In this document: positions 1 to 30,728 of the stretch, in pieces | Position numbering within the stretch: the stretch's first letter is position 1 | Layout of the letters: the number at the start of each line of letters is the position of its first letter | Virus record (IMG/VR): IMGVR_UViG_638275546_000001 | Length of the DNA stretch: 30,728 nt | From: a virus | Taxonomy: Duplodnaviria; Heunggongvirae; Uroviricota; Caudoviricetes; Peduoviridae | Reading direction: 5' to 3' (one strand) | Position numbers and translations under genes: made by a program | The notes under the pieces: model-generated | Told to the model about the DNA's origin: nothing | Seen by the model: only the letters and a program-made list of their open reading frames with translations | The model's database searches: none

Positions 1-19
1 GGCGAGGCGGGGAAAGCAC
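1..19. repeat. cos: Left copy of 19-nt cohesive end (cos), GGCGAGGCGGGGAAAGCAC, identical to 30710..30728
   Basis: Exact 19-nt sequence at both ends of the window; I recognise it as the P2 cohesive-end sequence (recollection, not searched). GC/GT-rich packaging region follows at about 20..160. Confidence 0.85.
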
Positions 20-161
20 TGCGCGCTGGCGGTGGTGCGGATTTTATTTTTTCAGCGTCTGAGCGTGTCGTGACGGCGTTTAGATTGTGCGCCGGGGCAT
101 TGGTGTGTCTGCGGGGTGTTTTGTGCGGTGGTGAGCGTGTGAGGGCGTGATGACGGGATAT

Positions 162-183
162 AAAAAAGCCGCCCGCAGGCGGC
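162..183 (-). terminator. Rho-independent terminator downstream of Q (end of leftward P-Q operon)
   Basis: On the minus strand: GCCGCC-tgcg-GGCGGC stem-loop followed by TTTTTT, a few nt past the Q stop codon. Confidence 0.7.
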
Positions 184-188
184 GATGT

Positions 189-1223
189 TCAGCCGTTGTC
201 AGTGTCCAGTGAGTAGTTTTTAAAGCGGATGACCTCCTGACCGATCCAGCCGTTTATCTCGCGGATCCTATCCTGTAACGGGATAAGCTCATTGCGGACA
301 AAGACCTTTGCCACTTTCTCAATATCGCCCAGTGACCCGACGTTCTCCGGCTTGCCGCCCATCAACTGAAAGGGGATGCGGTGCGCGTCCAGCAGGTCAG
401 CGGCGCTGGCTTTTTTGATATTAAAAAAATCGTCCTTCGTTGCCACTTCACTGAGCGGGATAATTTTGATGCCGTCGGCTTTCCCCTGTGGGGCATAGAG
501 AAACAGATTTTTAAAGTTGTTGCGGCCTTTCGACTTCACCATGTTTTCGCGGAGCATTTCGATATCGTTGCGATCCTGCACGGCATCAGTGACGTACATG
601 ATATATCCGGCATGAGCGCCGTTTTCGTAATACTTGCGGCGGAACAGCGTGGCCGACTCATTCAGCCAGGCAGAGTTAAGGGCGCTGAGATATTCCGGCA
701 GGCCGTACAGCTCCTGATTAATATCCGGCTCCAGCAGATGAAACACGGAGCCGGGCGCGAAGGCTGTCGGCTCGTTGAAGGACGGCACCCACCAGTAAAC
801 ATCCTCTTCCACGCCACGACGGGTATATTTCGCCGGTGAGGTTTCCAGTCTGATGACCTTACCGGTGGTGCTGTAGCGCTTTTCCAGAAACGCATTACCG
901 AACACCAGAAAATCCAGCACAAAGCGGCTGAAATCCTGCTGGGAAAGCCACGGGTGCGGGATAAACGTTGAAGCCAGAATATTACGTTTGACGTAAATCG
1001 GTGAGCTGTGATGCACGGCAGCACGCAGACTTTTTGCCAGACCGGTAAAGCTGACCGGCGGCTCATACCATCTGCCGTTACTGATGCATTCGACGTAATC
1101 CAGAATGTCACGGCGGTCGAGTACCGGCACCGGCTCGCCAAAGGTGAATGCCTCCATTTTCGGGGCGCTGGCGGTCATTGTTTTTGCCGCAGGTTGCGGT
1201 GTTTTCCCTTTTTTCTTGCTCAT
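189..1223 (-). CDS. Q: Portal protein
   Basis: 344-aa ORF with ATG start; sequence recognised as P2 gpQ-like portal; first gene after cos on the minus strand as in P2; TGATG overlap with P stop. Confidence 0.9.
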   Translation of the reverse strand: MSKKKGKTPQPAAKTMTASAPKMEAFTFGEPVPVLDRRDILDYVECISNGRWYEPPVSFTGLAKSLRAAVHHSSPIYVKRNILASTFIPHPWLSQQDFSRFVLDFLVFGNAFLEKRYSTTGKVIRLETSPAKYTRRGVEEDVYWWVPSFNEPTAFAPGSVFHLLEPDINQELYGLPEYLSALNSAWLNESATLFRRKYYENGAHAGYIMYVTDAVQDRNDIEMLRENMVKSKGRNNFKNLFLYAPQGKADGIKIIPLSEVATKDDFFNIKKASAADLLDAHRIPFQLMGGKPENVGSLGDIEKVAKVFVRNELIPLQDRIREINGWIGQEVIRFKNYSLDTDNG

Positions 1224-2995
1224 CAGTAAAACTCCAGAATGGTGGATGTCAGCGGGGTGCTGATACCGGCGGTGAGTGGCTCATTTAACAGGGCGTGCAT
1301 GGTCGCCCAGGCGAGGTCGGCGTGGCTGGCTTCCTCGCTGCGGCTGGCCTCATAGGTGGCGCTGCGTCCGCTGCTGGTCATGGTCTTGCGGATAGCCATA
1401 AACGAGCTGGTGATGTCGGTGGCGCTGACGTCATATTCCAGACAGCCACGGCGGATAACGTCTTTTGCCTTGAGCACCATTGCGGTTTTCATTTCCGGTG
1501 TGTAGCGGATATCGCGCGCGGCAGGATAGAACGAGCGCACGAGCTGGAACACGCCGACACCGAGGCCGGTGGCATCAATACCGATGTATTCGACGTTATA
1601 TTTTTCGGTGAGTTTGCGGATGGATTCAGCCTGGGTGGCAAAGTCCATGCCTTTCCACTGGTGACGCTCAAGTATTCTGAATTTGCCACCGGCCACCACC
1701 GGCGGTGCCAGTACCACGCATCCGGCACTGTCGCCACGGTGTGACGGGTCGTAACCAATCCATACCGGGCGGGAGCCGAACGGATTGGCGGCAAAGGGTG
1801 CATAGTCTTCCCATTCTTCCAGCGTGTCGACCATGCAGCGTTGCAGCTCCTCGAACGGGAACACCGATGCCTTGTCGTCAACAAATTCACACATGAACAG
1901 GTTTTTAAAATCGTCGGCGCTGTTTTCGCGTTTGAGCTGCTCAATGTCGAACAGCGTGCAGCCGCCTTTCAGGGCGTCCTCAATGGTGACAATCTGCCGC
2001 CACTGGCCGTCCGCACAGAGAAGACCTCCGGCAAGGGCGTTATGACTGACGTCGATTTCCACGCGTTCGGCGGCGCTGGCGCGTCCCCGGTTGAACAGTT
2101 CACCCGACCAGAACGGGTAGGCGTCGTGCGCCAGCGTGGACGGGGTGGAGAAATAGGTCGAGCGCAGGTGGCTCTGTGAGGCCATACCTGATGCCACCTT
2201 ACGCAGTACCTGAAAATTCGGGATCCAGAAAATCTCGTCGACGTACAGGTCGCCGTTATGGCTCTGTGCGGTGTTGGAGTTGGTGCCGAGAAAAATCAGT
2301 TTTGCGCCGTTATTGCCCAGGACAATCGGGTCACCGGTCAGGTCAACGTCAACCAGACGGGCAAAGGCGATGATGTATTCGCGGAACACATACGCCTGCG
2401 TTTTACTGGCCGACAGAAAAATCTGGTTATGACCGGTTTTCAGGGCACGCAGCAGCGCCTCGCGGGAAAAATAAAACGTCGCGCCAATCTGGCGGGATTT
2501 CAGGATATCTCGGATGCGGTGCTCAAGCCCGGCGCGATACCAGTGCAACTGATATTCGAAAGACTGCTCAAAGAAAATCTGCTCCAGCTTTTCGATGGCC
2601 TCGTCACTGAAAAAATTCTTTTTCGGTTTGCGACGCCCGCCTTTGTTGCGGTTAGCGACGTTCGGATTAAGGTCTGCCTCGTTGCCGGTCTGACTGTAGC
2701 GGTTGACCCGTGCCAGTCGTTCAATCTGGCGTCCCAGCAGGTCAATTTCCTTGAAGTCACCGCCGGTTTTCTGCGGTTTGATGATGAGCTGGGTCAGCCG
2801 CGCTTCCAGACTCATTTCGACACGGCTGATGGGGGCAACGCTGTCCCAGCCGTCGCGCTGTTTCCAGCTCTGCACCGTCGGGCGTTTCATCTGCAACATG
2901 GCGGCAATCTGCGGCACGGAAAACCCCTGCCAGTACAGCAGCGCCGCCTGACGACGCGGGTCGTGTAAAAGAGTGGTGTCTGTGGTGATGGTCAT
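1223..2995 (-). CDS. P: Terminase large (ATPase) subunit
   Basis: ORF track gives 1223..3025; I place the start at the internal ATG (MTITTDTTLL..., 590 aa) preceded by GGCGAGGT; sequence recognised as P2 gpP-like. Confidence 0.88.
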   Translation of the reverse strand: MTITTDTTLLHDPRRQAALLYWQGFSVPQIAAMLQMKRPTVQSWKQRDGWDSVAPISRVEMSLEARLTQLIIKPQKTGGDFKEIDLLGRQIERLARVNRYSQTGNEADLNPNVANRNKGGRRKPKKNFFSDEAIEKLEQIFFEQSFEYQLHWYRAGLEHRIRDILKSRQIGATFYFSREALLRALKTGHNQIFLSASKTQAYVFREYIIAFARLVDVDLTGDPIVLGNNGAKLIFLGTNSNTAQSHNGDLYVDEIFWIPNFQVLRKVASGMASQSHLRSTYFSTPSTLAHDAYPFWSGELFNRGRASAAERVEIDVSHNALAGGLLCADGQWRQIVTIEDALKGGCTLFDIEQLKRENSADDFKNLFMCEFVDDKASVFPFEELQRCMVDTLEEWEDYAPFAANPFGSRPVWIGYDPSHRGDSAGCVVLAPPVVAGGKFRILERHQWKGMDFATQAESIRKLTEKYNVEYIGIDATGLGVGVFQLVRSFYPAARDIRYTPEMKTAMVLKAKDVIRRGCLEYDVSATDITSSFMAIRKTMTSSGRSATYEASRSEEASHADLAWATMHALLNEPLTAGISTPLTSTILEFY

Positions 2996-3025
2996 GAATA
3001 CCTCGCCGTGATGAATACACGGCAA

Positions 3026-3168
3026 GGCTACTGAGTCGCGCCCCGCGATTCGCTAAGGTGCTGTTGTGTCAGTGATAAGCAATCCGGGACTGATGGCGGA
3101 GGATGCGCATCGTCGGGAAACTGATGCCGACATGTGACTCCTCTAATCACTATTCAGGACTCCTGACA
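3026..3168. promoter_or_regulatory. Divergent late-promoter region between P (leftward) and O (rightward)
   Basis: Intergenic position between divergent late operons as in P2; contains dyad elements (TTG-N13-CAA around 3064..3083; TGTGA-N9-TCAC around 3129..3147) that could be Ogr-dependent activator sites. Exact promoters not determinable by eye. Confidence 0.45.
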
Positions 3169-4023
3169 ATGGCAAAAAAAGTCTCAAAATTCTTTCGTAT
3201 CGGCGTTGAGGGTGACACCTGTGACGGGCGTGTCATCAGTGCGCAGGATATTCAGGAAATGGCCGAAACCTTTGACCCGCGTGTCTATGGTTGCCGCATT
3301 AACCTGGAACATCTGCGCGGCATCCTGCCTGACGGTATTTTTAAGCGTTATGGCGATGTGGCCGAACTGAAGGCCGAAAAGATTGACGATGATTCGGCGC
3401 TGAAAGGCAAATGGGCGCTGTTTGCGAAAATCACCCCGACCGATGACCTTATCGCGATGAACAAGGCCGCGCAGAAGGTCTACACCTCAATGGAAATTCA
3501 GCCGAACTTTGCCAACACCGGCAAATGTTATCTGGTGGGGCTGGCCGTCACCGATGACCCGGCAAGCCTCGGCACGGAATACCTGGAATTCTGCCGCACG
3601 GCAAAACACAACCCCCTGAACCGCTTCAAATTAAGCCCTGAAAACCTGATTTCAGTGGCAACGCCCGTTGAGCTGGAATTTGAAGACCTGCCTGAAACCG
3701 TGTTCACCGCCCTGACCGAAAAGGTGAAATCCATTTTTGGCCGCAAACAGGCCAGCGATGACGCCCGTCTGAATGACGTGCATGAAGCGGTGACCGCTGT
3801 TGCTGAACATGTGCAGGAAAAACTGAGCGCCACTGAGCAGCGCCTCGCTGAGATGGAAACCGCCTTTTCCGCACTTAAGCAGGAGGTGACTGACAGGGCG
3901 GATGAAACCAGCCAGGCATTCACCCGCCTGAAAAACAGCCTCGACCACACCGAAAGTCTGACCCAGCAGCGCCGCAGCAAGGCCACCGGCGGTGGCGGTG
4001 ACGCCCTGATGACGAACTGCTGA
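3169..4023 (+). CDS. O: Capsid scaffolding protein
   Basis: Start taken at internal ATG (MAKKVSKFFRIGVEGD..., 284 aa) rather than the ORF-track start at 3103; sequence recognised as P2 gpO-like; coiled-coil-rich C-terminus. Confidence 0.9.
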   Translation: MAKKVSKFFRIGVEGDTCDGRVISAQDIQEMAETFDPRVYGCRINLEHLRGILPDGIFKRYGDVAELKAEKIDDDSALKGKWALFAKITPTDDLIAMNKAAQKVYTSMEIQPNFANTGKCYLVGLAVTDDPASLGTEYLEFCRTAKHNPLNRFKLSPENLISVATPVELEFEDLPETVFTALTEKVKSIFGRKQASDDARLNDVHEAVTAVAEHVQEKLSATEQRLAEMETAFSALKQEVTDRADETSQAFTRLKNSLDHTESLTQQRRSKATGGGGDALMTNC

Positions 4024-4081
4024 CCGGCGTCAGTCAGTCCGGAAAAACCTTCACGATTAACCCTTAATTTCAGGAAAAACT

Positions 4082-5155
4082 ATGCGCCAGGAAACCCGCT
4101 TTAAATTTAATGCCTACCTGTCCCGTGTTGCCGAACTGAACGGCATCGACGCCGGTGATGTGTCGAAAAAATTCACCGTTGAACCGTCGGTCACCCAGAC
4201 CCTGATGAACACCATGCAGGAGTCCTCTGATTTCCTGACCCGCATCAACATTGTGCCGGTCAGCGAAATGAAAGGGGAAAAAATTGGCATCGGTGTCACC
4301 GGCTCCATCGCCAGCACCACCGACACCGCCGGTGGCACCGAGCGTCAGCCGAAGGACTTCTCGAAGCTGGCGTCAAACAAGTACGAATGCGACCAGATTA
4401 ACTTCGATTTTTATATCCGCTACAAAACGCTTGACCTGTGGGCGCGTTATCAGGATTTCCAGCTCCGTGTCCGTAACGCCATTATCAAACGCCAGTCCCT
4501 TGATTTCATCATGGCCGGTTTTAACGGCGTGAAGCGTGCCGAAACCTCTGACCGCAGCAGCAATCCGATGCTGCAGGATGTGGCGGTCGGCTGGCTGCAG
4601 AAATACCGCAATGAAGCCCCGGCGCGCGTGATGAGCAAGGTCACTGACGAGGAAGGGCACACCACCTCTGAGGTCATCCGCGTGGGTAAGGGCGGTGATT
4701 ATGCCAGCCTCGATGCACTGGTGATGGATGCGACCAACAATCTGATTGAGCCGTGGTATCAGGAAGACCCTGACCTTGTGGTGATTGTGGGGCGTCAGCT
4801 GCTGGCGGACAAATATTTCCCCATCGTCAACAAGGAGCAGGACAACAGCGAAATGCTGGCCGCTGACGTCATCATCAGCCAGAAACGCATCGGTAACCTG
4901 CCGGCGGTACGCGTCCCGTACTTCCCGGCGGATGCGATGCTCATCACGAAGCTGGAAAACCTGTCCATCTACTACATGGATGACAGCCATCGCCGCGTGA
5001 TTGAGGAAAACCCGAAACTCGACCGCGTGGAGAACTACGAGTCAATGAACATTGATTACGTGGTGGAAGACTACGCCGCCGGTTGTCTGGTGGAAAAAAT
5101 TAAGGTCGGTGATTTCTCCACACCGGCTAAGGCGACCGAAGAGCCGGGAGCGTAA
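4082..5155 (+). CDS. N: Major capsid protein
   Basis: 357-aa ORF, ATG start, recognised as P2 gpN-like; follows scaffold gene. Confidence 0.92.
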   Translation: MRQETRFKFNAYLSRVAELNGIDAGDVSKKFTVEPSVTQTLMNTMQESSDFLTRINIVPVSEMKGEKIGIGVTGSIASTTDTAGGTERQPKDFSKLASNKYECDQINFDFYIRYKTLDLWARYQDFQLRVRNAIIKRQSLDFIMAGFNGVKRAETSDRSSNPMLQDVAVGWLQKYRNEAPARVMSKVTDEEGHTTSEVIRVGKGGDYASLDALVMDATNNLIEPWYQEDPDLVVIVGRQLLADKYFPIVNKEQDNSEMLAADVIISQKRIGNLPAVRVPYFPADAMLITKLENLSIYYMDDSHRRVIEENPKLDRVENYESMNIDYVVEDYAAGCLVEKIKVGDFSTPAKATEEPGA

Positions 5156-5158
5156 CCG

Positions 5159-5902
5159 ATGACGAGTCCCGCACAGCGCCACATGATGCGGGTCTCGGCA
5201 GCGATGACCGCGCAGCGGGAAGCCGCCCCGCTGCGACATGCAACTGTCTATGAGCAGATGCTGGTTAAGCTCGCCGCAGACCAGCGCACACTGAAAGCGA
5301 TTTATTCAAAAGAGCTTAAGGCCGCGAAAAAACGCGAACTGCTGCCGTTCTGGTTGCCGTGGGTGAACGGCGTGCTGGAGCAGGGCAAAGGTGCACAGGA
5401 TGACATTCTGATGACGGTCATGCTGTGGCGTCTGGATACCGGCGATATTGCCGGTGCGCTGGAGATTGCCCGTTATGCCCTGAAGTACGGTCTGACCATG
5501 CCGGGTAAACACCGCCGCACCCCGCCGTACATGTTCACCGAGGAGGTGGCGCTTGCGGCCATGCGCGCTCACGCTGCCGGTGAGTCTGTGAATCCCCGCC
5601 TGCTGACGGACACCCTTGAACTGACCGCCACGGCTGACATGCCTGATGAAGTGCGCGCAAAGCTGCACAAAATCACCGGTCTGTTTCTGCGTGACGCTGG
5701 TGATGCCGCAGGGGCGCTGGCGCACCTGCAACGTGCGACACAGCTCGACTGTCAGGCAGGCGTCAAAAAAGAGATTGAACGACTGGAGCGGGAGCTGAAA
5801 CCGAAGCCGGAGCCGCAGCCAAAAGCGGTCACCCGCGCCCCGCGTAAGACCCGGAGCGTGACACCGGCAAAACGTGGACGCCCGAAAAAGAAAGCCAGTT
5901 AA
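5159..5902 (+). CDS. M: Terminase small (endonuclease) subunit
   Basis: 247-aa ORF with basic proline-rich C-terminal tail; P2 gpM-like by sequence and position. Confidence 0.88.
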   Translation: MTSPAQRHMMRVSAAMTAQREAAPLRHATVYEQMLVKLAADQRTLKAIYSKELKAAKKRELLPFWLPWVNGVLEQGKGAQDDILMTVMLWRLDTGDIAGALEIARYALKYGLTMPGKHRRTPPYMFTEEVALAAMRAHAAGESVNPRLLTDTLELTATADMPDEVRAKLHKITGLFLRDAGDAAGALAHLQRATQLDCQAGVKKEIERLERELKPKPEPQPKAVTRAPRKTRSVTPAKRGRPKKKAS

Positions 5903-6001
5903 CAACCGAATGCGCCCCGCGCCAGGGCGGCACGCCGGTCAGTGAGGGTGAATCACCTGACACTGCACCGGCGTCCACCGCCCGACTTTTCAGAGGTAGT
6001 C

Positions 6002-6511
6002 ATGATGACGCTGATTATTCCGCGAAAGGAGGCTCCCGTGTCCGGTGAGGGGACGGTGGTCATCCCGCAACCGGCAGGCGACGAGCCGGTGATTAAAAAC
6101 ACGTTCTTTTTTCCCGATATCGACCCGAAGCGCGTCCGGGAACGTATGCGCCTTGAGCAGACCGTCGCCCCCGCCCGTCTGCGTGAGGCCATCAAGTCAG
6201 GCATGGCGGAGACGAATGCGGAGCTGTACGAATACCGCGAACAGAAAATTGCCGCCGGTTTTACGTGTCTGGCGGACGTTCCGGCGGACGACATCGACGG
6301 TGAAAGCATCAAAGTTTTTTACTACGAGCGCGCCGTGTGTGCGATGGCGACCGCATCGCTTTATGAGCGTTATCGCGGCGTGGATGCCAGTGCGAAAGGC
6401 GACAAGAAGGCTGACAGCATTGACAGCACCATTGATGAGCTGTGGCGGGATATGCGCTGGGCGGTGGCGCGCATCCAGGACAAGCCGCGCTGCATCGTGA
6501 GTCAAATCTGA
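6002..6511 (+). CDS. L: Head completion/stabilisation protein
   Basis: Start at internal ATG (MMTLIIPRKEAP..., 169 aa); P2 gpL-like; stop overlaps X start. Confidence 0.88.
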   Translation: MMTLIIPRKEAPVSGEGTVVIPQPAGDEPVIKNTFFFPDIDPKRVRERMRLEQTVAPARLREAIKSGMAETNAELYEYREQKIAAGFTCLADVPADDIDGESIKVFYYERAVCAMATASLYERYRGVDASAKGDKKADSIDSTIDELWRDMRWAVARIQDKPRCIVSQI

Positions 6512-6714
6512 TGAAGACCTTTGCGCTACAGGGCGACACGCTCGACGCCATTTGTGTCCGGTATTACGGGCGCACTGAGGGCGTGGTTGAGACCGTGCTC
6601 GCCGCAAATCCGGGACTGGCTGAACTGGGTGTGGTGCTGCCACACGGCACCGCCGTCGAACTGCCCGATGTTCAGACCGCGCCCGTGGCTGAAACTGTCA
6701 ATCTGTGGGAGTAA
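6511..6714 (+). CDS. X: Tail protein X (LysM-like small protein)
   Basis: Start at internal ATG (MKTFALQGDTLDAICVRYYG..., 67 aa); P2 gpX-like. Confidence 0.85.
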   Translation: MKTFALQGDTLDAICVRYYGRTEGVVETVLAANPGLAELGVVLPHGTAVELPDVQTAPVAETVNLWE

Positions 6715-6717
6715 CGC

Positions 6718-6999
6718 ATGACAGCAGAAGAAAAAAGCGTCCTGTCGCTTTTCATGATTGGGGTGCTGATTGTTGTCGGCAAGGTGCTTGCCGGTGGTGA
6801 ACCCATCACCCCGCGTCTGTTTATCGGGCGCATGTTGCTCGGTGGTTTTGTCTCGATGGTTGCCGGTGTTGTTCTGGTGCAGTTTCCTGACCTGTCACTG
6901 CCTGCGGTGTGCGGCATCGGCTCCATGCTGGGTATCGCCGGTTATCAGGTGATTGAGATTGCCATTCAGCGCCGCTTTAAGGGCAGGGGGAAACCGTAA
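6718..6999 (+). CDS. Y: Holin
   Basis: 93-aa protein with hydrophobic membrane segments and charged C-terminus, immediately upstream of the endolysin; P2 gpY-like. Confidence 0.88.
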   Translation: MTAEEKSVLSLFMIGVLIVVGKVLAGGEPITPRLFIGRMLLGGFVSMVAGVVLVQFPDLSLPAVCGIGSMLGIAGYQVIEIAIQRRFKGRGKP

Positions 7000-7496
7000 T
7001 GCCGGTAATTAACACGCATCAGAATATCGCCGCCTTTCTCGACATGCTGGCAGTGTCCGAAGGGACGGCGAATCATCCGCTGACGAAAAACCGGGGCTAT
7101 GACGTGATAGTCACCGGACTGGACGGGAAGCCGGAAATTTTCACCGACTACAGTGACCACCCGTTCGCGCATGGCCGACCGGCGAAGGTGTTTAACCGTC
7201 GCGGTGAAAAATCCACGGCCTCCGGTCGCTATCAGCAGCTTTACCTGTTCTGGCCGCATTACCGCAAACAGCTTGCCCTGCCGGATTTCAGTCCGTTGTC
7301 ACAGGACAGGCTCGCCATTCAGTTGATCCGCGAACGCGGTGCGCTGGATGACATCCGGGCGGGACGCATTGAGCGCGCCATTTCACGCTGTCGCAATATC
7401 TGGGCGTCCCTGCCGGGTGCCGGTTACGGTCAGCGTGAGCATTCACTGGAAAAACTGGTCACCGTCTGGCGTACCGCTGGCGGCGTACCGGCTTAA
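6999..7496 (+). CDS. K: Endolysin (lysozyme)
   Basis: 165-aa ORF, ATG overlapping Y stop (TAATG); P2 gpK-like lysozyme. Confidence 0.9.
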   Translation: MPVINTHQNIAAFLDMLAVSEGTANHPLTKNRGYDVIVTGLDGKPEIFTDYSDHPFAHGRPAKVFNRRGEKSTASGRYQQLYLFWPHYRKQLALPDFSPLSQDRLAIQLIRERGALDDIRAGRIERAISRCRNIWASLPGAGYGQREHSLEKLVTVWRTAGGVPA

Positions 7497-7510
7497 ACGG
7501 AGTAAACACC

Positions 7511-7936
7511 ATGAAGAAATTATCCCTTTCACTGATGCTGAACGTGTCGCTGGCGCTGATGCCGGCACTGTCCCTGATTTACCCGCAGAGCGTGGCCGTC
7601 AGTTTTGTCGCCACCTGGGCGATTCTGGCGATGGTTATCTGTGTGGTTGCCGGTGGTGTCGGCGTGTATGCCACTGAGTATGTGCTGGAACGCTACGGGC
7701 GGGAGCTGCCGCCGGAATCGCTGGCCGTGAAGATTGTCACGTCGCTGTTTTTGCAGCCGGTGCCGTGGCGCAGACGGGCGGCGGCTCTGATGGTGATGGT
7801 GGCGACGTTTATCTCGCTGGTCGCTGCCGGGTGGATTTTTACCGCGCTGATTTATCTCGTGGCGTCGCTGTTCTTCCGGCTGATATGTACGGCCTGCCGT
7901 CAGCGTCTTGAGGAGCGGGAACCATGTCAAAGCTGA
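7511..7936 (+). CDS. lysA: Lysis timing membrane protein LysA
   Basis: 141-aa highly hydrophobic multi-TM protein after endolysin; P2 LysA-like. Confidence 0.85.
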   Translation: MKKLSLSLMLNVSLALMPALSLIYPQSVAVSFVATWAILAMVICVVAGGVGVYATEYVLERYGRELPPESLAVKIVTSLFLQPVPWRRRAAALMVMVATFISLVAAGWIFTALIYLVASLFFRLICTACRQRLEEREPCQS

Positions 7937-8349
7937 TGATTGTGCTGGTCGTGTTGTTATCGCTGGCGGTGTCCGGTCTGTTTCTGGTGAAACACAAAAA
8001 TGCCAGCCTGCGCGCCTCGCTGGACAGGGCGAATAACGTCGCCAGTGAACAGCAGACGACCATCACCATGCTGAAAAATCAGCTTCATGTTGCCCTCACC
8101 AGGGCAGACAAAAACGAGCTGGCGCAGGTGGCACTGCGTCAGGAACTGGAAAACGCCGCGAAGCGTGAAGCTCAGCGCGAGAAAACCATCACGAGATTAC
8201 TCAATGAAAACGAAGATTTTCGCCGCTGGTACGGTGCTGACCTGCCTGATGCTGTGCGCCGGTTGCACCAGCGCCCGGCCTGCGCAGACGCCAGTGATTG
8301 TCCACAACGCCTGCCCGAAAGTGAGTCTTTGCCCGATGCCGGGCAGTGA
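7924..8349 (+). CDS. lysB: Inner-membrane spanin (Rz-like) LysB
   Basis: 141-aa, N-terminal TM segment followed by coiled-coil/charged region; P2 LysB-like. Confidence 0.85.
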   Translation: MSKLMIVLVVLLSLAVSGLFLVKHKNASLRASLDRANNVASEQQTTITMLKNQLHVALTRADKNELAQVALRQELENAAKREAQREKTITRLLNENEDFRRWYGADLPDAVRRLHQRPACADASDCPQRLPESESLPDAGQ

Positions 8350-8494
8350 CCCGCAGAAGAACGGCGATTTAAGTGCCGATATCCGGCTGCTTGAGAACGC
8401 GCTGGCACGCTGTGCCAGCCAGGTAAAAATGATTAAACACTGTCAGGACGAAAACGATGCTCAAACCCGACAGCCTGCGCAGGGCGCTGACTGA
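8204..8494 (+). CDS. lysC: Outer-membrane lipoprotein spanin (Rz1-like) LysC, nested in the +1 frame of lysB
   Basis: Start at internal ATG of ORF 8087..8494 (MKTKIFAAGTVLTCLMLCAGC..., 96 aa); lipoprotein signal with lipobox LCAGC; begins inside lysB in another frame. Confidence 0.8.
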   Translation: MKTKIFAAGTVLTCLMLCAGCTSARPAQTPVIVHNACPKVSLCPMPGSDPQKNGDLSADIRLLENALARCASQVKMIKHCQDENDAQTRQPAQGAD

Positions 8495-8924
8495 TGCCGT
8501 CACGGTGCTGAAAACTAACCCCGATATGCTGCGGATATTCGTGGATAACGGGAGTATTGCCTCCACACTGGCGACGTCGCTGTCATTCGAAAAGCGTTAC
8601 ACGCTCAATGTGATTGTGACCGACTTTACCGGTGATTTTGACCTGCTCATTGTGCCGGTGCTGGCGTGGCTGCGGGAAAATCAGCCCGACATCATGACCA
8701 CCGACGCAGGCCAGAAAAAGGGCTTCACGTTTTATGCGGACATCAACAATGACAGCAGCTTTGATATCAGCATCAGCCTGATGCTGACCGAGCGAACGCT
8801 GGTCAGTGAGGTGGACGGCGCACTGCATGTGAAGAATATCCCGGAACCCCCGCCGCCGGAGCCGGTCACCCGCCCGATGGAGCTTTATATCAATGGCGAA
8901 CTGGTGAGCAAGTGGGATGAATGA
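8457..8924 (+). CDS. R: Tail completion protein R
   Basis: 155-aa ORF; P2 gpR-like by sequence and order. Confidence 0.88.
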   Translation: MLKPDSLRRALTDAVTVLKTNPDMLRIFVDNGSIASTLATSLSFEKRYTLNVIVTDFTGDFDLLIVPVLAWLRENQPDIMTTDAGQKKGFTFYADINNDSSFDISISLMLTERTLVSEVDGALHVKNIPEPPPPEPVTRPMELYINGELVSKWDE

Positions 8925-9369
8925 GTTTAAGCGTTTTGAAGACCGGCTGACCGGACTGATTGAGTCGCTGTCACCGTCAGGGCGTCGGCGGCTGAGTGCA
9001 GAGCTGGCGAAGCGTCTGCGGCAGAGTCAGCAGCGTCGGGTGATGGCACAGAAAGCCCCGGACGGCACACCCTACGCGCCACGCCAGCAGCAGAGCGCCA
9101 GAAAAAAGACCGGTCGTGTTAAGCGAAAAATGTTTGCGAAACTTATCACCAGTCGTTTTTTGCATATCCGCGCCAGCCCGGAACAGGCATCAATGGAATT
9201 TTACGGCGGGAAGTCGCCGAAAATCGCCAGTGTGCATCAGTTCGGTCTGTCGGAAGAAACCCGGAAAGACGGTAAGAAAATTGATTATCCGGCGCGCCCT
9301 CTGCTCGGCTTCACCGGTGAGGATGTACAGATGATTGAAGAGATTATCCTGGCTCACCTCGACCGTTAG
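8917..9369 (+). CDS. S: Tail completion protein S
   Basis: 150-aa ORF overlapping R stop; P2 gpS-like. Confidence 0.88.
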   Translation: MNEFKRFEDRLTGLIESLSPSGRRRLSAELAKRLRQSQQRRVMAQKAPDGTPYAPRQQQSARKKTGRVKRKMFAKLITSRFLHIRASPEQASMEFYGGKSPKIASVHQFGLSEETRKDGKKIDYPARPLLGFTGEDVQMIEEIILAHLDR

Positions 9370-9401
9370 TTGTGCCATTCCCGACACCTCATCGTCACAT
9401 T

Positions 9402-9435
9402 GCCGCCGGTATGACCCGGCGGCATCCTTCCCGTT
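9402..9435 (+). terminator. Stem-loop between S and V (candidate terminator of the O–S operon / PV region)
   Basis: GCCGCCGG-tatgac-CCGGCGGC 8-bp stem followed by a pyrimidine-rich tract immediately before the V start; a TGT-N10-ACA dyad lies just upstream (9371..9386). Confidence 0.4.
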
Positions 9436-10071
9436 ATGAACACTCTCGCAAATATCCAGGAACTCGCGCGCGCACTGCGCAACATGATACGCCCCGGCAT
9501 TATCGTCGAAACCGACCTTAACGCCGGTCGCTGCCGAGTGCAGACCGGCGGCATGTGCACTGACTGGCTTCAGTGGCTGACCCATCGTGCCGGTCGTTCG
9601 CGCACATGGTGGGCACCTTCCGTGGGGGAGCAGGTGCTGATTCTGGCCGTGGGCGGTGAACTCGACACGGCGTTCGTTCTGCCGGGGATTTATTCCGGCG
9701 ATAACCCCGCGCCGTCTGCGTCGGCGGATGCCCTGCATATCCGTTTCCCTGACGGGGCGGTGATTGAGTATGAACCCGAAACCAGTGCACTCACGGTAAG
9801 CGGAATTAAAACGGCCAGCGTGACGGCTTCTGATTCTGTTACTGCCACGGTGCCGGTGGTTATGGTGAAAGCATCAACCCGCGTCACCCTGGACACACCG
9901 GAGGTGGTCTGCACCAACAGGCTGATTACCGGCACGCTGGAAGTGCAGAAGGGCGGGACGATGCGCGGCAACATTGAACACACCGGCGGTGAACTCTCAT
10001 CAAACGGTAAGGTACTGCATACCCACAAACACCCAGGCGACAGCGGCGGCACAACCGGGAGTCCTCTATGA
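9436..10071 (+). CDS. V: Baseplate spike protein V
   Basis: 211-aa ORF; P2 gpV-like. Confidence 0.9.
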   Translation: MNTLANIQELARALRNMIRPGIIVETDLNAGRCRVQTGGMCTDWLQWLTHRAGRSRTWWAPSVGEQVLILAVGGELDTAFVLPGIYSGDNPAPSASADALHIRFPDGAVIEYEPETSALTVSGIKTASVTASDSVTATVPVVMVKASTRVTLDTPEVVCTNRLITGTLEVQKGGTMRGNIEHTGGELSSNGKVLHTHKHPGDSGGTTGSPL

Positions 10072-10415
10072 CAGCGCGTTATCTCGGAATGAATCGCAGT
10101 GATGGCCTGACTGTCACTGACCTTGAGCATATCAGCCAGAGTATCGGCGATATCCTGCGCACACCGGTCGGCTCACGGGTGATGCGTCGTGATTACGGCT
10201 CGTTGCTGGCGTCAATGATTGACCAGCCGCAGACCCCGGCGCTTGAGTTGCAGATTAAGGTCGCATGTTACATGGCGGTGCTGAAATGGGAACCCCGCGT
10301 CACGCTGTCATCTGTCACCACGGCGCGCAGTTTTGACGGGCGAATGACGGTCACGTTAACCGGCCAGCACAACGACACCGGCCAGCCACTTTCGTTAACC
10401 ATCCCTGTGAGTTGA
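10068..10415 (+). CDS. W: Baseplate wedge protein W (gp25-like)
   Basis: 115-aa ORF; P2 gpW-like; ATGA overlap with V. Confidence 0.9.
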   Translation: MTARYLGMNRSDGLTVTDLEHISQSIGDILRTPVGSRVMRRDYGSLLASMIDQPQTPALELQIKVACYMAVLKWEPRVTLSSVTTARSFDGRMTVTLTGQHNDTGQPLSLTIPVS

Positions 10416-10419
10416 AACC

Positions 10420-11328
10420 ATGCCGATTATCGACCTGAACCAGCTACCCGCACCGGATGTGGTCGAGGAGCTGGACTTTGAAACCATTCTCGCCGAACGC
10501 AAGGCGACACTGATTTCCCTTTACCCGGAAGACCAGCAGGAGGCGGTCGCCCGTACCCTGACGCTGGAATCTGAGCCTCTCGTCAAACTGCTGGAGGAAA
10601 ATGCTTATCGTGAGCTTATCTGGCGTCAGCGTGTGAATGAGGCTGCACGGGCGGTGATGCTGGCCTGTGCAGCCGGTAATGACCTTGATGTGATTGGTGC
10701 CAATTACAACACCACGCGCCTGATTATCACCCCGGCAGATGATTCGACCATCCCGCCGACACCGGCAGTGATGGAATCTGACACCGATTATCGTCTGCGT
10801 ATTCAGCAGGCGTTTGAAGGTTTAAGCGTCGCCGGGTCGGTGGGTGCCTATCAGTATCATGGCCGCAGTGCCGACGGGCGTGTCGCGGATATCTCTGTCA
10901 CCAGTCCGTCTCCGGCCTGCGTCACCATCTCTGTGCTGTCACGTGAGAATAACGGTGTGGCATCCGAAGACCTGCTGGCTGTGGTACGTAACGCCCTTAA
11001 TGGCGAGGATGTCAGGCCGGTGGCCGACCGCGTGACCGTGCAGTCTGCCGCCATCGTTGAATACCAGATAAACGCCACGCTTTACCTTTACCCTGGTCCC
11101 GAAAGCGAACCCATCCGCGCGGCCGCAGTAAAAAAACTGGAAGCGTATATCACGGCACAGCACCGGCTGGGGCGCGACATCCGTCTGTCTGCCATTTATG
11201 CCGCTTTGCATGTGGAAGGCGTGCAGCGTGTCGAACTGACTGCACCACTGGCTGACATCGTGCTCAACAGTACGCAGGCGTCTTTCTGTACCGAATACCG
11301 CGTCGTGACCGGAGGCTCGGATGAGTGA
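10420..11328 (+). CDS. J: Baseplate protein J
   Basis: 302-aa ORF; P2 gpJ-like. Confidence 0.9.
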   Translation: MPIIDLNQLPAPDVVEELDFETILAERKATLISLYPEDQQEAVARTLTLESEPLVKLLEENAYRELIWRQRVNEAARAVMLACAAGNDLDVIGANYNTTRLIITPADDSTIPPTPAVMESDTDYRLRIQQAFEGLSVAGSVGAYQYHGRSADGRVADISVTSPSPACVTISVLSRENNGVASEDLLAVVRNALNGEDVRPVADRVTVQSAAIVEYQINATLYLYPGPESEPIRAAAVKKLEAYITAQHRLGRDIRLSAIYAALHVEGVQRVELTAPLADIVLNSTQASFCTEYRVVTGGSDE

Positions 11329-11851
11329 TTCGCGACTGCTGCCGACCGGCTCATCACCGCTTGAAGTTGCTGCCGCAAAAGCCTGTGCGGAAATTGAAAA
11401 AACGCCGGTCAGTATTCGTGAGCTGTGGAACCCGGATACCTGTCCGGCAAATCTGCTGCCGTGGCTGGCGTGGGCGTTTTCGGTCGACAGGTGGGATGAA
11501 AAGTGGCCGGAAGCGACAAAACGCGCCGTTATCCGCGATGCGTATTTCATTCATTGTCATAAAGGCACTGTCGGCGCAATCCGGCGTGTGGTGGAGCCGC
11601 TCGGCTATCTCATTAACGTAAAGGAATGGTGGGAGACAAACGACCCGCCCGGAACCTTTCGCCTTGATATCGGTGTGCTGGAAAGCGGTATCACGGAGGA
11701 GATGTATCTGGAAATGGAACGGCTGATTGCCGATGCCAAACCCGCAAGTCGCCATCTTATCGGTCTGAACATTATCCAGGACATTCCCGGCTATCTGTAT
11801 ACAGGCGGTGTGGTCTGTGATGGTGATGTTATTACTGTTTATCCCGGATAA
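11321..11851 (+). CDS. I: Baseplate/tail protein I
   Basis: 176-aa ORF; P2 gpI-like; overlaps J end. Confidence 0.9.
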   Translation: MSDSRLLPTGSSPLEVAAAKACAEIEKTPVSIRELWNPDTCPANLLPWLAWAFSVDRWDEKWPEATKRAVIRDAYFIHCHKGTVGAIRRVVEPLGYLINVKEWWETNDPPGTFRLDIGVLESGITEEMYLEMERLIADAKPASRHLIGLNIIQDIPGYLYTGGVVCDGDVITVYPG

Positions 11852-11861
11852 GTGAGAAACA

Positions 11862-14603
11862 ATGAGCACGAAATTTAAAACCGTTATCACTACTGCCGGA
11901 GCCGCAAAGCTGGCAGCCGCCACTGTCCCCGGCGGGAAAAAAGTAAACCTGTCTGCAATGGCCGTGGGTGACGGTAATGGCAAATTGCCGGTGCCGGATG
12001 CCGGTCAGACGAAACTGGTGCATGAGGTCTGGCGTCACGCTCTGAATAAAGTCAGCGTGGATAACAAGAATAAAAACTATATCGTGGCTGAACTGGTTGT
12101 ACCGCCCGAAGTGGGCGGCTTCTGGATGCGTGAGCTTGGTCTGTATGACGATGCCGGAACACTGATTGCGGTATCCAACATGGCAGAAAGCTATAAGCCA
12201 GAACTGGCTGAAGGCTCCGGACGTGCGCAGACCTGCCGCATGGTTATTATTCTCAGCAACGTGGCGTCCGTTGAGCTGAGTATTGATGCCAGCACGGTGA
12301 TGGCGACGCAGGATTACGTCGATGACAAAATCGCAGAGCATGAGCAGTCCCGCCGCCATCCTGACGCCACGCTGACAGAAAAAGGTTTTACTCAGTTAAG
12401 CAGTGCAACAAACAGCACCAGTGAAAAGCTGGCGGCAACGCCAAAAGCGGTCAAGGCAGCAAATGACAACGCAAATTCACGTCTGGCGAAAAATCAGAAC
12501 GGTGCAGATATCCAGGATAAATCAGCTTTTCTGGACAATATTGGCGTTACCAGCCTGACGTTTATGAAACACAATGGAATGATTCCAACCACTGACAATC
12601 TTGACTCCTATGGCCCAGAAGAAAAATATCTTGGAACGTGGTCATGTCCGTCACAATCCACTGCAAAACCAGAGTCTGGTTACCCTGAAGATAAAGGCAA
12701 TGGGGTTCTGGAAGTATTCAATGCTGGTCGCTTTCACTGCACACAACGCTACACCACCCGAACCGGTAATATTTACATTCGGATGCTTGATGCAGAATGG
12801 AACCCAGCCAGTCCAACATGGAGTGCATGGAGAGTTATTACAAGCGGGACTCGACCATTAAGCACGTCAATTGACCTGAATTCTTTAGGTGGCGCGGAAC
12901 ACCTGGGAATATGGCGCAATAGCAGTACATCAATAGCCTCATTTGAACGTCATTTCCCGGAGGACGGGAGCTTTGGTCAGGGTATTCTGGAAGTCTTTGA
13001 AGGCGGTCTGTATGGGAGAATGCAACGTTACACCACCCGTAGTGGGACTATGTACATTCGCGGACTGACTGCCTCATGGGATGCAGAGAATCCACAATGG
13101 GAGGACTGGATTGCTGTTGGGTATCAGTCCACGGGATGGACTTATTCAGGGGATCTTGATGATCTTTTAAAGCCTGGTATTTATAGCGTCACGAAACAGG
13201 CCACAAATGCACCAGTCACCGACTCTAAAGATCTTGCTGTTGGCTCAATAGTTGAAGTGAAAAAACGTTGTGATATTGAATCGTATATCCAGACATATAC
13301 GACAGTTTCTGCAACGGATGCCTATAAAAACCGGACATTTCAACGAACTCGTGCCAGCGGTGAAGCTGACTGGGGGGAATGGGCGGAAGTTTACAACTCA
13401 AAATCATTACTCACTAAATTAGGTGTCGGCGGTGTTACCGACAGGTTATCCAGTCTGGACTGGCAGACCTACGACTTTGTGCCGGGCAGCATGATAACTG
13501 TCAGACTCTCCGATATGACCAATATCCCCGATGGGATGGAATGGGGCGTCATTGATACTAACCTGATAAATATCACTGTTGGCCCCAGTGAAGGTGGAGG
13601 TGTCGCCCGTTCAATGCAGGTATGGCGCAGCACCTCAAACAAAACCAACTATCGTTTTTTTACAGTCCGCTTATATGGCAATCCTGGGGAGCGTAGCTTC
13701 AATATTCGTCGGCTACCAATTATCGACGAAGCCCAGACATGGGAGGCAAAACAGACATTCAGTGCAGGCCTCTCTGGTGAACTGTCCGGCAATGCGGCGA
13801 CAGCAACAAAGCTGAAAACAGCCCGTAAAATTAATAACGTTTCGTTTGATGGAACATCAGATATTAACCTGACGCCGAAAAATATTGGTGCATTTGCTTC
13901 AGGAAAAACAGGAGACACCGTTGCGAATGATAAAGCCGTTGGATGGAACTGGAGTAGCGGAGCCTATAACGCAACTACTGGTGGGGCATCAACGTTAATT
14001 CTTCATTTTAATATCGGTGAAGGAAGTTGTCCCGCAGCCCAGTTCCGCGTTAATTATAAGAACGGCGGTATTTTTTATCGTTCTGCTCGTGATGGTTACG
14101 GATTCGAGGCTGACTGGTCTGAGTTTTATACCACAACGCGAAAACCTACAGCGGGAGATGTCGGTGCACTGTCGTTATCTGGTGGTCAATTGAATGGTGC
14201 ACTGGGCATCGGAACATCCAGTGATCTTGGCGGTAATTCGATTGTTTTGGGTGATAATGACACGGGCTTTAAACAAAATGGTGATGGTAATCTGGATGTT
14301 TATGCTAATAGCGTCCATGTTATGCGCTTTGTCTCCGGAAGCATTCAAAGTAATAAAACCATAAATATTACGGGGCGTGTTAATCCTTCGGATTACGGTA
14401 ACTTTGATTCCCGCTATGTGAGAGATGTCAGACTTGGCACTCGTGTTGTTCAGACCATGCAGAAAGGCGTGATGTATGAAAAATCAGGCCATGTAATCAC
14501 GGGGCTTGGTATTGTCGGTGAAGTCGATGGTGATGACCCCGCAGTATTCAGACCAATACAAAAATACATCAATGGCACATGGTATAACGTTGCGCAGGTG
14601 TAA
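11862..14603 (+). CDS. H: Tail fibre protein H (mosaic; conserved P2-like N-terminus, divergent distal receptor-binding region)
   Basis: 913-aa ORF; N-terminal ~200 aa recognised as P2 gpH-like baseplate-attachment region; the remainder is of lower GC, carries an internal duplicated ~70-aa module and a C-terminal ...GTWYNVAQV segment; followed by the assembly chaperone G. Confidence 0.88.
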   Translation: MSTKFKTVITTAGAAKLAAATVPGGKKVNLSAMAVGDGNGKLPVPDAGQTKLVHEVWRHALNKVSVDNKNKNYIVAELVVPPEVGGFWMRELGLYDDAGTLIAVSNMAESYKPELAEGSGRAQTCRMVIILSNVASVELSIDASTVMATQDYVDDKIAEHEQSRRHPDATLTEKGFTQLSSATNSTSEKLAATPKAVKAANDNANSRLAKNQNGADIQDKSAFLDNIGVTSLTFMKHNGMIPTTDNLDSYGPEEKYLGTWSCPSQSTAKPESGYPEDKGNGVLEVFNAGRFHCTQRYTTRTGNIYIRMLDAEWNPASPTWSAWRVITSGTRPLSTSIDLNSLGGAEHLGIWRNSSTSIASFERHFPEDGSFGQGILEVFEGGLYGRMQRYTTRSGTMYIRGLTASWDAENPQWEDWIAVGYQSTGWTYSGDLDDLLKPGIYSVTKQATNAPVTDSKDLAVGSIVEVKKRCDIESYIQTYTTVSATDAYKNRTFQRTRASGEADWGEWAEVYNSKSLLTKLGVGGVTDRLSSLDWQTYDFVPGSMITVRLSDMTNIPDGMEWGVIDTNLINITVGPSEGGGVARSMQVWRSTSNKTNYRFFTVRLYGNPGERSFNIRRLPIIDEAQTWEAKQTFSAGLSGELSGNAATATKLKTARKINNVSFDGTSDINLTPKNIGAFASGKTGDTVANDKAVGWNWSSGAYNATTGGASTLILHFNIGEGSCPAAQFRVNYKNGGIFYRSARDGYGFEADWSEFYTTTRKPTAGDVGALSLSGGQLNGALGIGTSSDLGGNSIVLGDNDTGFKQNGDGNLDVYANSVHVMRFVSGSIQSNKTINITGRVNPSDYGNFDSRYVRDVRLGTRVVQTMQKGVMYEKSGHVITGLGIVGEVDGDDPAVFRPIQKYINGTWYNVAQV

Positions 14604-14606
14604 ATT

Positions 14607-15134
14607 ATGCAGCATTTAAAAAACATTAAGTCAGGTAATCCAAAAACAAAAGAACAATATCAGCTAACAAAGAATTTTGATGTTATCTGGTTATGGTCCG
14701 AAGACGGAAAAAACTGGTATGAGGAAGTAAGTAATTTTCAGGAAGACACGATAAAGATTGTTTACGACGAGAATAATATAATTGTCGGCATCACCAGAGA
14801 TGCTTCAACGTTCAACCCTGAAGGTTTTAGCGTTGTCGAGGTTCCTGATATTACCGCCAACCGACGTGCTGATGACTCAGGTAAATGGATGTTTAAGGAT
14901 GGTGCCGTGATTAAGCGGATTTATACGGCAGACGAACAGCAACAACAGGCAGAATCACAAAAGGCCGCGTTACTTTCCGAAGCGGAAAGCGTTATTCAGC
15001 CACTGGAGCGCGCTGTCAGGCTGAACATGGCAACAGATGAGGAGCGTAGCCGACTGGAAGCATGGGAACGCTACAGTGTTCTGGTCAGCCGTGTGGATCC
15101 TGCAAATCCTGAATGGCCGGAAATGCCGCAATAA
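14607..15134 (+). CDS. G: Tail fibre assembly chaperone
   Basis: 175-aa ORF; P2 gpG-like. Confidence 0.9.
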
Positions 15135-15158
15135 GTTGTATGAGCTGACATATCTATA

Positions 15159-15207
15159 GCACAGAGTAAAGCCTAATCTGACAGTCCGCTCTGTGCAAGG
15201 AGCGGAC
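15159..15207. terminator. Nested stem-loops between convergent G and the minus-strand accessory ORF (candidate bidirectional terminator)
   Basis: GTCCGCTC-tgtgcaag-GAGCGGAC perfect 8-bp hairpin (15184..15207) overlapping a GCACAGAG...CTCTGTGC inverted repeat (15159..15197); no clear U-tract on either strand. Confidence 0.4.
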
Positions 15208-15285
15208 ATTACCTAACACATTGGTAACCTTCACAGATTTACGCGTTCTACATAGTTAGCATTGTATCTGATGAGTTATCATGTT

Positions 15286-16065
15286 TTAAAATATCCAACT
15301 GATAAATCCACCTGAATACTTTTCACTAATTTTGATTGCATAAAGATCATGAAGAGTTATAAATAAATCATTATCTTCTTTGAAAATTAACTCCTCATAC
15401 TCTGCCATTATCAAATTATGCTGTGTTGTTAGTTTAGATATGTTATCTATTTCACTGGCAAGCATGGATTTGTTTACATTGGTGTGTGGATCCATGGCAA
15501 TATATTTCCGCATCAATGGAATTAGTTGATCAGGGTCTATATTTTTTGCATTTTCCTTTGCTTTTTTTTGTCTTTCTGAATAGATGGAGTTAATTGTGTT
15601 AGTGTGTTTTTTCGCCAGTCTCTTAAACTCTGGATATGAACCAGTAACTAATGCAAGCTCTTCGTACTTAAGGAATAAATCGATATTGCATTTTTTTACC
15701 GTCATTTCAAGATCTTCAACTCTTTTTTTTAACTCTTCATTTGTTTTAATAAGAGACATCGGGAGAACTTCATAATGTTGTCCTAATTCTGAATCAGGGC
15801 TCATTGCCATATGTACTATTTCATTATACATGAGCTGATAAGAAGCAGATAACTCTCCATACTTTAGAAATAGTTCATTATGTGAAGATGAACAAGAACT
15901 TTGTAATTTCATCATTGGCCTAAAGTAATCCTTTATAAACTCCTCCTGAAGATCTTGGTCTTTTTTGTAGCTCTCTAGGATTCCAGCAAAAAGAAATGAC
16001 CCTAAAGATATAGAGATTATGGATATTAGCAATTGACTAAGGAATGATTGTGTTTCATTACTCAT
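15286..16065 (-). CDS. Accessory (moron) protein at the Z/fun position: single-pass membrane protein of unknown function, candidate phage-exclusion protein
   Basis: 259-aa ORF with ATG start and AGGA Shine-Dalgarno; opposite strand to the flanking late genes; markedly AT-rich; N-terminal hydrophobic helix (about residues 8-30), Lys/Glu-rich soluble remainder with no motif I recognise. Confidence 0.75.
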   Translation of the reverse strand: MSNETQSFLSQLLISIISISLGSFLFAGILESYKKDQDLQEEFIKDYFRPMMKLQSSCSSSHNELFLKYGELSASYQLMYNEIVHMAMSPDSELGQHYEVLPMSLIKTNEELKKRVEDLEMTVKKCNIDLFLKYEELALVTGSYPEFKRLAKKHTNTINSIYSERQKKAKENAKNIDPDQLIPLMRKYIAMDPHTNVNKSMLASEIDNISKLTTQHNLIMAEYEELIFKEDNDLFITLHDLYAIKISEKYSGGFISWIF

Positions 16066-16465
16066 AAAACATCCTTAAAAAATAACACGAAAAGTGACTC
16101 CTGACAGGGAAGAAACGACAGGTCGGAAACAAACTTAACTGATGAGTTAGCTGTAGTCCAGAACCTTGTTTTAACACTTAGTGTGACTGTTTGCATCTCA
16201 GGAATTTGTGCCAATAATATTTGAATCCTTATAATTTATTTAAATCAAATTTAGTTACTCGCTCAAAGCAGGCTGTCAGATTTGATAGCGTTTGGGCTAT
16301 GTAAACTGTCAGTCGGAAAATGAGTGTGTACAAATCAGGACAGGCGAGCTGATTGCCCGCCTTTTCTTTATCTGTTGTTTCATCCACTGACCAGCCAGGT
16401 CAAATAGCGTCTCATGCTCTGCACAACAGAAAATAGTTGCACCCATTAACCACGGAGTTAAACGG

Positions 16466-17656
16466 ATGAGTGACTATCATCATGGCGTGCAGGTGCTGGA
16501 GATTAACGACGGCACCCGCGTCATTTCCACCGTATCCACTGCCATTGTCGGCATGGTCTGCACGGCCAGCGATGCGGATGCGGAAACCTTCCCTCTCAAT
16601 AAACCGGTGCTGATTACCAATGTGCAGAGCGCAATTGCAAAGGCCGGTAAAAAAGGCACGCTGGCGGCGTCGTTACAGGCCATCGCTGACCAGTCAAAAC
16701 CGGTCACCGTTGTTGTGCGCGTGGAAGACGGCACCGGCGACGACGAGGAAACGAAACTCGCGCAGACTGTTTCCAATATTATCGGCACCACCGACGAAAA
16801 CGGTCAGTACACCGGACTGAAAGCCCTGATGGGGGCTGAGTCGGTTACCGGCGTTAAACCGCGCATTCTCGGCGTACCGGGACTGGACACCAAAGAGGTC
16901 GCCGTCGCACTGGCATCGGTATGCCAGGAACTGAATGCCTTCGGGTATATCAGCGCATGGGGTTGTAAAACCATTTCCGAGGTGAAAGCCTACCGCCAGA
17001 ATTTCAGCCAGCGTGAGCTGATGGTTATCTGGCCGGATTTCCTCGCATGGGATACGGTTACCAGTACCACCGCCACCGCGTATGCCACCGCTCGTGCGCT
17101 GGGTCTGCGCGCTAAAATCGACCAGGAGCAGGGCTGGCATAAAACGCTGTCCAACGTCGGGGTGAACGGTGTTACCGGCATCAGTGCATCCGTCTTCTGG
17201 GATTTGCAGAAGCCAGGCACTGATGCTGACCTGCTGAACGAGGCAGGCGTCACAACGCTGGTTCGCCGCGACGGTTTTCGTTTCTGGGGTAACCGTACCT
17301 GCTCTGATGACCCGCTGTTCCTCTTTGAAAGCTACACACGCACCGCGCAGGTACTGGCCGACACGATGGCTGAGGCGCACATGTGGGCTATTGATAAGCC
17401 CATCACCGCAACGCTGATTCGCGACATCATTGACGGCATCAATGCCAAATTCCGTGAACTGAAAAACAACGGTTATATCGTGGATGGCACATGCTGGTTC
17501 AGCGAAGAATCCAACGATGCGGAAACCCTCAAGGCCGGAAAACTGTATATCGACTACGACTATACCCCGGTGCCTCCTCTCGAAAACCTGACCCTGCGCC
17601 AGCGTATTACTTCCAGATACCTGGCAAGTCTGGTCACTTCGGTTAACAGCAATTAA
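16466..17656 (+). CDS. FI: Tail sheath protein
   Basis: 396-aa ORF; P2 gpFI-like. Confidence 0.92.
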   Translation: MSDYHHGVQVLEINDGTRVISTVSTAIVGMVCTASDADAETFPLNKPVLITNVQSAIAKAGKKGTLAASLQAIADQSKPVTVVVRVEDGTGDDEETKLAQTVSNIIGTTDENGQYTGLKALMGAESVTGVKPRILGVPGLDTKEVAVALASVCQELNAFGYISAWGCKTISEVKAYRQNFSQRELMVIWPDFLAWDTVTSTTATAYATARALGLRAKIDQEQGWHKTLSNVGVNGVTGISASVFWDLQKPGTDADLLNEAGVTTLVRRDGFRFWGNRTCSDDPLFLFESYTRTAQVLADTMAEAHMWAIDKPITATLIRDIIDGINAKFRELKNNGYIVDGTCWFSEESNDAETLKAGKLYIDYDYTPVPPLENLTLRQRITSRYLASLVTSVNSN

Positions 17657-17668
17657 GGAGCCTGACCG

Positions 17669-18187
17669 ATGGCAATGCCGCGCAAACTCAAGTTAATGAA
17701 CGTCTTTCTGAACGGCTACAGCTATCAGGGCGTTGCAAAGTCCGTCACGCTGCCAAAACTGACCCGTAAGCTCGAAAACTATCGCGGTGCGGGGATGAAC
17801 GGCAGCGCACCGGTAGACCTCGGCCTTGATGATGATGCTCTGTCAATGGAGTGGTCGCTCGGTGGATTCCCGGATTCGGTTATCTGGGAGCTTTACGCTG
17901 CAACCAGTGCTGATGCCGTACCGATTCGTTTTGCTGGTTCTTACCAGCGCGACGATACCGGCGAAACGGTGGCCGTCGAAGTGGTCATGCGTGGGCGTCA
18001 GAAAGAAGTCGATACCGGAGAGGGTAAACAGGGAGAGGATACCGAATCGAAACTCCCGGTGATTTGTACTTATTTCAAGTTGACGATGGACGGTAAGGAG
18101 CTGGTCGAAATCGACACCATCAACATGATTGAGAAGGTGAACGGCGTCGACCGGCTGGAGCAACACCGCCGCAATATCGGCCTGTGA
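17669..18187 (+). CDS. FII: Tail tube protein
   Basis: 172-aa ORF; P2 gpFII-like. Confidence 0.92.
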   Translation: MAMPRKLKLMNVFLNGYSYQGVAKSVTLPKLTRKLENYRGAGMNGSAPVDLGLDDDALSMEWSLGGFPDSVIWELYAATSADAVPIRFAGSYQRDDTGETVAVEVVMRGRQKEVDTGEGKQGEDTESKLPVICTYFKLTMDGKELVEIDTINMIEKVNGVDRLEQHRRNIGL

Positions 18188-18244
18188 TTTTCATCCGGGT
18201 CAGCCTGGCTGACCGGTTAACCCCGATTCAGAAGTGAGAAAACC

Positions 18245-18520
18245 ATGAACAAAGAAAATGTGATTACCCTGGACAATCCGGTCAAGCGTGGTGAGCAGGT
18301 TATCGAACAGGTCACGCTGATGAAACCTAATGCCGGGACGCTGCGCGGTGTCAGTCTGGCTGCGGTCGCAAACTCCGAAGTCGATGCACTGATTAAGGTG
18401 CTGCCGCGCATGACGGCACCGATGCTGACCGAGCAGGAGGTCGCCGCGCTGGAACTGCCTGACCTTGTGGCGCTGGCCGGTAAGGTGGTCGGTTTTTTGT
18501 CTCCGAACTCGGTGCAGTGA
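18245..18520 (+). CDS. E: Tail assembly chaperone E
   Basis: 91-aa ORF immediately upstream of the tape measure gene; P2 gpE-like. Confidence 0.88.
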   Translation: MNKENVITLDNPVKRGEQVIEQVTLMKPNAGTLRGVSLAAVANSEVDALIKVLPRMTAPMLTEQEVAALELPDLVALAGKVVGFLSPNSVQ

Positions 18521-18672
18521 CGTTTCCGAAAAATCTGTCGGTCGATGACCTGATGGCAGATGTGGCAGTGATATTTCACTGGCCGCCATCAGAACTGTAT
18601 CCCATGAGCCTGACCGAACTCATCACATGGCGCGAAAAGGCGCTCCGGCGAAGCGGAAGCACGAATGAGTAA
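18245..18672 (+). CDS. E': Tail assembly chaperone E+E', produced by programmed -1 ribosomal frameshift at slippery T-run 18493..18499
   Basis: Slippery TTTTTTG near the end of E; the -1 frame is open from 18499 to TAA at 18670..18672, overlapping the T start codon; this is the conserved G/GT-type chaperone frameshift of P2-like tails. Confidence 0.75.
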
Positions 18673-21112
18673 CAATGTAAAATTACAGGTATTGCTCAGG
18701 GCTGTTGACCAGGCATCCCGCCCGTTTAAATCCATCCGTACAGCGAGTAAGTCGCTGTCGGGGGATATCCGGGAAACACAAAAATCACTGCGCGAGCTGA
18801 ACGGTCACGCATCCCGTATTGAGGGATTTCGCAAGACCAGCGCACAGCTTGCCGTGACTGGTCATGCACTTGAAAAGGCACGGCAGGAAGCCGAAGCACT
18901 TGCCACACAGTTTAAAAACACTGAACGTCCGACCCGTGCTCAGGCGAAAGTGCTGGAATCCGCAAAGCGTGCGGCGGAGGACTTACAGGCGAAATATAAC
19001 CGCCTGACGGATTCCGTTAAGCGCCAGCAGCGGGAACTGGCCGCTGTGGGAATTAATACCCGCAATCTTGCACATGATGAGCAGGGACTGAAAAACCGTA
19101 TCAGTGAAACCACCGCACAGCTTAACCGGCAGCGTGACGCGCTGGCGCGTGTCAGTGCGCAACAGGCAAAACTTAATGCAGTAAAACAGCGTTATCAGGC
19201 CGGAAAGGAACTGGCCGGAAATATGGCCTCAGTGGGCGCTGCCGGTGTGGGGATTGCGGCGGCGGGAACGATGGCCGGAGTTAAGTTGCTGATGCCCGGT
19301 TATGAGTTTGCGCAGAAAAACTCAGAATTGCAGGCCGTGCTGGGTGTGGCAAAAGACTCCGCCGAAATGACCGCACTACGCAAACAGGCGCGCCAGCTCG
19401 GCGACAATACCGCCGCCTCGGCGGATGATGCGGCCGGTGCACAGATAATCATCGCGAAAGCGGGTGGGGATGTTGATGCCATTCAGGCGGCAACGCCGGT
19501 CACGCTGAATATGGCGCTGGCGAACCGCCGCACGATGGAAGAAAACGCCGCCCTGCTGATGGGGATGAAATCCGCCTTTCAGCTTTCAAACGATAAGGTC
19601 GCTCATATCGGGGATGTTCTCTCCATGACGATGAACAAAACCGCCGCCGATTTTGACGGCATGAGCGATGCGCTGACCTATGCCGCACCTGTGGCAAAAA
19701 ATGCCGGTGTCAGCATTGAAGAAACCGCCGCAATGGTCGGGGCGCTGCATGATGCAAAAATCACAGGCTCAATGGCGGGGACGGGAAGCCGTGCCGTGTT
19801 AAGCCGCCTGCAGGCACCGACGGGAAAAGCATGGGATGCACTCAAAGAGCTTGGAGTGAAAACCTCAGACAGCAAGGGAAACACCCGGCCAATATTTACC
19901 ATTCTGAAAGAAATGCAGGCCAGTTTTGAGAAAAACCGGCTCGGTACTGCCCAGCAGGCTGAATACATGAAAACCATTTTCGGGGAGGAGGCCAGCTCAG
20001 CCGCCGCCGTGCTGATGACTGCCGCCTCAACCGGAAAGCTGGACAAACTGACCGCTGCGTTTAAAGCCTCGGACGGGAAGACCTCAGAGCTGGTAAATAT
20101 TATGCAGGACAATCTCGGCGGTGACTTTAAGGAGTTTCAGTCCGCTTATGAGGCGGTGGGGACTGACCTGTTTGACCAGCAGGAAGGCGCACTGCGTAAG
20201 CTCACGCAGACGGCCACAAAGTATGTGTTAAAACTCGACGGCTGGATACAGAAAAACAAATCACTGGCGTCAACCATCGGCATCATTGCCGGCGGTGCAC
20301 TGGTGCTGACTGGCATCATCGGTGCCATTGGCCTTGTAGCTTGGCCGGTTATCACCGGCATCAATGCCATTATCGCGGCAGCAGGCGCAATGGGGGCAAT
20401 CTTCACGACGGTTGGTAGTGCCGTTATGACGGCCATCGGTGCGATTAGCTGGCCGGTTGTGGCCGTGGTGGCCGCTATTGTCGCCGGGGCGTTACTTATC
20501 CGTAAATACTGGGAGCCTGTCAGCGCATTCTTTGGCGGTGTGGTTGAAGGGCTGAAAGCGGCATTTGCGCCGGTGGGGGAACTGTTCACGCCACTTAAGC
20601 CGCTGTTTGACTGGCTGGGTGAAAAGTTACAGGCCGCGTGGCAGTGGTTTAAAAACCTGATTGCCCCGGTTAAAGCCACCCAGGACACACTGAACCGTTG
20701 CCGTGACACGGGCGTCATGTTCGGGCAGGCACTGGCTGACGCGCTGATGCTGCCGCTTAATGCGTTCAACAAACTGCGCAGCGGTATTGACTGGGTACTG
20801 GAAAAACTCGGTGTTATCAACAAAGAGTCAGACACACTTGACCAGACCGCCGCAAGGACTCATGCCGCCACGTATGGCACCGGTGGTTATATTCCGGCGA
20901 CCAGCTCTTATGCAGGCTATCAGGCTTATCAGCCAGTCACGGCACCGGCTGGCCGCTCTTATGTGGACCAGAGTAAAAACGAATATCACATCAGCCTGAC
21001 GGGTGGTACTGCGCCGGGGACACAGCTTGACCGCCAGTTACAGGATGCGCTCGAAAAATACGAGCGGGATAAACGTGCGCGCGCCCGTGCCAGCATGATG
21101 CATGACGGTTAA
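18665..21112 (+). CDS. T: Tail tape measure protein
   Basis: 815-aa ORF with coiled-coil N-terminal half and Gly/Ala-rich hydrophobic segment; P2 gpT-like. Confidence 0.92.
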   Translation: MSNNVKLQVLLRAVDQASRPFKSIRTASKSLSGDIRETQKSLRELNGHASRIEGFRKTSAQLAVTGHALEKARQEAEALATQFKNTERPTRAQAKVLESAKRAAEDLQAKYNRLTDSVKRQQRELAAVGINTRNLAHDEQGLKNRISETTAQLNRQRDALARVSAQQAKLNAVKQRYQAGKELAGNMASVGAAGVGIAAAGTMAGVKLLMPGYEFAQKNSELQAVLGVAKDSAEMTALRKQARQLGDNTAASADDAAGAQIIIAKAGGDVDAIQAATPVTLNMALANRRTMEENAALLMGMKSAFQLSNDKVAHIGDVLSMTMNKTAADFDGMSDALTYAAPVAKNAGVSIEETAAMVGALHDAKITGSMAGTGSRAVLSRLQAPTGKAWDALKELGVKTSDSKGNTRPIFTILKEMQASFEKNRLGTAQQAEYMKTIFGEEASSAAAVLMTAASTGKLDKLTAAFKASDGKTSELVNIMQDNLGGDFKEFQSAYEAVGTDLFDQQEGALRKLTQTATKYVLKLDGWIQKNKSLASTIGIIAGGALVLTGIIGAIGLVAWPVITGINAIIAAAGAMGAIFTTVGSAVMTAIGAISWPVVAVVAAIVAGALLIRKYWEPVSAFFGGVVEGLKAAFAPVGELFTPLKPLFDWLGEKLQAAWQWFKNLIAPVKATQDTLNRCRDTGVMFGQALADALMLPLNAFNKLRSGIDWVLEKLGVINKESDTLDQTAARTHAATYGTGGYIPATSSYAGYQAYQPVTAPAGRSYVDQSKNEYHISLTGGTAPGTQLDRQLQDALEKYERDKRARARASMMHDG

Positions 21113-21126
21113 GGAGGTGACGAAAA

Positions 21127-21606
21127 ATGATGCTCGCGTTAGGTATGTTTGTTTTTATGCGCCAGACGCTGCCACACCAGACCATGCAGCGTGAATCGGA
21201 TTATCGCTGGCCGTCAAATTCCCGTATCGGTAAACGGGATGCCTTTCAGTTTCTCGGTGTGGGTGAGGAAAACATCACGCTGGCCGGTGTGCTTTATCCC
21301 GAACTGACCGGCGGAAAGCTGACGATGACCACGCTCAGACTGATGGCAGAGGAAGGTCGGGCGTGGCCGTTGCTGGATGGCACCGGCATGATTTACGGCA
21401 TGTATGTCATCAGCAGGGTGAGTGAAACAGGGAGTATTTTCTTTGCAGACGGCACACCCCGGAAAATTGATTTTACGCTGTCGCTCACCCGCGTTGATGA
21501 ATCACTGGCCGCGCTTTATGGCGATATCGGTAAACAGGCGGAATCGCTCATCGGTAAGGCTGGCAGTATGGAGACCAGATTCACGGGTATGACGGGGGCG
21601 GGATAA
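21127..21606 (+). CDS. U: Tail protein U
   Basis: 159-aa ORF preceded by AAGGAGGTGA; P2 gpU-like. Confidence 0.88.
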   Translation: MMLALGMFVFMRQTLPHQTMQRESDYRWPSNSRIGKRDAFQFLGVGEENITLAGVLYPELTGGKLTMTTLRLMAEEGRAWPLLDGTGMIYGMYVISRVSETGSIFFADGTPRKIDFTLSLTRVDESLAALYGDIGKQAESLIGKAGSMETRFTGMTGAG

Positions 21607-22769
21607 TGCTGGATACGCTGACATTTGATGCAGGCAGTACGCTGACGCCGGATTACATGCTGATGCTCGACAGCAGGGATATTACCGGCAATATCAGCGA
21701 TCGACTGATGAGCATGACCCTGACGGATAACCGGGGCTTTGAGGCTGACCAGCTTGATATTGAACTGAACGATGCCGACGGGCAGGTCGGGCTGCCGGTT
21801 CGTGGCGCTGTCCTGACGGTGTATATCGGCTGGAAAGGTTTTGCCCTGGTATGCAAAGGGAAATTTACCGTTGATGAGGTTGAACACCGGGGCGCACCGG
21901 ATGTGGTCACCATCCGCGCCCGGAGTGCAGATTTTCGCGGGACGCTCAATTCCCGCCGTGAAGGCTCCTGGCATGACACCACGCTCGGTGCGATTGTTGA
22001 GGCGATAGCCTCCCGTAACAGGCTGGAAGCCAGTGTCGCTCCGTCACTGGCCGGAATTAAAATCCCGCACATCGACCAGTCGCAGGAGTCTGATGCGAAA
22101 TTCCTGACCCGTCTTGCAGAACGCAACGGCGGTGAGGTGTCGGTAAAAATGGGAAAACTGTTGTTTCTCAAAGCGGGGCAGGGGGTGACGGCCAGCGGTA
22201 AAAAAAACCCGCAGGTCACCATAACCCGCAGCGACGGCGACCGCCATCATTTTGCGATTGCTGACCGTGGAGCCTATACCGGCGTAACGGCAAAGTGGTT
22301 ACACACCAAAGACCCGAAGCCACAAAAGCAGAAGGTAAAACTGAAACGCAAAAAGAAAGAGAAACACCTGCGCGCACTGGAGCACCCGAAAGCGAAACCA
22401 GTCACGCAGAAGAAAGCGCCAAAAGTACCGGAAGCGCGCGAAGGTGAATACATGGCTGGTGAGGCTGACAACGTTTTTGCCCTGACCACGATATATGCCA
22501 CGAAAGCGCAGGCCATGCGCGCCGCTCAGGCGAAGTGGGATAAACTGCAACGGGGCGTTGCGGAGTTCTCCATCAGCCTTGCCACTGGTCGTGCTGATAT
22601 TTACACGGAAACACCGGTCAGAGTGTCAGGCTTTAAGCGCGTCATAGACGAGCAGGACTGGACAATCACTAAGGTGACACATTTTCTGAATAATAGTGGC
22701 TTCACGACGTCCTTAGAGCTTGAGGTCAGGCTTTCTGATGTGGAGTACGAAACAGAAGATGATGATTAA
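21606..22769 (+). CDS. D: Tail protein D (late control D family)
   Basis: 387-aa ORF; P2 gpD-like. Confidence 0.9.
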   Translation: MLDTLTFDAGSTLTPDYMLMLDSRDITGNISDRLMSMTLTDNRGFEADQLDIELNDADGQVGLPVRGAVLTVYIGWKGFALVCKGKFTVDEVEHRGAPDVVTIRARSADFRGTLNSRREGSWHDTTLGAIVEAIASRNRLEASVAPSLAGIKIPHIDQSQESDAKFLTRLAERNGGEVSVKMGKLLFLKAGQGVTASGKKNPQVTITRSDGDRHHFAIADRGAYTGVTAKWLHTKDPKPQKQKVKLKRKKKEKHLRALEHPKAKPVTQKKAPKVPEAREGEYMAGEADNVFALTTIYATKAQAMRAAQAKWDKLQRGVAEFSISLATGRADIYTETPVRVSGFKRVIDEQDWTITKVTHFLNNSGFTTSLELEVRLSDVEYETEDDD

Positions 22770-22849
22770 TGTTTTGTTTTATCTGTTTGTTTTATAAGGA
22801 TAAATTAAATAAAATGGCACCATTAACAAAACCGGAAGAGGTGCTCGCG

Positions 22850-23068
22850 ATGTTTCATTGTCCTTTATGCCAGCATGCCGCACATGCGCGTACAAGCCGC
22901 TATATCACTGACACGACAAAAGAGCGTTATCACCAGTGCCAGAACGTGAATTGCAGCGCCACGTTCATCACTTATGAGTCGGTACAGAGATACATCGTGA
23001 AGCCGGGAGAAGTCCACGCCGTGGGGCCGCACCCGTTGCCGTCAGGGCAGCAAATTATGTGGATGTGA
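22850..23068 (+). CDS. ogr: Late-gene transcriptional activator Ogr (C4 zinc finger)
   Basis: Start at internal ATG of ORF 22769..23068 (MFHCPLCQHAAHARTSRYITDTTKERYHQCQNVNCSATF..., 72 aa); CxxC...CxxxxC zinc-finger motif; recognised as P2 Ogr-like. Confidence 0.88.
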   Translation: MFHCPLCQHAAHARTSRYITDTTKERYHQCQNVNCSATFITYESVQRYIVKPGEVHAVGPHPLPSGQQIMWM

Positions 23069-23078
23069 TCACAAAAAT

Positions 23079-23105
23079 AGCCCCTCAGTCGAGGGGCTTA
23101 TTTAT
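23079..23105 (+). terminator. Rho-independent terminator after ogr
   Basis: AGCCCCTC-agtc-GAGGGGCT stem-loop followed by TATTTAT, about 10 nt after the ogr stop. Confidence 0.7.
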
Positions 23106-23341
23106 GGTCGATGTGGACGCTATGTGGACAGTGGTTGACATAAATCCATTTATATCATCAGGTTAGGTGCTTTTTTGTGACACCATCCCTGTCTTCCCCC
23201 ACATGATGTGGGGGTTTTTTTTATCAATTACTTACATGCAATCAAAAGTAAAAACAGTCACTTATCGAAAGCTGTAAGGGTTTGGAGTGGTTTCAAAATT
23301 TCTTGAGTGTGGACACTATGTGGACACTCAGAGGGGGAAAT
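23106..23341. other. attP: Phage attachment region (attP) with arm-type integrase binding repeats and an IHF-like site
   Basis: Position between ogr and int as in P2; four direct copies of TGTGGAC arranged as two pairs (23112..23129 and 23308..23327); IHF-consensus-like TATCAATTACTTA at 23221..23233; the core crossover sequence could not be identified by eye. Confidence 0.6.
23196..23222 (+). terminator. Strong GC stem-loop with T8 tract inside the attP region
   Basis: CCCCCACA-tga-TGTGGGGG followed by TTTTTTTT. Confidence 0.6.
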
Positions 23342-24322
23342 TTATAACGTCACTCCGCCTTTTAGTGGATTCAGAGCGACGGCATTTTGCAGGTAGTCAG
23401 GCGCAAGGTGCGCATAGGCCATCGTCTGCTGAATGCTCGCATGTCCCAGAATCTGTTGCAGTGCGATTATATTGCCCCCGTTCATCATGAAATGGCTTGC
23501 GAATGTATGCCGCAGGATGTGGGTTGCCTGATTGGGTGGTATATCAGGTTTCACTCTGCGTAAAATCCCGCAAAATTTCTCATAATCAACTTTGAATAAT
23601 TTGGCGCTTGCCTCCTCTTTAACTTTTTTCTCCAGTTCCTCAGAAATCGGCACGGTTCGCTTTTTACCGTTTTTGGTTTTCAGGAAGGTAACCCTGCAAT
23701 TTGTAATCTGTGCTGGTTTTAGCGTGGCAACTTCCGTCCATCTTCCTCCAGTGCTCAGACATAAAAGCGCGACAAGTAAGTCATCACCAGCCAAAACATT
23801 TAACAGTTTTTCGATTTCTGCTTTTTCCAGGAACGTCATTTCAGGGTTGGCCTCCGCCAGTGGCGGCAGTCCGTGAATTGGGTGTTGCCCGGAAAATTCA
23901 TCCAATTGAATTAATTTTGTGAACATGCCGGATAATCGGTACATGTCACGGTTTATCGTTGCGGCACTGATACCATCACGTAGTCGTATGGAACGATAAT
24001 CCATCAAAGCCCTTTTGCTCATCCGGCTCACTGGTATATCACCTATGCCGCTGATGGTTTTGAGTAGATGATTAAACTCTTTTGTTCCATGCTCGTGGTT
24101 TTGCCCGTGATATTTCCACCAGATGTCCAGCAACTCACTCAAAGTTCGGCGGTCTGCTCGCTGGCCTCCCCATTCTTTCTGACTGGCATTGGCGATTGTG
24201 TATCGCTCAAATGCTAGTGCTTCAGCTTTTCTTTCGAATTTCCTGCGGATGCGTTTTCCGTCGCGACCGCGAGGTCTAATGTCCACTTCATAGCGACCAT
24301 CATCGAGCTTCTTAATTGCCAT
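23342..24322 (-). CDS. int: Tyrosine integrase
   Basis: Start at internal ATG (MAIKKLDDGRYEVDIRPRG..., 326 aa) preceded by GGAGGG; C-terminal catalytic region with HxxR and terminal Tyr context (ILGHASIQQTMAYAHL); P2 Int-like. Confidence 0.9.
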   Translation of the reverse strand: MAIKKLDDGRYEVDIRPRGRDGKRIRRKFERKAEALAFERYTIANASQKEWGGQRADRRTLSELLDIWWKYHGQNHEHGTKEFNHLLKTISGIGDIPVSRMSKRALMDYRSIRLRDGISAATINRDMYRLSGMFTKLIQLDEFSGQHPIHGLPPLAEANPEMTFLEKAEIEKLLNVLAGDDLLVALLCLSTGGRWTEVATLKPAQITNCRVTFLKTKNGKKRTVPISEELEKKVKEEASAKLFKVDYEKFCGILRRVKPDIPPNQATHILRHTFASHFMMNGGNIIALQQILGHASIQQTMAYAHLAPDYLQNAVALNPLKGGVTL

Positions 24323-24391
24323 AAGAAAGCCCTCCGGCGCTGTATTCACCATCTTGGTAGCAAATGGTGAAAATGTAATCTTTATATAGAG

Positions 24392-24685
24392 TTAGCCAAT
24401 CCTTTTCGCGGAGTGGTTGGACTCTGTTGACTCTGGCCCAATGTGCGCGAGAGCCGGTGCGATTTGTCCTGCGTCCGGCGCGGTTTTATCTGTCATAAGC
24501 CATAGAGCATATTTTTGGAATGTGGGATGCATAGTGATTTTTAGCAAAGCTGTGCCACCGGGTTCAAAGTTTCCTCCTTCATATTTTTTAAGTGTGCTTA
24601 GCGGTAACTCTATGATTTCACAGAATTTTGATTGGCTTAGCCCTTCAGCCTCACGCAAGGCCTTAATCTTTTCGCTTAATTTCAT
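24392..24685 (-). CDS. C: Immunity repressor C
   Basis: 97-aa ORF with N-terminal HTH-like segment and C-terminal ...GQIAPALAH... segment resembling P2 C; divergent from cox across the switch region. Confidence 0.8.
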   Translation of the reverse strand: MKLSEKIKALREAEGLSQSKFCEIIELPLSTLKKYEGGNFEPGGTALLKITMHPTFQKYALWLMTDKTAPDAGQIAPALAHIGPESTESNHSAKRIG

Positions 24686-24821
24686 TTGACATGGTGACTA
24701 TATAGGGACTAAACTCCCTCAAAACTGGAACCTATATAGGTTACATTGATTTGAGAATAAACCAGCGTCTAAACGGTTTTGAGTGGTTTAGAAAGGGCTG
24801 GATCCTATGAGGGTACCATAT
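24686..24821. promoter_or_regulatory. Lysis/lysogeny switch region (candidate Pe/Pc promoters and operators)
   Basis: Intergenic between divergent C and cox; two TATATA-centred palindromes, tgaCTATATAGgga (24695..24708) and perfect 14-bp AACCTATATAGGTT (24729..24742), centres about 33 bp apart; TTGACA at 24686..24691. Confidence 0.6.
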
Positions 24822-25094
24822 ATGGACGCTGAAAATTATGTGATTCAGTATCCGCTTGATGCGGTTCATGTGGATAAATTTGCTGATTTATTAGGGAAGC
24901 CAAAGACAGCCGTCAGTGAAATGGTGAAGGCAAATAAATTACCAATTATTGAATTGCGTGATCCTTGCAAACTGAAGGCTCGTGCCGGTGAAAAATGGGT
25001 TTTCATTCCTGAGTTTAATCGCGCTGTACGTGAGGCGTTTTATAACCGACCGGTTGAACAGCGTGATGCATGGCTTTTGTGGATGGGGTTGTGA
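24822..25094 (+). CDS. cox: Cox-like excisionase / lytic-switch DNA-binding protein
   Basis: Start at second ATG of ORF 24807..25094 (GAGGG about 8 nt upstream), 90 aa; position and size as P2 Cox, with similar C-terminal ...RDAWLLWMGL. Confidence 0.75.
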   Translation: MDAENYVIQYPLDAVHVDKFADLLGKPKTAVSEMVKANKLPIIELRDPCKLKARAGEKWVFIPEFNRAVREAFYNRPVEQRDAWLLWMGL

Positions 25095-25096
25095 TT

Positions 25097-25267
25097 ATGA
25101 ATGAGCCGCGTTGTATTGCTCAGTTACTGCGTAACGAAAGCCCCAGGGCGATTGACTTCACCATCACCCACGGGAAGGGGCGCAAGGGAATCATTATCCG
25201 CACCAAAAAACAGAGTCCGTTAAAGAAGGCTCTGACCTTTCTGAAAAGCCGGAGGGTATGGAAATGA
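25097..25267 (+). CDS. Small basic hypothetical protein (early operon)
   Basis: ATG directly after cox stop (ORF track extends upstream to 25070); 56 aa, Lys/Arg-rich; overlaps B start. Confidence 0.5.
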   Translation: MNEPRCIAQLLRNESPRAIDFTITHGKGRKGIIIRTKKQSPLKKALTFLKSRRVWK

Positions 25268-25764
25268 CAGTGATGACGCTCAATCTCGTTGAAAAACAGC
25301 CAGCAGCTATGCGCCGGATAATTGGTAAGCATCTTGCCGTCCCTCGCTGGCAGGATACATGTGATTATTATAATCAGATGATGGAGCGCGAACGGTTAAC
25401 GGTTTGCTTTCATGCGCAGTTAAAACAGCGTCACGCAACGATGCGTTTTGAAGAAATGAACGACGTCGAACCCGAACGGCTGGTTTGTGCAATTGATGAA
25501 TTGCGTGGGGCATTCTCAAAACGCCGTCAGGTTGGCGCAAGTGAGTATGCATATATTAGTTTTTTAACAGTCAGTCAGCGTCGTACTTTATTTATGCATG
25601 CCGGATTGACTGAAAAAGAATTCAACCAGCCATACTGGCGAATTAATGAAGAATCATGTTACTGGCGTGATGCTTTATTCCGTGCATTACGTGAATTATT
25701 CAGCCTGTTTGAGTATGCACCGACAATTCTGACGTCGGTAAAACCAGAGCAATATCTGCATTAA
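25264..25764 (+). CDS. B: Replication protein B (helicase-loader-like)
   Basis: Start at ATG 25264 (MTVMTLNLVEKQPAAMRRIIGKH..., 166 aa) with GGAGGG upstream; recognised as P2 gpB-like. Confidence 0.85.
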   Translation: MTVMTLNLVEKQPAAMRRIIGKHLAVPRWQDTCDYYNQMMERERLTVCFHAQLKQRHATMRFEEMNDVEPERLVCAIDELRGAFSKRRQVGASEYAYISFLTVSQRRTLFMHAGLTEKEFNQPYWRINEESCYWRDALFRALRELFSLFEYAPTILTSVKPEQYLH

Positions 25765-25827
25765 ATAATTAACCAGAGTTTTTAACGCACTTAATCGTGC
25801 GGGGCTTCTTTTTGCCTGGAGAAAGTC

Positions 25828-26052
25828 ATGCATACAGTTTCTGAAAATCAGTGCGGTATATACGCATTACTGCTGCAACAGGCCAGAACCGAAGCACAGG
25901 CCGACGCTGCGACGCGCTTTTCTTCTCATCTTGACGCCATGATTCGCCACATCACAAAGGCGGAGTTATCCCGCGTGGAGATAGTCGAGCTGCTCAGTCA
26001 GGTGTCGGAAAAATTTCACAATATCGGATTGTCTCGCGGGGAGGTACTTTGA
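25828..26052 (+). CDS. Hypothetical early protein
   Basis: 74-aa ORF, ATG start, in the conserved early-operon position between B and A. Confidence 0.6.
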
Positions 26053-26351
26053 TGTCCTGTTCTCATTCAGTTGTATTACTGAATAACGCCTTAAAAATCG
26101 CCGTTATGGAAAATGGTGATTTGTCTCTTATTCAACTTTGTCTTGATAAAGAAAAACGCGACATAACTGAATCTGTTATCGCGATTTATCAGAATGAATT
26201 AAACCTCCTGTCTGATGTGGTCAATTTACTTGTTAAACGCGCTGTGTTCCACAAGCAAATTTCCTCAGTGGATGAACTGACAAAATTAACGACAGAACTC
26301 GCCAGTTATTGCGCTGATGTATCCAGGAAACTTAACGATAAAAGGAGCTGA
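26052..26351 (+). CDS. Hypothetical early protein
   Basis: ORF track starts at a TTG (26049); first ATG is 26052, overlapping the preceding stop (ATGA); 99 aa. Confidence 0.6.
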   Translation: MSCSHSVVLLNNALKIAVMENGDLSLIQLCLDKEKRDITESVIAIYQNELNLLSDVVNLLVKRAVFHKQISSVDELTKLTTELASYCADVSRKLNDKRS

Positions 26352-26353
26352 TA

Positions 26354-26578
26354 ATGCCGGACAACGTAGATTTTATTCAGGAACAACAGGCTGAATTACT
26401 GGAGCGCCAGATTAACGCGGCAAGGGTAAAACATTGCTGTGCTTCTGCGCTGGTTTGCGAAGAGTGTGATACGCCAATGCCTGCTGCCCGTCGTGCGGCT
26501 TATCCGTCAGCCACGCGTTGTGTTTCCTGCCAGTCAGTCTTTGAAGCAAAAAACAAGCATTACCGGAGAATGGCATGA
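26354..26578 (+). CDS. TraR/DksA-type C4 zinc-finger protein
   Basis: 74-aa ORF with CxxC-N17-CxxC spacing (CEECDTP...CVSCQ) typical of DksA/TraR-family zinc fingers. Confidence 0.7.
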   Translation: MPDNVDFIQEQQAELLERQINAARVKHCCASALVCEECDTPMPAARRAAYPSATRCVSCQSVFEAKNKHYRRMA

Positions 26579-26850
26579 GTATTCGTATTGAAATTGGCGA
26601 ACGTTATGTCGTTACCAGTGACAGCTTTCAGTTTATTCTCCACGAGAAAAAGAGAGCTGAAAGCGGTAAAAACGCCGGTCAGGAATGGCTGGCGGTGGTT
26701 GGTTATTACCCGAAATTAAGCCAGCTCGTTTCCGGCCTGATGCATCACGATATTCTGACCGGAAGCGCAAAGTCTTTTGCTGATTTAAACGCGCAGGTTG
26801 AGCAACTCAGCAGGCGTTGTTCAGAGGCTTTTGGCTCATATGGCCGTTAA
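26575..26850 (+). CDS. Hypothetical early protein
   Basis: 91-aa ORF, ATG overlapping preceding stop; its stop overlaps the A start region. Confidence 0.6.
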   Translation: MSIRIEIGERYVVTSDSFQFILHEKKRAESGKNAGQEWLAVVGYYPKLSQLVSGLMHHDILTGSAKSFADLNAQVEQLSRRCSEAFGSYGR

Positions 26851-29125
26851 AGCCTCCGGGCGTTTTGTCCCTCCGTCAGCATTTGCCGCAGGCACCGGTA
26901 AGACGTTTACCGGTGCTTATGCATGGAACGCGCCACGCGAGGCCGTCGGGCGCGAAAGACCCCTTACACGTGACGAGATGCGTCAGGTGCAAGGTGTTTT
27001 ATCCACGATTAACCGCCTGCCTTACTTTTTGCGCTCGCTGTTTACTTCACGCTATGACTACATCCGGCGCAATAAAAGCCCGGTGCACGGGTTTTATTTC
27101 CTCACATCCACTTTTCAGCGTCGTTTATGGCCGCGCATTGAGCGCGTTAATCAGCGCCATGAAATGAACACCGACGCGTCGTTGCTGTTTCTGGCAGAGC
27201 GTGACCACTATGCGCGCCTGCCTGGAATGAATGACAAGGAACTGAAAAAGTTTGCCACCCGTATCTCATCGCAGCTTTTCATAATGTATGAGGAACTCTG
27301 CGATGCCTGGGTGGATGCGCATGGCGAGAAAGAATCACTGTTTACGGATGAGGCTCAGGATCACCTGTATGGTCATGTTGCTGGCGCTGCACGAGCTTTC
27401 AATATTTCCCCTCTCTACTGGAAAAAATACCGTAAAGGACAGATGACCACGAGGCAGGCTTATTCTGCCATTGCCCGTCTGTTTAACGATGAGTGGTGGA
27501 CTCATCAGCTTAAAGGCCAGCGTATGCGCTGGCATGAGGCGTTACTGATTGCTGTCGGGGAGGTCAATAAAGACCGTTCTCCTTATGCCAGTAAACATGC
27601 CATTCGTGATGTGCGTGCGCGCCGCCAGGCAAATCTGGAGTTTCTTAAATCATGTGACCTTGAAAACAGGGAAACCGGCGAGCGCATCGACCTTATCAGT
27701 AAGGTGATGGGCAGTATTTCTAATCCTGAAATTCGCCGGATGGAGCTGATGAACACCATTGCCGGTATTGAGCGTTACGCCGCCGCAGAGGGTGATGTGG
27801 GGATGTTTATCACGCTGACCACGCCGTCAAAGTATCACCCGACACGTCAGGTCGGAAAAGGAGAAAGTAAAACCGTCCAGCTTAATCACGGCTGGAACGA
27901 TGAGGCATTTAATCCGAAGGATGCGCAGCGTTATCTCTGCCGTATCTGGAGCCTGATGCGCACGGCATTCAAGGATAATGATTTACAGGTCTACGGTTTG
28001 CGTGTCGTCGAGCCACACCACGACGGAACGCCGCACTGGCATATGATGCTTTTTTGTAATCCACGCCAGCGTAACCAGATTATTGAAATCATGCGTCGCT
28101 ACGCGCTCAAAGAGGATGGAGACGAAAGAGGAGCCGCGCGAAACCGTTTTCAGGCAAAACATCTTAACCGGAGCGGTGCTGCGGGGTATATCGCGAAATA
28201 CATCTCAAAAAACATCGACGGCTATGCACTGGATGGTCAGCTCGATAACGATACCGGCAGGCCGCTGAAAGATACTGCTGCGGCTGTTACCGCATGGGCG
28301 TCAACGTGGCGCATCCCGCAATTTAAAACGGTTGGCCTGCCGACAATGGGGGCTTACCGTGAACTACGCAAATTGCCTCGTGGCGTCAGCATTGCTGATG
28401 AGTTTGACGAACGCGTTGAGGCTGCACGTGCCGCCGCAGACAGTGGTGATTTTGCGTTGTATATCAGCGCGCAGGGTGGGGCAAATGTTCCGCGTGATTG
28501 CCAGACTGTCAGAGTCGCCCGTAGCCCGTCGGATGACGTTAACGAGTACGAGGAAGAAGTCGAGAGAGTGGTCGGCATTTACGCGCCGCATCTCGGCGCG
28601 CGTCATATTCATATCACCAGAACGACGGACTGGCGCATTGTGCCGAAAGTTCCGGTCGTTGAGCCTTTGACTTTAAAAAGCGGCATCGCCGCGCCTCGGA
28701 GTCCTGTCAATAACTGTGGAAAGCTCACCGGTGGTGATACTTCGTTACCGGCTCCCACACCTTCTGAGCACGCCGCAGCAGTGCTTAATCTGGTTGATGA
28801 CGGTGTTATCGAATGGAATGACCCGGAGGTCGTGAGGGCGCTCAGGGGCGCATTAAAACACGGTCGGAGAACGCCAAACCGTCAGCAAAGAAACGGAAGC
28901 CCGTTAAAACCATATGAAATGGCACCATCGGCCAGACTGACCCGGTCGGAACGAATGCAAATTACCCGTATCCGTGTTGACCTTGCTCAAAAGGGTATCA
29001 GGCCGCAGCGATGGGAACTTGAGGCGCTGGCGCGTGGAGCAACCGTAAATTATGACGGGAAAAAATTCACGTATCCGGTTGCTGATGAGTGGCCGGGATT
29101 CTCAACAGTAATGGAGTGGAAATGA
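26840..29125 (+). CDS. A: Replication initiation protein A (rolling-circle nickase)
   Basis: Start at internal ATG (MAVKASGRFVPPSAF..., 761 aa); recognised as P2 gpA-like, with the conserved ...EPHHDGTPHWHMMLF... and ...AKYISKNIDGY... (active-site Tyr) motifs. Confidence 0.9.
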   Translation: MAVKASGRFVPPSAFAAGTGKTFTGAYAWNAPREAVGRERPLTRDEMRQVQGVLSTINRLPYFLRSLFTSRYDYIRRNKSPVHGFYFLTSTFQRRLWPRIERVNQRHEMNTDASLLFLAERDHYARLPGMNDKELKKFATRISSQLFIMYEELCDAWVDAHGEKESLFTDEAQDHLYGHVAGAARAFNISPLYWKKYRKGQMTTRQAYSAIARLFNDEWWTHQLKGQRMRWHEALLIAVGEVNKDRSPYASKHAIRDVRARRQANLEFLKSCDLENRETGERIDLISKVMGSISNPEIRRMELMNTIAGIERYAAAEGDVGMFITLTTPSKYHPTRQVGKGESKTVQLNHGWNDEAFNPKDAQRYLCRIWSLMRTAFKDNDLQVYGLRVVEPHHDGTPHWHMMLFCNPRQRNQIIEIMRRYALKEDGDERGAARNRFQAKHLNRSGAAGYIAKYISKNIDGYALDGQLDNDTGRPLKDTAAAVTAWASTWRIPQFKTVGLPTMGAYRELRKLPRGVSIADEFDERVEAARAAADSGDFALYISAQGGANVPRDCQTVRVARSPSDDVNEYEEEVERVVGIYAPHLGARHIHITRTTDWRIVPKVPVVEPLTLKSGIAAPRSPVNNCGKLTGGDTSLPAPTPSEHAAAVLNLVDDGVIEWNDPEVVRALRGALKHGRRTPNRQQRNGSPLKPYEMAPSARLTRSERMQITRIRVDLAQKGIRPQRWELEALARGATVNYDGKKFTYPVADEWPGFSTVMEWK

Positions 29126-29574
29126 TGGCAAAAATTCACGAGGTAAAGCTGCACGCAAAATATTTCGACCTTGTGCTGGAAGGAAAGAAACGTGCAGAGT
29201 TTCGGAAAAATGACCGTAATTATGAGCGCGGGGACACGCTGATTTTGCATGAATGGGTACAGGGTGTGTTTACGGGGCGAAAGGTTGAAGCCCGGATAAC
29301 AGATGTTACTGACCTGTCAGACTGGCTGGAAGATTATGTCTTGCTAAGTATTGAGCTGCTTAATACAGGCGCATATGAGATTGTGAACTGGAAAGAACTT
29401 AGTGAGCGTGGTCTGGTATTCAGAATTAATCATGAAATTATGCATCAGCTCGGTCTTGCTGTTATGTATGAGTCAGTGACAGGCCTGTCTGGCGGAGCAG
29501 TGGTTGCTGCGGATGGGATGTGGAGCTATTCAGATGAACAGGTGGAGTGTGCAAAGCAAAAAGGGTGGTTTTGA
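29122..29574 (+). CDS. Hypothetical protein, ASCH/PUA-like N-terminal domain (tentative)
   Basis: First ATG of ORF 29089..29574 (track start is GTG inside A); 150 aa; N-terminal MMAKIHEVKLHAKYFDLVLEGKKRAEFRKNDRNYERGDTLILHEW resembles ASCH-type small domains (weak, from memory); 3' end overlaps the convergent minus-strand gene by 45 nt. Confidence 0.55.
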   Translation: MMAKIHEVKLHAKYFDLVLEGKKRAEFRKNDRNYERGDTLILHEWVQGVFTGRKVEARITDVTDLSDWLEDYVLLSIELLNTGAYEIVNWKELSERGLVFRINHEIMHQLGLAVMYESVTGLSGGAVVAADGMWSYSDEQVECAKQKGWF

Positions 29575-30522
29575 AAATGCACAGAATACCAGGCGAGATA
29601 CCTCAGCATAAAACTTAAGGTCAGCCCCGTTTCTAAAGGACGTTAAAGCCTTGGGGTTATCAATAACAGAAGATAATAGGCGTAAATTTCGGGACTCTCC
29701 AACCTTTGTTTTCCCGGAATCATCCTTTTTATAAAGCCATACTGTAAGTTCTCTGGTATTTTCTCTATTTATATGATGTGGGTGAATTATTACATCATTG
29801 GATGTAATATCACCATATTCGTCTTTTTCTGAAACGCCAACAAACAATCCAATTTTCTCGTCAGCTAAGGCTGTAGATAAAATTGAAAACTTGATCGATT
29901 CTTCATCTAATCCATCAATATCATAAAAGTTATTGCTCTCCATTACTTTATAAACGGCTAAAGCATCTAGATTTCTCTTGATATGATCTTTTCTGCTACC
30001 GATTGCACGAGCAACCTGATGATATCGATCATTAGTCGGTGAGTTTGGGGAGGTGAGACCAAAAAGTTGCTCGATATAACGAGCCTTCGATAGAGGTTCC
30101 CATTGTTTGACACCAGTGATATGTCTGAAACCCAAATAAGGTAAAATTTCAGCTCTGGTATCTCTAACGATCACTGGTAATTTTTCTAGTGTACCTAGTT
30201 TATCTTTAGCGCTTTCGGCGATTTCTATCATCCGGGAGCTGGGTCTGTCGCACTCATATGGGTTATGAATAAGTTTAACTGCCGTTAAGCGACGGTTGCC
30301 TTCCACAACGGTGTACTTATCTCCCTCTTTAACCGCAATAAGAGGCTCGCCAGGAAAAAATCCATTTTCTGCGATTGCATTCATCAAGTCTTCAATAGAG
30401 GTTGTTAGAGCTATATGATTTAGCATTGCTTCTGGGGTACGTTCAACACCTTCAGGAAGACGTGGATTTTTTGTATCAAGCTCAAGTTTATTGAGGTCGA
30501 TGTAATCAAGGCTTTCTGTCAT
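29530..30522 (-). CDS. Accessory protein at the tin/old position: ParB N-terminal-like (ParB/Srx-fold) domain protein, candidate anti-phage defence nuclease
   Basis: ORF track 29530..30555 begins at a TTG; first ATG is at 30522 (MTESLDYIDLNKL..., 330 aa); N-terminal ~100 aa carry the ParB hallmarks (I-DL-KL...NPR...; hydrophobic core; GEPLIAV; ...YTVVEGNRRLTAVKLI, cf. ParB GERRxRA box); C-terminal ~200 aa unrecognised; AT-rich, opposite strand to the early operon. Confidence 0.75.
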   Translation of the reverse strand: MTESLDYIDLNKLELDTKNPRLPEGVERTPEAMLNHIALTTSIEDLMNAIAENGFFPGEPLIAVKEGDKYTVVEGNRRLTAVKLIHNPYECDRPSSRMIEIAESAKDKLGTLEKLPVIVRDTRAEILPYLGFRHITGVKQWEPLSKARYIEQLFGLTSPNSPTNDRYHQVARAIGSRKDHIKRNLDALAVYKVMESNNFYDIDGLDEESIKFSILSTALADEKIGLFVGVSEKDEYGDITSNDVIIHPHHINRENTRELTVWLYKKDDSGKTKVGESRNLRLLSSVIDNPKALTSFRNGADLKFYAEVSRLVFCAFSKPPFLLCTLHLFI

Positions 30523-30709
30523 AACTCTAATCTCATTAGATATGGTGATATGCAAAGATTAACACTGGAGTTAAACGTAGGCTAGAACTGCAATTATGTG
30601 CATTAAAATGCATGCGTAAGTAACTCGCTAAAATGAAGCCATAAACTCACAGTGGTGCTATGAATAATATGTTATGCAACTGCATTAAAACCGACCCATG
30701 AAGCGGGCG

Positions 30710-30728
30710 GGCGAGGCGGGGAAAGCAC
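30710..30728. repeat. cos: Right copy of 19-nt cohesive end (cos)
   Basis: Exact repeat of 1..19. Confidence 0.85.

Follow-up and report, generated by a model that had tools for sequence, protein, structure and literature searches.

The closest described counterpart of the gene analysed here is gene H of Yersinia phage L-413C, a P2-like phage used in plague diagnostics. As summarised in PMC7460101, its product GpH was described in 2008 (Garcia et al., Virology 2008;372:85) as a mosaic in which 207 residues at the N-terminus and 137 at the C-terminus are P2-like and the middle is itself mosaic. A receptor-binding role for GpH was shown in 2020 with fluorescent fusions, which bind to Y. pestis and do not bind to Y. 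pseudotuberculosis (PMC7460101). The LPS-core receptor of L-413C had been mapped in 2011, when the terminal GlcNAc and heptoses were found to be needed by both L-413C and P2; L-413C and P2 vir1 have the same critical receptor residue on Y. pestis, namely the terminal GlcNAc in the outer core of the LPS (PMC3182234).

Several other fibres are relevant to the comparison. P2 gpH (NC_001895, 669 aa) occupies the same place in the order I-H-G. The S protein of phage Mu is about 500 aa long, its distal half is switched by DNA inversion, and structures of S/S' with chaperone U are available (5YVQ, 8JU3); the Mu chaperone and the product of G belong to the same Tfa family. In Tfa proteins, one domain is reported to bind the fibre tip and the other to drive trimerisation (North et al. 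2019, as cited in PMC9608196). R1 and R2 pyocin fibres carry two tandem knobs that lead into a shaft that binds iron and a foot that is lectin-like (6CL5, 6CL6, 6CU2; Buth et al. 2018, PMC6116203). The gp37 fibre protein of T-even phages has its own N-terminus, which forms the gp36 junction, and its own C-terminal part, which works with gp38.

The window, by which we mean the whole analysed stretch of 30,728 nucleotides, starts at the P2 cos end, and its open reading frames are colinear with the P2 annotation through V-W-J-I-H-G, with a Tfa-type chaperone gene directly downstream of H. An open reading frame of 913 codons, already recognised as H from the letters alone, was found as described. 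An exact-sequence look-up revealed that its product is residue-for-residue identical to L-413C GpH (AAP04455.1 / NP_839867.1), and the H and G pair is 100% identical in eight complete E. coli genomes. Membership in the P2-like gpH family is further indicated by the PF12571 match (E = 3e-57). We therefore judge, with a probability of roughly 0.85, that the gene is H of L-413C, a P2-like phage, and that it encodes a trimeric tail fibre built from exchangeable modules. The mosaic nature of this gene is already published, and the finding is correct but ordinary; the P2-like ends and mosaic middle of the published account agree with our alignments. However, neither the knob fold nor the three-copy array described below is named in that account as summarised in PMC7460101. 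The domain map is given in Table 1.

Table 1. Positions of genes H and G and of the segments of H within the window
Feature	Position	Strand	Basis
Gene H (913 aa), tail fibre protein	11862..14603	+	ORF; identical to L-413C GpH
N-terminal tail-collar fibre domain (baseplate attachment), P2-type, aa 1-151	11862..12314	+	Pfam PF12571, E 3e-57
Proximal shaft, Phage_fiber_2 repeat, Mu fibre S-like, aa 167-236	12360..12569	+	PF03406 at aa 170-211, E 1e-20; Mu S aa 110-189 (5yvq, 8ju3)
Predicted knob domain 1, aa 237-329, contains unit 1	12570..12848	+	AF2 globular beta unit, pLDDT ~75-85
Predicted knob domain 2, aa 330-421, contains unit 2	12849..13124	+	
Predicted knob domain 3, aa 422-514, diverged; missed by the sequence-only reading	13125..13403	+	AF2 globular unit at aa 426-512
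Conserved region 'D4', aa 515-640, last part of T-even gp37-like cassette	13404..13781	+	Homologous to RB33 gp37 394-516
Conserved fibre linker motif GNAATATKLKTARKINNVSFDGTSDINLTPKNIGA, aa 641-675, distal recombination junction	13782..13886	+	Sliding identity
Distal domain, Mu S/S'-like plus Pfam gp37_C, aa 674-771	13881..14174	+	8ju3 residues 321-418, domain E 3e-48
C-terminal shaft and tip resembling P2 H and Mu S, aa 772-913 plus stop	14175..14603	+	P2 H alignment; Mu S 425-503 in 5yvq
Gene G (175 aa), chaperone for tail fibre assembly	14607..15134	+	PF02413 Caudo_TAP, E 1e-36

The two ends of H are P2-like. Over residues 1-166 the identity is 84% to P2 H and 99-100% to the Peduovirus alleles P24A7b and P24B2; extended to residues 1-207, the identity to P2 is 83.6%, which bears out the initial view that the first ~200 residues are conserved and P2-type. 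Protein alignment detected no P2 gpH match between residues 207 and 772, and by blastn the DNA homology stops at nt 12467, within the proximal shaft (residue ~202-207), and restarts at nt 14397. The anticipated fall in GC content is located at the first of these breakpoints, with 0.536 in 11862-12467 versus 0.465 in 12468-14396; the upstream baseplate genes have 0.576. At the protein level, relatedness to P2 H resumes at residue 772: the gapped alignment of residues 772-913 with P2 H 472-669 has 51% identity. Identity is 61% over residues 772-845 and 82% over the last 68 residues (846-913; nt 14397-14600). Since only residues 1-207 and 772-913 are related to P2 H, full-length colinear identity is absent and the interpretation of H as a recombinational mosaic stands. 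P2 H in turn carries 18-aa and 38-aa segments in its C-terminal domain that are missing from the L-413C protein. It has neither a knob cassette nor a Mu S'-like domain and is 244 aa shorter.

The P2-like DNA that begins inside H at nt 14397 is continuous through G, whose product is 94.9% identical to P2 G. The fibre tip and the chaperone are thus inherited together as one unit, and there is no re-fitting problem of the kind raised by the sequence-only reading, which held that a retained G must fit a new C-terminus; the C-terminus is not new. That the P2-like tip travels with G explains the retention of the chaperone. The P24A7b fibre has a different tip, and only the C-terminal half of its chaperone can be aligned with G (39% identity). 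In one study, co-expression of G gave no gain in GpH solubility (PMC7460101).

Between the P2-like ends, two related tandem modules of ~70 aa had been proposed: unit 1 (YLGTW...PTWSAW, residues 256-323) and unit 2 (HLGIW...PQWEDW, residues 347-416). The relatedness and, to within a few bases, the coordinates are upheld, but the modules are really ~92 aa in size. After excision from H (self-BLAST with the whole protein returned the identity match alone), the two units align with 41% identity over 88 aa (BLASTP with composition adjustment, E = 1e-21) and with an hhalign probability of 99.8% (E = 2e-29). Given that the units are short, and nothing else speaks for it, a resemblance due to chance or composition was considered, but the Smith-Waterman score of 174 compares with 25.9 +/- 4.8 for 2000 shuffles, none of which exceeded 53 (z = 30.6), and together with the BLASTP and hhalign values this refutes an artefact, to which we assign practically no weight. 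A failure of the repeat to reach significance, which would have undone the proposal, was thus not encountered.

The homology of the two units is therefore secure, and unit 2 is followed by a third, more diverged unit. In the L-413C allele, this unit has no significant similarity to knobs 1 and 2 in pairwise or profile comparisons (hhalign 12-37%). Nevertheless, we assign it as a probable knob on the basis of the AF2 model, of motifs that it has in common with the other knobs in the alignment (DLN..G, G.LEV, QRYTT/QTYTT and W..W) and of other alleles. The unit at the corresponding position in gp37 of the T-even phage RB33, which is absent from the knob profile, scores 1e-17 against it; the score of knob 1 (i-E 1.6e-37) is to be read with the fact that the profile contains the knob 1 sequence. 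Each of the Peduovirus alleles examined carries three units, and 1071 cluster representatives at 50% identity match the knob, with 1-8 tandem copies each. The knob profile detects no knob in P2 H.

Pfam, NCBIfam and single-sequence PDB searches gave no match in the knob region, and the fold assignment draws on models. The AF2 predictions are of monomers and have moderate confidence (mean pLDDT 62.8 and 70.9). They suggest that 5-6 strands form a small antiparallel beta-sheet bearing outer loops, similar to Knob1 and Knob2 of R2 pyocin, and a Foldseek search retrieved 5efv, 6cl5 and 6cl6 (E = 2e-5 to 1e-4). At the sequence level, similarity to the R1/R2 pyocin knobs is marginal: the best PDB match of the knob profile is the R1 pyocin fibre (6cl5 positions 141-211, placed in Knob2 by offset arithmetic; E = 0.0056). 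Close homologues carry the NCBI name 'pyocin knob domain-containing protein', a naming that favours the relationship, and knobs are a kind of domain common in phage and pyocin fibres. In contrast to the two-knob pyocin array with its shaft and foot, the three knobs of H lead to a Mu S'/P2-type tip that works with a Tfa chaperone.

The middle of H is related to the distal long tail fibre protein gp37 of a subset of T-even phages, represented by RB33 (KM607001), where three corresponding knobs are found together with D4 and the linker motif, in unchanged order. Residues 226-690 of H align to RB33 gp37 105-562 with 44.8% identity (E = 1e-134). The expectation that the GNAATATKLKTARKINNVSFDG segment and the C-terminal motifs would resemble other fibres proved sound, with the former (residues 637-675) 61.5% identical to RB33 gp37 68-106 and the terminal ...INGTWYNVA aligning to Mu S (5yvq, 8ju3). 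D4 varies little from allele to allele, with a low entropy of 0.24 bits, and is modelled with pLDDT <50; it shows no similarity to the knobs in profile and pairwise tests and no PDB sequence match.

These alignments bear on the age of the array. The label 'internally duplicated module' could be taken to mean that a tandem duplication in L-413C H recently gave rise to units 1 and 2 as a lineage-specific innovation, and the units are indeed adjacent and clearly homologous. However, their codon-aligned nucleotide identity is 53%, falling to 36.6% at third positions, and no direct repeat between them is detected at the DNA level. Moreover, each knob of H is closer to its positional counterpart in RB33 gp37 (49/65/31% identity) than to its paralogues (41/23%), and the same three units recur in the other Peduovirus alleles noted above. 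A recent duplication is accordingly very improbable: the units are homologous as claimed, but they were not duplicated in the history of H itself. Sequence comparison instead shows the array of knobs to be an old three-domain block, inherited whole and shared with T-even gp37. A very recent acquisition by T-even gp37 from the L-413C lineage is likewise excluded, because the identity is only 45%.

H was also considered as a member of the T-even gp37 family itself, but only residues 226-690 align, H has a P2-type N-terminus and a P2/Mu-type tip, and no gp38 homologue was found within the window. H therefore has modules in common with gp37 while standing outside the gp37 family. Residues 681-756 match the Pfam gp37_C model (PF12604; 24.8 bits, cutoff 22.5). 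A similar outcome was obtained for the Mu S/S' invertible fibres. Residues 167-246, 674-771 and 837-912 match Mu S or S', but this homology is segmental: Mu S lacks the knob cassette, and no invertase ORF, inverted alternative exon or suitable inverted repeats were found around H-G.

Comparison among Peduovirus alleles defines the edges of the central block. Both ends of H are of the P24B2 type (97-100%), including the distal domain at residues 674-771 (99% identical to P24B2, 18-19% to P2 and P24A7b), whereas residues ~241-630 hold a cassette of the P24A7b type (98-99%). Sliding DNA identity places the distal junction, where P24A7b-like sequence gives way to P24B2-like sequence, between nt 13752 and 13842, and many PHROG fibre families match H at the linker stretch (residues 641-675) only. 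The block from knob 1 through D4 appears to be an exchangeable cassette with edges at conserved linker motifs. Given that P24B2-type alleles share the distal part of H at 97-100% identity, it is the cassette that sets the L-413C allele apart. Within it, variability among alleles is greatest in knobs 1 and 3, which show only ~45% identity to most other alleles, versus ~72% for knob 2 and D4.

These observations give the following order of modules along the fibre. The P2-type N-terminal domain (residues 1-151), which would anchor the fibre to the baseplate, is followed by the Mu S-like shaft with its fibre repeat (167-236). Next comes the cassette of three tandem knobs and a conserved fourth region (~237-640), whose homologue is the proximal half of T-even gp37, then the linker motif (641-675) and the Mu S'/gp37_C-like distal domain (674-771), and last the P2/Mu-type shaft and tip (772-913), which G, the chaperone inherited with it, presumably helps to fold. 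Primary contact with the LPS core may be made by the conserved P2-like tip and the subterminal Mu S'-like domain. By analogy with Knob2 of R-type pyocin fibres, the knob array may add secondary, low-affinity saccharide contacts and/or set fibre length and orientation, and in this way modulate host range. Recombination at conserved linker motifs would move the cassette between phages.

Conservation of the P2-like tip fits the GlcNAc-containing LPS-core receptor common to L-413C and P2. The sequence-only reading had supposed that the receptor-binding part was acquired by recombination and that the host range differs from that of P2. The latter and the mosaicism hold, but acquisition of the receptor-binding part is only partly true, because L-413C and P2 vir1 share the critical GlcNAc residue. 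Furthermore, P2 H uses the same GlcNAc receptor with no detectable knob, and thus knobs are unnecessary for this contact.

The shared GlcNAc/heptose receptor, taken with the lack of a detectable knob in P2 H, also lends some weight to a purely architectural role, in which the knob array would be a folding nucleus and a spacer that sets fibre length and stiffness, with all specificity residing in the distal ~240 aa, which comprise the Mu S'-like domain and the P2-like tip. Knob-like domains are probably important in trimer folding (Buth et al. 2018, PMC6116203), and the host range of the P2-like phage P88 was mapped near the distal end of its fibre, at aa 716-746 (PMC5285337). On the other hand, the greater divergence of knobs 1 and 3 relative to adjacent knob 2 and D4 is the pattern expected under diversifying selection, and the distal part of H hardly differs from that of P24B2-type alleles. 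In addition, Knob2 is the most diverse region of R pyocin fibres and has been proposed to bind LPS, and a knob-like domain of K1F binds sialic acid (Buth et al. 2018, PMC6116203). We regard an exclusively architectural function as a tentative possibility that falls short of an even chance. A stronger version of the binding role can also be formulated, in which the block from knob 1 through knob 3 and D4 would be a self-contained secondary receptor-binding cassette, mobile via its flanking linker motifs between temperate P2-like and virulent T-even phages, and it would be the cassette of the L-413C type, not the P2-like tip, by which the phage tells Y. pestis apart from Y. pseudotuberculosis and from most E. 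coli. We consider this proposal doubtful.

The value of the present analysis is limited in that it re-derives the published mosaic GpH from raw sequence and opens no new question. What it adds is a domain map with three knobs, evidence for an old cassette common to T-even gp37, and a tip that forms one inherited unit with chaperone G. Peduovirus alleles probably exchange the cassette at the conserved linker motifs, and these additions could guide the rational engineering of L-413C detection reagents or retargeted pyocins by indicating where to cut.

The tail-fibre gene H lies downstream of P2-type baseplate genes, and the order V-W-J-I-H-G, where G encodes the tail-fibre chaperone, is colinear with that of phage P2, whose cohesive end (GGCGAGGCGGGGAAAGCAC) is found at the start of the window. 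The window lacks orf30, which P2 carries between its genes S and V; the end of S (9369) is followed by the start of V at 9436, and this absence explains why coordinates are shifted by 872 bp from those of P2. An exact-sequence look-up identified the H protein as 'tail fiber protein [Yersinia phage L-413C]' (AAP04455.1, NP_839867.1, UniRef Q858V4), and eight complete E. coli genomes contain prophages whose H plus G DNA matches at 100% identity. At most 71% of H is covered at high identity by any record in the phage collection searched, because the L-413C record is absent from that collection. A Pfam search of the 913-aa protein revealed four domains, which are listed below with the other features.

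Coordinates of gene H, its domains and other features of the window
Feature	Position	Strand	Remarks
H	11862..14603	+	unbroken ORF, 913 aa
Tail-collar fibre domain, N-terminal	H aa 1-151		PF12571, E 3e-57
Phage_fiber_2 repeat	H aa 170-211		Pfam
Knob 1	H aa 237-329		beta unit (AlphaFold2)
Knob 2	H aa 330-421		beta unit (AlphaFold2)
Knob 3	H aa 426-512		beta unit (AlphaFold2)
D4	13404..13781 (H aa 515-640)		
gp37_C	H aa 681-756		weak match, Pfam
gp37 trimerisation	H		sub-threshold match, Pfam
G	14607..15134	+	175-aa ORF downstream of H; Caudo_TAP tail-fibre assembly protein, E 1e-36
G-FI insert	15212..16257		32% GC
Inverted repeat flanking insert	15175-15199 / 16258-16282		25 nt, imperfect, 80% complementary
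ORF in insert	15286..16065	-	259 aa
DUF3850/ASCH + DUF7415 ORF	29089..29574	+	161 aa
Right-end ORF	29530..30555	-	341 aa, TTG start as listed

Only residues 1-207 (83.6% identity) and 772-913 (51%, gapped) of H can be aligned with the 669-aa P2 gpH, and homology to P2 at the DNA level ends at nt 12467 and restarts at nt 14397. The mosaic gene proposed in the sequence-only reading is borne out by these breakpoints and by the lack of full-length colinear identity to P2, as is its GC shift after the P2-type N-terminal region: GC content is 0.576 in the baseplate genes, 0.536 in the 5' portion of H that is P2-like and 0.465 in the non-P2 part. Gene H and its mosaic nature are already published. 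As cited in PMC7460101, Garcia et al. (2008) called L-413C GpH a hybrid with P2-like N-terminal 207 and C-terminal 137 residues, described its middle as itself mosaic and resembling other enterobacterial fibres, and proposed that the hybrid explains how Y. pestis is told apart from Y. pseudotuberculosis.

The two tandem modules previously noticed (aa 256-323 and 347-416) are related, with 88 aa aligned at 41% identity (E 1e-21), a Smith-Waterman score of 174 against 25.9 +/- 4.8 for 2000 shuffles (z = 30.6), and an hhalign probability of 99.8% between profiles built from alleles. Given that P2 colinearity is lacking and that the repeat is significant, the original observation is therefore confirmed, and the interpretation placed on H is partly supported. 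The duplication was an undercount, since a third unit is also present. Of two AlphaFold2 models made, that of aa 225-640 (32-sequence alignment, mean pLDDT 62.8) contains three consecutive globular beta units with block pLDDT values of ~75-85, followed by a low-confidence stretch (aa 513-640). The top Foldseek matches in the PDB are the receptor-binding proteins of phi11 and 80alpha and the fibres of the R1/R2 pyocins (E 2e-5 to 2e-4), a list that overlaps closely with the one obtained by Buth et al. from searches with R2 pyocin Knob1 and Knob2 (PMC6116203). The best PDB match of a three-unit profile is to positions 141-211 of the R1 pyocin fibre chain, at a marginal E of 0.0056; by offset arithmetic, these positions fall in Knob2. 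Many close H homologues carry the NCBI name 'pyocin knob domain-containing protein'. The repeated module is a known kind of domain with a wide distribution, under whose name homologues are already annotated.

Pairwise and profile tests revealed no significant similarity of knob 3 of the window allele to knobs 1 and 2. Knob 3 has the motifs DLN..L..G, G.LEV, Q(R/T)YTT and W..W in common with them, and the unit at the same position in gp37 of phage RB33 (a T-even distal long tail fibre), which was outside the training set of the knob profile, scores 1e-17 with it. RB33 gp37 carries three knobs in identical order, and its residues 105-562 match H aa 226-690 (44.8% identity, E 1e-134); numerous further T-even phages and Yersinia T4-like phages give this match as well. 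Knobs 1, 2 and 3 of H are 49, 65 and 31% identical to their positional counterparts in RB33, versus 41, 23 and 24% to paralogues. Knobs 1 and 2 have a codon-aligned identity of 53% (37% at third positions), and a DNA-level search detected no repeat between the units. The triplication is therefore far older than phage L-413C. Tandem knob arrays are also commonplace: at E <= 1e-3 the profile hits 1071 cluster representatives, whose sizes are ~400-1700 aa and which carry one to eight tandem copies.

Per-domain identities and a 90-nt sliding DNA comparison were used to compare H alleles within Peduovirus. Relative to the P24B2-type allele, window H is 99-100% identical in its N-terminus and shaft and 97-100% identical from nt ~13752 through G; across aa ~241-630, DNA identity drops to 46-79% (protein identities: knob 1, 47%; knob 2, 71%; knob 3, 45%; D4, 72%). 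This same block is 98-99% identical to the P24A7b allele, which differs in its chaperone and has a distal part that is unrelated. Thus, the stretch from knob 1 to D4 behaves as a cassette. Its junctions are located just upstream of knob 1 and inside a conserved motif, GNAATATKLKTARKINNVSFDG (aa 637-675), that recurs upstream of the RB33 gp37 knob block (residues 68-106, 61.5% identity). D4 is highly conserved and common to T-even gp37; its AlphaFold2 pLDDT values are <50, and neither a profile comparison with the knobs nor the PDB gave a match.

At the distal end, the Mu S/S' fibre (PDB 8ju3) is matched by H aa 674-771 (domain E 3e-48), and the Mu S tip (5yvq) by aa 837-912. Identity to P2 H is 61% over aa 772-845 and 82% over aa 846-913, with segments of 18 and 38 aa of P2 H lacking in L-413C H. 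The P2-like DNA restarts exactly at the start of the tip and runs through G, whose identity to its P2 counterpart is 94.9%. Fibre tip and chaperone are therefore P2-like together, and the earlier worry about G, a P2-like chaperone, having to match a new C-terminus falls away; the two are one inherited unit. The P24A7b chaperone, whose fibre tip differs, can be aligned to G only in its C-terminal half (39%), which fits the two-domain Tfa model of North et al. (2019, as cited in PMC9608196), wherein fibre specificity resides in one domain and trimerisation is driven by the other.

Outside H and G, homology to P2 ends at 15211 and restarts at 16258 around an insert at the P2 fun(Z) position. The protein encoded by its ORF matches only phrog_7729 (unknown function), with no Pfam, NCBIfam or PADLOC match, and is found in exact form on ~1000 contigs. 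We consider the insert a candidate for lysogenic-conversion or defence cargo at this known P2 variable locus. At the right end of the genome, an ORF in a ~40% GC stretch occupies the place of P2 old/tin. It has no Pfam match. PADLOC PD-Lambda-5_A is matched by the first ~160 aa of its product (E 6e-23), PDC-M38A is a further match (E 1e-19), and the ORF may be an anti-phage defence gene. The DUF3850/ASCH ORF adjoins it.

Fluorescent GpH fusions attach to Y. pestis but not to Y. pseudotuberculosis (PMC7460101), and the receptor-binding part of the L-413C fibre was grafted onto R2 pyocin in order to kill Y. pestis (Williams et al. 2008, as cited in PMC11464564). For both L-413C and P2 vir1, the terminal GlcNAc of the LPS outer core is required, and HepII/HepIII and HepI/Glc also contribute (Filippov et al. 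2011, PMC3182234). In the model that we consider most likely, the N-terminal domain would anchor the trimer to the baseplate, and the G-folded P2/Mu-type tip, with the Mu S'-like subterminal domain, would contact the LPS core, because the receptor is common to P2 and the tip is conserved. The three knobs would form a beaded mid-section. They might only set fibre length and stiffness, a less probable role that is favoured by P2 having the same GlcNAc receptor with no knob detectable in its H by the knob profile search. However, a comparison of 30 alleles puts the greatest divergence of the window allele in knobs 1 and 3 (median identities 46 and 45%, versus 72-73% for knob 2 and D4), a pattern that favours some role in specificity. 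We prefer a binding role for the knobs by roughly two to one, in which they may orient the fibre through secondary, low-affinity contacts with saccharides, as has been proposed for pyocin Knob2.

Follow-up and report, generated by a model that had tools for sequence, protein, structure and literature searches.

An AT-rich single-gene insert at the Z/fun position of a P2-type Escherichia coli prophage encodes a member of a small, undescribed membrane-protein family with a possible anti-phage role

An AT-rich insert between the P2 tail genes G and FI of a P2-type E. coli prophage (positions 15135-16465 of the window, the whole 30,728-nucleotide stretch of viral DNA that was analysed) carries one gene, and the 259-aa product of this gene belongs to a family that is undescribed and without a described relative. 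The protein contains a certain transmembrane helix, and the helical bundle that follows is most likely periplasmic. We tentatively propose that it is an envelope-level anti-phage protein interfering with genome entry, a reading that we regard as plausible rather than probable.

Results

A foreign single-gene cargo between G and FI

The last position of gene G (tail fibre assembly) is 15134 and the first of FI (tail sheath) is 16466, and the sole long open reading frame between them lies on the minus strand. An earlier note on this DNA had placed the gene and these boundaries correctly: NCBI's PGAP calls the same three genes in an E. coli chromosome with 100% identity, the middle one being WP_001540329.1 in PGAP/RefSeq ('hypothetical protein'). 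The coordinates of all features are collected in Table 1.

The lower GC content reported in the earlier note was also borne out. In 300-nt windows it was 0.31-0.37 within the insert versus 0.50-0.58 to its right; by part, it was 0.353 for 15135-16465, 0.322 for the cargo, 0.318 for the open reading frame and 0.551 for FI to ogr. When 15208..16257 was compared with P2, Wphi and P2-EC67, the flanks were common to all and the cargo showed no similarity. The whole insert was present in 13 of 5426 complete E. coli genomes and the flanks in 1020. The Z/fun position has been described as a second defence-enriched hotspot of P2-like phages (Vassallo 2022, PMC9519451; iLund4u preprint), consistent with the earlier description of foreign AT-rich cargo at a second hotspot.

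The occupant of this position in P2 itself is Fun(Z), which blocks T5 and confers FUdR sensitivity according to the annotation of the P2 record only (NC_001895). Like Fun(Z), the present gene lies between G and FI, is transcribed in the direction opposite to the late genes, constitutes non-essential AT-rich cargo with its own expression signals and is flanked by the same inverted-repeat backbone. Unlike Fun(Z), which has 528 aa, its product has 259 aa and there is no sequence similarity between the two. Homology, an option that had been left open, was rejected, as the best BLASTP alignment with Fun(Z) (NP_046777.1) contained 7/14 identities at E=0.41.

Table 1. Features of the insert and its borders, in window coordinates (a point in the strand column marks features without a strand).
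Feature	Position	Strand	Evidence or remark
P2 backbone spacer 3' of G	15135..15207	.	Aligns with P2 and P2-EC67 to ~15207
Z-locus inverted repeat, left arm	15175-15199		Inverted-repeat pair found; 'left inverted repeat' annotated in AJ512685
Border hairpin GTCCGCTC-N8-GAGCGGAC	15184-15207		Folds at -15 to -18 kcal/mol
Predicted mobile block of 1.09 kb (gene, 5' region, 3' region, border motifs)	15184..16276	-	blastn
Variable Z/fun hotspot cargo, ~1050 bp, GC 0.32, one gene	15208..16257	.	Alignment, GC
Gene for 259-aa protein, 30.1 kDa, pI 5.5	15286..16065	-	WP_001540329.1
Cys126 codon, second of conserved pair	15688..15690	-	Cys in 52/58 representatives
Cys58 codon, first of conserved pair	15892..15894	-	Cys in 53/58 representatives
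Transmembrane helix codons, residues 8-31	15973..16044	-	Hydropathy; AlphaFold2 helix 8-31
Cargo-specific 5' region, GC 0.33, ~192 bp	16066..16257	-	Conservation among Enterobacterales copies
Shine-Dalgarno AAGGA, 6 nt before ATG	16072..16076	-	Sequence
Z-locus inverted repeat, right arm; P2 backbone restarts	16258..16282	.	'Right inverted repeat' annotated in AJ512685
Backbone hairpin then T-run, terminator-like	16343..16361	+	Conserved in P2 and P2-EC67
FI operon late promoter region, outside the moron	16373..16442	+	P2 annotation (NC_001895) via alignment

Gene integrity and expression signals

The open reading frame retains its full length in homologues and shows dN/dS values of 0.06-0.31 against its relatives, indicating that it is a real gene. 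The presence of its own Shine-Dalgarno sequence, as the earlier note had it, was confirmed; the motif 'TTTTAAGG' is invariant across eight homologous loci, where the start codon (ATG or GTG) is also kept. The ~400 bp of AT-rich upstream sequence that had been described proved to be of two kinds, of which 192 bp (16066-16257, GC 0.33) belongs to the insert and 208 bp (16258-16465, GC 0.47) is conserved P2 backbone that includes the FI late promoter region.

Among Enterobacterales copies the 5' region is 75-84% identical, approximately equal to third codon positions, which lends no support to the idea of a conserved RNA or regulatory element there. An Rfam scan gave no match in the cargo, the sole weak match falling in gene G (IS009, E=0.5). 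No convincing sigma-70 consensus site was found on the minus strand within 16066-16257, where manual inspection produced weak candidates only; the gene's own promoter is presumably located within this region. On the opposite strand, the equivalents of the activator-binding site (~16373-16398) and transcription start (~16440-16442) of the FI late promoter were positioned by transfer from P2.

A predicted cassette with hairpin motifs at its borders

Chromosomal copies in Enterobacter, Phytobacter and Superficieibacter matched the insert at 86-88% identity over 1090-1097 nt (blastn), and the ends of the shared block fall within the hairpin and TGAGCGAG motifs. The border hairpin motif had 0 occurrences in 100 shuffles of the window. 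Judged from these alignments, the gene appears to travel as a ~1.09 kb cassette with hairpin motifs at its borders. The GTCCGCTnTGAGCGAnnAGCGGAC motif may be a mark of exchangeable cassettes or an ordinary REP-like (repetitive extragenic palindrome) repeat. Unlike this mobile cassette, the distant Pseudomonas members occupy a fixed chromosomal site.

A very small and mainly chromosomal family

The protein family comprises only 91 clusters at 50% identity among 1.84 billion proteins, and its hosts are marine, plant-associated and enteric bacteria. Occurrence of the gene in IMG/VR is confined to one E. coli P2 lineage, a tblastn search of 50,697 phage records gave no match, and most relatives lie outside phages, the gene being mostly chromosomal. 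Neither Pfam nor NCBIfam provided a usable match for the protein, and a sequence profile search of the PDB returned nothing significant (none below E=0.025). A match to a known defence protein, which the earlier note had suggested looking for, was not found among the defence HMMs of PADLOC-DB 2.0.0 (0 families at E<=10; a 2023 library, with later systems outside it). The PHROG scan identified phrog_7729 (E=1.3e-126, residues 79-259), with the other two matches at E>0.3; phrog_7729 has no annotated function and its profile is without the first 78 residues. A second profile search with a wide alignment gained only Pseudomonas members and no further fusion, and a literature search by RefSeq accession and PHROG number found no named system.

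The genomic neighbourhoods of the homologues include several defence loci. In Vibrio sagamiensis, hsdM-hsdS-hsdR lies directly upstream of the gene and an HNH gene downstream. In a relative designated P0119, in which the family module is fused to a caspase domain, the gene directly follows hsdR-hsdS-PrrC-hsdM (PrrC 6.5e-105). The Enterobacter ludwigii copy adjoins a Mrr-type nuclease and the Phytobacter copy adjoins the PADLOC candidate PDC-S06 (E=0, 1086 bits). Together with the P2 hotspot, these give defence adjacency in 5 of ~13 contexts as a raw count. Further copies reside in integrase or CP4-type islands, or beside VapBC. Defence genes were absent from the Marinomonas locus, the P0099 locus and three syntenic Pseudomonas loci, and toxin genes were never direct neighbours in the ~13 contexts. 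The distant Pseudomonas members share one syntenic site between pgaABCD-DUF945 and an AaeAB-like efflux operon, and the Pectobacterium copy is located ~2.5 kb from an Hcp-VgrG-PAAR/Rhs cluster.

Protein architecture and membrane topology

The N-terminal hydrophobic helix and single-pass arrangement proposed in the earlier note were confirmed by hydropathy (Kyte-Doolittle mean 2.36, residues 12-30) and by the presence of a single N-terminal transmembrane helix in 58/58 family representatives. Likewise consistent with that description, of a helical domain without a recognisable catalytic motif, the remainder of the protein was predicted by AlphaFold2 to be an all-helical bundle of ~225 residues (pLDDT 77, pTM 0.72). 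That domain had been called soluble; its most likely location, discussed below, is the periplasm.

The transmembrane helix carries a conserved motif, G22-S23-x2-F26-x-G28, and is followed by a juxtamembrane motif, E31-x-Y33-K34-x-D36. Conservation reaches 2.07 bits in the helix and 2.50 bits in the juxtamembrane segment compared with a family mean of 1.50, and the membrane-proximal segments (1.6-2.5 bits) exceed the distal tips (1.05-1.2 bits). The distal half has dN/dS values of 0.27-0.45 versus 0.17-0.23, an approximately 2-fold difference; no positive selection was found at the tip, where dN/dS is raised yet remains <1. We infer a conserved face in or on the inner membrane, formed by the transmembrane helix, the ExYKxD motif, a YEELALxTGxY turn and the aromatic C-terminal tail GFISWIF, with the variable tip, residues 86-103 and 170-205, pointing away.

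The most conserved positions of the family are the columns of C58 and C126. Both cysteines are present in 52/58 representatives, neither in 5 and only the first in 1, and those 52 representatives have exactly two cysteines after the helix, always in the same two columns. A Fisher test of their co-occurrence gave p ~1e-6 (from counts, uncorrected for phylogeny). In the structural model C58 and C126 lie 30 and 26 residues from the loop between consecutive antiparallel helices and hence at equal height along the hairpin. The bundle is predicted to be stapled by a C58-C126 disulfide.

Two further observations bear on orientation. Relatives with N-terminal extensions have strongly basic N-termini with up to 12 Lys/Arg (e.g. 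MRRIFSRSKALSRFKQKHLLQARSKQIEDRGKREP). In P0119 a 260-residue caspase domain (Pfam Peptidase_C14, 2.4e-17) precedes the helix without a signal peptide, so this domain must be cytoplasmic. Based on the cysteine pair, the basic extensions and the caspase fusion, the bundle is most likely periplasmic, not cytoplasmic, and the cytoplasmic N-terminus would comprise only ~7 residues. In the window protein itself, Lys/Arg number 0 ahead of the helix and 3 in the 15 residues that follow it, and in 35/58 representatives Lys/Arg are richer on the C-terminal than on the N-terminal flank; taken by itself, the window protein gives a positive-inside signal that is either ambiguous or opposed to a periplasmic bundle.

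Comparison with known envelope proteins

Superinfection-exclusion membrane proteins include HK97 gp15, T4 Spackle and Imm, and P1 Sim, which were compared alongside P22 SieA. T4 Spackle is small, helical and periplasmic, and contains a disulfide. By analogy, the present protein would resemble this group as a small phage or prophage envelope protein lacking enzymatic motifs and directed against genome entry at the inner membrane or periplasm. It differs in having no sequence or profile similarity to them (the PHROG scan returned phrog_7729 only), and its family is found mainly in chromosomal islands and includes one caspase fusion. SieA has 162 aa and three predicted transmembrane segments (PMC10883804), as opposed to one segment and a 225-residue bundle in the present family.

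Outside phages, the defence-island system HXS uses a periplasmic effector to stop DNA entry (PMC13128918), indicating that such a mechanism exists there too. HXS consists of four genes and involves radical-SAM maturation of a peptidoglycan-binding effector with HxS repeats (PMC13128918), whereas the insert contributes a single gene without such repeats or domains.

Structural matches to the periplasmic four-helix bundles of Tar/Tsr, NarQ, TorS and PilJ were generic, with de novo designed bundles scoring higher, and no Pfam match to four-helix-bundle sensor families (4HB_MCP, TarH and relatives) was found. In contrast to chemoreceptors and histidine kinases, the window protein has a single transmembrane helix and lacks a cytoplasmic output.

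Discussion

Envelope-level interference with genome entry

The reading that we tentatively prefer is that a lysogen would make the protein constitutively as an envelope-level anti-phage factor. Incoming heterologous phages would be met at the outer face of the inner membrane and the infecting genome would be kept out of the cytoplasm, allowing the cell to survive. The range of phages recognised would depend on the variable tip. This proposal draws on a documented P2-like defence hotspot occupied by a self-contained single-gene insert of foreign composition, and on the topology evidence, the conservation gradient and the defence-gene neighbours. Precedents for a block of DNA entry at the periplasm or inner membrane are P22 SieA (PMC10883804) and HXS (PMC13128918).

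Several observations weigh against it. The protein has no similarity to known exclusion or defence families, and the Lys/Arg flanks of the window protein are ambiguous or contrary. Exclusion proteins described so far mostly occur only in phages and target the relatives of those phages, whereas this gene is mostly chromosomal. A simple plug needs no highly conserved transmembrane helix, and the caspase fusion suggests transmembrane signalling rather than a passive block. Moreover, a syntenic site such as that in Pseudomonas is what one typically sees for a resident envelope gene and weakens the case for defence, and several contexts lack defence genes.

Alternative readings

A role unrelated to phages is a rival reading that we consider unlikely. 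Here the protein would either serve as an orphan immunity protein, protecting from a bacteriocin or type VI effector that acts in the periplasm, or be a lysogenic-conversion factor for periplasmic maintenance or stress. The immunity proteins of certain bacteriocins, among them colicin M, combine an N-terminal anchor with a disulfide-bonded periplasmic domain, a build that the present protein would resemble by analogy. Placement of the Pseudomonas members at a fixed site among envelope genes, proximity of the Pectobacterium copy to the Hcp-VgrG-PAAR/Rhs cluster, the name 'Lysogenic conversion protein' given to one homologue in UniRef and the origin of 12/13 E. coli carriers from humans all fit such a role, as does the description of the Z/fun hotspot as mixed-purpose (iLund4u preprint). 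However, none of the ~13 contexts has a toxin gene as direct neighbour, and the immunity position downstream of Rhs is never occupied; adjacency to restriction systems, PrrC, Mrr and PDC-S06 recurs, and the marine, plant-associated and enteric range of the family speaks against a host-specific virulence role.

The earlier note had proposed an abortive-infection-type membrane effector. In the form stated, with sensing inside the cell, this is less likely than an envelope-level function because only ~7 residues would remain in the cytoplasm. In a related version, which we judge improbable, sensing occurs from the periplasm. In this scheme a disturbance of the envelope during phage attack would be detected by the periplasmic bundle; the conserved transmembrane helices would then assemble into oligomers that depolarise the inner membrane or make it permeable, so that the infected cell dies before new phages are produced. 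It is consistent with the layout of a conserved membrane module and a variable tip, with the transmembrane helix being among the best conserved parts of the protein and containing small residues (G22, S23, G28) in a motif of the kind typically seen where helices pack against each other, and with the defence-island neighbourhoods (hsd, PrrC, Mrr, PDC-S06). P0119, in which this helix-bundle module is joined to a caspase-type domain in the cytoplasm, points in the same direction, since the fusion implies that the module can relay a signal across the membrane. Elongated helical pore-forming toxins and a designed membrane-lytic bundle also resemble the protein in fold, weakly and without significance, although the structural matches are those of generic helical bundles (Foldseek E>0.01, TM-score <=0.47). 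Against this version, the window protein has no cytoplasmic part with which to sense replication or act on cytoplasmic targets, and, with a single transmembrane helix in each chain, many chains would have to come together to form a pore.

A further and still less likely variant takes the family to be a new kind of single-chain immune receptor watching the periplasm. The tip would detect a phage component or damage at injection, and the transmembrane and juxtamembrane module would relay this inward. The output may be the fused cytoplasmic caspase in P0119, or membrane self-association in the stand-alone prophage form. If true, this would place the family among the few bacterial defences that sense infection before genome entry.

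Finally, Rz-type i-spanins are anchored N-in/C-out and have conserved cysteines in a helical periplasmic domain, and this general build, shared with Rz and LysB, is matched by the predicted topology here; the idea that the protein is an i-spanin variant, or serves the lysis of the prophage in some other accessory way, is nonetheless refuted for practical purposes, as no minus-strand open reading frame of at least 20 aa with a lipobox (an o-spanin partner) was found in or beside the gene, which is antisense to the late genes, of foreign composition and outside the lysis cassette (holin, endolysin, lysB and lysC lie ~7 kb upstream, with lysB and lysC at window 7924-8494), and most family members occur outside phages.

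Significance

Anti-phage genes have demonstrably come from the Z/fun locus of P2-like phages, where most of the cargo is unannotated, and a hairpin-bounded cassette bears on how such cargo is exchanged between chromosomal islands and the hotspots of prophages. Without a phage phenotype, the gene would be an ordinary uncharacterised moron. If it protects, as the envelope-level reading would have it, it would represent a new protein family among the few defences that act at the envelope before genome entry, and a simple one-gene model for the passage of phage genomes across the inner membrane. Properties of the family that can now be put to the test are the predicted periplasmic orientation, the putative structural disulfide, the pairing of a conserved membrane module with a variable tip and, within a restriction-PrrC island, the relative fused to a caspase.

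Boundaries and mobility of the cargo

The window comes from an E. coli P2-like prophage adjoining fieF and pfkA, and its segment 15135-16465 occurs with 100% identity in several fully sequenced E. coli chromosomes, such as that of strain SF-088. The earlier note had placed an AT-rich minus-strand gene with its own Shine-Dalgarno sequence between the tail genes G and FI. This observation and its placement are confirmed, because the ORF list of the window holds the same genes as the PGAP annotation of the SF-088 record, the GC content of the segment is 0.31-0.37 versus 0.50-0.58 on its right side (cargo 0.322, ORF 0.318, FI to ogr 0.551), and AAGGA lies 6 nt 5′ of the ATG.

The edges of the insert were set by aligning the window to P2 (NC_001895) and to the Z-region record of P2-EC67 (AJ512685). 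The backbone that the window has in common with these records stops at ~15207 and restarts at ~16258, leaving a variable cargo of ~1050 bp with one gene. Both backbone edges carry an imperfect inverted repeat (80% complementary), the counterpart of the 'left/right inverted repeat' annotated in AJ512685. The ~400 bp of AT-rich upstream sequence described in the earlier note stood in part: 192 bp belong to the cargo and 208 bp are P2 backbone, where a terminator-like hairpin is located together with the FI operon's late promoter, the position of which was transferred from the annotation of P2.

A block running from 15184 to 16269-16276 (1090-1097 nt, 86-88% identity) is common to the prophage and to chromosomes of Enterobacter, Phytobacter and Superficieibacter, and its ends therefore fall inside the border motifs. 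The motif GTCCGCTnTGAGCGAnnAGCGGAC also occurs between neighbouring accessory genes in these chromosomes, often as a ~75-nt double-hairpin unit. Since the block ends lie within motifs that recur in this way, the gene moves as an independent cassette with these hairpins at its ends. The hairpins may mark cassette borders or act as recombination sites; alternatively, they may be REP-like (repetitive extragenic palindrome) repeats that promote homologous exchange. The motif family GTCCGCTnTG(A/T)GC(G/A)AnnAGCGGAC, found at both cargo ends, recurs between accessory genes of Enterobacter, Superficieibacter, Citrobacter and Phytobacter. The cargo is a foreign single-gene cassette at the Z/fun hotspot.

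Coordinates of features in the window and in loci of homologues or of the identical prophage
Feature	Sequence	Position	Strand	Remark
Low-GC stretch: 3′ end of tail fibre gene H and 5′ part of G	Window	13800-14850		GC 0.36-0.47
Tail fibre assembly gene, end	Window equivalent	15134		PGAP annotation of SF-088 record
Inverted repeat, left	Window	15175-15199
Left-edge hairpin GTCCGCTC-N8-GAGCGGAC, motif family	Window	15184-15207
WP_001540329.1, 'hypothetical protein'	Window	15286-16065	minus	PGAP annotation of SF-088 record
Inverted repeat, right	Window	16258-16282
Motif family, right cargo end	Window	16258-16265
Terminator-like hairpin	Window	16343-16361		Within 208-bp backbone part
Tail sheath gene, start	Window	16466		PGAP annotation of SF-088 record
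Prophage end, just past ogr	Window	~23068		Offset to annotated SF-088 record
Replication gene/portal hotspot	L001, identical E. coli prophage	1-2679		Just left of window start
Hairpin motif sites	L011	6124, 6604/6637, 7789, 8868
Hairpin motif sites	L015	9463, 10900
Hairpin motif sites	L016	866, 9463, 10900
Hairpin motif sites	L017	957, 2544/2577, 3615/3648
Repeat array, Teredinibacter turnerae	L003	9990-16630
Broken homologue, Pectobacterium sp. PL152	L020	10001-10653
Restriction-PrrC genes and caspase fusion	L027, metagenomic contig	323-9539
Pseudomonas homologues	L033, L034, L035	8001-8798

Beyond the prophage end, the remainder of the window holds host genes (fieF, pfkA, sbp, cdh, tpiA and others, by the same offset). 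In the identical prophage, the second P2 hotspot, flanked by the replication and portal genes, encodes a DNA cytosine methyltransferase, a hypothetical protein of 330 aa and a protein with a ParB N-terminal domain; these may form a second cargo set.

The cargo belongs to a rare protein family

Whether the gene is a Z/fun homologue had been left open, and it is not: Fun(Z) of P2 has 528 aa and its best BLASTP match to the cargo protein has E=0.41. No match to the cargo protein was found in Pfam, NCBIfam or PADLOC, nor by tblastn in 50,697 phage records. At the level of the whole segment, phage records matched by the backbone ends only. In PHROGs, phrog_7729 (no annotated function) matched with E=1.3e-126 over residues 79-259 only; evidently, the start of its members had been placed at the internal Met79. 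Users of this profile (window 15286-15831) miss the transmembrane helix and Cys58.

Among 5.8 billion proteins searched by word index, 45 clusters matched, nearly all of 257-262 aa; their sources are Enterobacter, Pantoea, Pectobacterium, Superficieibacter, Leclercia, Teredinibacter, Vibrio and Marinomonas. When 1.84 billion cluster representatives were searched exhaustively with a profile, only 91 proteins matched at E<=0.001, almost all of 250-300 aa and aligned over their full length, and a scan of 100,044 species, each represented by one genome, gave six loci. Judged by these search counts, the sequences constitute a real, compact and rare family, which is undescribed. The flanks of the insert occur in 1020 of 5426 complete E. 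coli genomes and this cargo in only 13; the six copies in IMG/VR all lie in P2-like prophages that are 99-100% identical. The dN/dS of the window gene against its relatives (0.06-0.31) indicates a protein under purifying selection. In Pectobacterium sp. PL152 the homologue is broken into two ORFs (122 and 97 aa) and matches far more weakly than its neighbours (E 6e-49), and is probably a frameshifted pseudogene.

Structure, topology and conservation

The product is a bitopic membrane protein with a helical bundle. The single-pass N-terminal helix proposed earlier is borne out by one strongly hydrophobic segment in all 58 family representatives, and, as had also been noted, no catalytic motif is apparent. 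An AlphaFold2 model built on a 25-sequence alignment (pLDDT 77, pTM 0.72) has helices at residues 8-31 (low confidence), 37-88, 100-141, 144-172, 178-190 and 196-248, followed by a short C-terminal tail. Foldseek with this model returned no match at E<=0.001 in PDB or BFVD, generic helical bundles being the only similarity, and a profile search of PDB sequences gave no significant match.

Three independent observations suggest that the N-terminus is probably cytoplasmic and the bundle periplasmic. Firstly, some members have very basic N-terminal extensions of 20-50 residues (up to 12 Lys/Arg), and strongly basic N-terminal tails are not translocated. Secondly, the 512-aa member P0119 consists of a Peptidase_C14 caspase domain (residues 2-219, 2.4e-17), a hydrophobic helix and the family domain, with no signal peptide; the caspase must be cytoplasmic, which places the bundle on the other side of the membrane. 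Thirdly, exactly two cysteines follow the helix in 52 of the 58 representatives, always at the C58 and C126 columns, despite identities as low as 15-20%. These columns are the most conserved of the family; five representatives have lost both cysteines and one the second alone (Fisher's exact p ~1e-6, computed on these counts without phylogenetic correction). In the model, C58 precedes the end of helix 37-88 by 30 residues and C126 follows the start of helix 100-141 by 26, and on these consecutive antiparallel helices the two would be at the same height. Structural disulfides form in the periplasm, and the pattern has the signature of one, from which we infer a periplasmic disulfide staple. However, the flanking charges run counter to this orientation: in the window protein the helix is preceded by no Lys/Arg and followed by three within 15 residues, and the C-terminal flank is the richer one in 35 of the 58 representatives. 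The Lys/Arg after the helix are part of a conserved acidic-basic motif, E-x-Y-K-x-D.

Conservation, measured in bits per segment (family mean 1.50), is highest in the juxtamembrane motif (2.50), the transmembrane helix with G22, S23, F26 and G28 (2.07), the lower half of helix 100-141 with the turn YEELALxTGxY (1.86-2.08) and the aromatic C-terminal tail G-F-x-x-W-x-F (2.00), all four at the membrane end of the bundle. Scores are 1.05-1.3 bits for the far tips (89-99, 173-199) and upper helix halves, and dN/dS is ~2-fold higher in the distal half (0.27-0.45) than in the proximal half (0.17-0.23), with values >1 found in neither. This layout of a conserved membrane module and a variable periplasmic tip suggests that the functional core is at the membrane.

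Genomic contexts

Association with defence genes is repeated across the family, and it is not universal. The Vibrio sagamiensis homologue has hsdM-hsdS-hsdR upstream and an HNH gene downstream, the caspase fusion lies directly 3′ of hsdR-hsdS-PrrC-hsdM, and homologues adjoin an Mrr-type nuclease (Enterobacter ludwigii) or the PADLOC candidate PDC-S06 (Phytobacter). Other copies lie in regions that are mobile or variable: the Pectobacterium homologue adjoins an integrase, that of Citrobacter resides within a CP4-type island (YeeP-like GTPase, DUF932, RadC), that of Teredinibacter belongs to a cassette-like array that includes IS110 and a HEPN gene, and one metagenomic copy adjoins VapBC. The Superficieibacter context, next to a phospholipase-D-family (PLD) protein, is ambiguous, and the Marinomonas and P0099 loci had no telling neighbours.

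The P0119 caspase is closest to the NCBIfam model 'caspase, EACC1-associated type', under that model's cut-off, and its caspase-helix-family-domain architecture was absent from the libraries searched. In T. turnerae, five ~300-nt repeat copies separate small same-strand genes downstream of the IS110 transposase that adjoins the homologue, an arrangement, with the HEPN gene among the cassettes, that looks like a cassette array.

Three distant members are from Pseudomonas (P. chlororaphis, P. frederiksbergensis and a food-metagenome contig). In all three the gene occupies the same fixed chromosomal position, flanked by pgaABCD-DUF945 and an AaeAB-like efflux operon, and looks like a resident envelope gene. 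One of them is named 'nicotinamide mononucleotide adenylyltransferase' in its source, apparently a mis-annotation.

That the P2 Z/fun locus is a hotspot is supported by published work. Three of the systems newly identified by Vassallo et al. (PMC9519451) come from this locus, as does fun, and according to a 2026 preprint, unknown loci of P4 hotspots that had been untested mostly protect once cloned; the same preprint predicts an antiviral signal in 15-32% of unknown P2 proteins. The iLund4u preprint describes the Z/fun locus as a mixed-purpose hotspot that also swaps tail-fibre modules; in the window, the low GC across H and G suggests that the receptor-binding/assembly module adjoining the hotspot was itself exchanged.

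Possible functions of the cargo protein

We tentatively favour a putative anti-phage protein that would act on the outer side of the inner membrane and hinder the delivery of phage genomes, a putative block for which P22 SieA and the HXS system are precedents. A non-phage envelope or immunity function, to which the Pseudomonas synteny points, is less probable. Somewhat less probable again is a periplasm-triggered, membrane-damaging effector, which the conserved transmembrane helix and the caspase fusion favour. A spanin role is excluded.

The new points of most use for the putative anti-phage protein and its family are its probable location in the periplasm, the pair of cysteines and the conservation gradient, to which the caspase-fused relative in a restriction-PrrC island and the hairpin-bounded cassette can be added. 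The cargo gene makes a good and well-defined candidate, one of many hotspot genes that lack annotation.

Follow-up and report, generated by a model that had tools for sequence, protein, structure and literature searches.

The attachment sites of phages WΦ (AY135739, AJ245959) and P2 (AF063097) are the closest described systems to the locus analysed here. In P2, the elements follow one another in the order ogr terminator, Int P arm, IHF site, core, Cox sites, Int P' arm and int. Arm-type sites of P2-type integrases have the consensus tgTGGaCa (PMC3448106). WΦ is listed at cpxP-fieF in the genome paper of E. coli W (PMC3032704), prophages of O157 and of Salmonella Infantis have been published at the same place, and the Int and attP of WΦ are already in use as an E. 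coli integration tool in the pIT5 plasmids (PMC12765450). Elements that integrate at the 3' end of tRNA or tmRNA genes (phage 186, HP1, Fels-2 and P4-type elements) carry a copy of the 3' part of the RNA gene, which is rebuilt at one junction, and this general pattern of 3'-end restoration has been described for the 186-type phages (PMC3448106).

We analysed a 30,728-nucleotide stretch of DNA from a P2-like phage (the window), in which the 273-bp interval at positions 23069-23341 (query positions 1-273 below) is flanked by ogr and int (Table 1). An earlier note, made from the letters of the sequence, had proposed that this interval has the architecture of an attP. Our analysis supports the proposal, and we give a probability of about 0.9 to reading it as the attP of a P2-like phage of the WΦ type, a heterobivalent site of a tyrosine integrase. 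For the comparison with prophage-host junctions in lysogens that the note had suggested, the interval was searched against 5,426 complete E. coli genomes. The full 273 bp was not found at any single place in these genomes. Lysogens carry either query 1-157, which is the ogr side (attR), or query 111-273, which is the int side (attL), and prophage-free genomes carry query 111-157 alone, as an empty site. The common core is thereby placed at 23179-23225. At least query 111-157 is held by 4,488 of the 5,426 genomes, some of them having up to four matching places, and an attR-type junction is present in 790, so that about 15% have a prophage at cpxP-fieF. Empty sites, attL and attR are all seen for the chromosomal copy of the 47-bp core. 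The core is also present in six Peduoviridae genera in GenBank and in at least eight P-arm lineages in IMG/VR.

Table 1. Features of the attP interval and its surroundings (positions are those of the window).
Feature	Position	Strand	Basis or description
ogr, late-gene activator, last gene before attP	22853..23068	+	Pfam Ogr_Delta, E 1e-21
Terminator of ogr and the F operon	23079..23098	both strands	8 pairs, 6 G-C; terminator score on both strands
Arm-type Int sites of the P arm, a TGTGGAC direct-repeat pair with 11-bp spacing	23112..23129	+	align to the P2 Int P arm
Putative P-arm IHF site by P2 homology	23139..23172	+	aligns to P2 'protein_bind IHF' 24324-24357
attP/attB 47-bp identity (common core), GACACCATCCCTGTCTTCCCCCACATGATGTGGGGGTTTTTTTTATC	23179..23225	+	junction mapping, query 111-157
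Interval containing the strand-exchange (overlap) region	23179..23205		segregation of the loop SNP, junction reads
CpxQ/cpxP intrinsic terminator carried by the phage	23196..23222	+	8-bp stem, 3-nt loop, T8
Perfect IHF consensus TATCAATTACTTA at the core/P' boundary	23222..23234	+	candidate second, H'-like IHF site
Candidate Cox operator AAGGGTTTGGAGTGGTTTCAAAA, GGTTT repeated at 10-bp phase	23276..23298	+	match to own Pe-Pc region
Hairpin enclosing the P' arm sites, just 3' of int	23304..23330	-	-10.2 kcal/mol, z -3.3
Arm-type Int sites of the P' arm, a TGTGGAC(A) direct-repeat pair with 11-bp spacing	23308..23325	+	homologous to the P2 Int P' arm
int, tyrosine integrase, 326 aa from the MAIKKLDD start	23342..24322	-	Pfam Int_N, E 5e-28; Phage_integrase, E 1e-19
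Second occurrence of the Cox-operator-like element, in the early control region directly before cox	24772..24794	+	sequence match
cox, Pc repressor and excision directionality factor	24807..25094	+	Pfam Phage_Cox, E 8e-23

The genes around the interval place the phage close to WΦ. A 99-residue open reading frame starting at 22769 is ogr with a spurious N-terminal extension of 27 codons (22769-22852); its true start was placed at the ATG at 22853 because the Ogr proteins of P2 and WΦ are both 72 residues long, and 71 of 72 residues are identical to each of them. The int frame is open for 336 residues from 24352, and its stop codon occupies 23342-23344. Int is 98.5% identical to the Int of WΦ and 52% identical to that of P2. 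The corresponding values for Cox are 81% and 45%, and the C repressor is 56% identical to that of WΦ. The stretch from ogr through attP and int to C is 99.3% identical to Peduovirus P24B2 and 98-99% identical to several Peduovirus genomes from E. coli, Yersinia and Salmonella, and the WΦ match to this phage runs from ogr through int. Taken together, the Int, Cox and C identities to WΦ indicate a phage that combines the integration specificity of WΦ with a different immunity, being heteroimmune to WΦ.

The attP itself agrees with that of WΦ in the 47-bp core, which is identical, in both TGTGGAC pairs and their spacing, in the P arm, in the IHF-like motifs and in the chromosomal site. Divergence between the two is confined to about 65 bp of the P' arm (23239-23304). 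The match to P2, in contrast, is confined to query 11-89, which takes in the ogr terminator and the P arm and reaches into the IHF region. The first three features of the P2 site align with ours. The 27-bp core of P2, AAAAAATAAGCCCGTGTAAGGGAGATT, which is the 3' end of cyaR, is absent between the arms of the interval. The expectation that the integration site differs from locI of P2 is thus borne out, the core being that of WΦ. The two phages differ in the host site (cyaR in P2 and cpxQ here) and in the length of the identity (27 bp and 47 bp), in addition to the divergence of their integrases. The stem-loop just after ogr has the same sequence as the 'rho-independent terminator for ogr transcript and F operon' of the AF063097 record; its folding energy is -16.7 kcal/mol on the plus strand and -16.3 kcal/mol on the minus strand (z -4.0 and -4.7).

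The TGTGGAC heptamer is found at 23112-23118, 23123-23129, 23308-23314 and 23319-23325, always on the plus strand and with a start-to-start spacing of 11 bp within each pair, which is within one or two bases of where the pairs had been reported before. No enrichment of the heptamer is seen over the whole window (6 copies against 4.1 expected), but four of the six copies lie in the two phased pairs within 214 bp. The exact arrangement TGTGGACNNNNTGTGGAC has an expectation of about 2e-4 in 30.7 kb on both strands, so that the pairing is not a product of chance. Both pairs match the tgTGGaCa consensus, and the core thus has two direct arm repeats to its left and two to its right. When 20 P-arm lineages were compared without gaps, the columns of the P-arm repeats proved to be conserved in register with the edge of the core. 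The P'-arm repeats are identical in WΦ and are conserved in register across lineages.

The P' pair is located within the inverted repeat GAGTGT...ACACTC. This repeat is real and extends to TGAGTGT (23304-23310) and ACACTCA (23324-23330); however, it does not abut the int stop codon as had been described, but ends 11 bases before it. The P' arm of P2 is part of the int reading frame, but that of the present phage is found beyond the int stop codon, on its 3' side, within a hairpin. Over 12 distinct lineages of the TGTGGAC type (alignment A3), 90.9% of the cells of the palindrome are paired, against 21-57% in slid controls. Five pairs show compensatory changes, one of them occurring as UA, AU, CG and GC, and the covariation score was reached by none of 500 shuffles. 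A conserved T-rich tail, or short T run, follows the palindrome on the minus strand (T43 and T44 of A3). The likeliest role of the palindrome is that of an int 3' hairpin or weak terminator, an assignment which we hold tentatively, at somewhat less than even odds. It may act as a terminator or stabiliser of int which has the Int arm sites in its loop.

Two places in the interval resemble IHF sites. The first is the P-arm block to which the IHF site of P2 aligns. Within it, a consensus core, TATCATCAGGTTA, is present at 23153-23165 with one mismatch, preceded by the upstream element ATAAATCCATTTAT (AAATCC-TTTAT) that is homologous to the P-arm IHF element of P2. Across 20 lineages the motif AtAAATCCtTTT.TttCA.t..gtTa is retained, always equally far from the core, and in the one lineage with TGTAGAC arms that was checked (SEN5) the block has three mismatches to the consensus. 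The second place, at the core/P' boundary, is the only perfect match to WATCAANNNNTTR in the whole window, for which 1.1 matches are expected window-wide and about 0.01 per 273 bp. It belongs to the block ATCAAtnACTTA, the best-conserved part of the P' arm outside the arm repeats in 14 lineages that are less than 80% identical, including those with TGTAGAC-type arms, and this block is absent from attB. P2, unlike this phage, has no IHF consensus at the equivalent place, which holds Cox sites; it has been reported and annotated with a single IHF site, from which a second one at 23222-23234 would depart.

The IHF-like site of the earlier note was the second of these, and a perfect consensus is indeed present there to within one or two bases, but the site footprinted in P2 aligns instead to about 23139-23172. 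It could be argued that only the boundary site is functional and that the P arm has none, given that it is the sole perfect match in 30.7 kb and the most conserved block of the P' arm in 14 lineages. However, we consider this unlikely: the footprinted and annotated site of P2 lies between the P arm and the core, it aligns together with its AAATCC-TTTAT element to 23139-23172 of this phage, a block that keeps its register in 20 P-arm lineages, and the two sites are mutually compatible. In phage lambda, the attP has IHF sites on both sides of the core. With the P-arm site taken as the homologue of the P2 site, a second, P'-side IHF site at 23222-23234 is plausible from the consensus match and its conservation, with the odds evenly balanced.

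The part of the P' arm that differs from WΦ contains a candidate Cox operator. Over its central 15-mer, the element AAGGGTTTGGAGTGGTTTC at 23276-23298 agrees with the phage's own Pe-Pc region at 14 of 15 positions, for which the chance is about 1e-3. WΦ has ACCTATAAGGGACTGGA in this place of the P' arm, which matches the Pe-Pc region of WΦ itself at 16 of 17 positions, where the element adjoins the annotated Pc promoter (AJ245959; no att annotation is present in this record). The presumed operator therefore reads GGTTTGGAGTGGTTT in this phage and AAGGGACTGGAAGGGCT in WΦ. The P2 record annotates Cox binding in the corresponding interval, and the known cox boxes of P2, taken as a control, were recovered in the same analysis. 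The P2 cox-box consensus, TTAAA(G/C)NC(A/C) (PMC3936717), is not expected in the present phage because its Cox differs. Since the element co-varies with each phage's own Pe-Pc region, the candidate at 23276-23298, one repeated element per phage, is probably a Cox operator.

The position of strand exchange within the 47 bp can be narrowed by natural variation. The base at 23206, in the loop of the hairpin in the core, is A in the phage and C in K-12-type hosts. None of 400 E. coli genomes has an attL with the host C, each showing a single mismatch to the C-type query. Among the 790 E. coli attR junctions, in contrast, about 146 have the host C (by subtraction; at least 25 are listed at 100% identity), and about 926 further partial matches to the C-type attR query are empty C-type sites. 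In IMG/VR, the host C is present in none of 28 attL and in 4 of 33 E. coli-type attR junctions. Both junctions of the prophage in E. coli M217 were read, with CACATGATGTGG in attL and CACATGCTGTGG in attR. Because attL consists of host DNA on the left and phage DNA on the right and always carries the phage A, strands are exchanged to the left of 23206, within 23179-23205. The clean segregation of the loop allele argues that 23206 is outside the overlap region. The crossover thus lies inside the interval proposed for attP, bracketed by the junctions and the loop SNP.

Further, the left edge of host identity is always at 23179-23181 in the six Peduoviridae genera and in at least eight P-arm lineages, and this constancy suggests that the exchange takes place near 23181, with the overlap region at the left edge of the identity. 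The sequence GACA-N7-TGTC at 23179-23193 is a candidate pair of core-type sites. The overlap region is bracketed only to 27 bp because the left half of the core, 23179-23205, shows no variation among the E. coli and IMG/VR host flanks examined. Variants of the host that were considered as narrower markers all fall in the right half (G4T9 in strain A39; IS200C after the T run in GN02461).

The binding sites of tyrosine recombinases are, as a rule, inverted repeats on either side of an overlap of 6-8 bp. The palindrome CCCCCACAT/ATGTGGGGG (23196-23214) is the strongest inverted repeat in the core, and the earlier note had placed it in the presumptive core region, so that it might be taken for inverted core-type Int sites with the exchange in the loop. 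This is very improbable. An exchange in the loop or to its right would give the opposite or a mixed pattern, but attL always has the phage A (0 of 400 and 0 of 28) and attR has the host C in C-type hosts. Phages of the SEN5 and ESSI2 types also tolerate changes in the hairpin half of the core (G4T9 in SEN5, GGGGGTC in ESSI2_ev239). The loop SNP and the M217 junctions put the crossover to the left of the hairpin, and the placement of the exchange point at the hairpin has to be given up. With the exchange to its left, the hairpin half of the core is supplied by the phage and stands in for the CpxQ 3' end.

CpxQ is an Hfq-dependent small RNA which is cut from the 3' UTR of cpxP. The attB adjoins the 3' end of cpxP and precedes fieF, the host order being cpxP-cpxQ-fieF. 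In strain 504239 the int-proximal junction begins 23 bp past the cpxP stop codon, and in MG1655 the same bases are annotated as the ncRNA cpxQ (b4716, 58 nt), followed by fieF. The 47-bp core corresponds to nucleotides 15-58 of cpxQ together with three further bases (ATC). Two terminator hairpins stand in series on the plus strand, at 23079-23098 and 23196-23214, as had been noticed from the letters. The second, found within one or two bases of its reported position, has 8 pairs, 6 of them G-C, with T8 at 23215-23222 and a folding energy of -16.5 kcal/mol, and together with its T run it corresponds to nucleotides 32-58 of cpxQ (b4716) of MG1655. The guess that this G+C-rich hairpin with its T tract derives from the 3' end of a host gene proved right, since it is the terminator of cpxP and of the CpxQ small RNA. 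In M217, attL holds an intact 58-nt cpxQ with the phage allele in the loop. The 3' end of an RNA gene thus falls within attB, and the phage brings along an equivalent one. That the second hairpin is a back-up phage terminator for ogr and late transcription, with an incidental resemblance to the host, would fit two plus-strand terminators in series after ogr; but it is extremely improbable, because the 47 bp are identical to a fixed locus, cpxQ, in prophage-free E. coli and prophages are split at exactly this sequence. As the CpxQ 3' end carried by the phage, the hairpin could still bring the added benefit of terminating phage transcripts that read through.

As in the integrators into tRNA and tmRNA genes, the exchange here maps to the 5' part of the identity block, and the identity continues to the end of the gene. 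The target, by contrast, is a regulatory RNA derived from a 3' UTR, and no symmetric site like an anticodon loop is evident in it. P2 also targets the 3' end of an Hfq-dependent small RNA, as its 27-bp core is the exact reverse complement of the last 27 nt of cyaR (MG1655, L120 875-901), with the small RNA in the opposite orientation relative to int when compared with this phage. The ogrK remnant of the cryptic prophage PR-X in K-12 starts at the 3' end of cyaR.

Although hybrid junctions with unlike arms exist in IMG/VR contigs and some E. coli genomes have up to four matching places, we can practically dismiss the idea that this is no true attP but a junction of prophage and host (attL or attR) or a hybrid of tandem prophages. 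Both flanks are phage DNA with the same type of arm repeat, their collinear arrangement with ogr and int is exactly that of WΦ, P24B2 and further virions that have been sequenced, and neither of the host flanks, GCCATA on the left and CTCAATTT on the right, is present. The hybrids in question (L020 and L063) are attP-like junctions with TGTGGAC in the P arm and TGTAGAC or TGTAGTC in the P' arm, and are probably junctions of tandem prophages which have two integrase types and are both at cpxQ.

With the interval read as attP, the parts suggest the following working of the site. The N-terminal domain of Int would bind the TGTGGAC pairs in the P arm (23112-23129) and the P' arm (23308-23325), and its core-binding and catalytic domains would work within 23179-23205, where the 47-bp identity begins on the left. 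The P arm would be bent by IHF at about 23139-23172, and a further bend, in the P' arm, is possible at 23222-23234. Cox would bind the P' arm around 23276-23298, where it would block integration and drive excision. The attB is the 3' part of cpxQ. Upon exchange at the left edge, attL would be phage-derived from the exchange point to the end of the terminator, and the 47-bp identity would mostly be a spare 3' end which keeps cpxP/CpxQ and the terminator intact in lysogens, by the same logic as in elements that insert into tRNA genes.

Lysogens would then be expected to make a chimeric CpxQ, of which at least nucleotides 42-58, and possibly nucleotides 15-58, are phage-derived, with a changed loop base in C-type hosts. 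In the lysogen, int is transcribed toward cpxQ and cpxP on the opposite strand, and a promoter-less copy of CpxQ nucleotides 15-58 is left upstream of fieF at attR. For the CpxQ fragment borne by attP, no promoter was predicted in 22700-24685, the only promoter-like site being Pe at 24686. It is conceivable, but quite improbable, that integration tunes the Cpx envelope-stress response through the level, processing or Hfq loading of CpxQ. If true, this would be lysogenic conversion acting through a host small RNA.

The kind of site, the core, the arms and the chromosomal locus have already been published, and this is a correct but ordinary attP of the P2/WΦ family which leaves the understanding of how such sites work unchanged. 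For this phage, the attP, the core, the arm sites and the integration locus (cpxQ, between cpxP and fieF) are now fixed in the annotation. Three points are apparently unstated in the literature searched, in which we found no paper linking CpxQ to a prophage or to WΦ-type integration. One is the location of the WΦ-type attB within the sequence of the CpxQ small RNA; this follows directly from the current annotation. CpxQ was described years after the WΦ-type site had been mapped. Another is that natural variation confines the crossover to the leftmost 27 bp of the 47-bp core. The third is that P2, at cyaR, and WΦ-type phages, at cpxQ, exploit an Hfq-dependent small RNA in the same way, with the two RNAs oppositely oriented. 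For users of the WΦ Int tool, this means that insertions land in the gene of a stress-response small RNA.

Rfam holds no family that matches cpxQ on its own strand. However, its family RF02628, Hrs1 (Hfq-regulated sRNA 1), which gave the sole match of note, matches the reverse complement of cpxQ, at 23156-23222 of the window (minus strand, 31.8 bits) and in MG1655 (L003 1816-1888, minus strand, 41.4 bits, E 7e-7), both scores being below the gathering score of 56.4. The Hrs1 model starts with A7 followed by a G+C stem, as a terminator does when it is read on the opposite strand, which gives the family the look of a CpxQ homologue that has been filed on the wrong strand.

A few variants of the locus were also observed. 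A terminator with GGGG and T9 in place of GGGGG and T8 (23210-23222) is found in some host attB sites, such as that of strain A39; some junctions of either type, attL and attR, have it too, as does phage SEN5. It represents a recurrent change at the boundary between stem and T run. In E. coli GN02461 (L016), IS200C is inserted directly after the CpxQ T run and the last bases of the attB identity are removed. The cpxQ-integrated prophage of E. coli M217 (L005 1456-3611) has a 642-nt cargo ORF and IS150 between ogr and the P arm, and its ogr terminator is replaced by a different one. IS66 and IS21 interrupt the same prophage, which is probably defective.

Follow-up and report, generated by a model that had tools for sequence, protein, structure and literature searches.

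P2 and WPhi are phages in which Cox is known to act at both a promoter region and an attachment site. The Cox of WPhi is reported to read a direct repeat of 12 nt between Pe and Pc, to repress Pc and to promote excision, and it does not bind the cox boxes of P2 (PMC5009727). On att DNA, WPhi Cox bends its target and multimerises (PMC7498355, PMC11963761). More generally, the Cox and Apl operators of P2-like phages 'tend to lie' between convergent start sites, and a tandem, head-to-tail layout with one helical turn per site is typical of directionality factors (PMC7498355).

Here we compare these systems with a stretch of 30,728 nucleotides (below, the window), which is the genome of a P2-like phage (Peduovirus). 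Over positions 22770-25300 it is 99.3% identical to Peduovirus P24B2, and phage WPhi aligns with ~94% identity over 85% of the same interval. A short element occurs in both the attP region and the lysis-lysogeny switch of the window, and the original prediction took the two copies to be candidate Cox boxes. As set out below, we consider it likely, from the comparison of sequences, that both copies are cognate operator sites of the WPhi-like winged-helix Cox encoded in the window, which would serve as both repressor and directionality factor.

Regulatory layout of the window

The gene order at the regulatory end is tail gene D, ogr, attP, int, C, switch, cox, B and A, and the int-C-cox order is the same in the window, P2 and WPhi. 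The following features are used throughout:

23069-23341: attP region, 273 bp
23112-23131, plus strand: Int arm-type direct repeats of the P arm, TGTGGACGC and TGTGGACAG
23180-23222, plus strand: approximate attP core, where matches of prophage-derived records begin or end
23308-23327, plus strand: Int arm-type direct repeats of the P' arm, two copies of TGTGGACAC 11 bp apart, identical in WPhi
23342-24352, minus strand: int, tyrosine integrase, with 94-100% DNA identity to WPhi int
24392-24685, minus strand: C, immunity repressor of 97 aa with a helix-turn-helix
Between C and cox: switch, 136 bp
24686-24715, plus strand: early promoter Pe (TTGACA, 18-nt spacer, TAAACT), found by promoter scan and homologous to WPhi Pe (PMC1904263)
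24698-24706 and 24732-24740, plus strand: putative C operators O1 and O2, direct repeats of CTATATAGG 34 nt apart
24810-24818, minus strand: predicted extended -10 of Pc, TGgTACCCT, placed by homology in a block conserved family-wide
24822-25094, plus strand: cox, 90 aa, winged helix; the ATG at 24822 is the start annotated in P24B2

A second in-frame ATG is present at 24807, upstream of the annotated cox start. The Int arm-type repeats of the P and P' arms are the same repeat, with the consensus TGTGGAC(A/G)C. The attP core carries a terminator hairpin (CCCCCACATGATGTGGGGG, then T8) that was found by a terminator scan, and prophages of the window type sit immediately after cpxP, before fieF. 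The 3' end of cpxP encodes the sRNA CpxQ, so the core would re-create the CpxQ 3' end upon integration; an Rfam search with the attP core hairpin gave sub-threshold sRNA matches only. Next to the core, two blocks are common to all WPhi-like attP regions, whatever their Cox type (window 23223-23266): ATCAATNACTTACA adjoins the core, and AAAACAGNNACTTA follows ~28 bp on. They could bind a host factor or serve as additional Int sites within the P' spacer.

On the other side of int, O1 and O2 of the window have the positions and the spacing of O1 and O2 in WPhi, where the operators read TATTGGTGAC and are likewise 34 nt apart (PMC1904263). The operator of a P2-like C repressor (direct repeats that flank or follow the Pe -10, 22-34 nt apart) was considered as an identity for the shared element and rejected, the role being filled by CTATATAGG at 24698 and 24732. 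Three positions of this Pe/C-operator region are unique to the window among the relatives examined: 24697, left of O1, is A and not C; 24714, in the Pe -10, is C and not T (TAAACT vs TAAATT); and 24743, right of O2, is A and not C. These positions are C, T and C in each of the 43 related switch copies from the loci retrieved. In each of the 420 E. coli genomes and 16 phage records, the best match to the 140-bp switch has 97.9% identity. The three bases could amount to an operator or promoter variant, of an immunity or virulence type.

Pc is not detected by a consensus promoter scan of the window, so its position rests on homology with WPhi and on the conserved extended -10. The block AGG(G/T)TA(A/C/G)CA is conserved across the family, and its minus strand, TGnTA(A/C)CCT, has the form of an extended -10. 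According to PMC1904263, Pc of WPhi starts 60 nt from O2, and its transcript shares 82 nt with that of Pe. Transferred to the window by its alignment with WPhi, these distances would put the Pc +1 at about 24804-24805.

The shared element

The 21-mers GGGTTTGGAGTGGTTTCAAAA (23278-23298) and CGGTTTTGAGTGGTTTAGAAA (24774-24794) share 17 of 21 positions on the plus strand, which reproduces both the coordinates and the count of the original prediction. When the match is widened by 2 nt to the left, AAGGGTTTGGAGTGGTTTCAAAA (23276-23298) and AACGGTTTTGAGTGGTTTAGAAA (24772-24794) agree at 19 of 23 positions, and the exact string GGTTTNGAGTGGTTT occurs twice in the window, once in each copy. The copies and one adjoining box are listed below:

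23276-23298, plus strand: copy 1, AAGGGTTTGGAGTGGTTTCAAAA, in the P' arm of attP, with GGTTT at 23279 and 23289; candidate Cox site for excision control
24772-24794, plus strand: copy 2, AACGGTTTTGAGTGGTTTAGAAA, in the switch, with GGTTT at 24775 and 24785; candidate Cox operator
24792-24801, plus strand: a possible further box, weaker than the others, AAAGGGCTGG, which follows the second GGTTT by 10 bp (from 24795) and abuts the predicted Pc +1

Each copy thus holds two GGTTT boxes, exactly 10 bp apart. The boxes appear to be arranged head to tail, with a form of roughly AA(G/C)GGTTT(G/T)G and then AGTGGTTT(C/A)(A/G).

Copy 1 lies within the 86-bp spacer that runs from the core to the P' arm and ends 9 bp before the first TGTGGACAC repeat; in the P2 GenBank record, a Cox protein_bind feature is annotated in the equivalent spacer. 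Between copy 2 and the cox ATG at 24822 there are 27 bp. These gaps bear out the earlier placement of the two copies, just upstream of the int-proximal repeats and just upstream of cox. Within the switch, copy 2 is located 32 nt past O2, between Pe (24686-24715) and the predicted Pc -10, and would correspond to about +11 to +31 of the Pc transcript. With the Pc +1 mapped to about 24804-24805, copy 2 falls between the convergent start sites of Pe and Pc.

Two further identities for the element were tried and rejected. It is not an Int arm-type site: the motif does not contain TGTGGAC(A/G)C, and the arm repeats are found elsewhere, at 23112-23131 and 23308-23327. Nor is it a cox box of P2 specificity (at least six copies per target), as the consensus TTAAA(G/C)NC(A/C) is absent from both window sites. 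With up to one mismatch allowed, this consensus has no match in 23222-23308 and one match in the switch, at the Pe -10, which is probably due to chance; as a control, the same scan of P2 itself finds boxes in both annotated targets.

The Cox protein

The product of the window's cox gene scores 80.8 bits with the Pfam family PF10743 (Phage_Cox; cut-off 27.5) and matches P2 Cox (PDB 4LHF) with E = 3.7e-20. It shares 81% of its residues with WPhi Cox, from which its C-terminal half does not differ, and 41% with P2 Cox. The recognition-helix region reads GKPKTAVSEMVKANKLP in the window vs GKPETAVVKMVKENKLP in WPhi, with four differences (K28/E, S32/V, E33/K and A37/E). Residues 32, 33 and 36 of the window protein align with R29, R30 and D33 of P2 Cox, which have been probed by mutation (PMC3936717).

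One residue outside this region sets the window protein apart. Residue 51 (24972-24974) is Leu, in DPCKLKARAG; it is Pro in all 49 related Cox proteins of the same type, and also in WPhi, SI7 and most other lineages. Leu51 is in the predicted wing region and might affect DNA binding or oligomerisation.

Comparison with WPhi

The window and WPhi have the same core and the same Int arm repeats; int is 94-100% identical between them, as is the left half of attP. Identity falls only in 23219-23318 (74%) and in 24369-24968 (54-80%), and the latter stretch covers C, the switch and the N-terminal half of cox. In the attP of WPhi, the P' patch reads ACCTATAAGGGACTGGAAGGGCTAC, and AAGGGACTGGAAGGGCTACAAAG takes the place of the copy 1 element. 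Arm and switch agree within WPhi too. Its P' patch ACCTATAAGGGACTGGA resembles ACCTAGAAGGGACTGGA of the WPhi switch, with a match of 16/17 between P' element and switch element.

In the switch, the WPhi repeats CCTAGAAAGGACAGG...CCTAGAAGGGACTGG line up, column by column, with copy 2 and the third box of the window. We infer that these repeats are the 12-nt repeat read by WPhi Cox; the window element would then occupy the homologues of the WPhi Cox sites. The third box is a possible positional homologue of the WPhi repeat ..AGAAGGGACTGG. The window does not carry the WPhi-specificity repeat itself (about CCTAGAAGGGACTGG), an identity that was also tried: the homologous window columns read TCTAAACGGTTTTGAG and GTTTAGAAAGGGCTGG, and only the weak third box, among the window boxes, resembles the WPhi repeat.

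Co-variation in other lineages

Further loci were obtained from species-representative genomes with a search based on a Cox alignment (38 loci) and from IMG/VR, which added more usable loci. Retrieval from IMG/VR by Int gave 17 usable loci; most prophage contigs there stop 3 nt past int and so do not include the P' arm.

Other WPhi-like lineages, too, have segments that match the phage's own switch, and the offset of these from the int stop is the same (-65 to -71). The clearest example is from Buttiauxella (L097), where GGAACCAGCCTGGGCCGTTTCAAA and GGAAGCATCCTGAGCCGTTTTAAA share 20 of 24 positions and the own switch ranks first in the scoring against all loci. Self-matches are weaker in Photorhabdus (L099, rank 3 in the same scoring) and in Kosakonia (L096, AACGGTCTGGAAGGGTTTTAAA vs AACGTTCCTGAGCGGTTTTGAA, rank 6), and the loci L027, L038, L039 and L041 also carry their own element at this offset.

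A best-HSP scoring of self vs non-self pairs over 32 loci works for the WPhi-like types and is insensitive for sites of the P2 type. As P2-type sites are short, degenerate box arrays that are widely shared, we limited the matrix of P' against switch elements to anchored 44-48-nt segments of WPhi-like lineages. In this matrix of 11 lineages (the window and WPhi included), the mean score is 15.5 of 22 for self pairs and 13.8 for non-self pairs (permutation p ~0.001). The window scores 18 with its own switch and at most 14 with any other, and four lineages whose Cox has the MIEKNKLP helix cross-match as a block. As a positive control, the P2-type lineages carry AAAGCCAT-like arrays, the known cox boxes, at both sites. 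In these results, site sequence co-varies with Cox specificity type; the discrimination between self and non-self is modest and partial because box II (GAG[C/T]GGTTT, or GCCGTTT) is common to several Cox types.

Conservation among close relatives

Conservation of the motif at the same two positions in related phages had been named in the original prediction as a check, and the motif is indeed present at both in all relatives of the window type. Copy 1 is kept in P24B2, FSL SP-004, L092, L004 and six copies from IMG/VR. The switch copies in IMG/VR are all identical (37/37, GGTTTTGAGTGGTTTAGAAA), and the attP copies there all read GGTTTGGAGCGGTTTCAAAA (6/6), one base off the window. In most relatives, the attP copy has GAGCGG where the window has GAGTGG, which reduces its match with the switch copy to 16/21. 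A degenerate form of the pattern has 41 other matches in IMG/VR, none of which has a cox-like gene nearby.

Among 5426 complete E. coli genomes, the P' arm is found at 95% identity or higher in 523 and the switch in 420. Some of this gap is explained by recombinant prophages, such as those in E. coli NZ_CP018948 (L213) and NZ_CP104509 (L214), which combine a near-identical P' arm (AAGGGTCTGGAGCGGTTTCAAAA) and int with other C/Cox variants. The recognition helices of these two recombinants read TEMIKANKLP and VEMIKANKLP, and the switches of such recombinants still hold GAGCGGTTTT or AAGCGGTTTTT. Such recombinants account for about 7 of 60 rows sampled evenly (H147-H150, H170-H172) out of 790 matching genomes. 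Since box II and the P' arm are common to several Cox types, the class of sites is broader than the immunity class, and the two do not correspond one to one.

Two related phages have a rearranged regulatory end. Phage fiAA91-ss (L087) has an IS21 transposase in place of cox. In Yersinia phage vB_YpM_22 (L088), extra DNA that includes a 78-aa ORF is inserted between the left half of attP and int, and its int-proximal region differs for this reason.

Alternative explanations

Cox binding at the element is a candidate assignment, and one may ask whether a different protein, namely the C repressor, Int or a host architectural protein (IHF, Fis), is bound at both places instead. The similarity of box II across several Cox types would fit such a protein, as would the family-wide blocks in the spacer between core and P' arm (ATCAATNACTTACA and AAAACAGNNACTTA), which are themselves perhaps host-factor sites. 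Each of the three proteins, however, meets with a difficulty. The putative C operators, two CTATATAGG repeats at the mapped positions of O1 and O2 in WPhi (PMC1904263), are unlike the motif. Int has TGTGGACAC as its arm sites and is near-identical in the window and WPhi, yet the element differs between the two phages. A host-factor site should not vary with phage immunity type in one host species, but the element does. We therefore regard another binder as improbable.

A second alternative is that two AT-rich regulatory regions resemble each other by chance, with no shared function. The original prediction had put the probability of a chance recurrence below 1 percent. Taken over the whole window, that estimate fails: there are 103 distinct pairs of 15-mers with at most one mismatch, vs ~38 expected in random sequence with the first-order composition of the window. 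It holds roughly when attP is compared with the switch: of 2000 shuffles that kept the dinucleotide composition, 16 gave a 17/21 match between the attP region (273 bp) and the interval from C to cox (24686-24806, 121 bp), for a p-value of 0.008 that was calculated after the pair had been noticed. The half-site pattern GGTTT-N5-GGTTT is not significantly enriched window-wide and so is uninformative by itself. Because the restricted p-value is post hoc, the case rests on the comparison of relatives, and this makes coincidence very unlikely: both copies are kept in all relatives of the window type; at these two positions, phages with another Cox type have other elements, several of which match within their phage; and the positions coincide with those known to bind Cox in P2 and WPhi (PMC5009727).

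Least probable of all is a role at the RNA level, in which one RNA-binding regulator or RNase would act on both copies in the leftward transcript from Pc (C-int). The geometry would allow this, with one copy in the 5' leader and the other 44-64 nt past the int stop if Pc reads through. Direct repeats, however, are unable to base-pair with one another, neither copy has a match in Rfam (which also disposes of a known RNA family as an identity), and the 10-bp periodicity and the homology to the DNA sites of WPhi and P2 Cox point to recognition of DNA.

Proposed action of Cox at the two sites

We thus favor Cox as the protein that reads both copies. In the window, the early operon begins with the gene for a winged-helix protein of the Cox family, related sites are present in the core-to-Int-arm spacer and in the Pe-Pc interval, and each site has tandem direct repeats about one helical turn apart, as would be expected of a system of the Cox/Apl type; across the 11 lineages, the site also co-varies with Cox specificity type. 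Protein family, positions, tandem layout and co-variation together support the candidate-box interpretation first put forward.

The following sequence of events can be proposed by analogy. When Pe fires, Cox would be made and would bind the switch copy (24772-24794) cooperatively, probably extending over the weaker third box at 24792-24801. The switch copy is just downstream of the predicted Pc start and next to the Pc -10, and Cox that binds there and spreads over the Pc +1 and -10 would shut Pc, so that synthesis of C and Int would stop. The same Cox would bind the copy in the P' arm (23276-23298), about one turn from the Int arm-type repeats, and bend the arm; the bend would favor the excisive complex on attR and disfavor integration. 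If Cox does bind both copies, commitment to the lytic cycle is coupled to prophage excision through a single 90-aa protein, as in P2 and WPhi.

Three broader suggestions are more speculative, and we are doubtful of them. The WPhi-like Cox proteins and their sites may make up at least 4-5 specificity classes, in which a ~24-bp bipartite operator of the P' arm and its counterpart in the switch are inherited as a split module around a near-invariant int. In addition, since box II (GAG[C/T]GGTTT) and near-identical P' arms are common to prophages with different C (L213, L214), the Cox of one prophage could act on a heteroimmune prophage that occupies the same cpxP site, and excise or derepress it. 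The natural variation might also yield a recognition code for directionality factors of the winged-helix kind.

The phage type is a common one in E. coli, Salmonella and Yersinia, and roughly 8-10% of the complete genomes of E. coli have a prophage of this kind at cpxP. The element provides a defined candidate operator for a so far uncharacterised Cox specificity class. Together with WPhi and the other lineages, the window belongs to a natural series of protein/site pairs that are a few residues and bases apart. Such a series is useful for understanding how winged-helix proteins that oligomerise recognise DNA, and for foreseeing cross-talk among P2-like prophages that share a host.

Comparison with known systems

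The Cox operators of WPhi are the nearest counterpart. They share with the window the Cox subfamily, the core, the Int sites, int, the homologous positions and the 10-bp box layout, and they differ in the box cores, which are GGTTT in the window and GGGAC, GCGAC or GGGCT in WPhi. The WPhi sites are backed by experiments; those of the window are predicted from sequence.

In P2, one small winged-helix protein similarly binds tandem boxes ~10-11 bp apart, which are placed over or close to Pc and also in the stretch that separates the attP core from the P' arm (PMC3936717). P2 Cox has at least six boxes of mixed orientation per site and footprints of at least 70 bp, whereas two to three boxes are visible at each window site. 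The P2 boxes overlap the -10 and -35 of Pc, while those of the window are mainly downstream of the predicted Pc +1.

Two systems are more distant. Apl of phage 186 is also a dual-purpose protein, both directionality factor and lytic regulator, but it is an outlier in sequence, has seven operators at pR-pL with another consensus and works in a CI/CII-type switch. The X1-X1.5-X2 sites of lambda Xis resemble copy 1 in that winged-helix protomers assemble head to tail on tandem sites by an Int arm-type site, and the arm is bent for excision (PMC7498355); unlike Cox, Xis has no role in the lysis/lysogeny switch of lambda, and there is no second copy of its sites at promoters. The window leaves the known picture of P2-like switches unchanged: dual Cox sites are already known from P2 and WPhi, and what is new here is the sequence version of the candidate sites.

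Follow-up and report, generated by a model that had tools for sequence, protein, structure and literature searches.

The operators of the C repressor of phage P2 are described as non-palindromic direct repeats (PMC1904268, PMC1904263). In WPhi, O1 and O2 are two copies of TATTGGTGAC, experimentally defined C half-sites that flank the −10 element of the Pe promoter (PMC1904263, PMC1904268); the Pc promoter of this phage has also been mapped, and the measured overlap of the two transcripts is ~82 nt (PMC1904263). P2 Hy dis, whose C protein is 63% identical to that of P2, has 8-bp sites that lie 26 bp apart and flank the −35 element (PMC1904268). In reporters, point mutants of P2, P2 Hy dis and WPhi that are altered in both O1 and O2 escape repression, and single mutants do not (PMC1904268). 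The vir1 mutation of P2 is a Pro30Gln substitution in the C protein and not an operator mutation (PMC2995052). The crystal structure of P2 C is a symmetric dimer that resembles palindrome binders, with 26 Å between helices, and Massad et al. found it structurally similar to proteins of the 434, P22 c2 and C.Esp1396I type (PMC2995052).

Both termini of the 30,728 bp of DNA analyzed here, which we call the window, consist of the 19-nt P2 cohesive end GGCGAGGCGGGGAAAGCAC (1–19 and 30710–30728), and the P2-like phage genome that it represents is therefore complete. An earlier note on this DNA described two TATATA-centered palindromes between divergent repressor and cox genes, and the genes are indeed arranged in this way, with a P2-type C gene (~100 aa, HTH) on the minus strand and cox on the plus strand (Table 1). 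The C protein shares 42% identity with P2 C, 56% with WPhi C, and 66% with the C protein of Yersinia phage P37; P2 C is also the one relative for which a structure has been solved (2XCJ/2L49, E 1.9e-21). The longest cox open reading frame begins at 24807, but RefSeq annotations of identical prophages use the ATG at 24822, which has GAGGG 8 nt upstream and agrees with the start in P37 and WPhi; the true start is probably 24822, not 24807. The C, int, and cox genes of the window are all intact and wild type. Against the closest prophage found, that of E. coli SF-088, the window shows 12 mismatches over 28,845 aligned bases and a deletion of 2571 bp. The missing DNA (22387–24957 of the prophage locus, L091; junction at 29614–29618 of the window, with a 5-bp overlap) comprises the 3′ end of a ParB-domain gene, a hypothetical gene, and a DNA cytosine methyltransferase gene.

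The two palindromes, tgaCTATATAGgga at 24695–24708 and AACCTATATAGGTT at 24729–24742, are exactly as the earlier note gave them. Their shared core CTATATAG occurs twice in the 30,728 bp (24698–24705 and 24732–24739) against an expectation of 0.09, and two or more copies were found in none of 100 shuffles. The centers lie 34 bp apart, not 33 as first given, although this is still about three helical turns and is within the 22–34 bp center-to-center range of known site pairs. The identical 9-mer CTATATAGG forms a direct repeat at the same 34-bp spacing (O1 copy at 24698–24706), so that the window holds two copies of this 9-mer in one orientation, as the wild-type allele holds two of CCTATATAGG. 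No perfect palindrome in the window is longer than the 14-mer singled out in the earlier note, but such a 14-mer is not in itself rare. Because ~2.2 perfect 14-mers are expected by chance per window, a lone palindrome is not the signal; the signal is the pairing of the sites, their position, and their conservation.

Table 1. Coordinates of the C–cox switch region and its neighbors (window positions).
Feature	Position	Strand	Sequence or content	Basis or remark
int	23342–24352	minus		neighbor gene around the switch
C immunity repressor	24392–24685	minus	97 aa, HTH	ORF and Pfam HTH_3
Pe −35	24686–24691	plus	TTGACA	abuts C start codon; position as in P2 (annotated −35) and WPhi Pe
O1, predicted C operator 1	24692–24711		TGGTGACTAT (left half), ATAGGGACTA (right half); in Pe spacer	positional homologue of WPhi O1
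Private change C to A	24697		O1, left half-site position 6	C in 16/16 related half-sites
Pe −10	24710–24715	plus	TAAACT	18-bp spacer; 10/12 consensus matches
Private change T to C	24714		Pe −10 position 5; makes TAAACT	TAAATT elsewhere
Extended inverted repeat	24718–24755	plus	outer arms CTCAAA...TTTGAG	encloses O2
O2, predicted C operator 2	24726–24745		TGGAACCTAT (left half), ATAGGTTACA (right half); perfect 14-mer 24729–24742	34 bp from O1, as in WPhi
Private change C to A	24743		O2, right half-site position 3 (G on other strand)	G in 16/16 related half-sites
TAAAC repeats, candidate Cox boxes	24757–24765, 24769–24777, 24783–24791	plus, plus, minus		between O2 and Pc
Pc extended −10	24818–24810	minus	TGG TACCCT (TGGTACCCT)	overlaps cox ribosome-binding site
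cox	24822–25094	plus	90 aa, first early-operon gene	Pfam Phage_Cox E 8e-23; replication genes next

The position of the palindromes matches that of the WPhi operators. The order in the window is TTGACA tggtga CTATATAGG gac TAAACT, with a second copy of CTATATAGG 34 bp on; that in WPhi is TTGACA gtaacc TATTGGTGAC t TATATT, with the second TATTGGTGAC 34 bp past the first. The switch is also widespread. It was found at ≥95% identity in 420 of the 5426 complete E. coli genomes, in 16 phage records (among them P24B2, ‘P2’ from strain T22, R18C, FSLSP004, vB_YpM_50, and HQ103), and in 57 IMG/VR and metagenome contigs. In the ~490 other copies examined, site 1 contains CCTATATAGG, a perfect 10-mer, and site 2 is TGGAACCTATATAGGTTCCA, a perfect 20-mer. 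Every copy outside the window has TGGTGCCTAT and ATAGGGACTA as the two halves of O1, and TGGAACCTAT and ATAGGTTCCA as those of O2, and we refer to these as the wild-type alleles.

Diverged relatives, drawn from 80 loci across genera, showed the sites to co-vary with the repressor. The recognition helix LPLSTLKKYE[GT]G is shared with the C proteins of a Kosakonia locus (L011, 82% identity) and an Enterobacter hormaechei locus (L025), and both of these keep TGGAACCTAT at both positions in flanks that have diverged. A Dryocola locus (L029) has GGACCTATATAGGG at both positions, and C homologues with different recognition helices have different repeats at the same two positions. Each immunity class thus has its own motif, which changes when the recognition helix changes; L010, L011, and L025, which share a helix, also share the motif. 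In the Kosakonia locus the right halves deviate (ATGTGTCC), so that specificity may lie mostly in one half-site, which is what has been proposed for P2 C. Relatedly, the loci from Enterobacter, Hafnia, and Dryocola (L025, L028, and L029) have palindromic operators of the CCTATATAGG type that are 29 bp, not 34 bp, apart, and in these loci the C homologue is followed by a different first early gene instead of cox (e.g., MSTTRKSTTKKAASSK...); the same repressor–operator module is thus paired there with another lytic partner.

The suggestion that the palindromes are repressor operators in a C/cox switch is therefore supported by positional homology, conservation, and co-variation, and they are very probably the C repressor operators O1 and O2. 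From the sequence anatomy, these three lines of evidence, and the privacy and clustering of the mutations described below, we infer C binding, one dimer per site, and an escape phenotype. Taken as a whole, the reading in which O1 and O2 are C operators, each a dyad site for one dimer, and the window phage is a repression-escape mutant, seems to us a likely one. In the full texts covered by a literature search, CCTATATAGG returned nothing on phages, and Massad et al. 2010 (PMC2995052) was alone among them in joining the terms P2-like, C repressor, and palindromic; Karlsson et al. 2006, on immunity classes, may already describe these repeats.

Compared with four other copies, the window has exactly three differences in 24340–24860, at 24697, 24714, and 24743. 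All 420 E. coli copies have at least three differences from the window in 85 operator bases (best identity 96.5%), the 16 phage records have three mismatches, and the 57 environmental copies, retrieved with a pattern that allowed any base at 24697, 24714, 24715, and 24743, have C, T, T/C, and C there, respectively. The window alleles at 24697, 24714, and 24743 were absent from the 420 E. coli prophages, the 16 phage records, and the 57 viral and metagenome copies. The change at 24697 destroys the invariant C6 of the left half of O1, and that at 24743 destroys the invariant G3 of the right half of O2. Three of the 12 mismatches to the SF-088 prophage fall within 47 bp (P = 9e-7; P = 2e-5 if the 136-bp interval of the earlier note is used).

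Derived changes are thus present at conserved positions of both operators while the repressor gene is unchanged, which is the vir-type pattern. This pattern points to the window phage, which has its third private change in the Pe −10, having arisen from a very common E. coli prophage as a repression-escape (lambda-vir-type) mutant in which repression would be weakened. The phage may nevertheless be temperate, given that its C gene is intact and wild type.

On the other hand, the three private changes could be hitch-hiking or neutral. An explanation that invokes neutral drift or sequencing noise, and takes the phage for an ordinary temperate member of its immunity class, we regard as unlikely, though as one to be taken seriously. 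It would fit the wild-type state of C, int, and cox. Position 5 of the −10 hexamer is weakly constrained, and one natural allele, TAAATC, varies in the same hexamer. It does not fit the clustering of a quarter of all genome-wide differences (3/12) within 47 bp (P about 1e-6), the presence of the private alleles in 0 of about 490 other copies, or the placing of the operator changes, one per site, at positions invariant in 16/16 half-sites. Should the phage indeed be an escape mutant, it would be a natural experiment that identifies G3 and C6 of the half-site as contact positions, and a temperate phage turned virulent via two operator hits.

The earlier note proposed that palindromic operators would mean a different operator geometry for this repressor. 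This is partly so: the number, position, and spacing of the sites are as in WPhi, and it is the internal symmetry of each site that differs. The dyad symmetry itself was confirmed; the wild-type allele shows it more strongly, and it reappears among relatives. O1 has 7/10 dyad pairs in the window and 8/10 in the wild-type allele; wild-type O2, a perfect 20-bp palindrome, has 9/9 (p<0.002 vs shuffles). Sixteen half-sites from four related immunity types gave the consensus TGGaaCCTAT, in which G3, C6, A9, and T10 are invariant in 16/16, in left and right halves alike. The sites therefore have two-fold symmetry over 14–20 bp with the same conserved positions in both halves, and the description ‘non-palindromic’ does not apply to them. 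It is a trait of the P2, P2 Hy dis, and WPhi examples, not a proven requirement of the family.

It is doubtful that the sites are instead half-sites of the P2 type, i.e., an asymmetric 9–10-bp direct repeat, (C)CTATATAGG, read by one C subunit per dimer, with only incidental self-complementarity. Such an arrangement has precedent in that experiments have shown direct repeats in the operators of P2, P2 Hy dis, and WPhi (PMC1904268, PMC1904263). The 9-mer CTATATAGG is an exact direct repeat, and the Kosakonia sites (L011) match as direct repeats at 17/18 positions with the right half diverged. Each ~20-bp site is itself dyad-symmetric, and O1 and O2 are thus direct repeats and palindromes simultaneously. 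An asymmetric half-site leaves unexplained a perfect 20-bp palindrome in the wild type, which is expected 0.02 times per window, as well as the invariant positions shared by left and right halves in four immunity types and the orientation flips among relatives that have the same recognition helix.

These flips emerged from a survey of 68 non-redundant switches of the family. A significant second copy of the site was found in 44/68, of which 20 were direct, 12 inverted, and 12 both; the other 24 were not significant. With the same helix, GIALGTLKNYEGGHQ, O2 is direct in one locus (L022) but inverted in P37 (L001) and in L030; orientation differences extend to L014, L031, and L034. Free orientation is expected if a symmetric dimer reads each site. 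By homology (42% identity and E 1.9e-21 to 2XCJ/2L49), the window repressor may be such a dimer, with two recognition helices that would reach adjacent major grooves. Dyad symmetry is not a family-wide property, and this possibility was discarded: only about 22% of O2 regions in the survey beat shuffles for it, and none did so in the P2-type clade. The dyad-symmetric sites belong to a subset with KKYE- or RKYE-type helices that runs from E. coli to Pseudomonas, Ferrimonas, and Marinobacterium, and in WPhi-like phages the 18-bp sites are asymmetric, with a GGT-N12-ACC frame. In Pseudomonas, three C-like repressors (L062, L075, and L081; helix ...STYKKYEAS) have sites of the GGTTCC/GGAACC-TATATA-GG type after TTGACA, and the CC-TATATA-GG core thus extends far beyond enterobacteria.

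A wider generalization would be that many P2-type C repressors read 18–20-bp dyads or pseudo-dyads, with one dimer on each and orientation free, and that the window is a spontaneous escape double mutant. We put this forward tentatively, as somewhat short of an even chance. If true, reading of the full dyad would explain how a P2 C dimer that is symmetric in the crystal can have operators that are asymmetric, a mismatch long noted. The palindromic sites and orientation flips in any case bear on how a symmetric C dimer reads DNA, and the class to which the window belongs would suit co-crystallization or footprinting because both halves of each site are equivalent.

O2 also lies within a longer inverted repeat (Table 1). 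The leader RNA folds at −16.4 kcal/mol in the wild type (z −5.5) and at −10.1 kcal/mol with the window allele (z −2.5), the change at 24743 weakening the hairpin. WPhi-like relatives have an equivalent inverted repeat around O2 that includes some two-sided changes. Inverted repeats that enclose O2 and are longer than any dimer site were seen in many classes (L003, L001, L002, L014, L021, and others), among them CAAAAGGT-N12-ACCTTTTG in WPhi and a 34-bp near-perfect palindrome in a Providencia locus (L021). Given the predicted folds and these repeats, a hairpin may plausibly form in the Pc leader or at the start of the Pe RNA, and it would be compatible with operator function; a conserved leader inverted repeat could explain part of the symmetry of O2.

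The stronger proposal, that the O2 palindrome is mainly an RNA or DNA hairpin (a Pe 5′ stem-loop or a Pc leader element in the ~84-nt convergent region, with a role in stability, processing, or interference) and that O1 is unrelated, is improbable. The fold of the wild-type leader, the two-sided changes in WPhi-like relatives, and the reach of the arms CTCAAA/TTTGAG beyond any dimer-sized site are all in keeping with it. It leaves unexplained O1, which has the same core in the untranscribed Pe spacer, and the 34-bp register common to WPhi; moreover, the loop of the equivalent WPhi repeat is the proven O2 (PMC1904263), and the operator and hairpin readings are compatible, not exclusive.

The promoters of the switch were assigned by consensus and by homology to WPhi and P2. 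TTGACA-18-TAAACT is the sole sigma-70-like match in 24300–24900, and its −10 aligns with the TATATT of WPhi, P37, and SI7, in which Pe is mapped or annotated. The Pe start is predicted near 24720–24722, and the two site copies flank the Pe −10, with O2 spanning about +5 to +24 of the predicted transcript. For Pc, a minus-strand extended −10 (TGnTAnnnT) just upstream of the cox start was found in 65/73 C-family loci, at a constant distance of about 115–130 nt from the Pe −35 across the family. The same element in WPhi falls within the annotated Pc promoter; P2 lacks it and has its Pc elsewhere. The Pc start is predicted near 24805, which would give a Pe/Pc transcript overlap of about 84 nt.

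These assignments leave almost no room for the suggestion in the earlier note that the TATATA cores are the −10 hexamers of face-to-face Pe and Pc promoters, despite the resemblance of TATATA to TATAAT, the face-to-face promoters of P2/186 switches, and a weak −35 (TTTATT) with which the O2 core could pair at 17 bp on the minus strand: the O1 core is only 7 bp past the perfect TTGACA, inside the Pe spacer, and so cannot be the Pe −10; a sigma-70 scan of 24300–24900 found no minus-strand consensus promoter at O2, which together with the conserved alternative beside cox rules out the O2 core as the Pc −10; and, since the Pe −10 is TAAACT and the Pc extended −10 adjoins cox in agreement with the mapped WPhi Pc (PMC1904263), neither core lies 16–18 bp past a −35 and matches the mapped promoters of relatives.

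Between O2 and Pc are three TAAAC repeats (Table 1) that fit the P2 cox-box consensus TTAAA(G/C)NC(A/C) (PMC3936717) at 5–6 of its 8 specified positions, which makes them candidate Cox-binding sites. A fourth TAAAC element is present on the plus strand at 24709–24717, and two of the four elements are 12 bp apart. The private T-to-C change at 24714 turns CTAAATTCC into CTAAACTCC, a closer fit to this consensus.

Two other possibilities were considered and rejected. A candidate third operator, AATGTAATCTTTATATAGAG (24372–24391, between the C stop and the int start), resembles an inverted O2, but the heteroimmune phages WPhi, SI7, and P37 have almost this block too in spite of their different operators, so it is not immunity-specific. 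Around the int start, the C–int spacer (24345–24391) also has the inverted repeat TTCACCAT/ATGGTGAA, and it holds a TTATATAG block that resembles the operator core. Since these three phages conserve the entire spacer, it is not an immunity operator; its elements may relate to int expression. Identity with P2 Hy dis was likewise ruled out, because the window sites flank the −10 instead of the −35 and the window C shares 42%, not 63%, identity with P2 C.

In the mechanism that we propose, O1 would fill the Pe spacer directly past the −35 and O2 would cover the start of the transcribed region. Each site would be a ~20-bp dyad with the half-site TGGaaCCTAT and would bind one symmetric C dimer, the two dimers being three helical turns apart. 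With C on both sites, RNA polymerase would be kept out of Pe or trapped there, which would maintain lysogeny and immunity. Because prophages of this immunity type are present in about 8% of complete E. coli genomes (420/5426), the operators indicate which phages such prophages exclude, and bear also on how a phage escapes exclusion by a very common prophage.

Comparison with known switches places that of the window among those of the P2 type. The operators of 434, P22 c2, and C.Esp1396I have 14–20-bp two-fold symmetric sites like those of the window, but the proteins are unrelated in sequence to the window C. C.Esp1396I has two palindromic sites with a dimer on each, at a spacing of 15 bp center to center, unlike that of the window, and the window does not have the competition of two repressors for shared operators that is found in lambda, 434, and P22. 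Phage 186 is P2-like and has face-to-face promoters, as does the window, and its CI operators are inverted repeats (PMC1904263). However, the CI protein of 186 (196 aa, two domains) is unrelated and assembles into a wheel of dimers, with three sites plus distal ones, whereas the window encodes a P2-type C. P2 resembles the window in having two sites that flank the Pe −10 and a C protein of ~100 aa with an HTH that is a symmetric dimer in the crystal (PMC2995052); it differs in that its sites, two copies of GTTTAGAT, are non-palindromic 8-bp repeats with 22-bp rather than 34-bp spacing, that Pc is elsewhere (TATAAT, with an overlap of about 35 nt), and that the C proteins are 42% identical. Single-base changes in both sites are a feature also of lambda-vir-type phages and of the engineered operator mutants of P2, P2 Hy dis, and WPhi.

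WPhi is like the window in most respects: TTGACA abuts the C start, O1 is 6 nt past the −35, the spacing is 34 bp, the Pe −10 is flanked, Pc is beside cox, the transcripts overlap by about 82–84 nt, and the C proteins are 56% identical. The operator sequences are wholly different (the window core is CCTATATAGG), and the WPhi sites are asymmetric direct repeats whereas those of the window are dyad-symmetric over about 20 bp. O1 and O2 are a new, uncharacterized instance of the known P2-type switch; what is beyond the ordinary is clear dyad symmetry in a ‘non-palindromic’ family, and a private mutation in each operator.

Follow-up and report, generated by a model that had tools for sequence, protein, structure and literature searches.

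The right-end ParB-like gene of Yersinia phage L-413C is probably the remnant of a three-gene restriction–modification-like cassette

The window analysed here, a stretch of 30,728 nucleotides, is Yersinia phage L-413C, a complete P2-like (Peduovirus) genome with cos at its end. Its last 1.2 kb has a GC fraction of 0.38–0.43, against about 0.51–0.63 in the structural and replication backbone, and carries one minus-strand open reading frame (29530..30522). The 330-aa product was identified by exact-sequence look-up as 'hypothetical protein L-413Cp40' (NP_839889.1; UniProt Q858T2). An AT-rich right-end island with this single minus-strand ORF, overlapping the preceding gene by 45 nt, had been described in the original prediction and is confirmed by the ORF list and the GC content. 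The features of the island, in window coordinates, are as follows.

29122..29574, plus strand: ASCH/DUF3850 + DUF7415 gene (orf91-like), a backbone gene that borders the island on its left (Pfam).
29530..30522, minus strand: L-413Cp40 ORF (330 aa and a stop codon), a ParB-like gene truncated at its 3' end (ORF list and translation).
29533..29613, minus strand: 27 junction-created codons, FYAEVSRLVFCAFSKPPFLLCTLHLFI, foreign to the family; read antisense through the small-ORF stump and the last part of the ASCH gene.
29577..29618, plus strand: 13-codon stump, MHRIPGEIPQHKT and stop codon, of a 77-aa ORF (translations compared).
29614..29615, no strand: deletion junction, CATAAAACT joined to TAAGGTC, with the exact 2-bp microhomology CT (blastn against the SF-088 prophage and base-by-base reading).
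29614..30522, minus strand: codons 1–303, the authentic ParB-like part, comprising the ParB/Srx N-domain, an HTH-like middle and a helical body.
30523..30709, no strand: non-coding DNA upstream of the ParB-like gene, as far as cos, where the native promoter of the former operon presumably lies.
30710..30728, no strand: right cohesive end, GGCGAGGCGGGGAAAGCAC (read from the sequence).

The gene at the left border was assigned using Pfam (DUF3850, 1e-17; DUF7415, 9.8e-13; ASCH, 1.9e-10) and is 93–96% identical across many P2-like phages. In intact relatives it is followed by the 77-aa CDS, annotated in NC_049457 and NZ_CP012635. At the other end of the island, a promoter scan of positions 30523–30709 gave no σ70 consensus site, with counts not above those of shuffled controls. 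The terminal string is presumably the P2 19-nt cos end. The same string also terminates the cos-proximal inserts in Table S2 of Rousset et al. (2022).

P2 DNA aligns with the backbone portion only (bases 1–446 of the 1,829-base right-end query), and the cargo part has no similarity to P2. The cargo is common to only five of the 69 matching phage records. The gene is foreign AT-rich cargo and lies in the variable tin/old ('TO') hotspot that separates gene A from cos. The placement of the gene in the tin/old position, at a site of variable content, was thus correctly anticipated.

L-413Cp40 was compared with curated profiles. PF02195 (ParB_N) gave 16.2 bits (E = 0.011), short of its curated cutoff of 26.3 bits, TIGR00180 gave 24.6 bits (E = 1.8e-5), below its cutoff of 58.45, and the Noc profile matched far under its own cutoff. 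A precomputed PF02195 match is present in many family members. The ParB_N match of L-413Cp40 is sub-threshold, yet consistent with membership of the ParB/Srx superfamily. The protein has a ParB/Srx fold and carries the GxxRxxA arginine motif, and both the NPR motif and GxxRxxA (G75-N-R-R-L-T-A81) are invariant or nearly so among 67 aligned homologues of 365–392 aa. In all, 887 homologues were found at E < 1e-5, and the phrog_3694 profile matched with E = 2.4e-150. The fold similarity to Spo0J, KorB and SopB extends over the DNA-binding domain. A sequence search of solved structures with the family profile returned a single match, ParB (4umk, E = 0.007).

The ParB-like N-terminus of the original prediction therefore stands, with profile scores below threshold. 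So does its statement that the protein is not of OLD type: no OLD or Tin family appeared in the Pfam, NCBIfam or PADLOC output for L-413Cp40. The C-terminal ~200 residues had been proposed to form a separate effector or sensor domain, and this proposal has to be given up. The layout is that of ParB, an N-domain followed by an HTH-type/helical body with no separate effector fused, and the region ends in a tail made by a junction.

The closest relative is the P2-like prophage of E. coli SF-088 (NZ_CP012635), which carries an extra 2,576 bp at window position ~29615. By blastn, window positions 28501–29618 correspond to positions 812–1929 of the SF-088 prophage locus (L047) and positions 29611–30728 to positions 4498–5615, each block with one mismatch in 1,118 bases (99.9% identity). 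The second block includes the whole of the non-coding region 30523..30709. Phage vB_EcoM-12474III splits the window at the same place (~29611–29618), with the two blocks 2.6 kb apart and the flanks 94% and 99.5% identical (blastn). Missing from L-413C are 64 of the 77 codons of the small ORF, the complete genes for a C5 methylase and for a 330-aa partner, and the final 69 codons of the ParB-like gene. The 8-bp overlap of the blastn blocks was considered as a longer junction microhomology and rejected, since it is imperfect and only the dinucleotide CT is exactly common to both parental sites. A junction at CT alone is expected of illegitimate recombination.

Residues 1–303 of L-413Cp40 are identical to those of the SF-088 protein, with no amino-acid change, and divergence begins at residue 304. 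The 5' 81% of the gene, which encodes 372 aa when intact, is thus retained. After residue 303, L-413Cp40 continues with FYAEVSRLVFCAFSKPPFLLCTLHLFI in place of the native VAYQLTEDL...DDEDF. The new 27-residue tail is hydrophobic (mean Kyte–Doolittle value 1.21, versus −0.13 for the native tail). Of the 376 positions of the phrog_3694 profile, L-413Cp40 covers only 3–313. The 45-nt convergent overlap with the ASCH gene arises because the frame runs on for 27 codons past the junction into ASCH-gene antisense. As the two flanks are almost without substitutions, the deletion must be recent.

The junction is known from one record only and might in principle be a sequencing or assembly artefact, the real phage carrying an intact cassette. 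We regard this as very improbable. The deposited genome is 30,728 bp, equal to the window and running from cos to cos, and the clean break, the 2-bp microhomology and the perfect flanks fit a true illegitimate-recombination deletion. Deletions in the non-essential tin/old region are, moreover, classical for P2.

The segment lost from the ParB-like protein is as conserved as the N-domain: the mean top-residue frequency is 0.665 for residues 304–372 and 0.653 for the N-domain, and 16 columns of the former are at least 90% conserved. In a pLDDT-90 model, it forms two long helices (residues 311–336 and 341–364). The homologues are 365–392 aa long with this conserved C-terminal helical hairpin, of which L-413Cp40, keeping residues 1–303, has nothing. 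By analogy with ParB, KorB and Noc, the lost C-terminus would be a dimerization or closure element, or might contact the partner.

The intact cassette consists of the 372-aa ParB-like gene, the 330-aa partner gene, which overlaps it stop to start, and a convergent C5 cytosine DNA methyltransferase gene (Pfam DNA_methylase, 3.7e-62). In vB_EcoM-12474III, likewise, the gene after the homologous 372-aa CDS encodes a 330-aa hypothetical protein, and next comes a C5 DNA methyltransferase gene in convergent orientation. A total of 46 related loci from phages, IMG/VR contigs and Methylomonas and Burkholderia chromosomes were compared. Five of them stop at a contig edge, and the trio is complete in all 41 loci with enough flank. 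The linkage extends to the distant Wphi branch, in which the ParB-like protein (gp98) is 32–34% and the partner (gp96) 25% identical; Mth, the Wphi methylase, shares 98% identity with its counterpart in the SF-088/12474III cassette. Wphi and the homologues in Yersinia phage HQ103 have the same trio architecture in the same hotspot, with intact loci. The methylase gene of HQ103 is present, although unannotated. Members of the L-413Cp40 family are subunits of an obligate module of three genes. In the window itself neither the partner nor the methylase is found, and the deletion junction sits in their place. A single-gene defence or exclusion determinant, as originally proposed, is contradicted both by the 2,576-bp deletion and by the complete trio in the informative loci.

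The partner family has an invariant signature, GDxGxD...GQCGAQE..WPxK. This signature resembles the Mrr catalytic motif, with G replacing K. The partner probably has a winged helix and a PD-(D/E)xK restriction-endonuclease fold and is a putative nuclease. A sequence search of solved structures with the partner profile gave nothing meaningful.

The gene neighbourhood also bears on a reading of L-413Cp40 as a partition-type ParB that keeps the prophage as a plasmid. Such a role would suit the fold similarity to Spo0J, KorB and SopB, DNA-binding domain included, and source names such as ParB/RepB/Spo0J and 'chromosome partitioning protein ParB'; putative partition systems in the TO hotspot are also mentioned by Rousset et al. 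(2022). The partition cassette in that work is, however, StbA + Plasmid_stab_B, and the L-413Cp40-type gene is entered separately as 'DNA_methylase + hypothetical + ParBc'. The constant neighbours of the gene encode an REase-fold protein and a C5 methylase, never ParA, the TIGR00180 and Noc scores are far under the cutoffs and the top defence-library matches are PD-Lambda-5_A and PDC-M38A. A partition function is accordingly hardly credible. Membership of the ParABS family was rejected on the neighbours, which in all related loci are nuclease-like and methylase genes. Compared with the canonical ParB-family CTPase clamps (Spo0J/ParB, KorB, Noc and PadC), the L-413Cp40 family lacks a ParA partner, has N in place of the glutamate of GERR and lies in a context of methylase and nuclease-like genes; the window copy additionally lacks the C-terminal helices.

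Among 5,426 complete E. coli genomes, 36 contain the full-length intact cassette with an identity of at least 99%. At least 1,000 contigs encode the intact 372-aa protein. Hosts of the cassette also include Methylomonas, Burkholderia, Yersinia and Klebsiella. The exact 330-aa L-413Cp40 product, by comparison, was found on one contig only. A 651-base probe across the L-413C junction reached 80% coverage in none of these 5,426 genomes, and the right-end query did so in none of 50,697 phage records.

A rival idea is that the truncated protein is active alone, either as a stand-alone ParB-like NTPase/nuclease excluding phages or as a dominant-negative decoy against the homologous ParB/nuclease complex. 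As a decoy it would help a methylase-less phage in hosts lysogenic for intact relatives. The open 330-codon frame, the upstream region 99.9% identical to that of a functional-looking allele and the complete NPR and GNRRLTA motifs and HTH-like middle are in keeping with such activity, and other defence systems do employ ParB_N-only subunits, such as GmrS1 alongside GmrSD2. However, with no change in residues 1–303 and one nucleotide mismatch per 1.1 kb the deletion is very recent, and the intact 330-codon frame is therefore no sign of selection on the remnant. In addition, the ParB-like gene stands without its partners in none of the 41 loci, L-413C alone carries the truncated allele and the conserved 69-residue C-terminus has been swapped for a hydrophobic nonsense tail. 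We consider activity of the truncated protein alone to be unlikely. It is also quite doubtful that the protein is expressed with a use of its own, whether as a decoy that disables the SF-088-type complex and lets L-413C infect such lysogens or as a DNA-binding exclusion factor.

The ancestral arrangement has been catalogued: 'DNA_methylase + hypothetical + ParBc' occurs many times among the P2 hotspot arrangements in Table S5A of Rousset et al. (2022), and the table of tested systems in the same work contains no methylase-containing entry. The catalogued cassette (SF-088, O145:H28 strains and vB_EcoM-12474III) shares gene, locus and upstream region with L-413C. The DNA retained in L-413C is 99.5–99.9% identical to it, and L-413C has 2,576 bp fewer. 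A literature search of papers other than the genome paper of Garcia et al. (2008) yielded none that characterizes the trio or notes the truncation in L-413C.

A match to an already characterized defence family, a possibility raised in the original prediction, was obtained at the domain level, and the rest of the protein is unmatched. Residues 5–158 of L-413Cp40 align with positions 4–166 of the 466 positions of the PADLOC profile PD-Lambda-5_A (best E = 6e-23), so that the ParB-type N-terminal ~160 aa are homologous to those of PD-lambda-5. The PADLOC candidate PDC-M38A matches residues 41–309. PD-lambda-5 is a validated broad anti-phage system, listed as 'ParB/HEPN, methyltransferase' and described as a highly compacted prophage RM+Abi system, the cloning of which required a host deleted for the mrr region (Vassallo et al., 2022). 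The PD-Lambda-5_A match of the intact 372-aa protein is equally partial and does not amount to the full-length protein of ~430–500 aa with ParB and HEPN parts. L-413Cp40 has no HEPN domain, and the methylase that would adjoin it is deleted from the window. PD-Lambda-5_B is absent among the best 25 PADLOC matches of the C5 methylase of the ancestral cassette. Both systems are prophage-borne and methyltransferase-linked, whereas the ancestral cassette has a separate REase-fold protein instead of a detectable HEPN domain. Full membership of PD-lambda-5 was rejected, with only the N-terminal third aligning and no HEPN. Since the N-domain and the methylase link are common to both and HEPN is absent, the cassette is a relative of PD-lambda-5 by domain and logic and not a member.

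Operons of a ParB nuclease, a HEPN (MAE_28990) protein and a DNA methylase have been described (Anantharaman et al., 2013). A search for HEPN prompted by that work found none in the ParB-like C-terminus or in the 330-aa partner. These operons and the GmrSD/DUF262 Type IV enzymes resemble the cassette in that a ParB_N NTPase-like domain is paired with a nuclease, fused or split. The traits of GmrSD/DUF262 are missing here, with no DGQQR/DUF262 signature, HNH, DUF1524 or HEPN. As a further difference from GmrSD/DUF262, the target would be unmodified and not modified DNA, as the linked methylase suggests.

We put the probability at roughly 85% that the ParB-like ORF is the remnant of a three-gene RM-like cassette after a single 2,576-bp deletion and not a new single-gene defence. 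In the ancestor, the C5 methylase would mark and protect self DNA and the winged-helix/REase-fold partner would cut unmethylated DNA. For the ParB-like subunit two roles are conceivable, NTP-dependent binding or scanning of DNA, or the activity of a second (ParB-type) nuclease. NTP-dependent DNA binding is established for ParB, KorB and Noc. In the L-413C lineage, one illegitimate-recombination deletion at the 2-bp microhomology removed the methylase and the putative nuclease along with the ParB tail. Were restriction active, a deletion confined to the methylase would be lethal, and its joint loss with the nuclease would offer a viable route. Speculatively, the advantage of losing the cassette may have been a smaller genome or, in new hosts, evasion of m5C-dependent restriction (McrBC/Mrr).

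Having lost the nuclease and the methylase as well as its conserved C-terminus, the remnant is presumed to be without defence function, and we infer that it is most probably inactive as a defence. As a counterpoint, it keeps an open 330-codon frame, the native upstream region and a complete N-domain and HTH-like body. Judged from these sequence features, it may be expressed and may have some DNA or NTP binding.

A false lead is thereby removed: the apparent compact single-protein defence is a deletion stump, which if cloned alone would probably have no effect. The deletion accounts for two oddities of the L-413C map, namely the 45-nt overlap and a genome ~2.6 kb shorter than the closest prophage relative. 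The intact ancestor lies outside the window as a widespread, tightly linked and catalogued trio that has only the N-domain in common with PD-lambda-5. Should an NTP switch of the ParB type direct the restriction nuclease, the trio would be a distinct way to build an RM system. L-413C, which lacks the cassette, and the SF-088 prophage, which has it, would then make a natural near-isogenic pair.

The plague-diagnostic phage L-413C was compared with the prophage of Escherichia coli SF-088 (NZ_CP012635). The two were 99.9-100% identical at three points, namely either flank of the right-end deletion and the Z/fun locus, and the figure covers these only. The matching prophages reside in E. coli strains isolated from extra-intestinal sites in humans (SF-088, M1/5, SCU-176 and others). 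Within the phage collection, nothing exceeded ~96.5% identity to L-413C across the first 25 kb.

Two genes of L-413C associated with the hotspots are as follows.

15286-16065, minus strand: 259-aa ORF in the Z/fun position, between G and FI
29122-29574, plus strand: orf91-like backbone gene, ASCH/DUF3850 domain plus DUF7415

The second P2 hotspot, between G and FI, is occupied here by the 259-aa ORF, which is AT-rich (GC ~0.33) and encodes a hydrophobic N-terminus. Searches of Pfam and PADLOC gave zero matches for this ORF, and neither DNA nor tblastn matches were found in 50,697 phage records. Among the 5,426 complete genomes of E. coli searched, 13 had it at 99-100% identity, all carrying the same SF-088-type prophages. 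The ORF is the intact, unexplored cargo gene of L-413C. The orf91-like gene lies immediately inside the border of the tin/old hotspot and is kept across P2-like phages; the ASCH part of its product is related to 'RNA-binding protein' families in PHROGs.

The cassette genes considered below are numbered within their own loci (L001, SF-088/vB_EcoM-12474III-type cassette; L002, phage Wphi; L003, Yersinia phage HQ103, NC_070908).

L001 3812-4804: partner protein, the putative endonuclease
L002 2331-3266: Wphi mth, C5 methylase (counterpart L001 2873-3808)
L003 2338-3279: unannotated C5 DNA methylase gene

In the alignment of the partner family (A3), GDxGxD...GQCGAQE..WPxK is invariant. This putative active site resembles an Mrr-type PD-(D/E)xK site with glycine replacing the canonical lysine. 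A conserved lysine lies ~10 residues past the substituted position, in a low-confidence loop of the model (residues 239-249, pLDDT <50).

The HQ103 methylase gene (76% identity over the full length) occupies an interval in which the deposited record shows no gene, although the ParB-like and partner genes beside it are annotated. The methylases of Wphi and of the SF-088/vB_EcoM-12474III cassette share 98% identity, whereas the adjoining ParB-like proteins are only 32% and the nuclease-like proteins only 25% identical. This pairing of a near-identical methylase with two very divergent restriction pairs suggests that modules have been shuffled.
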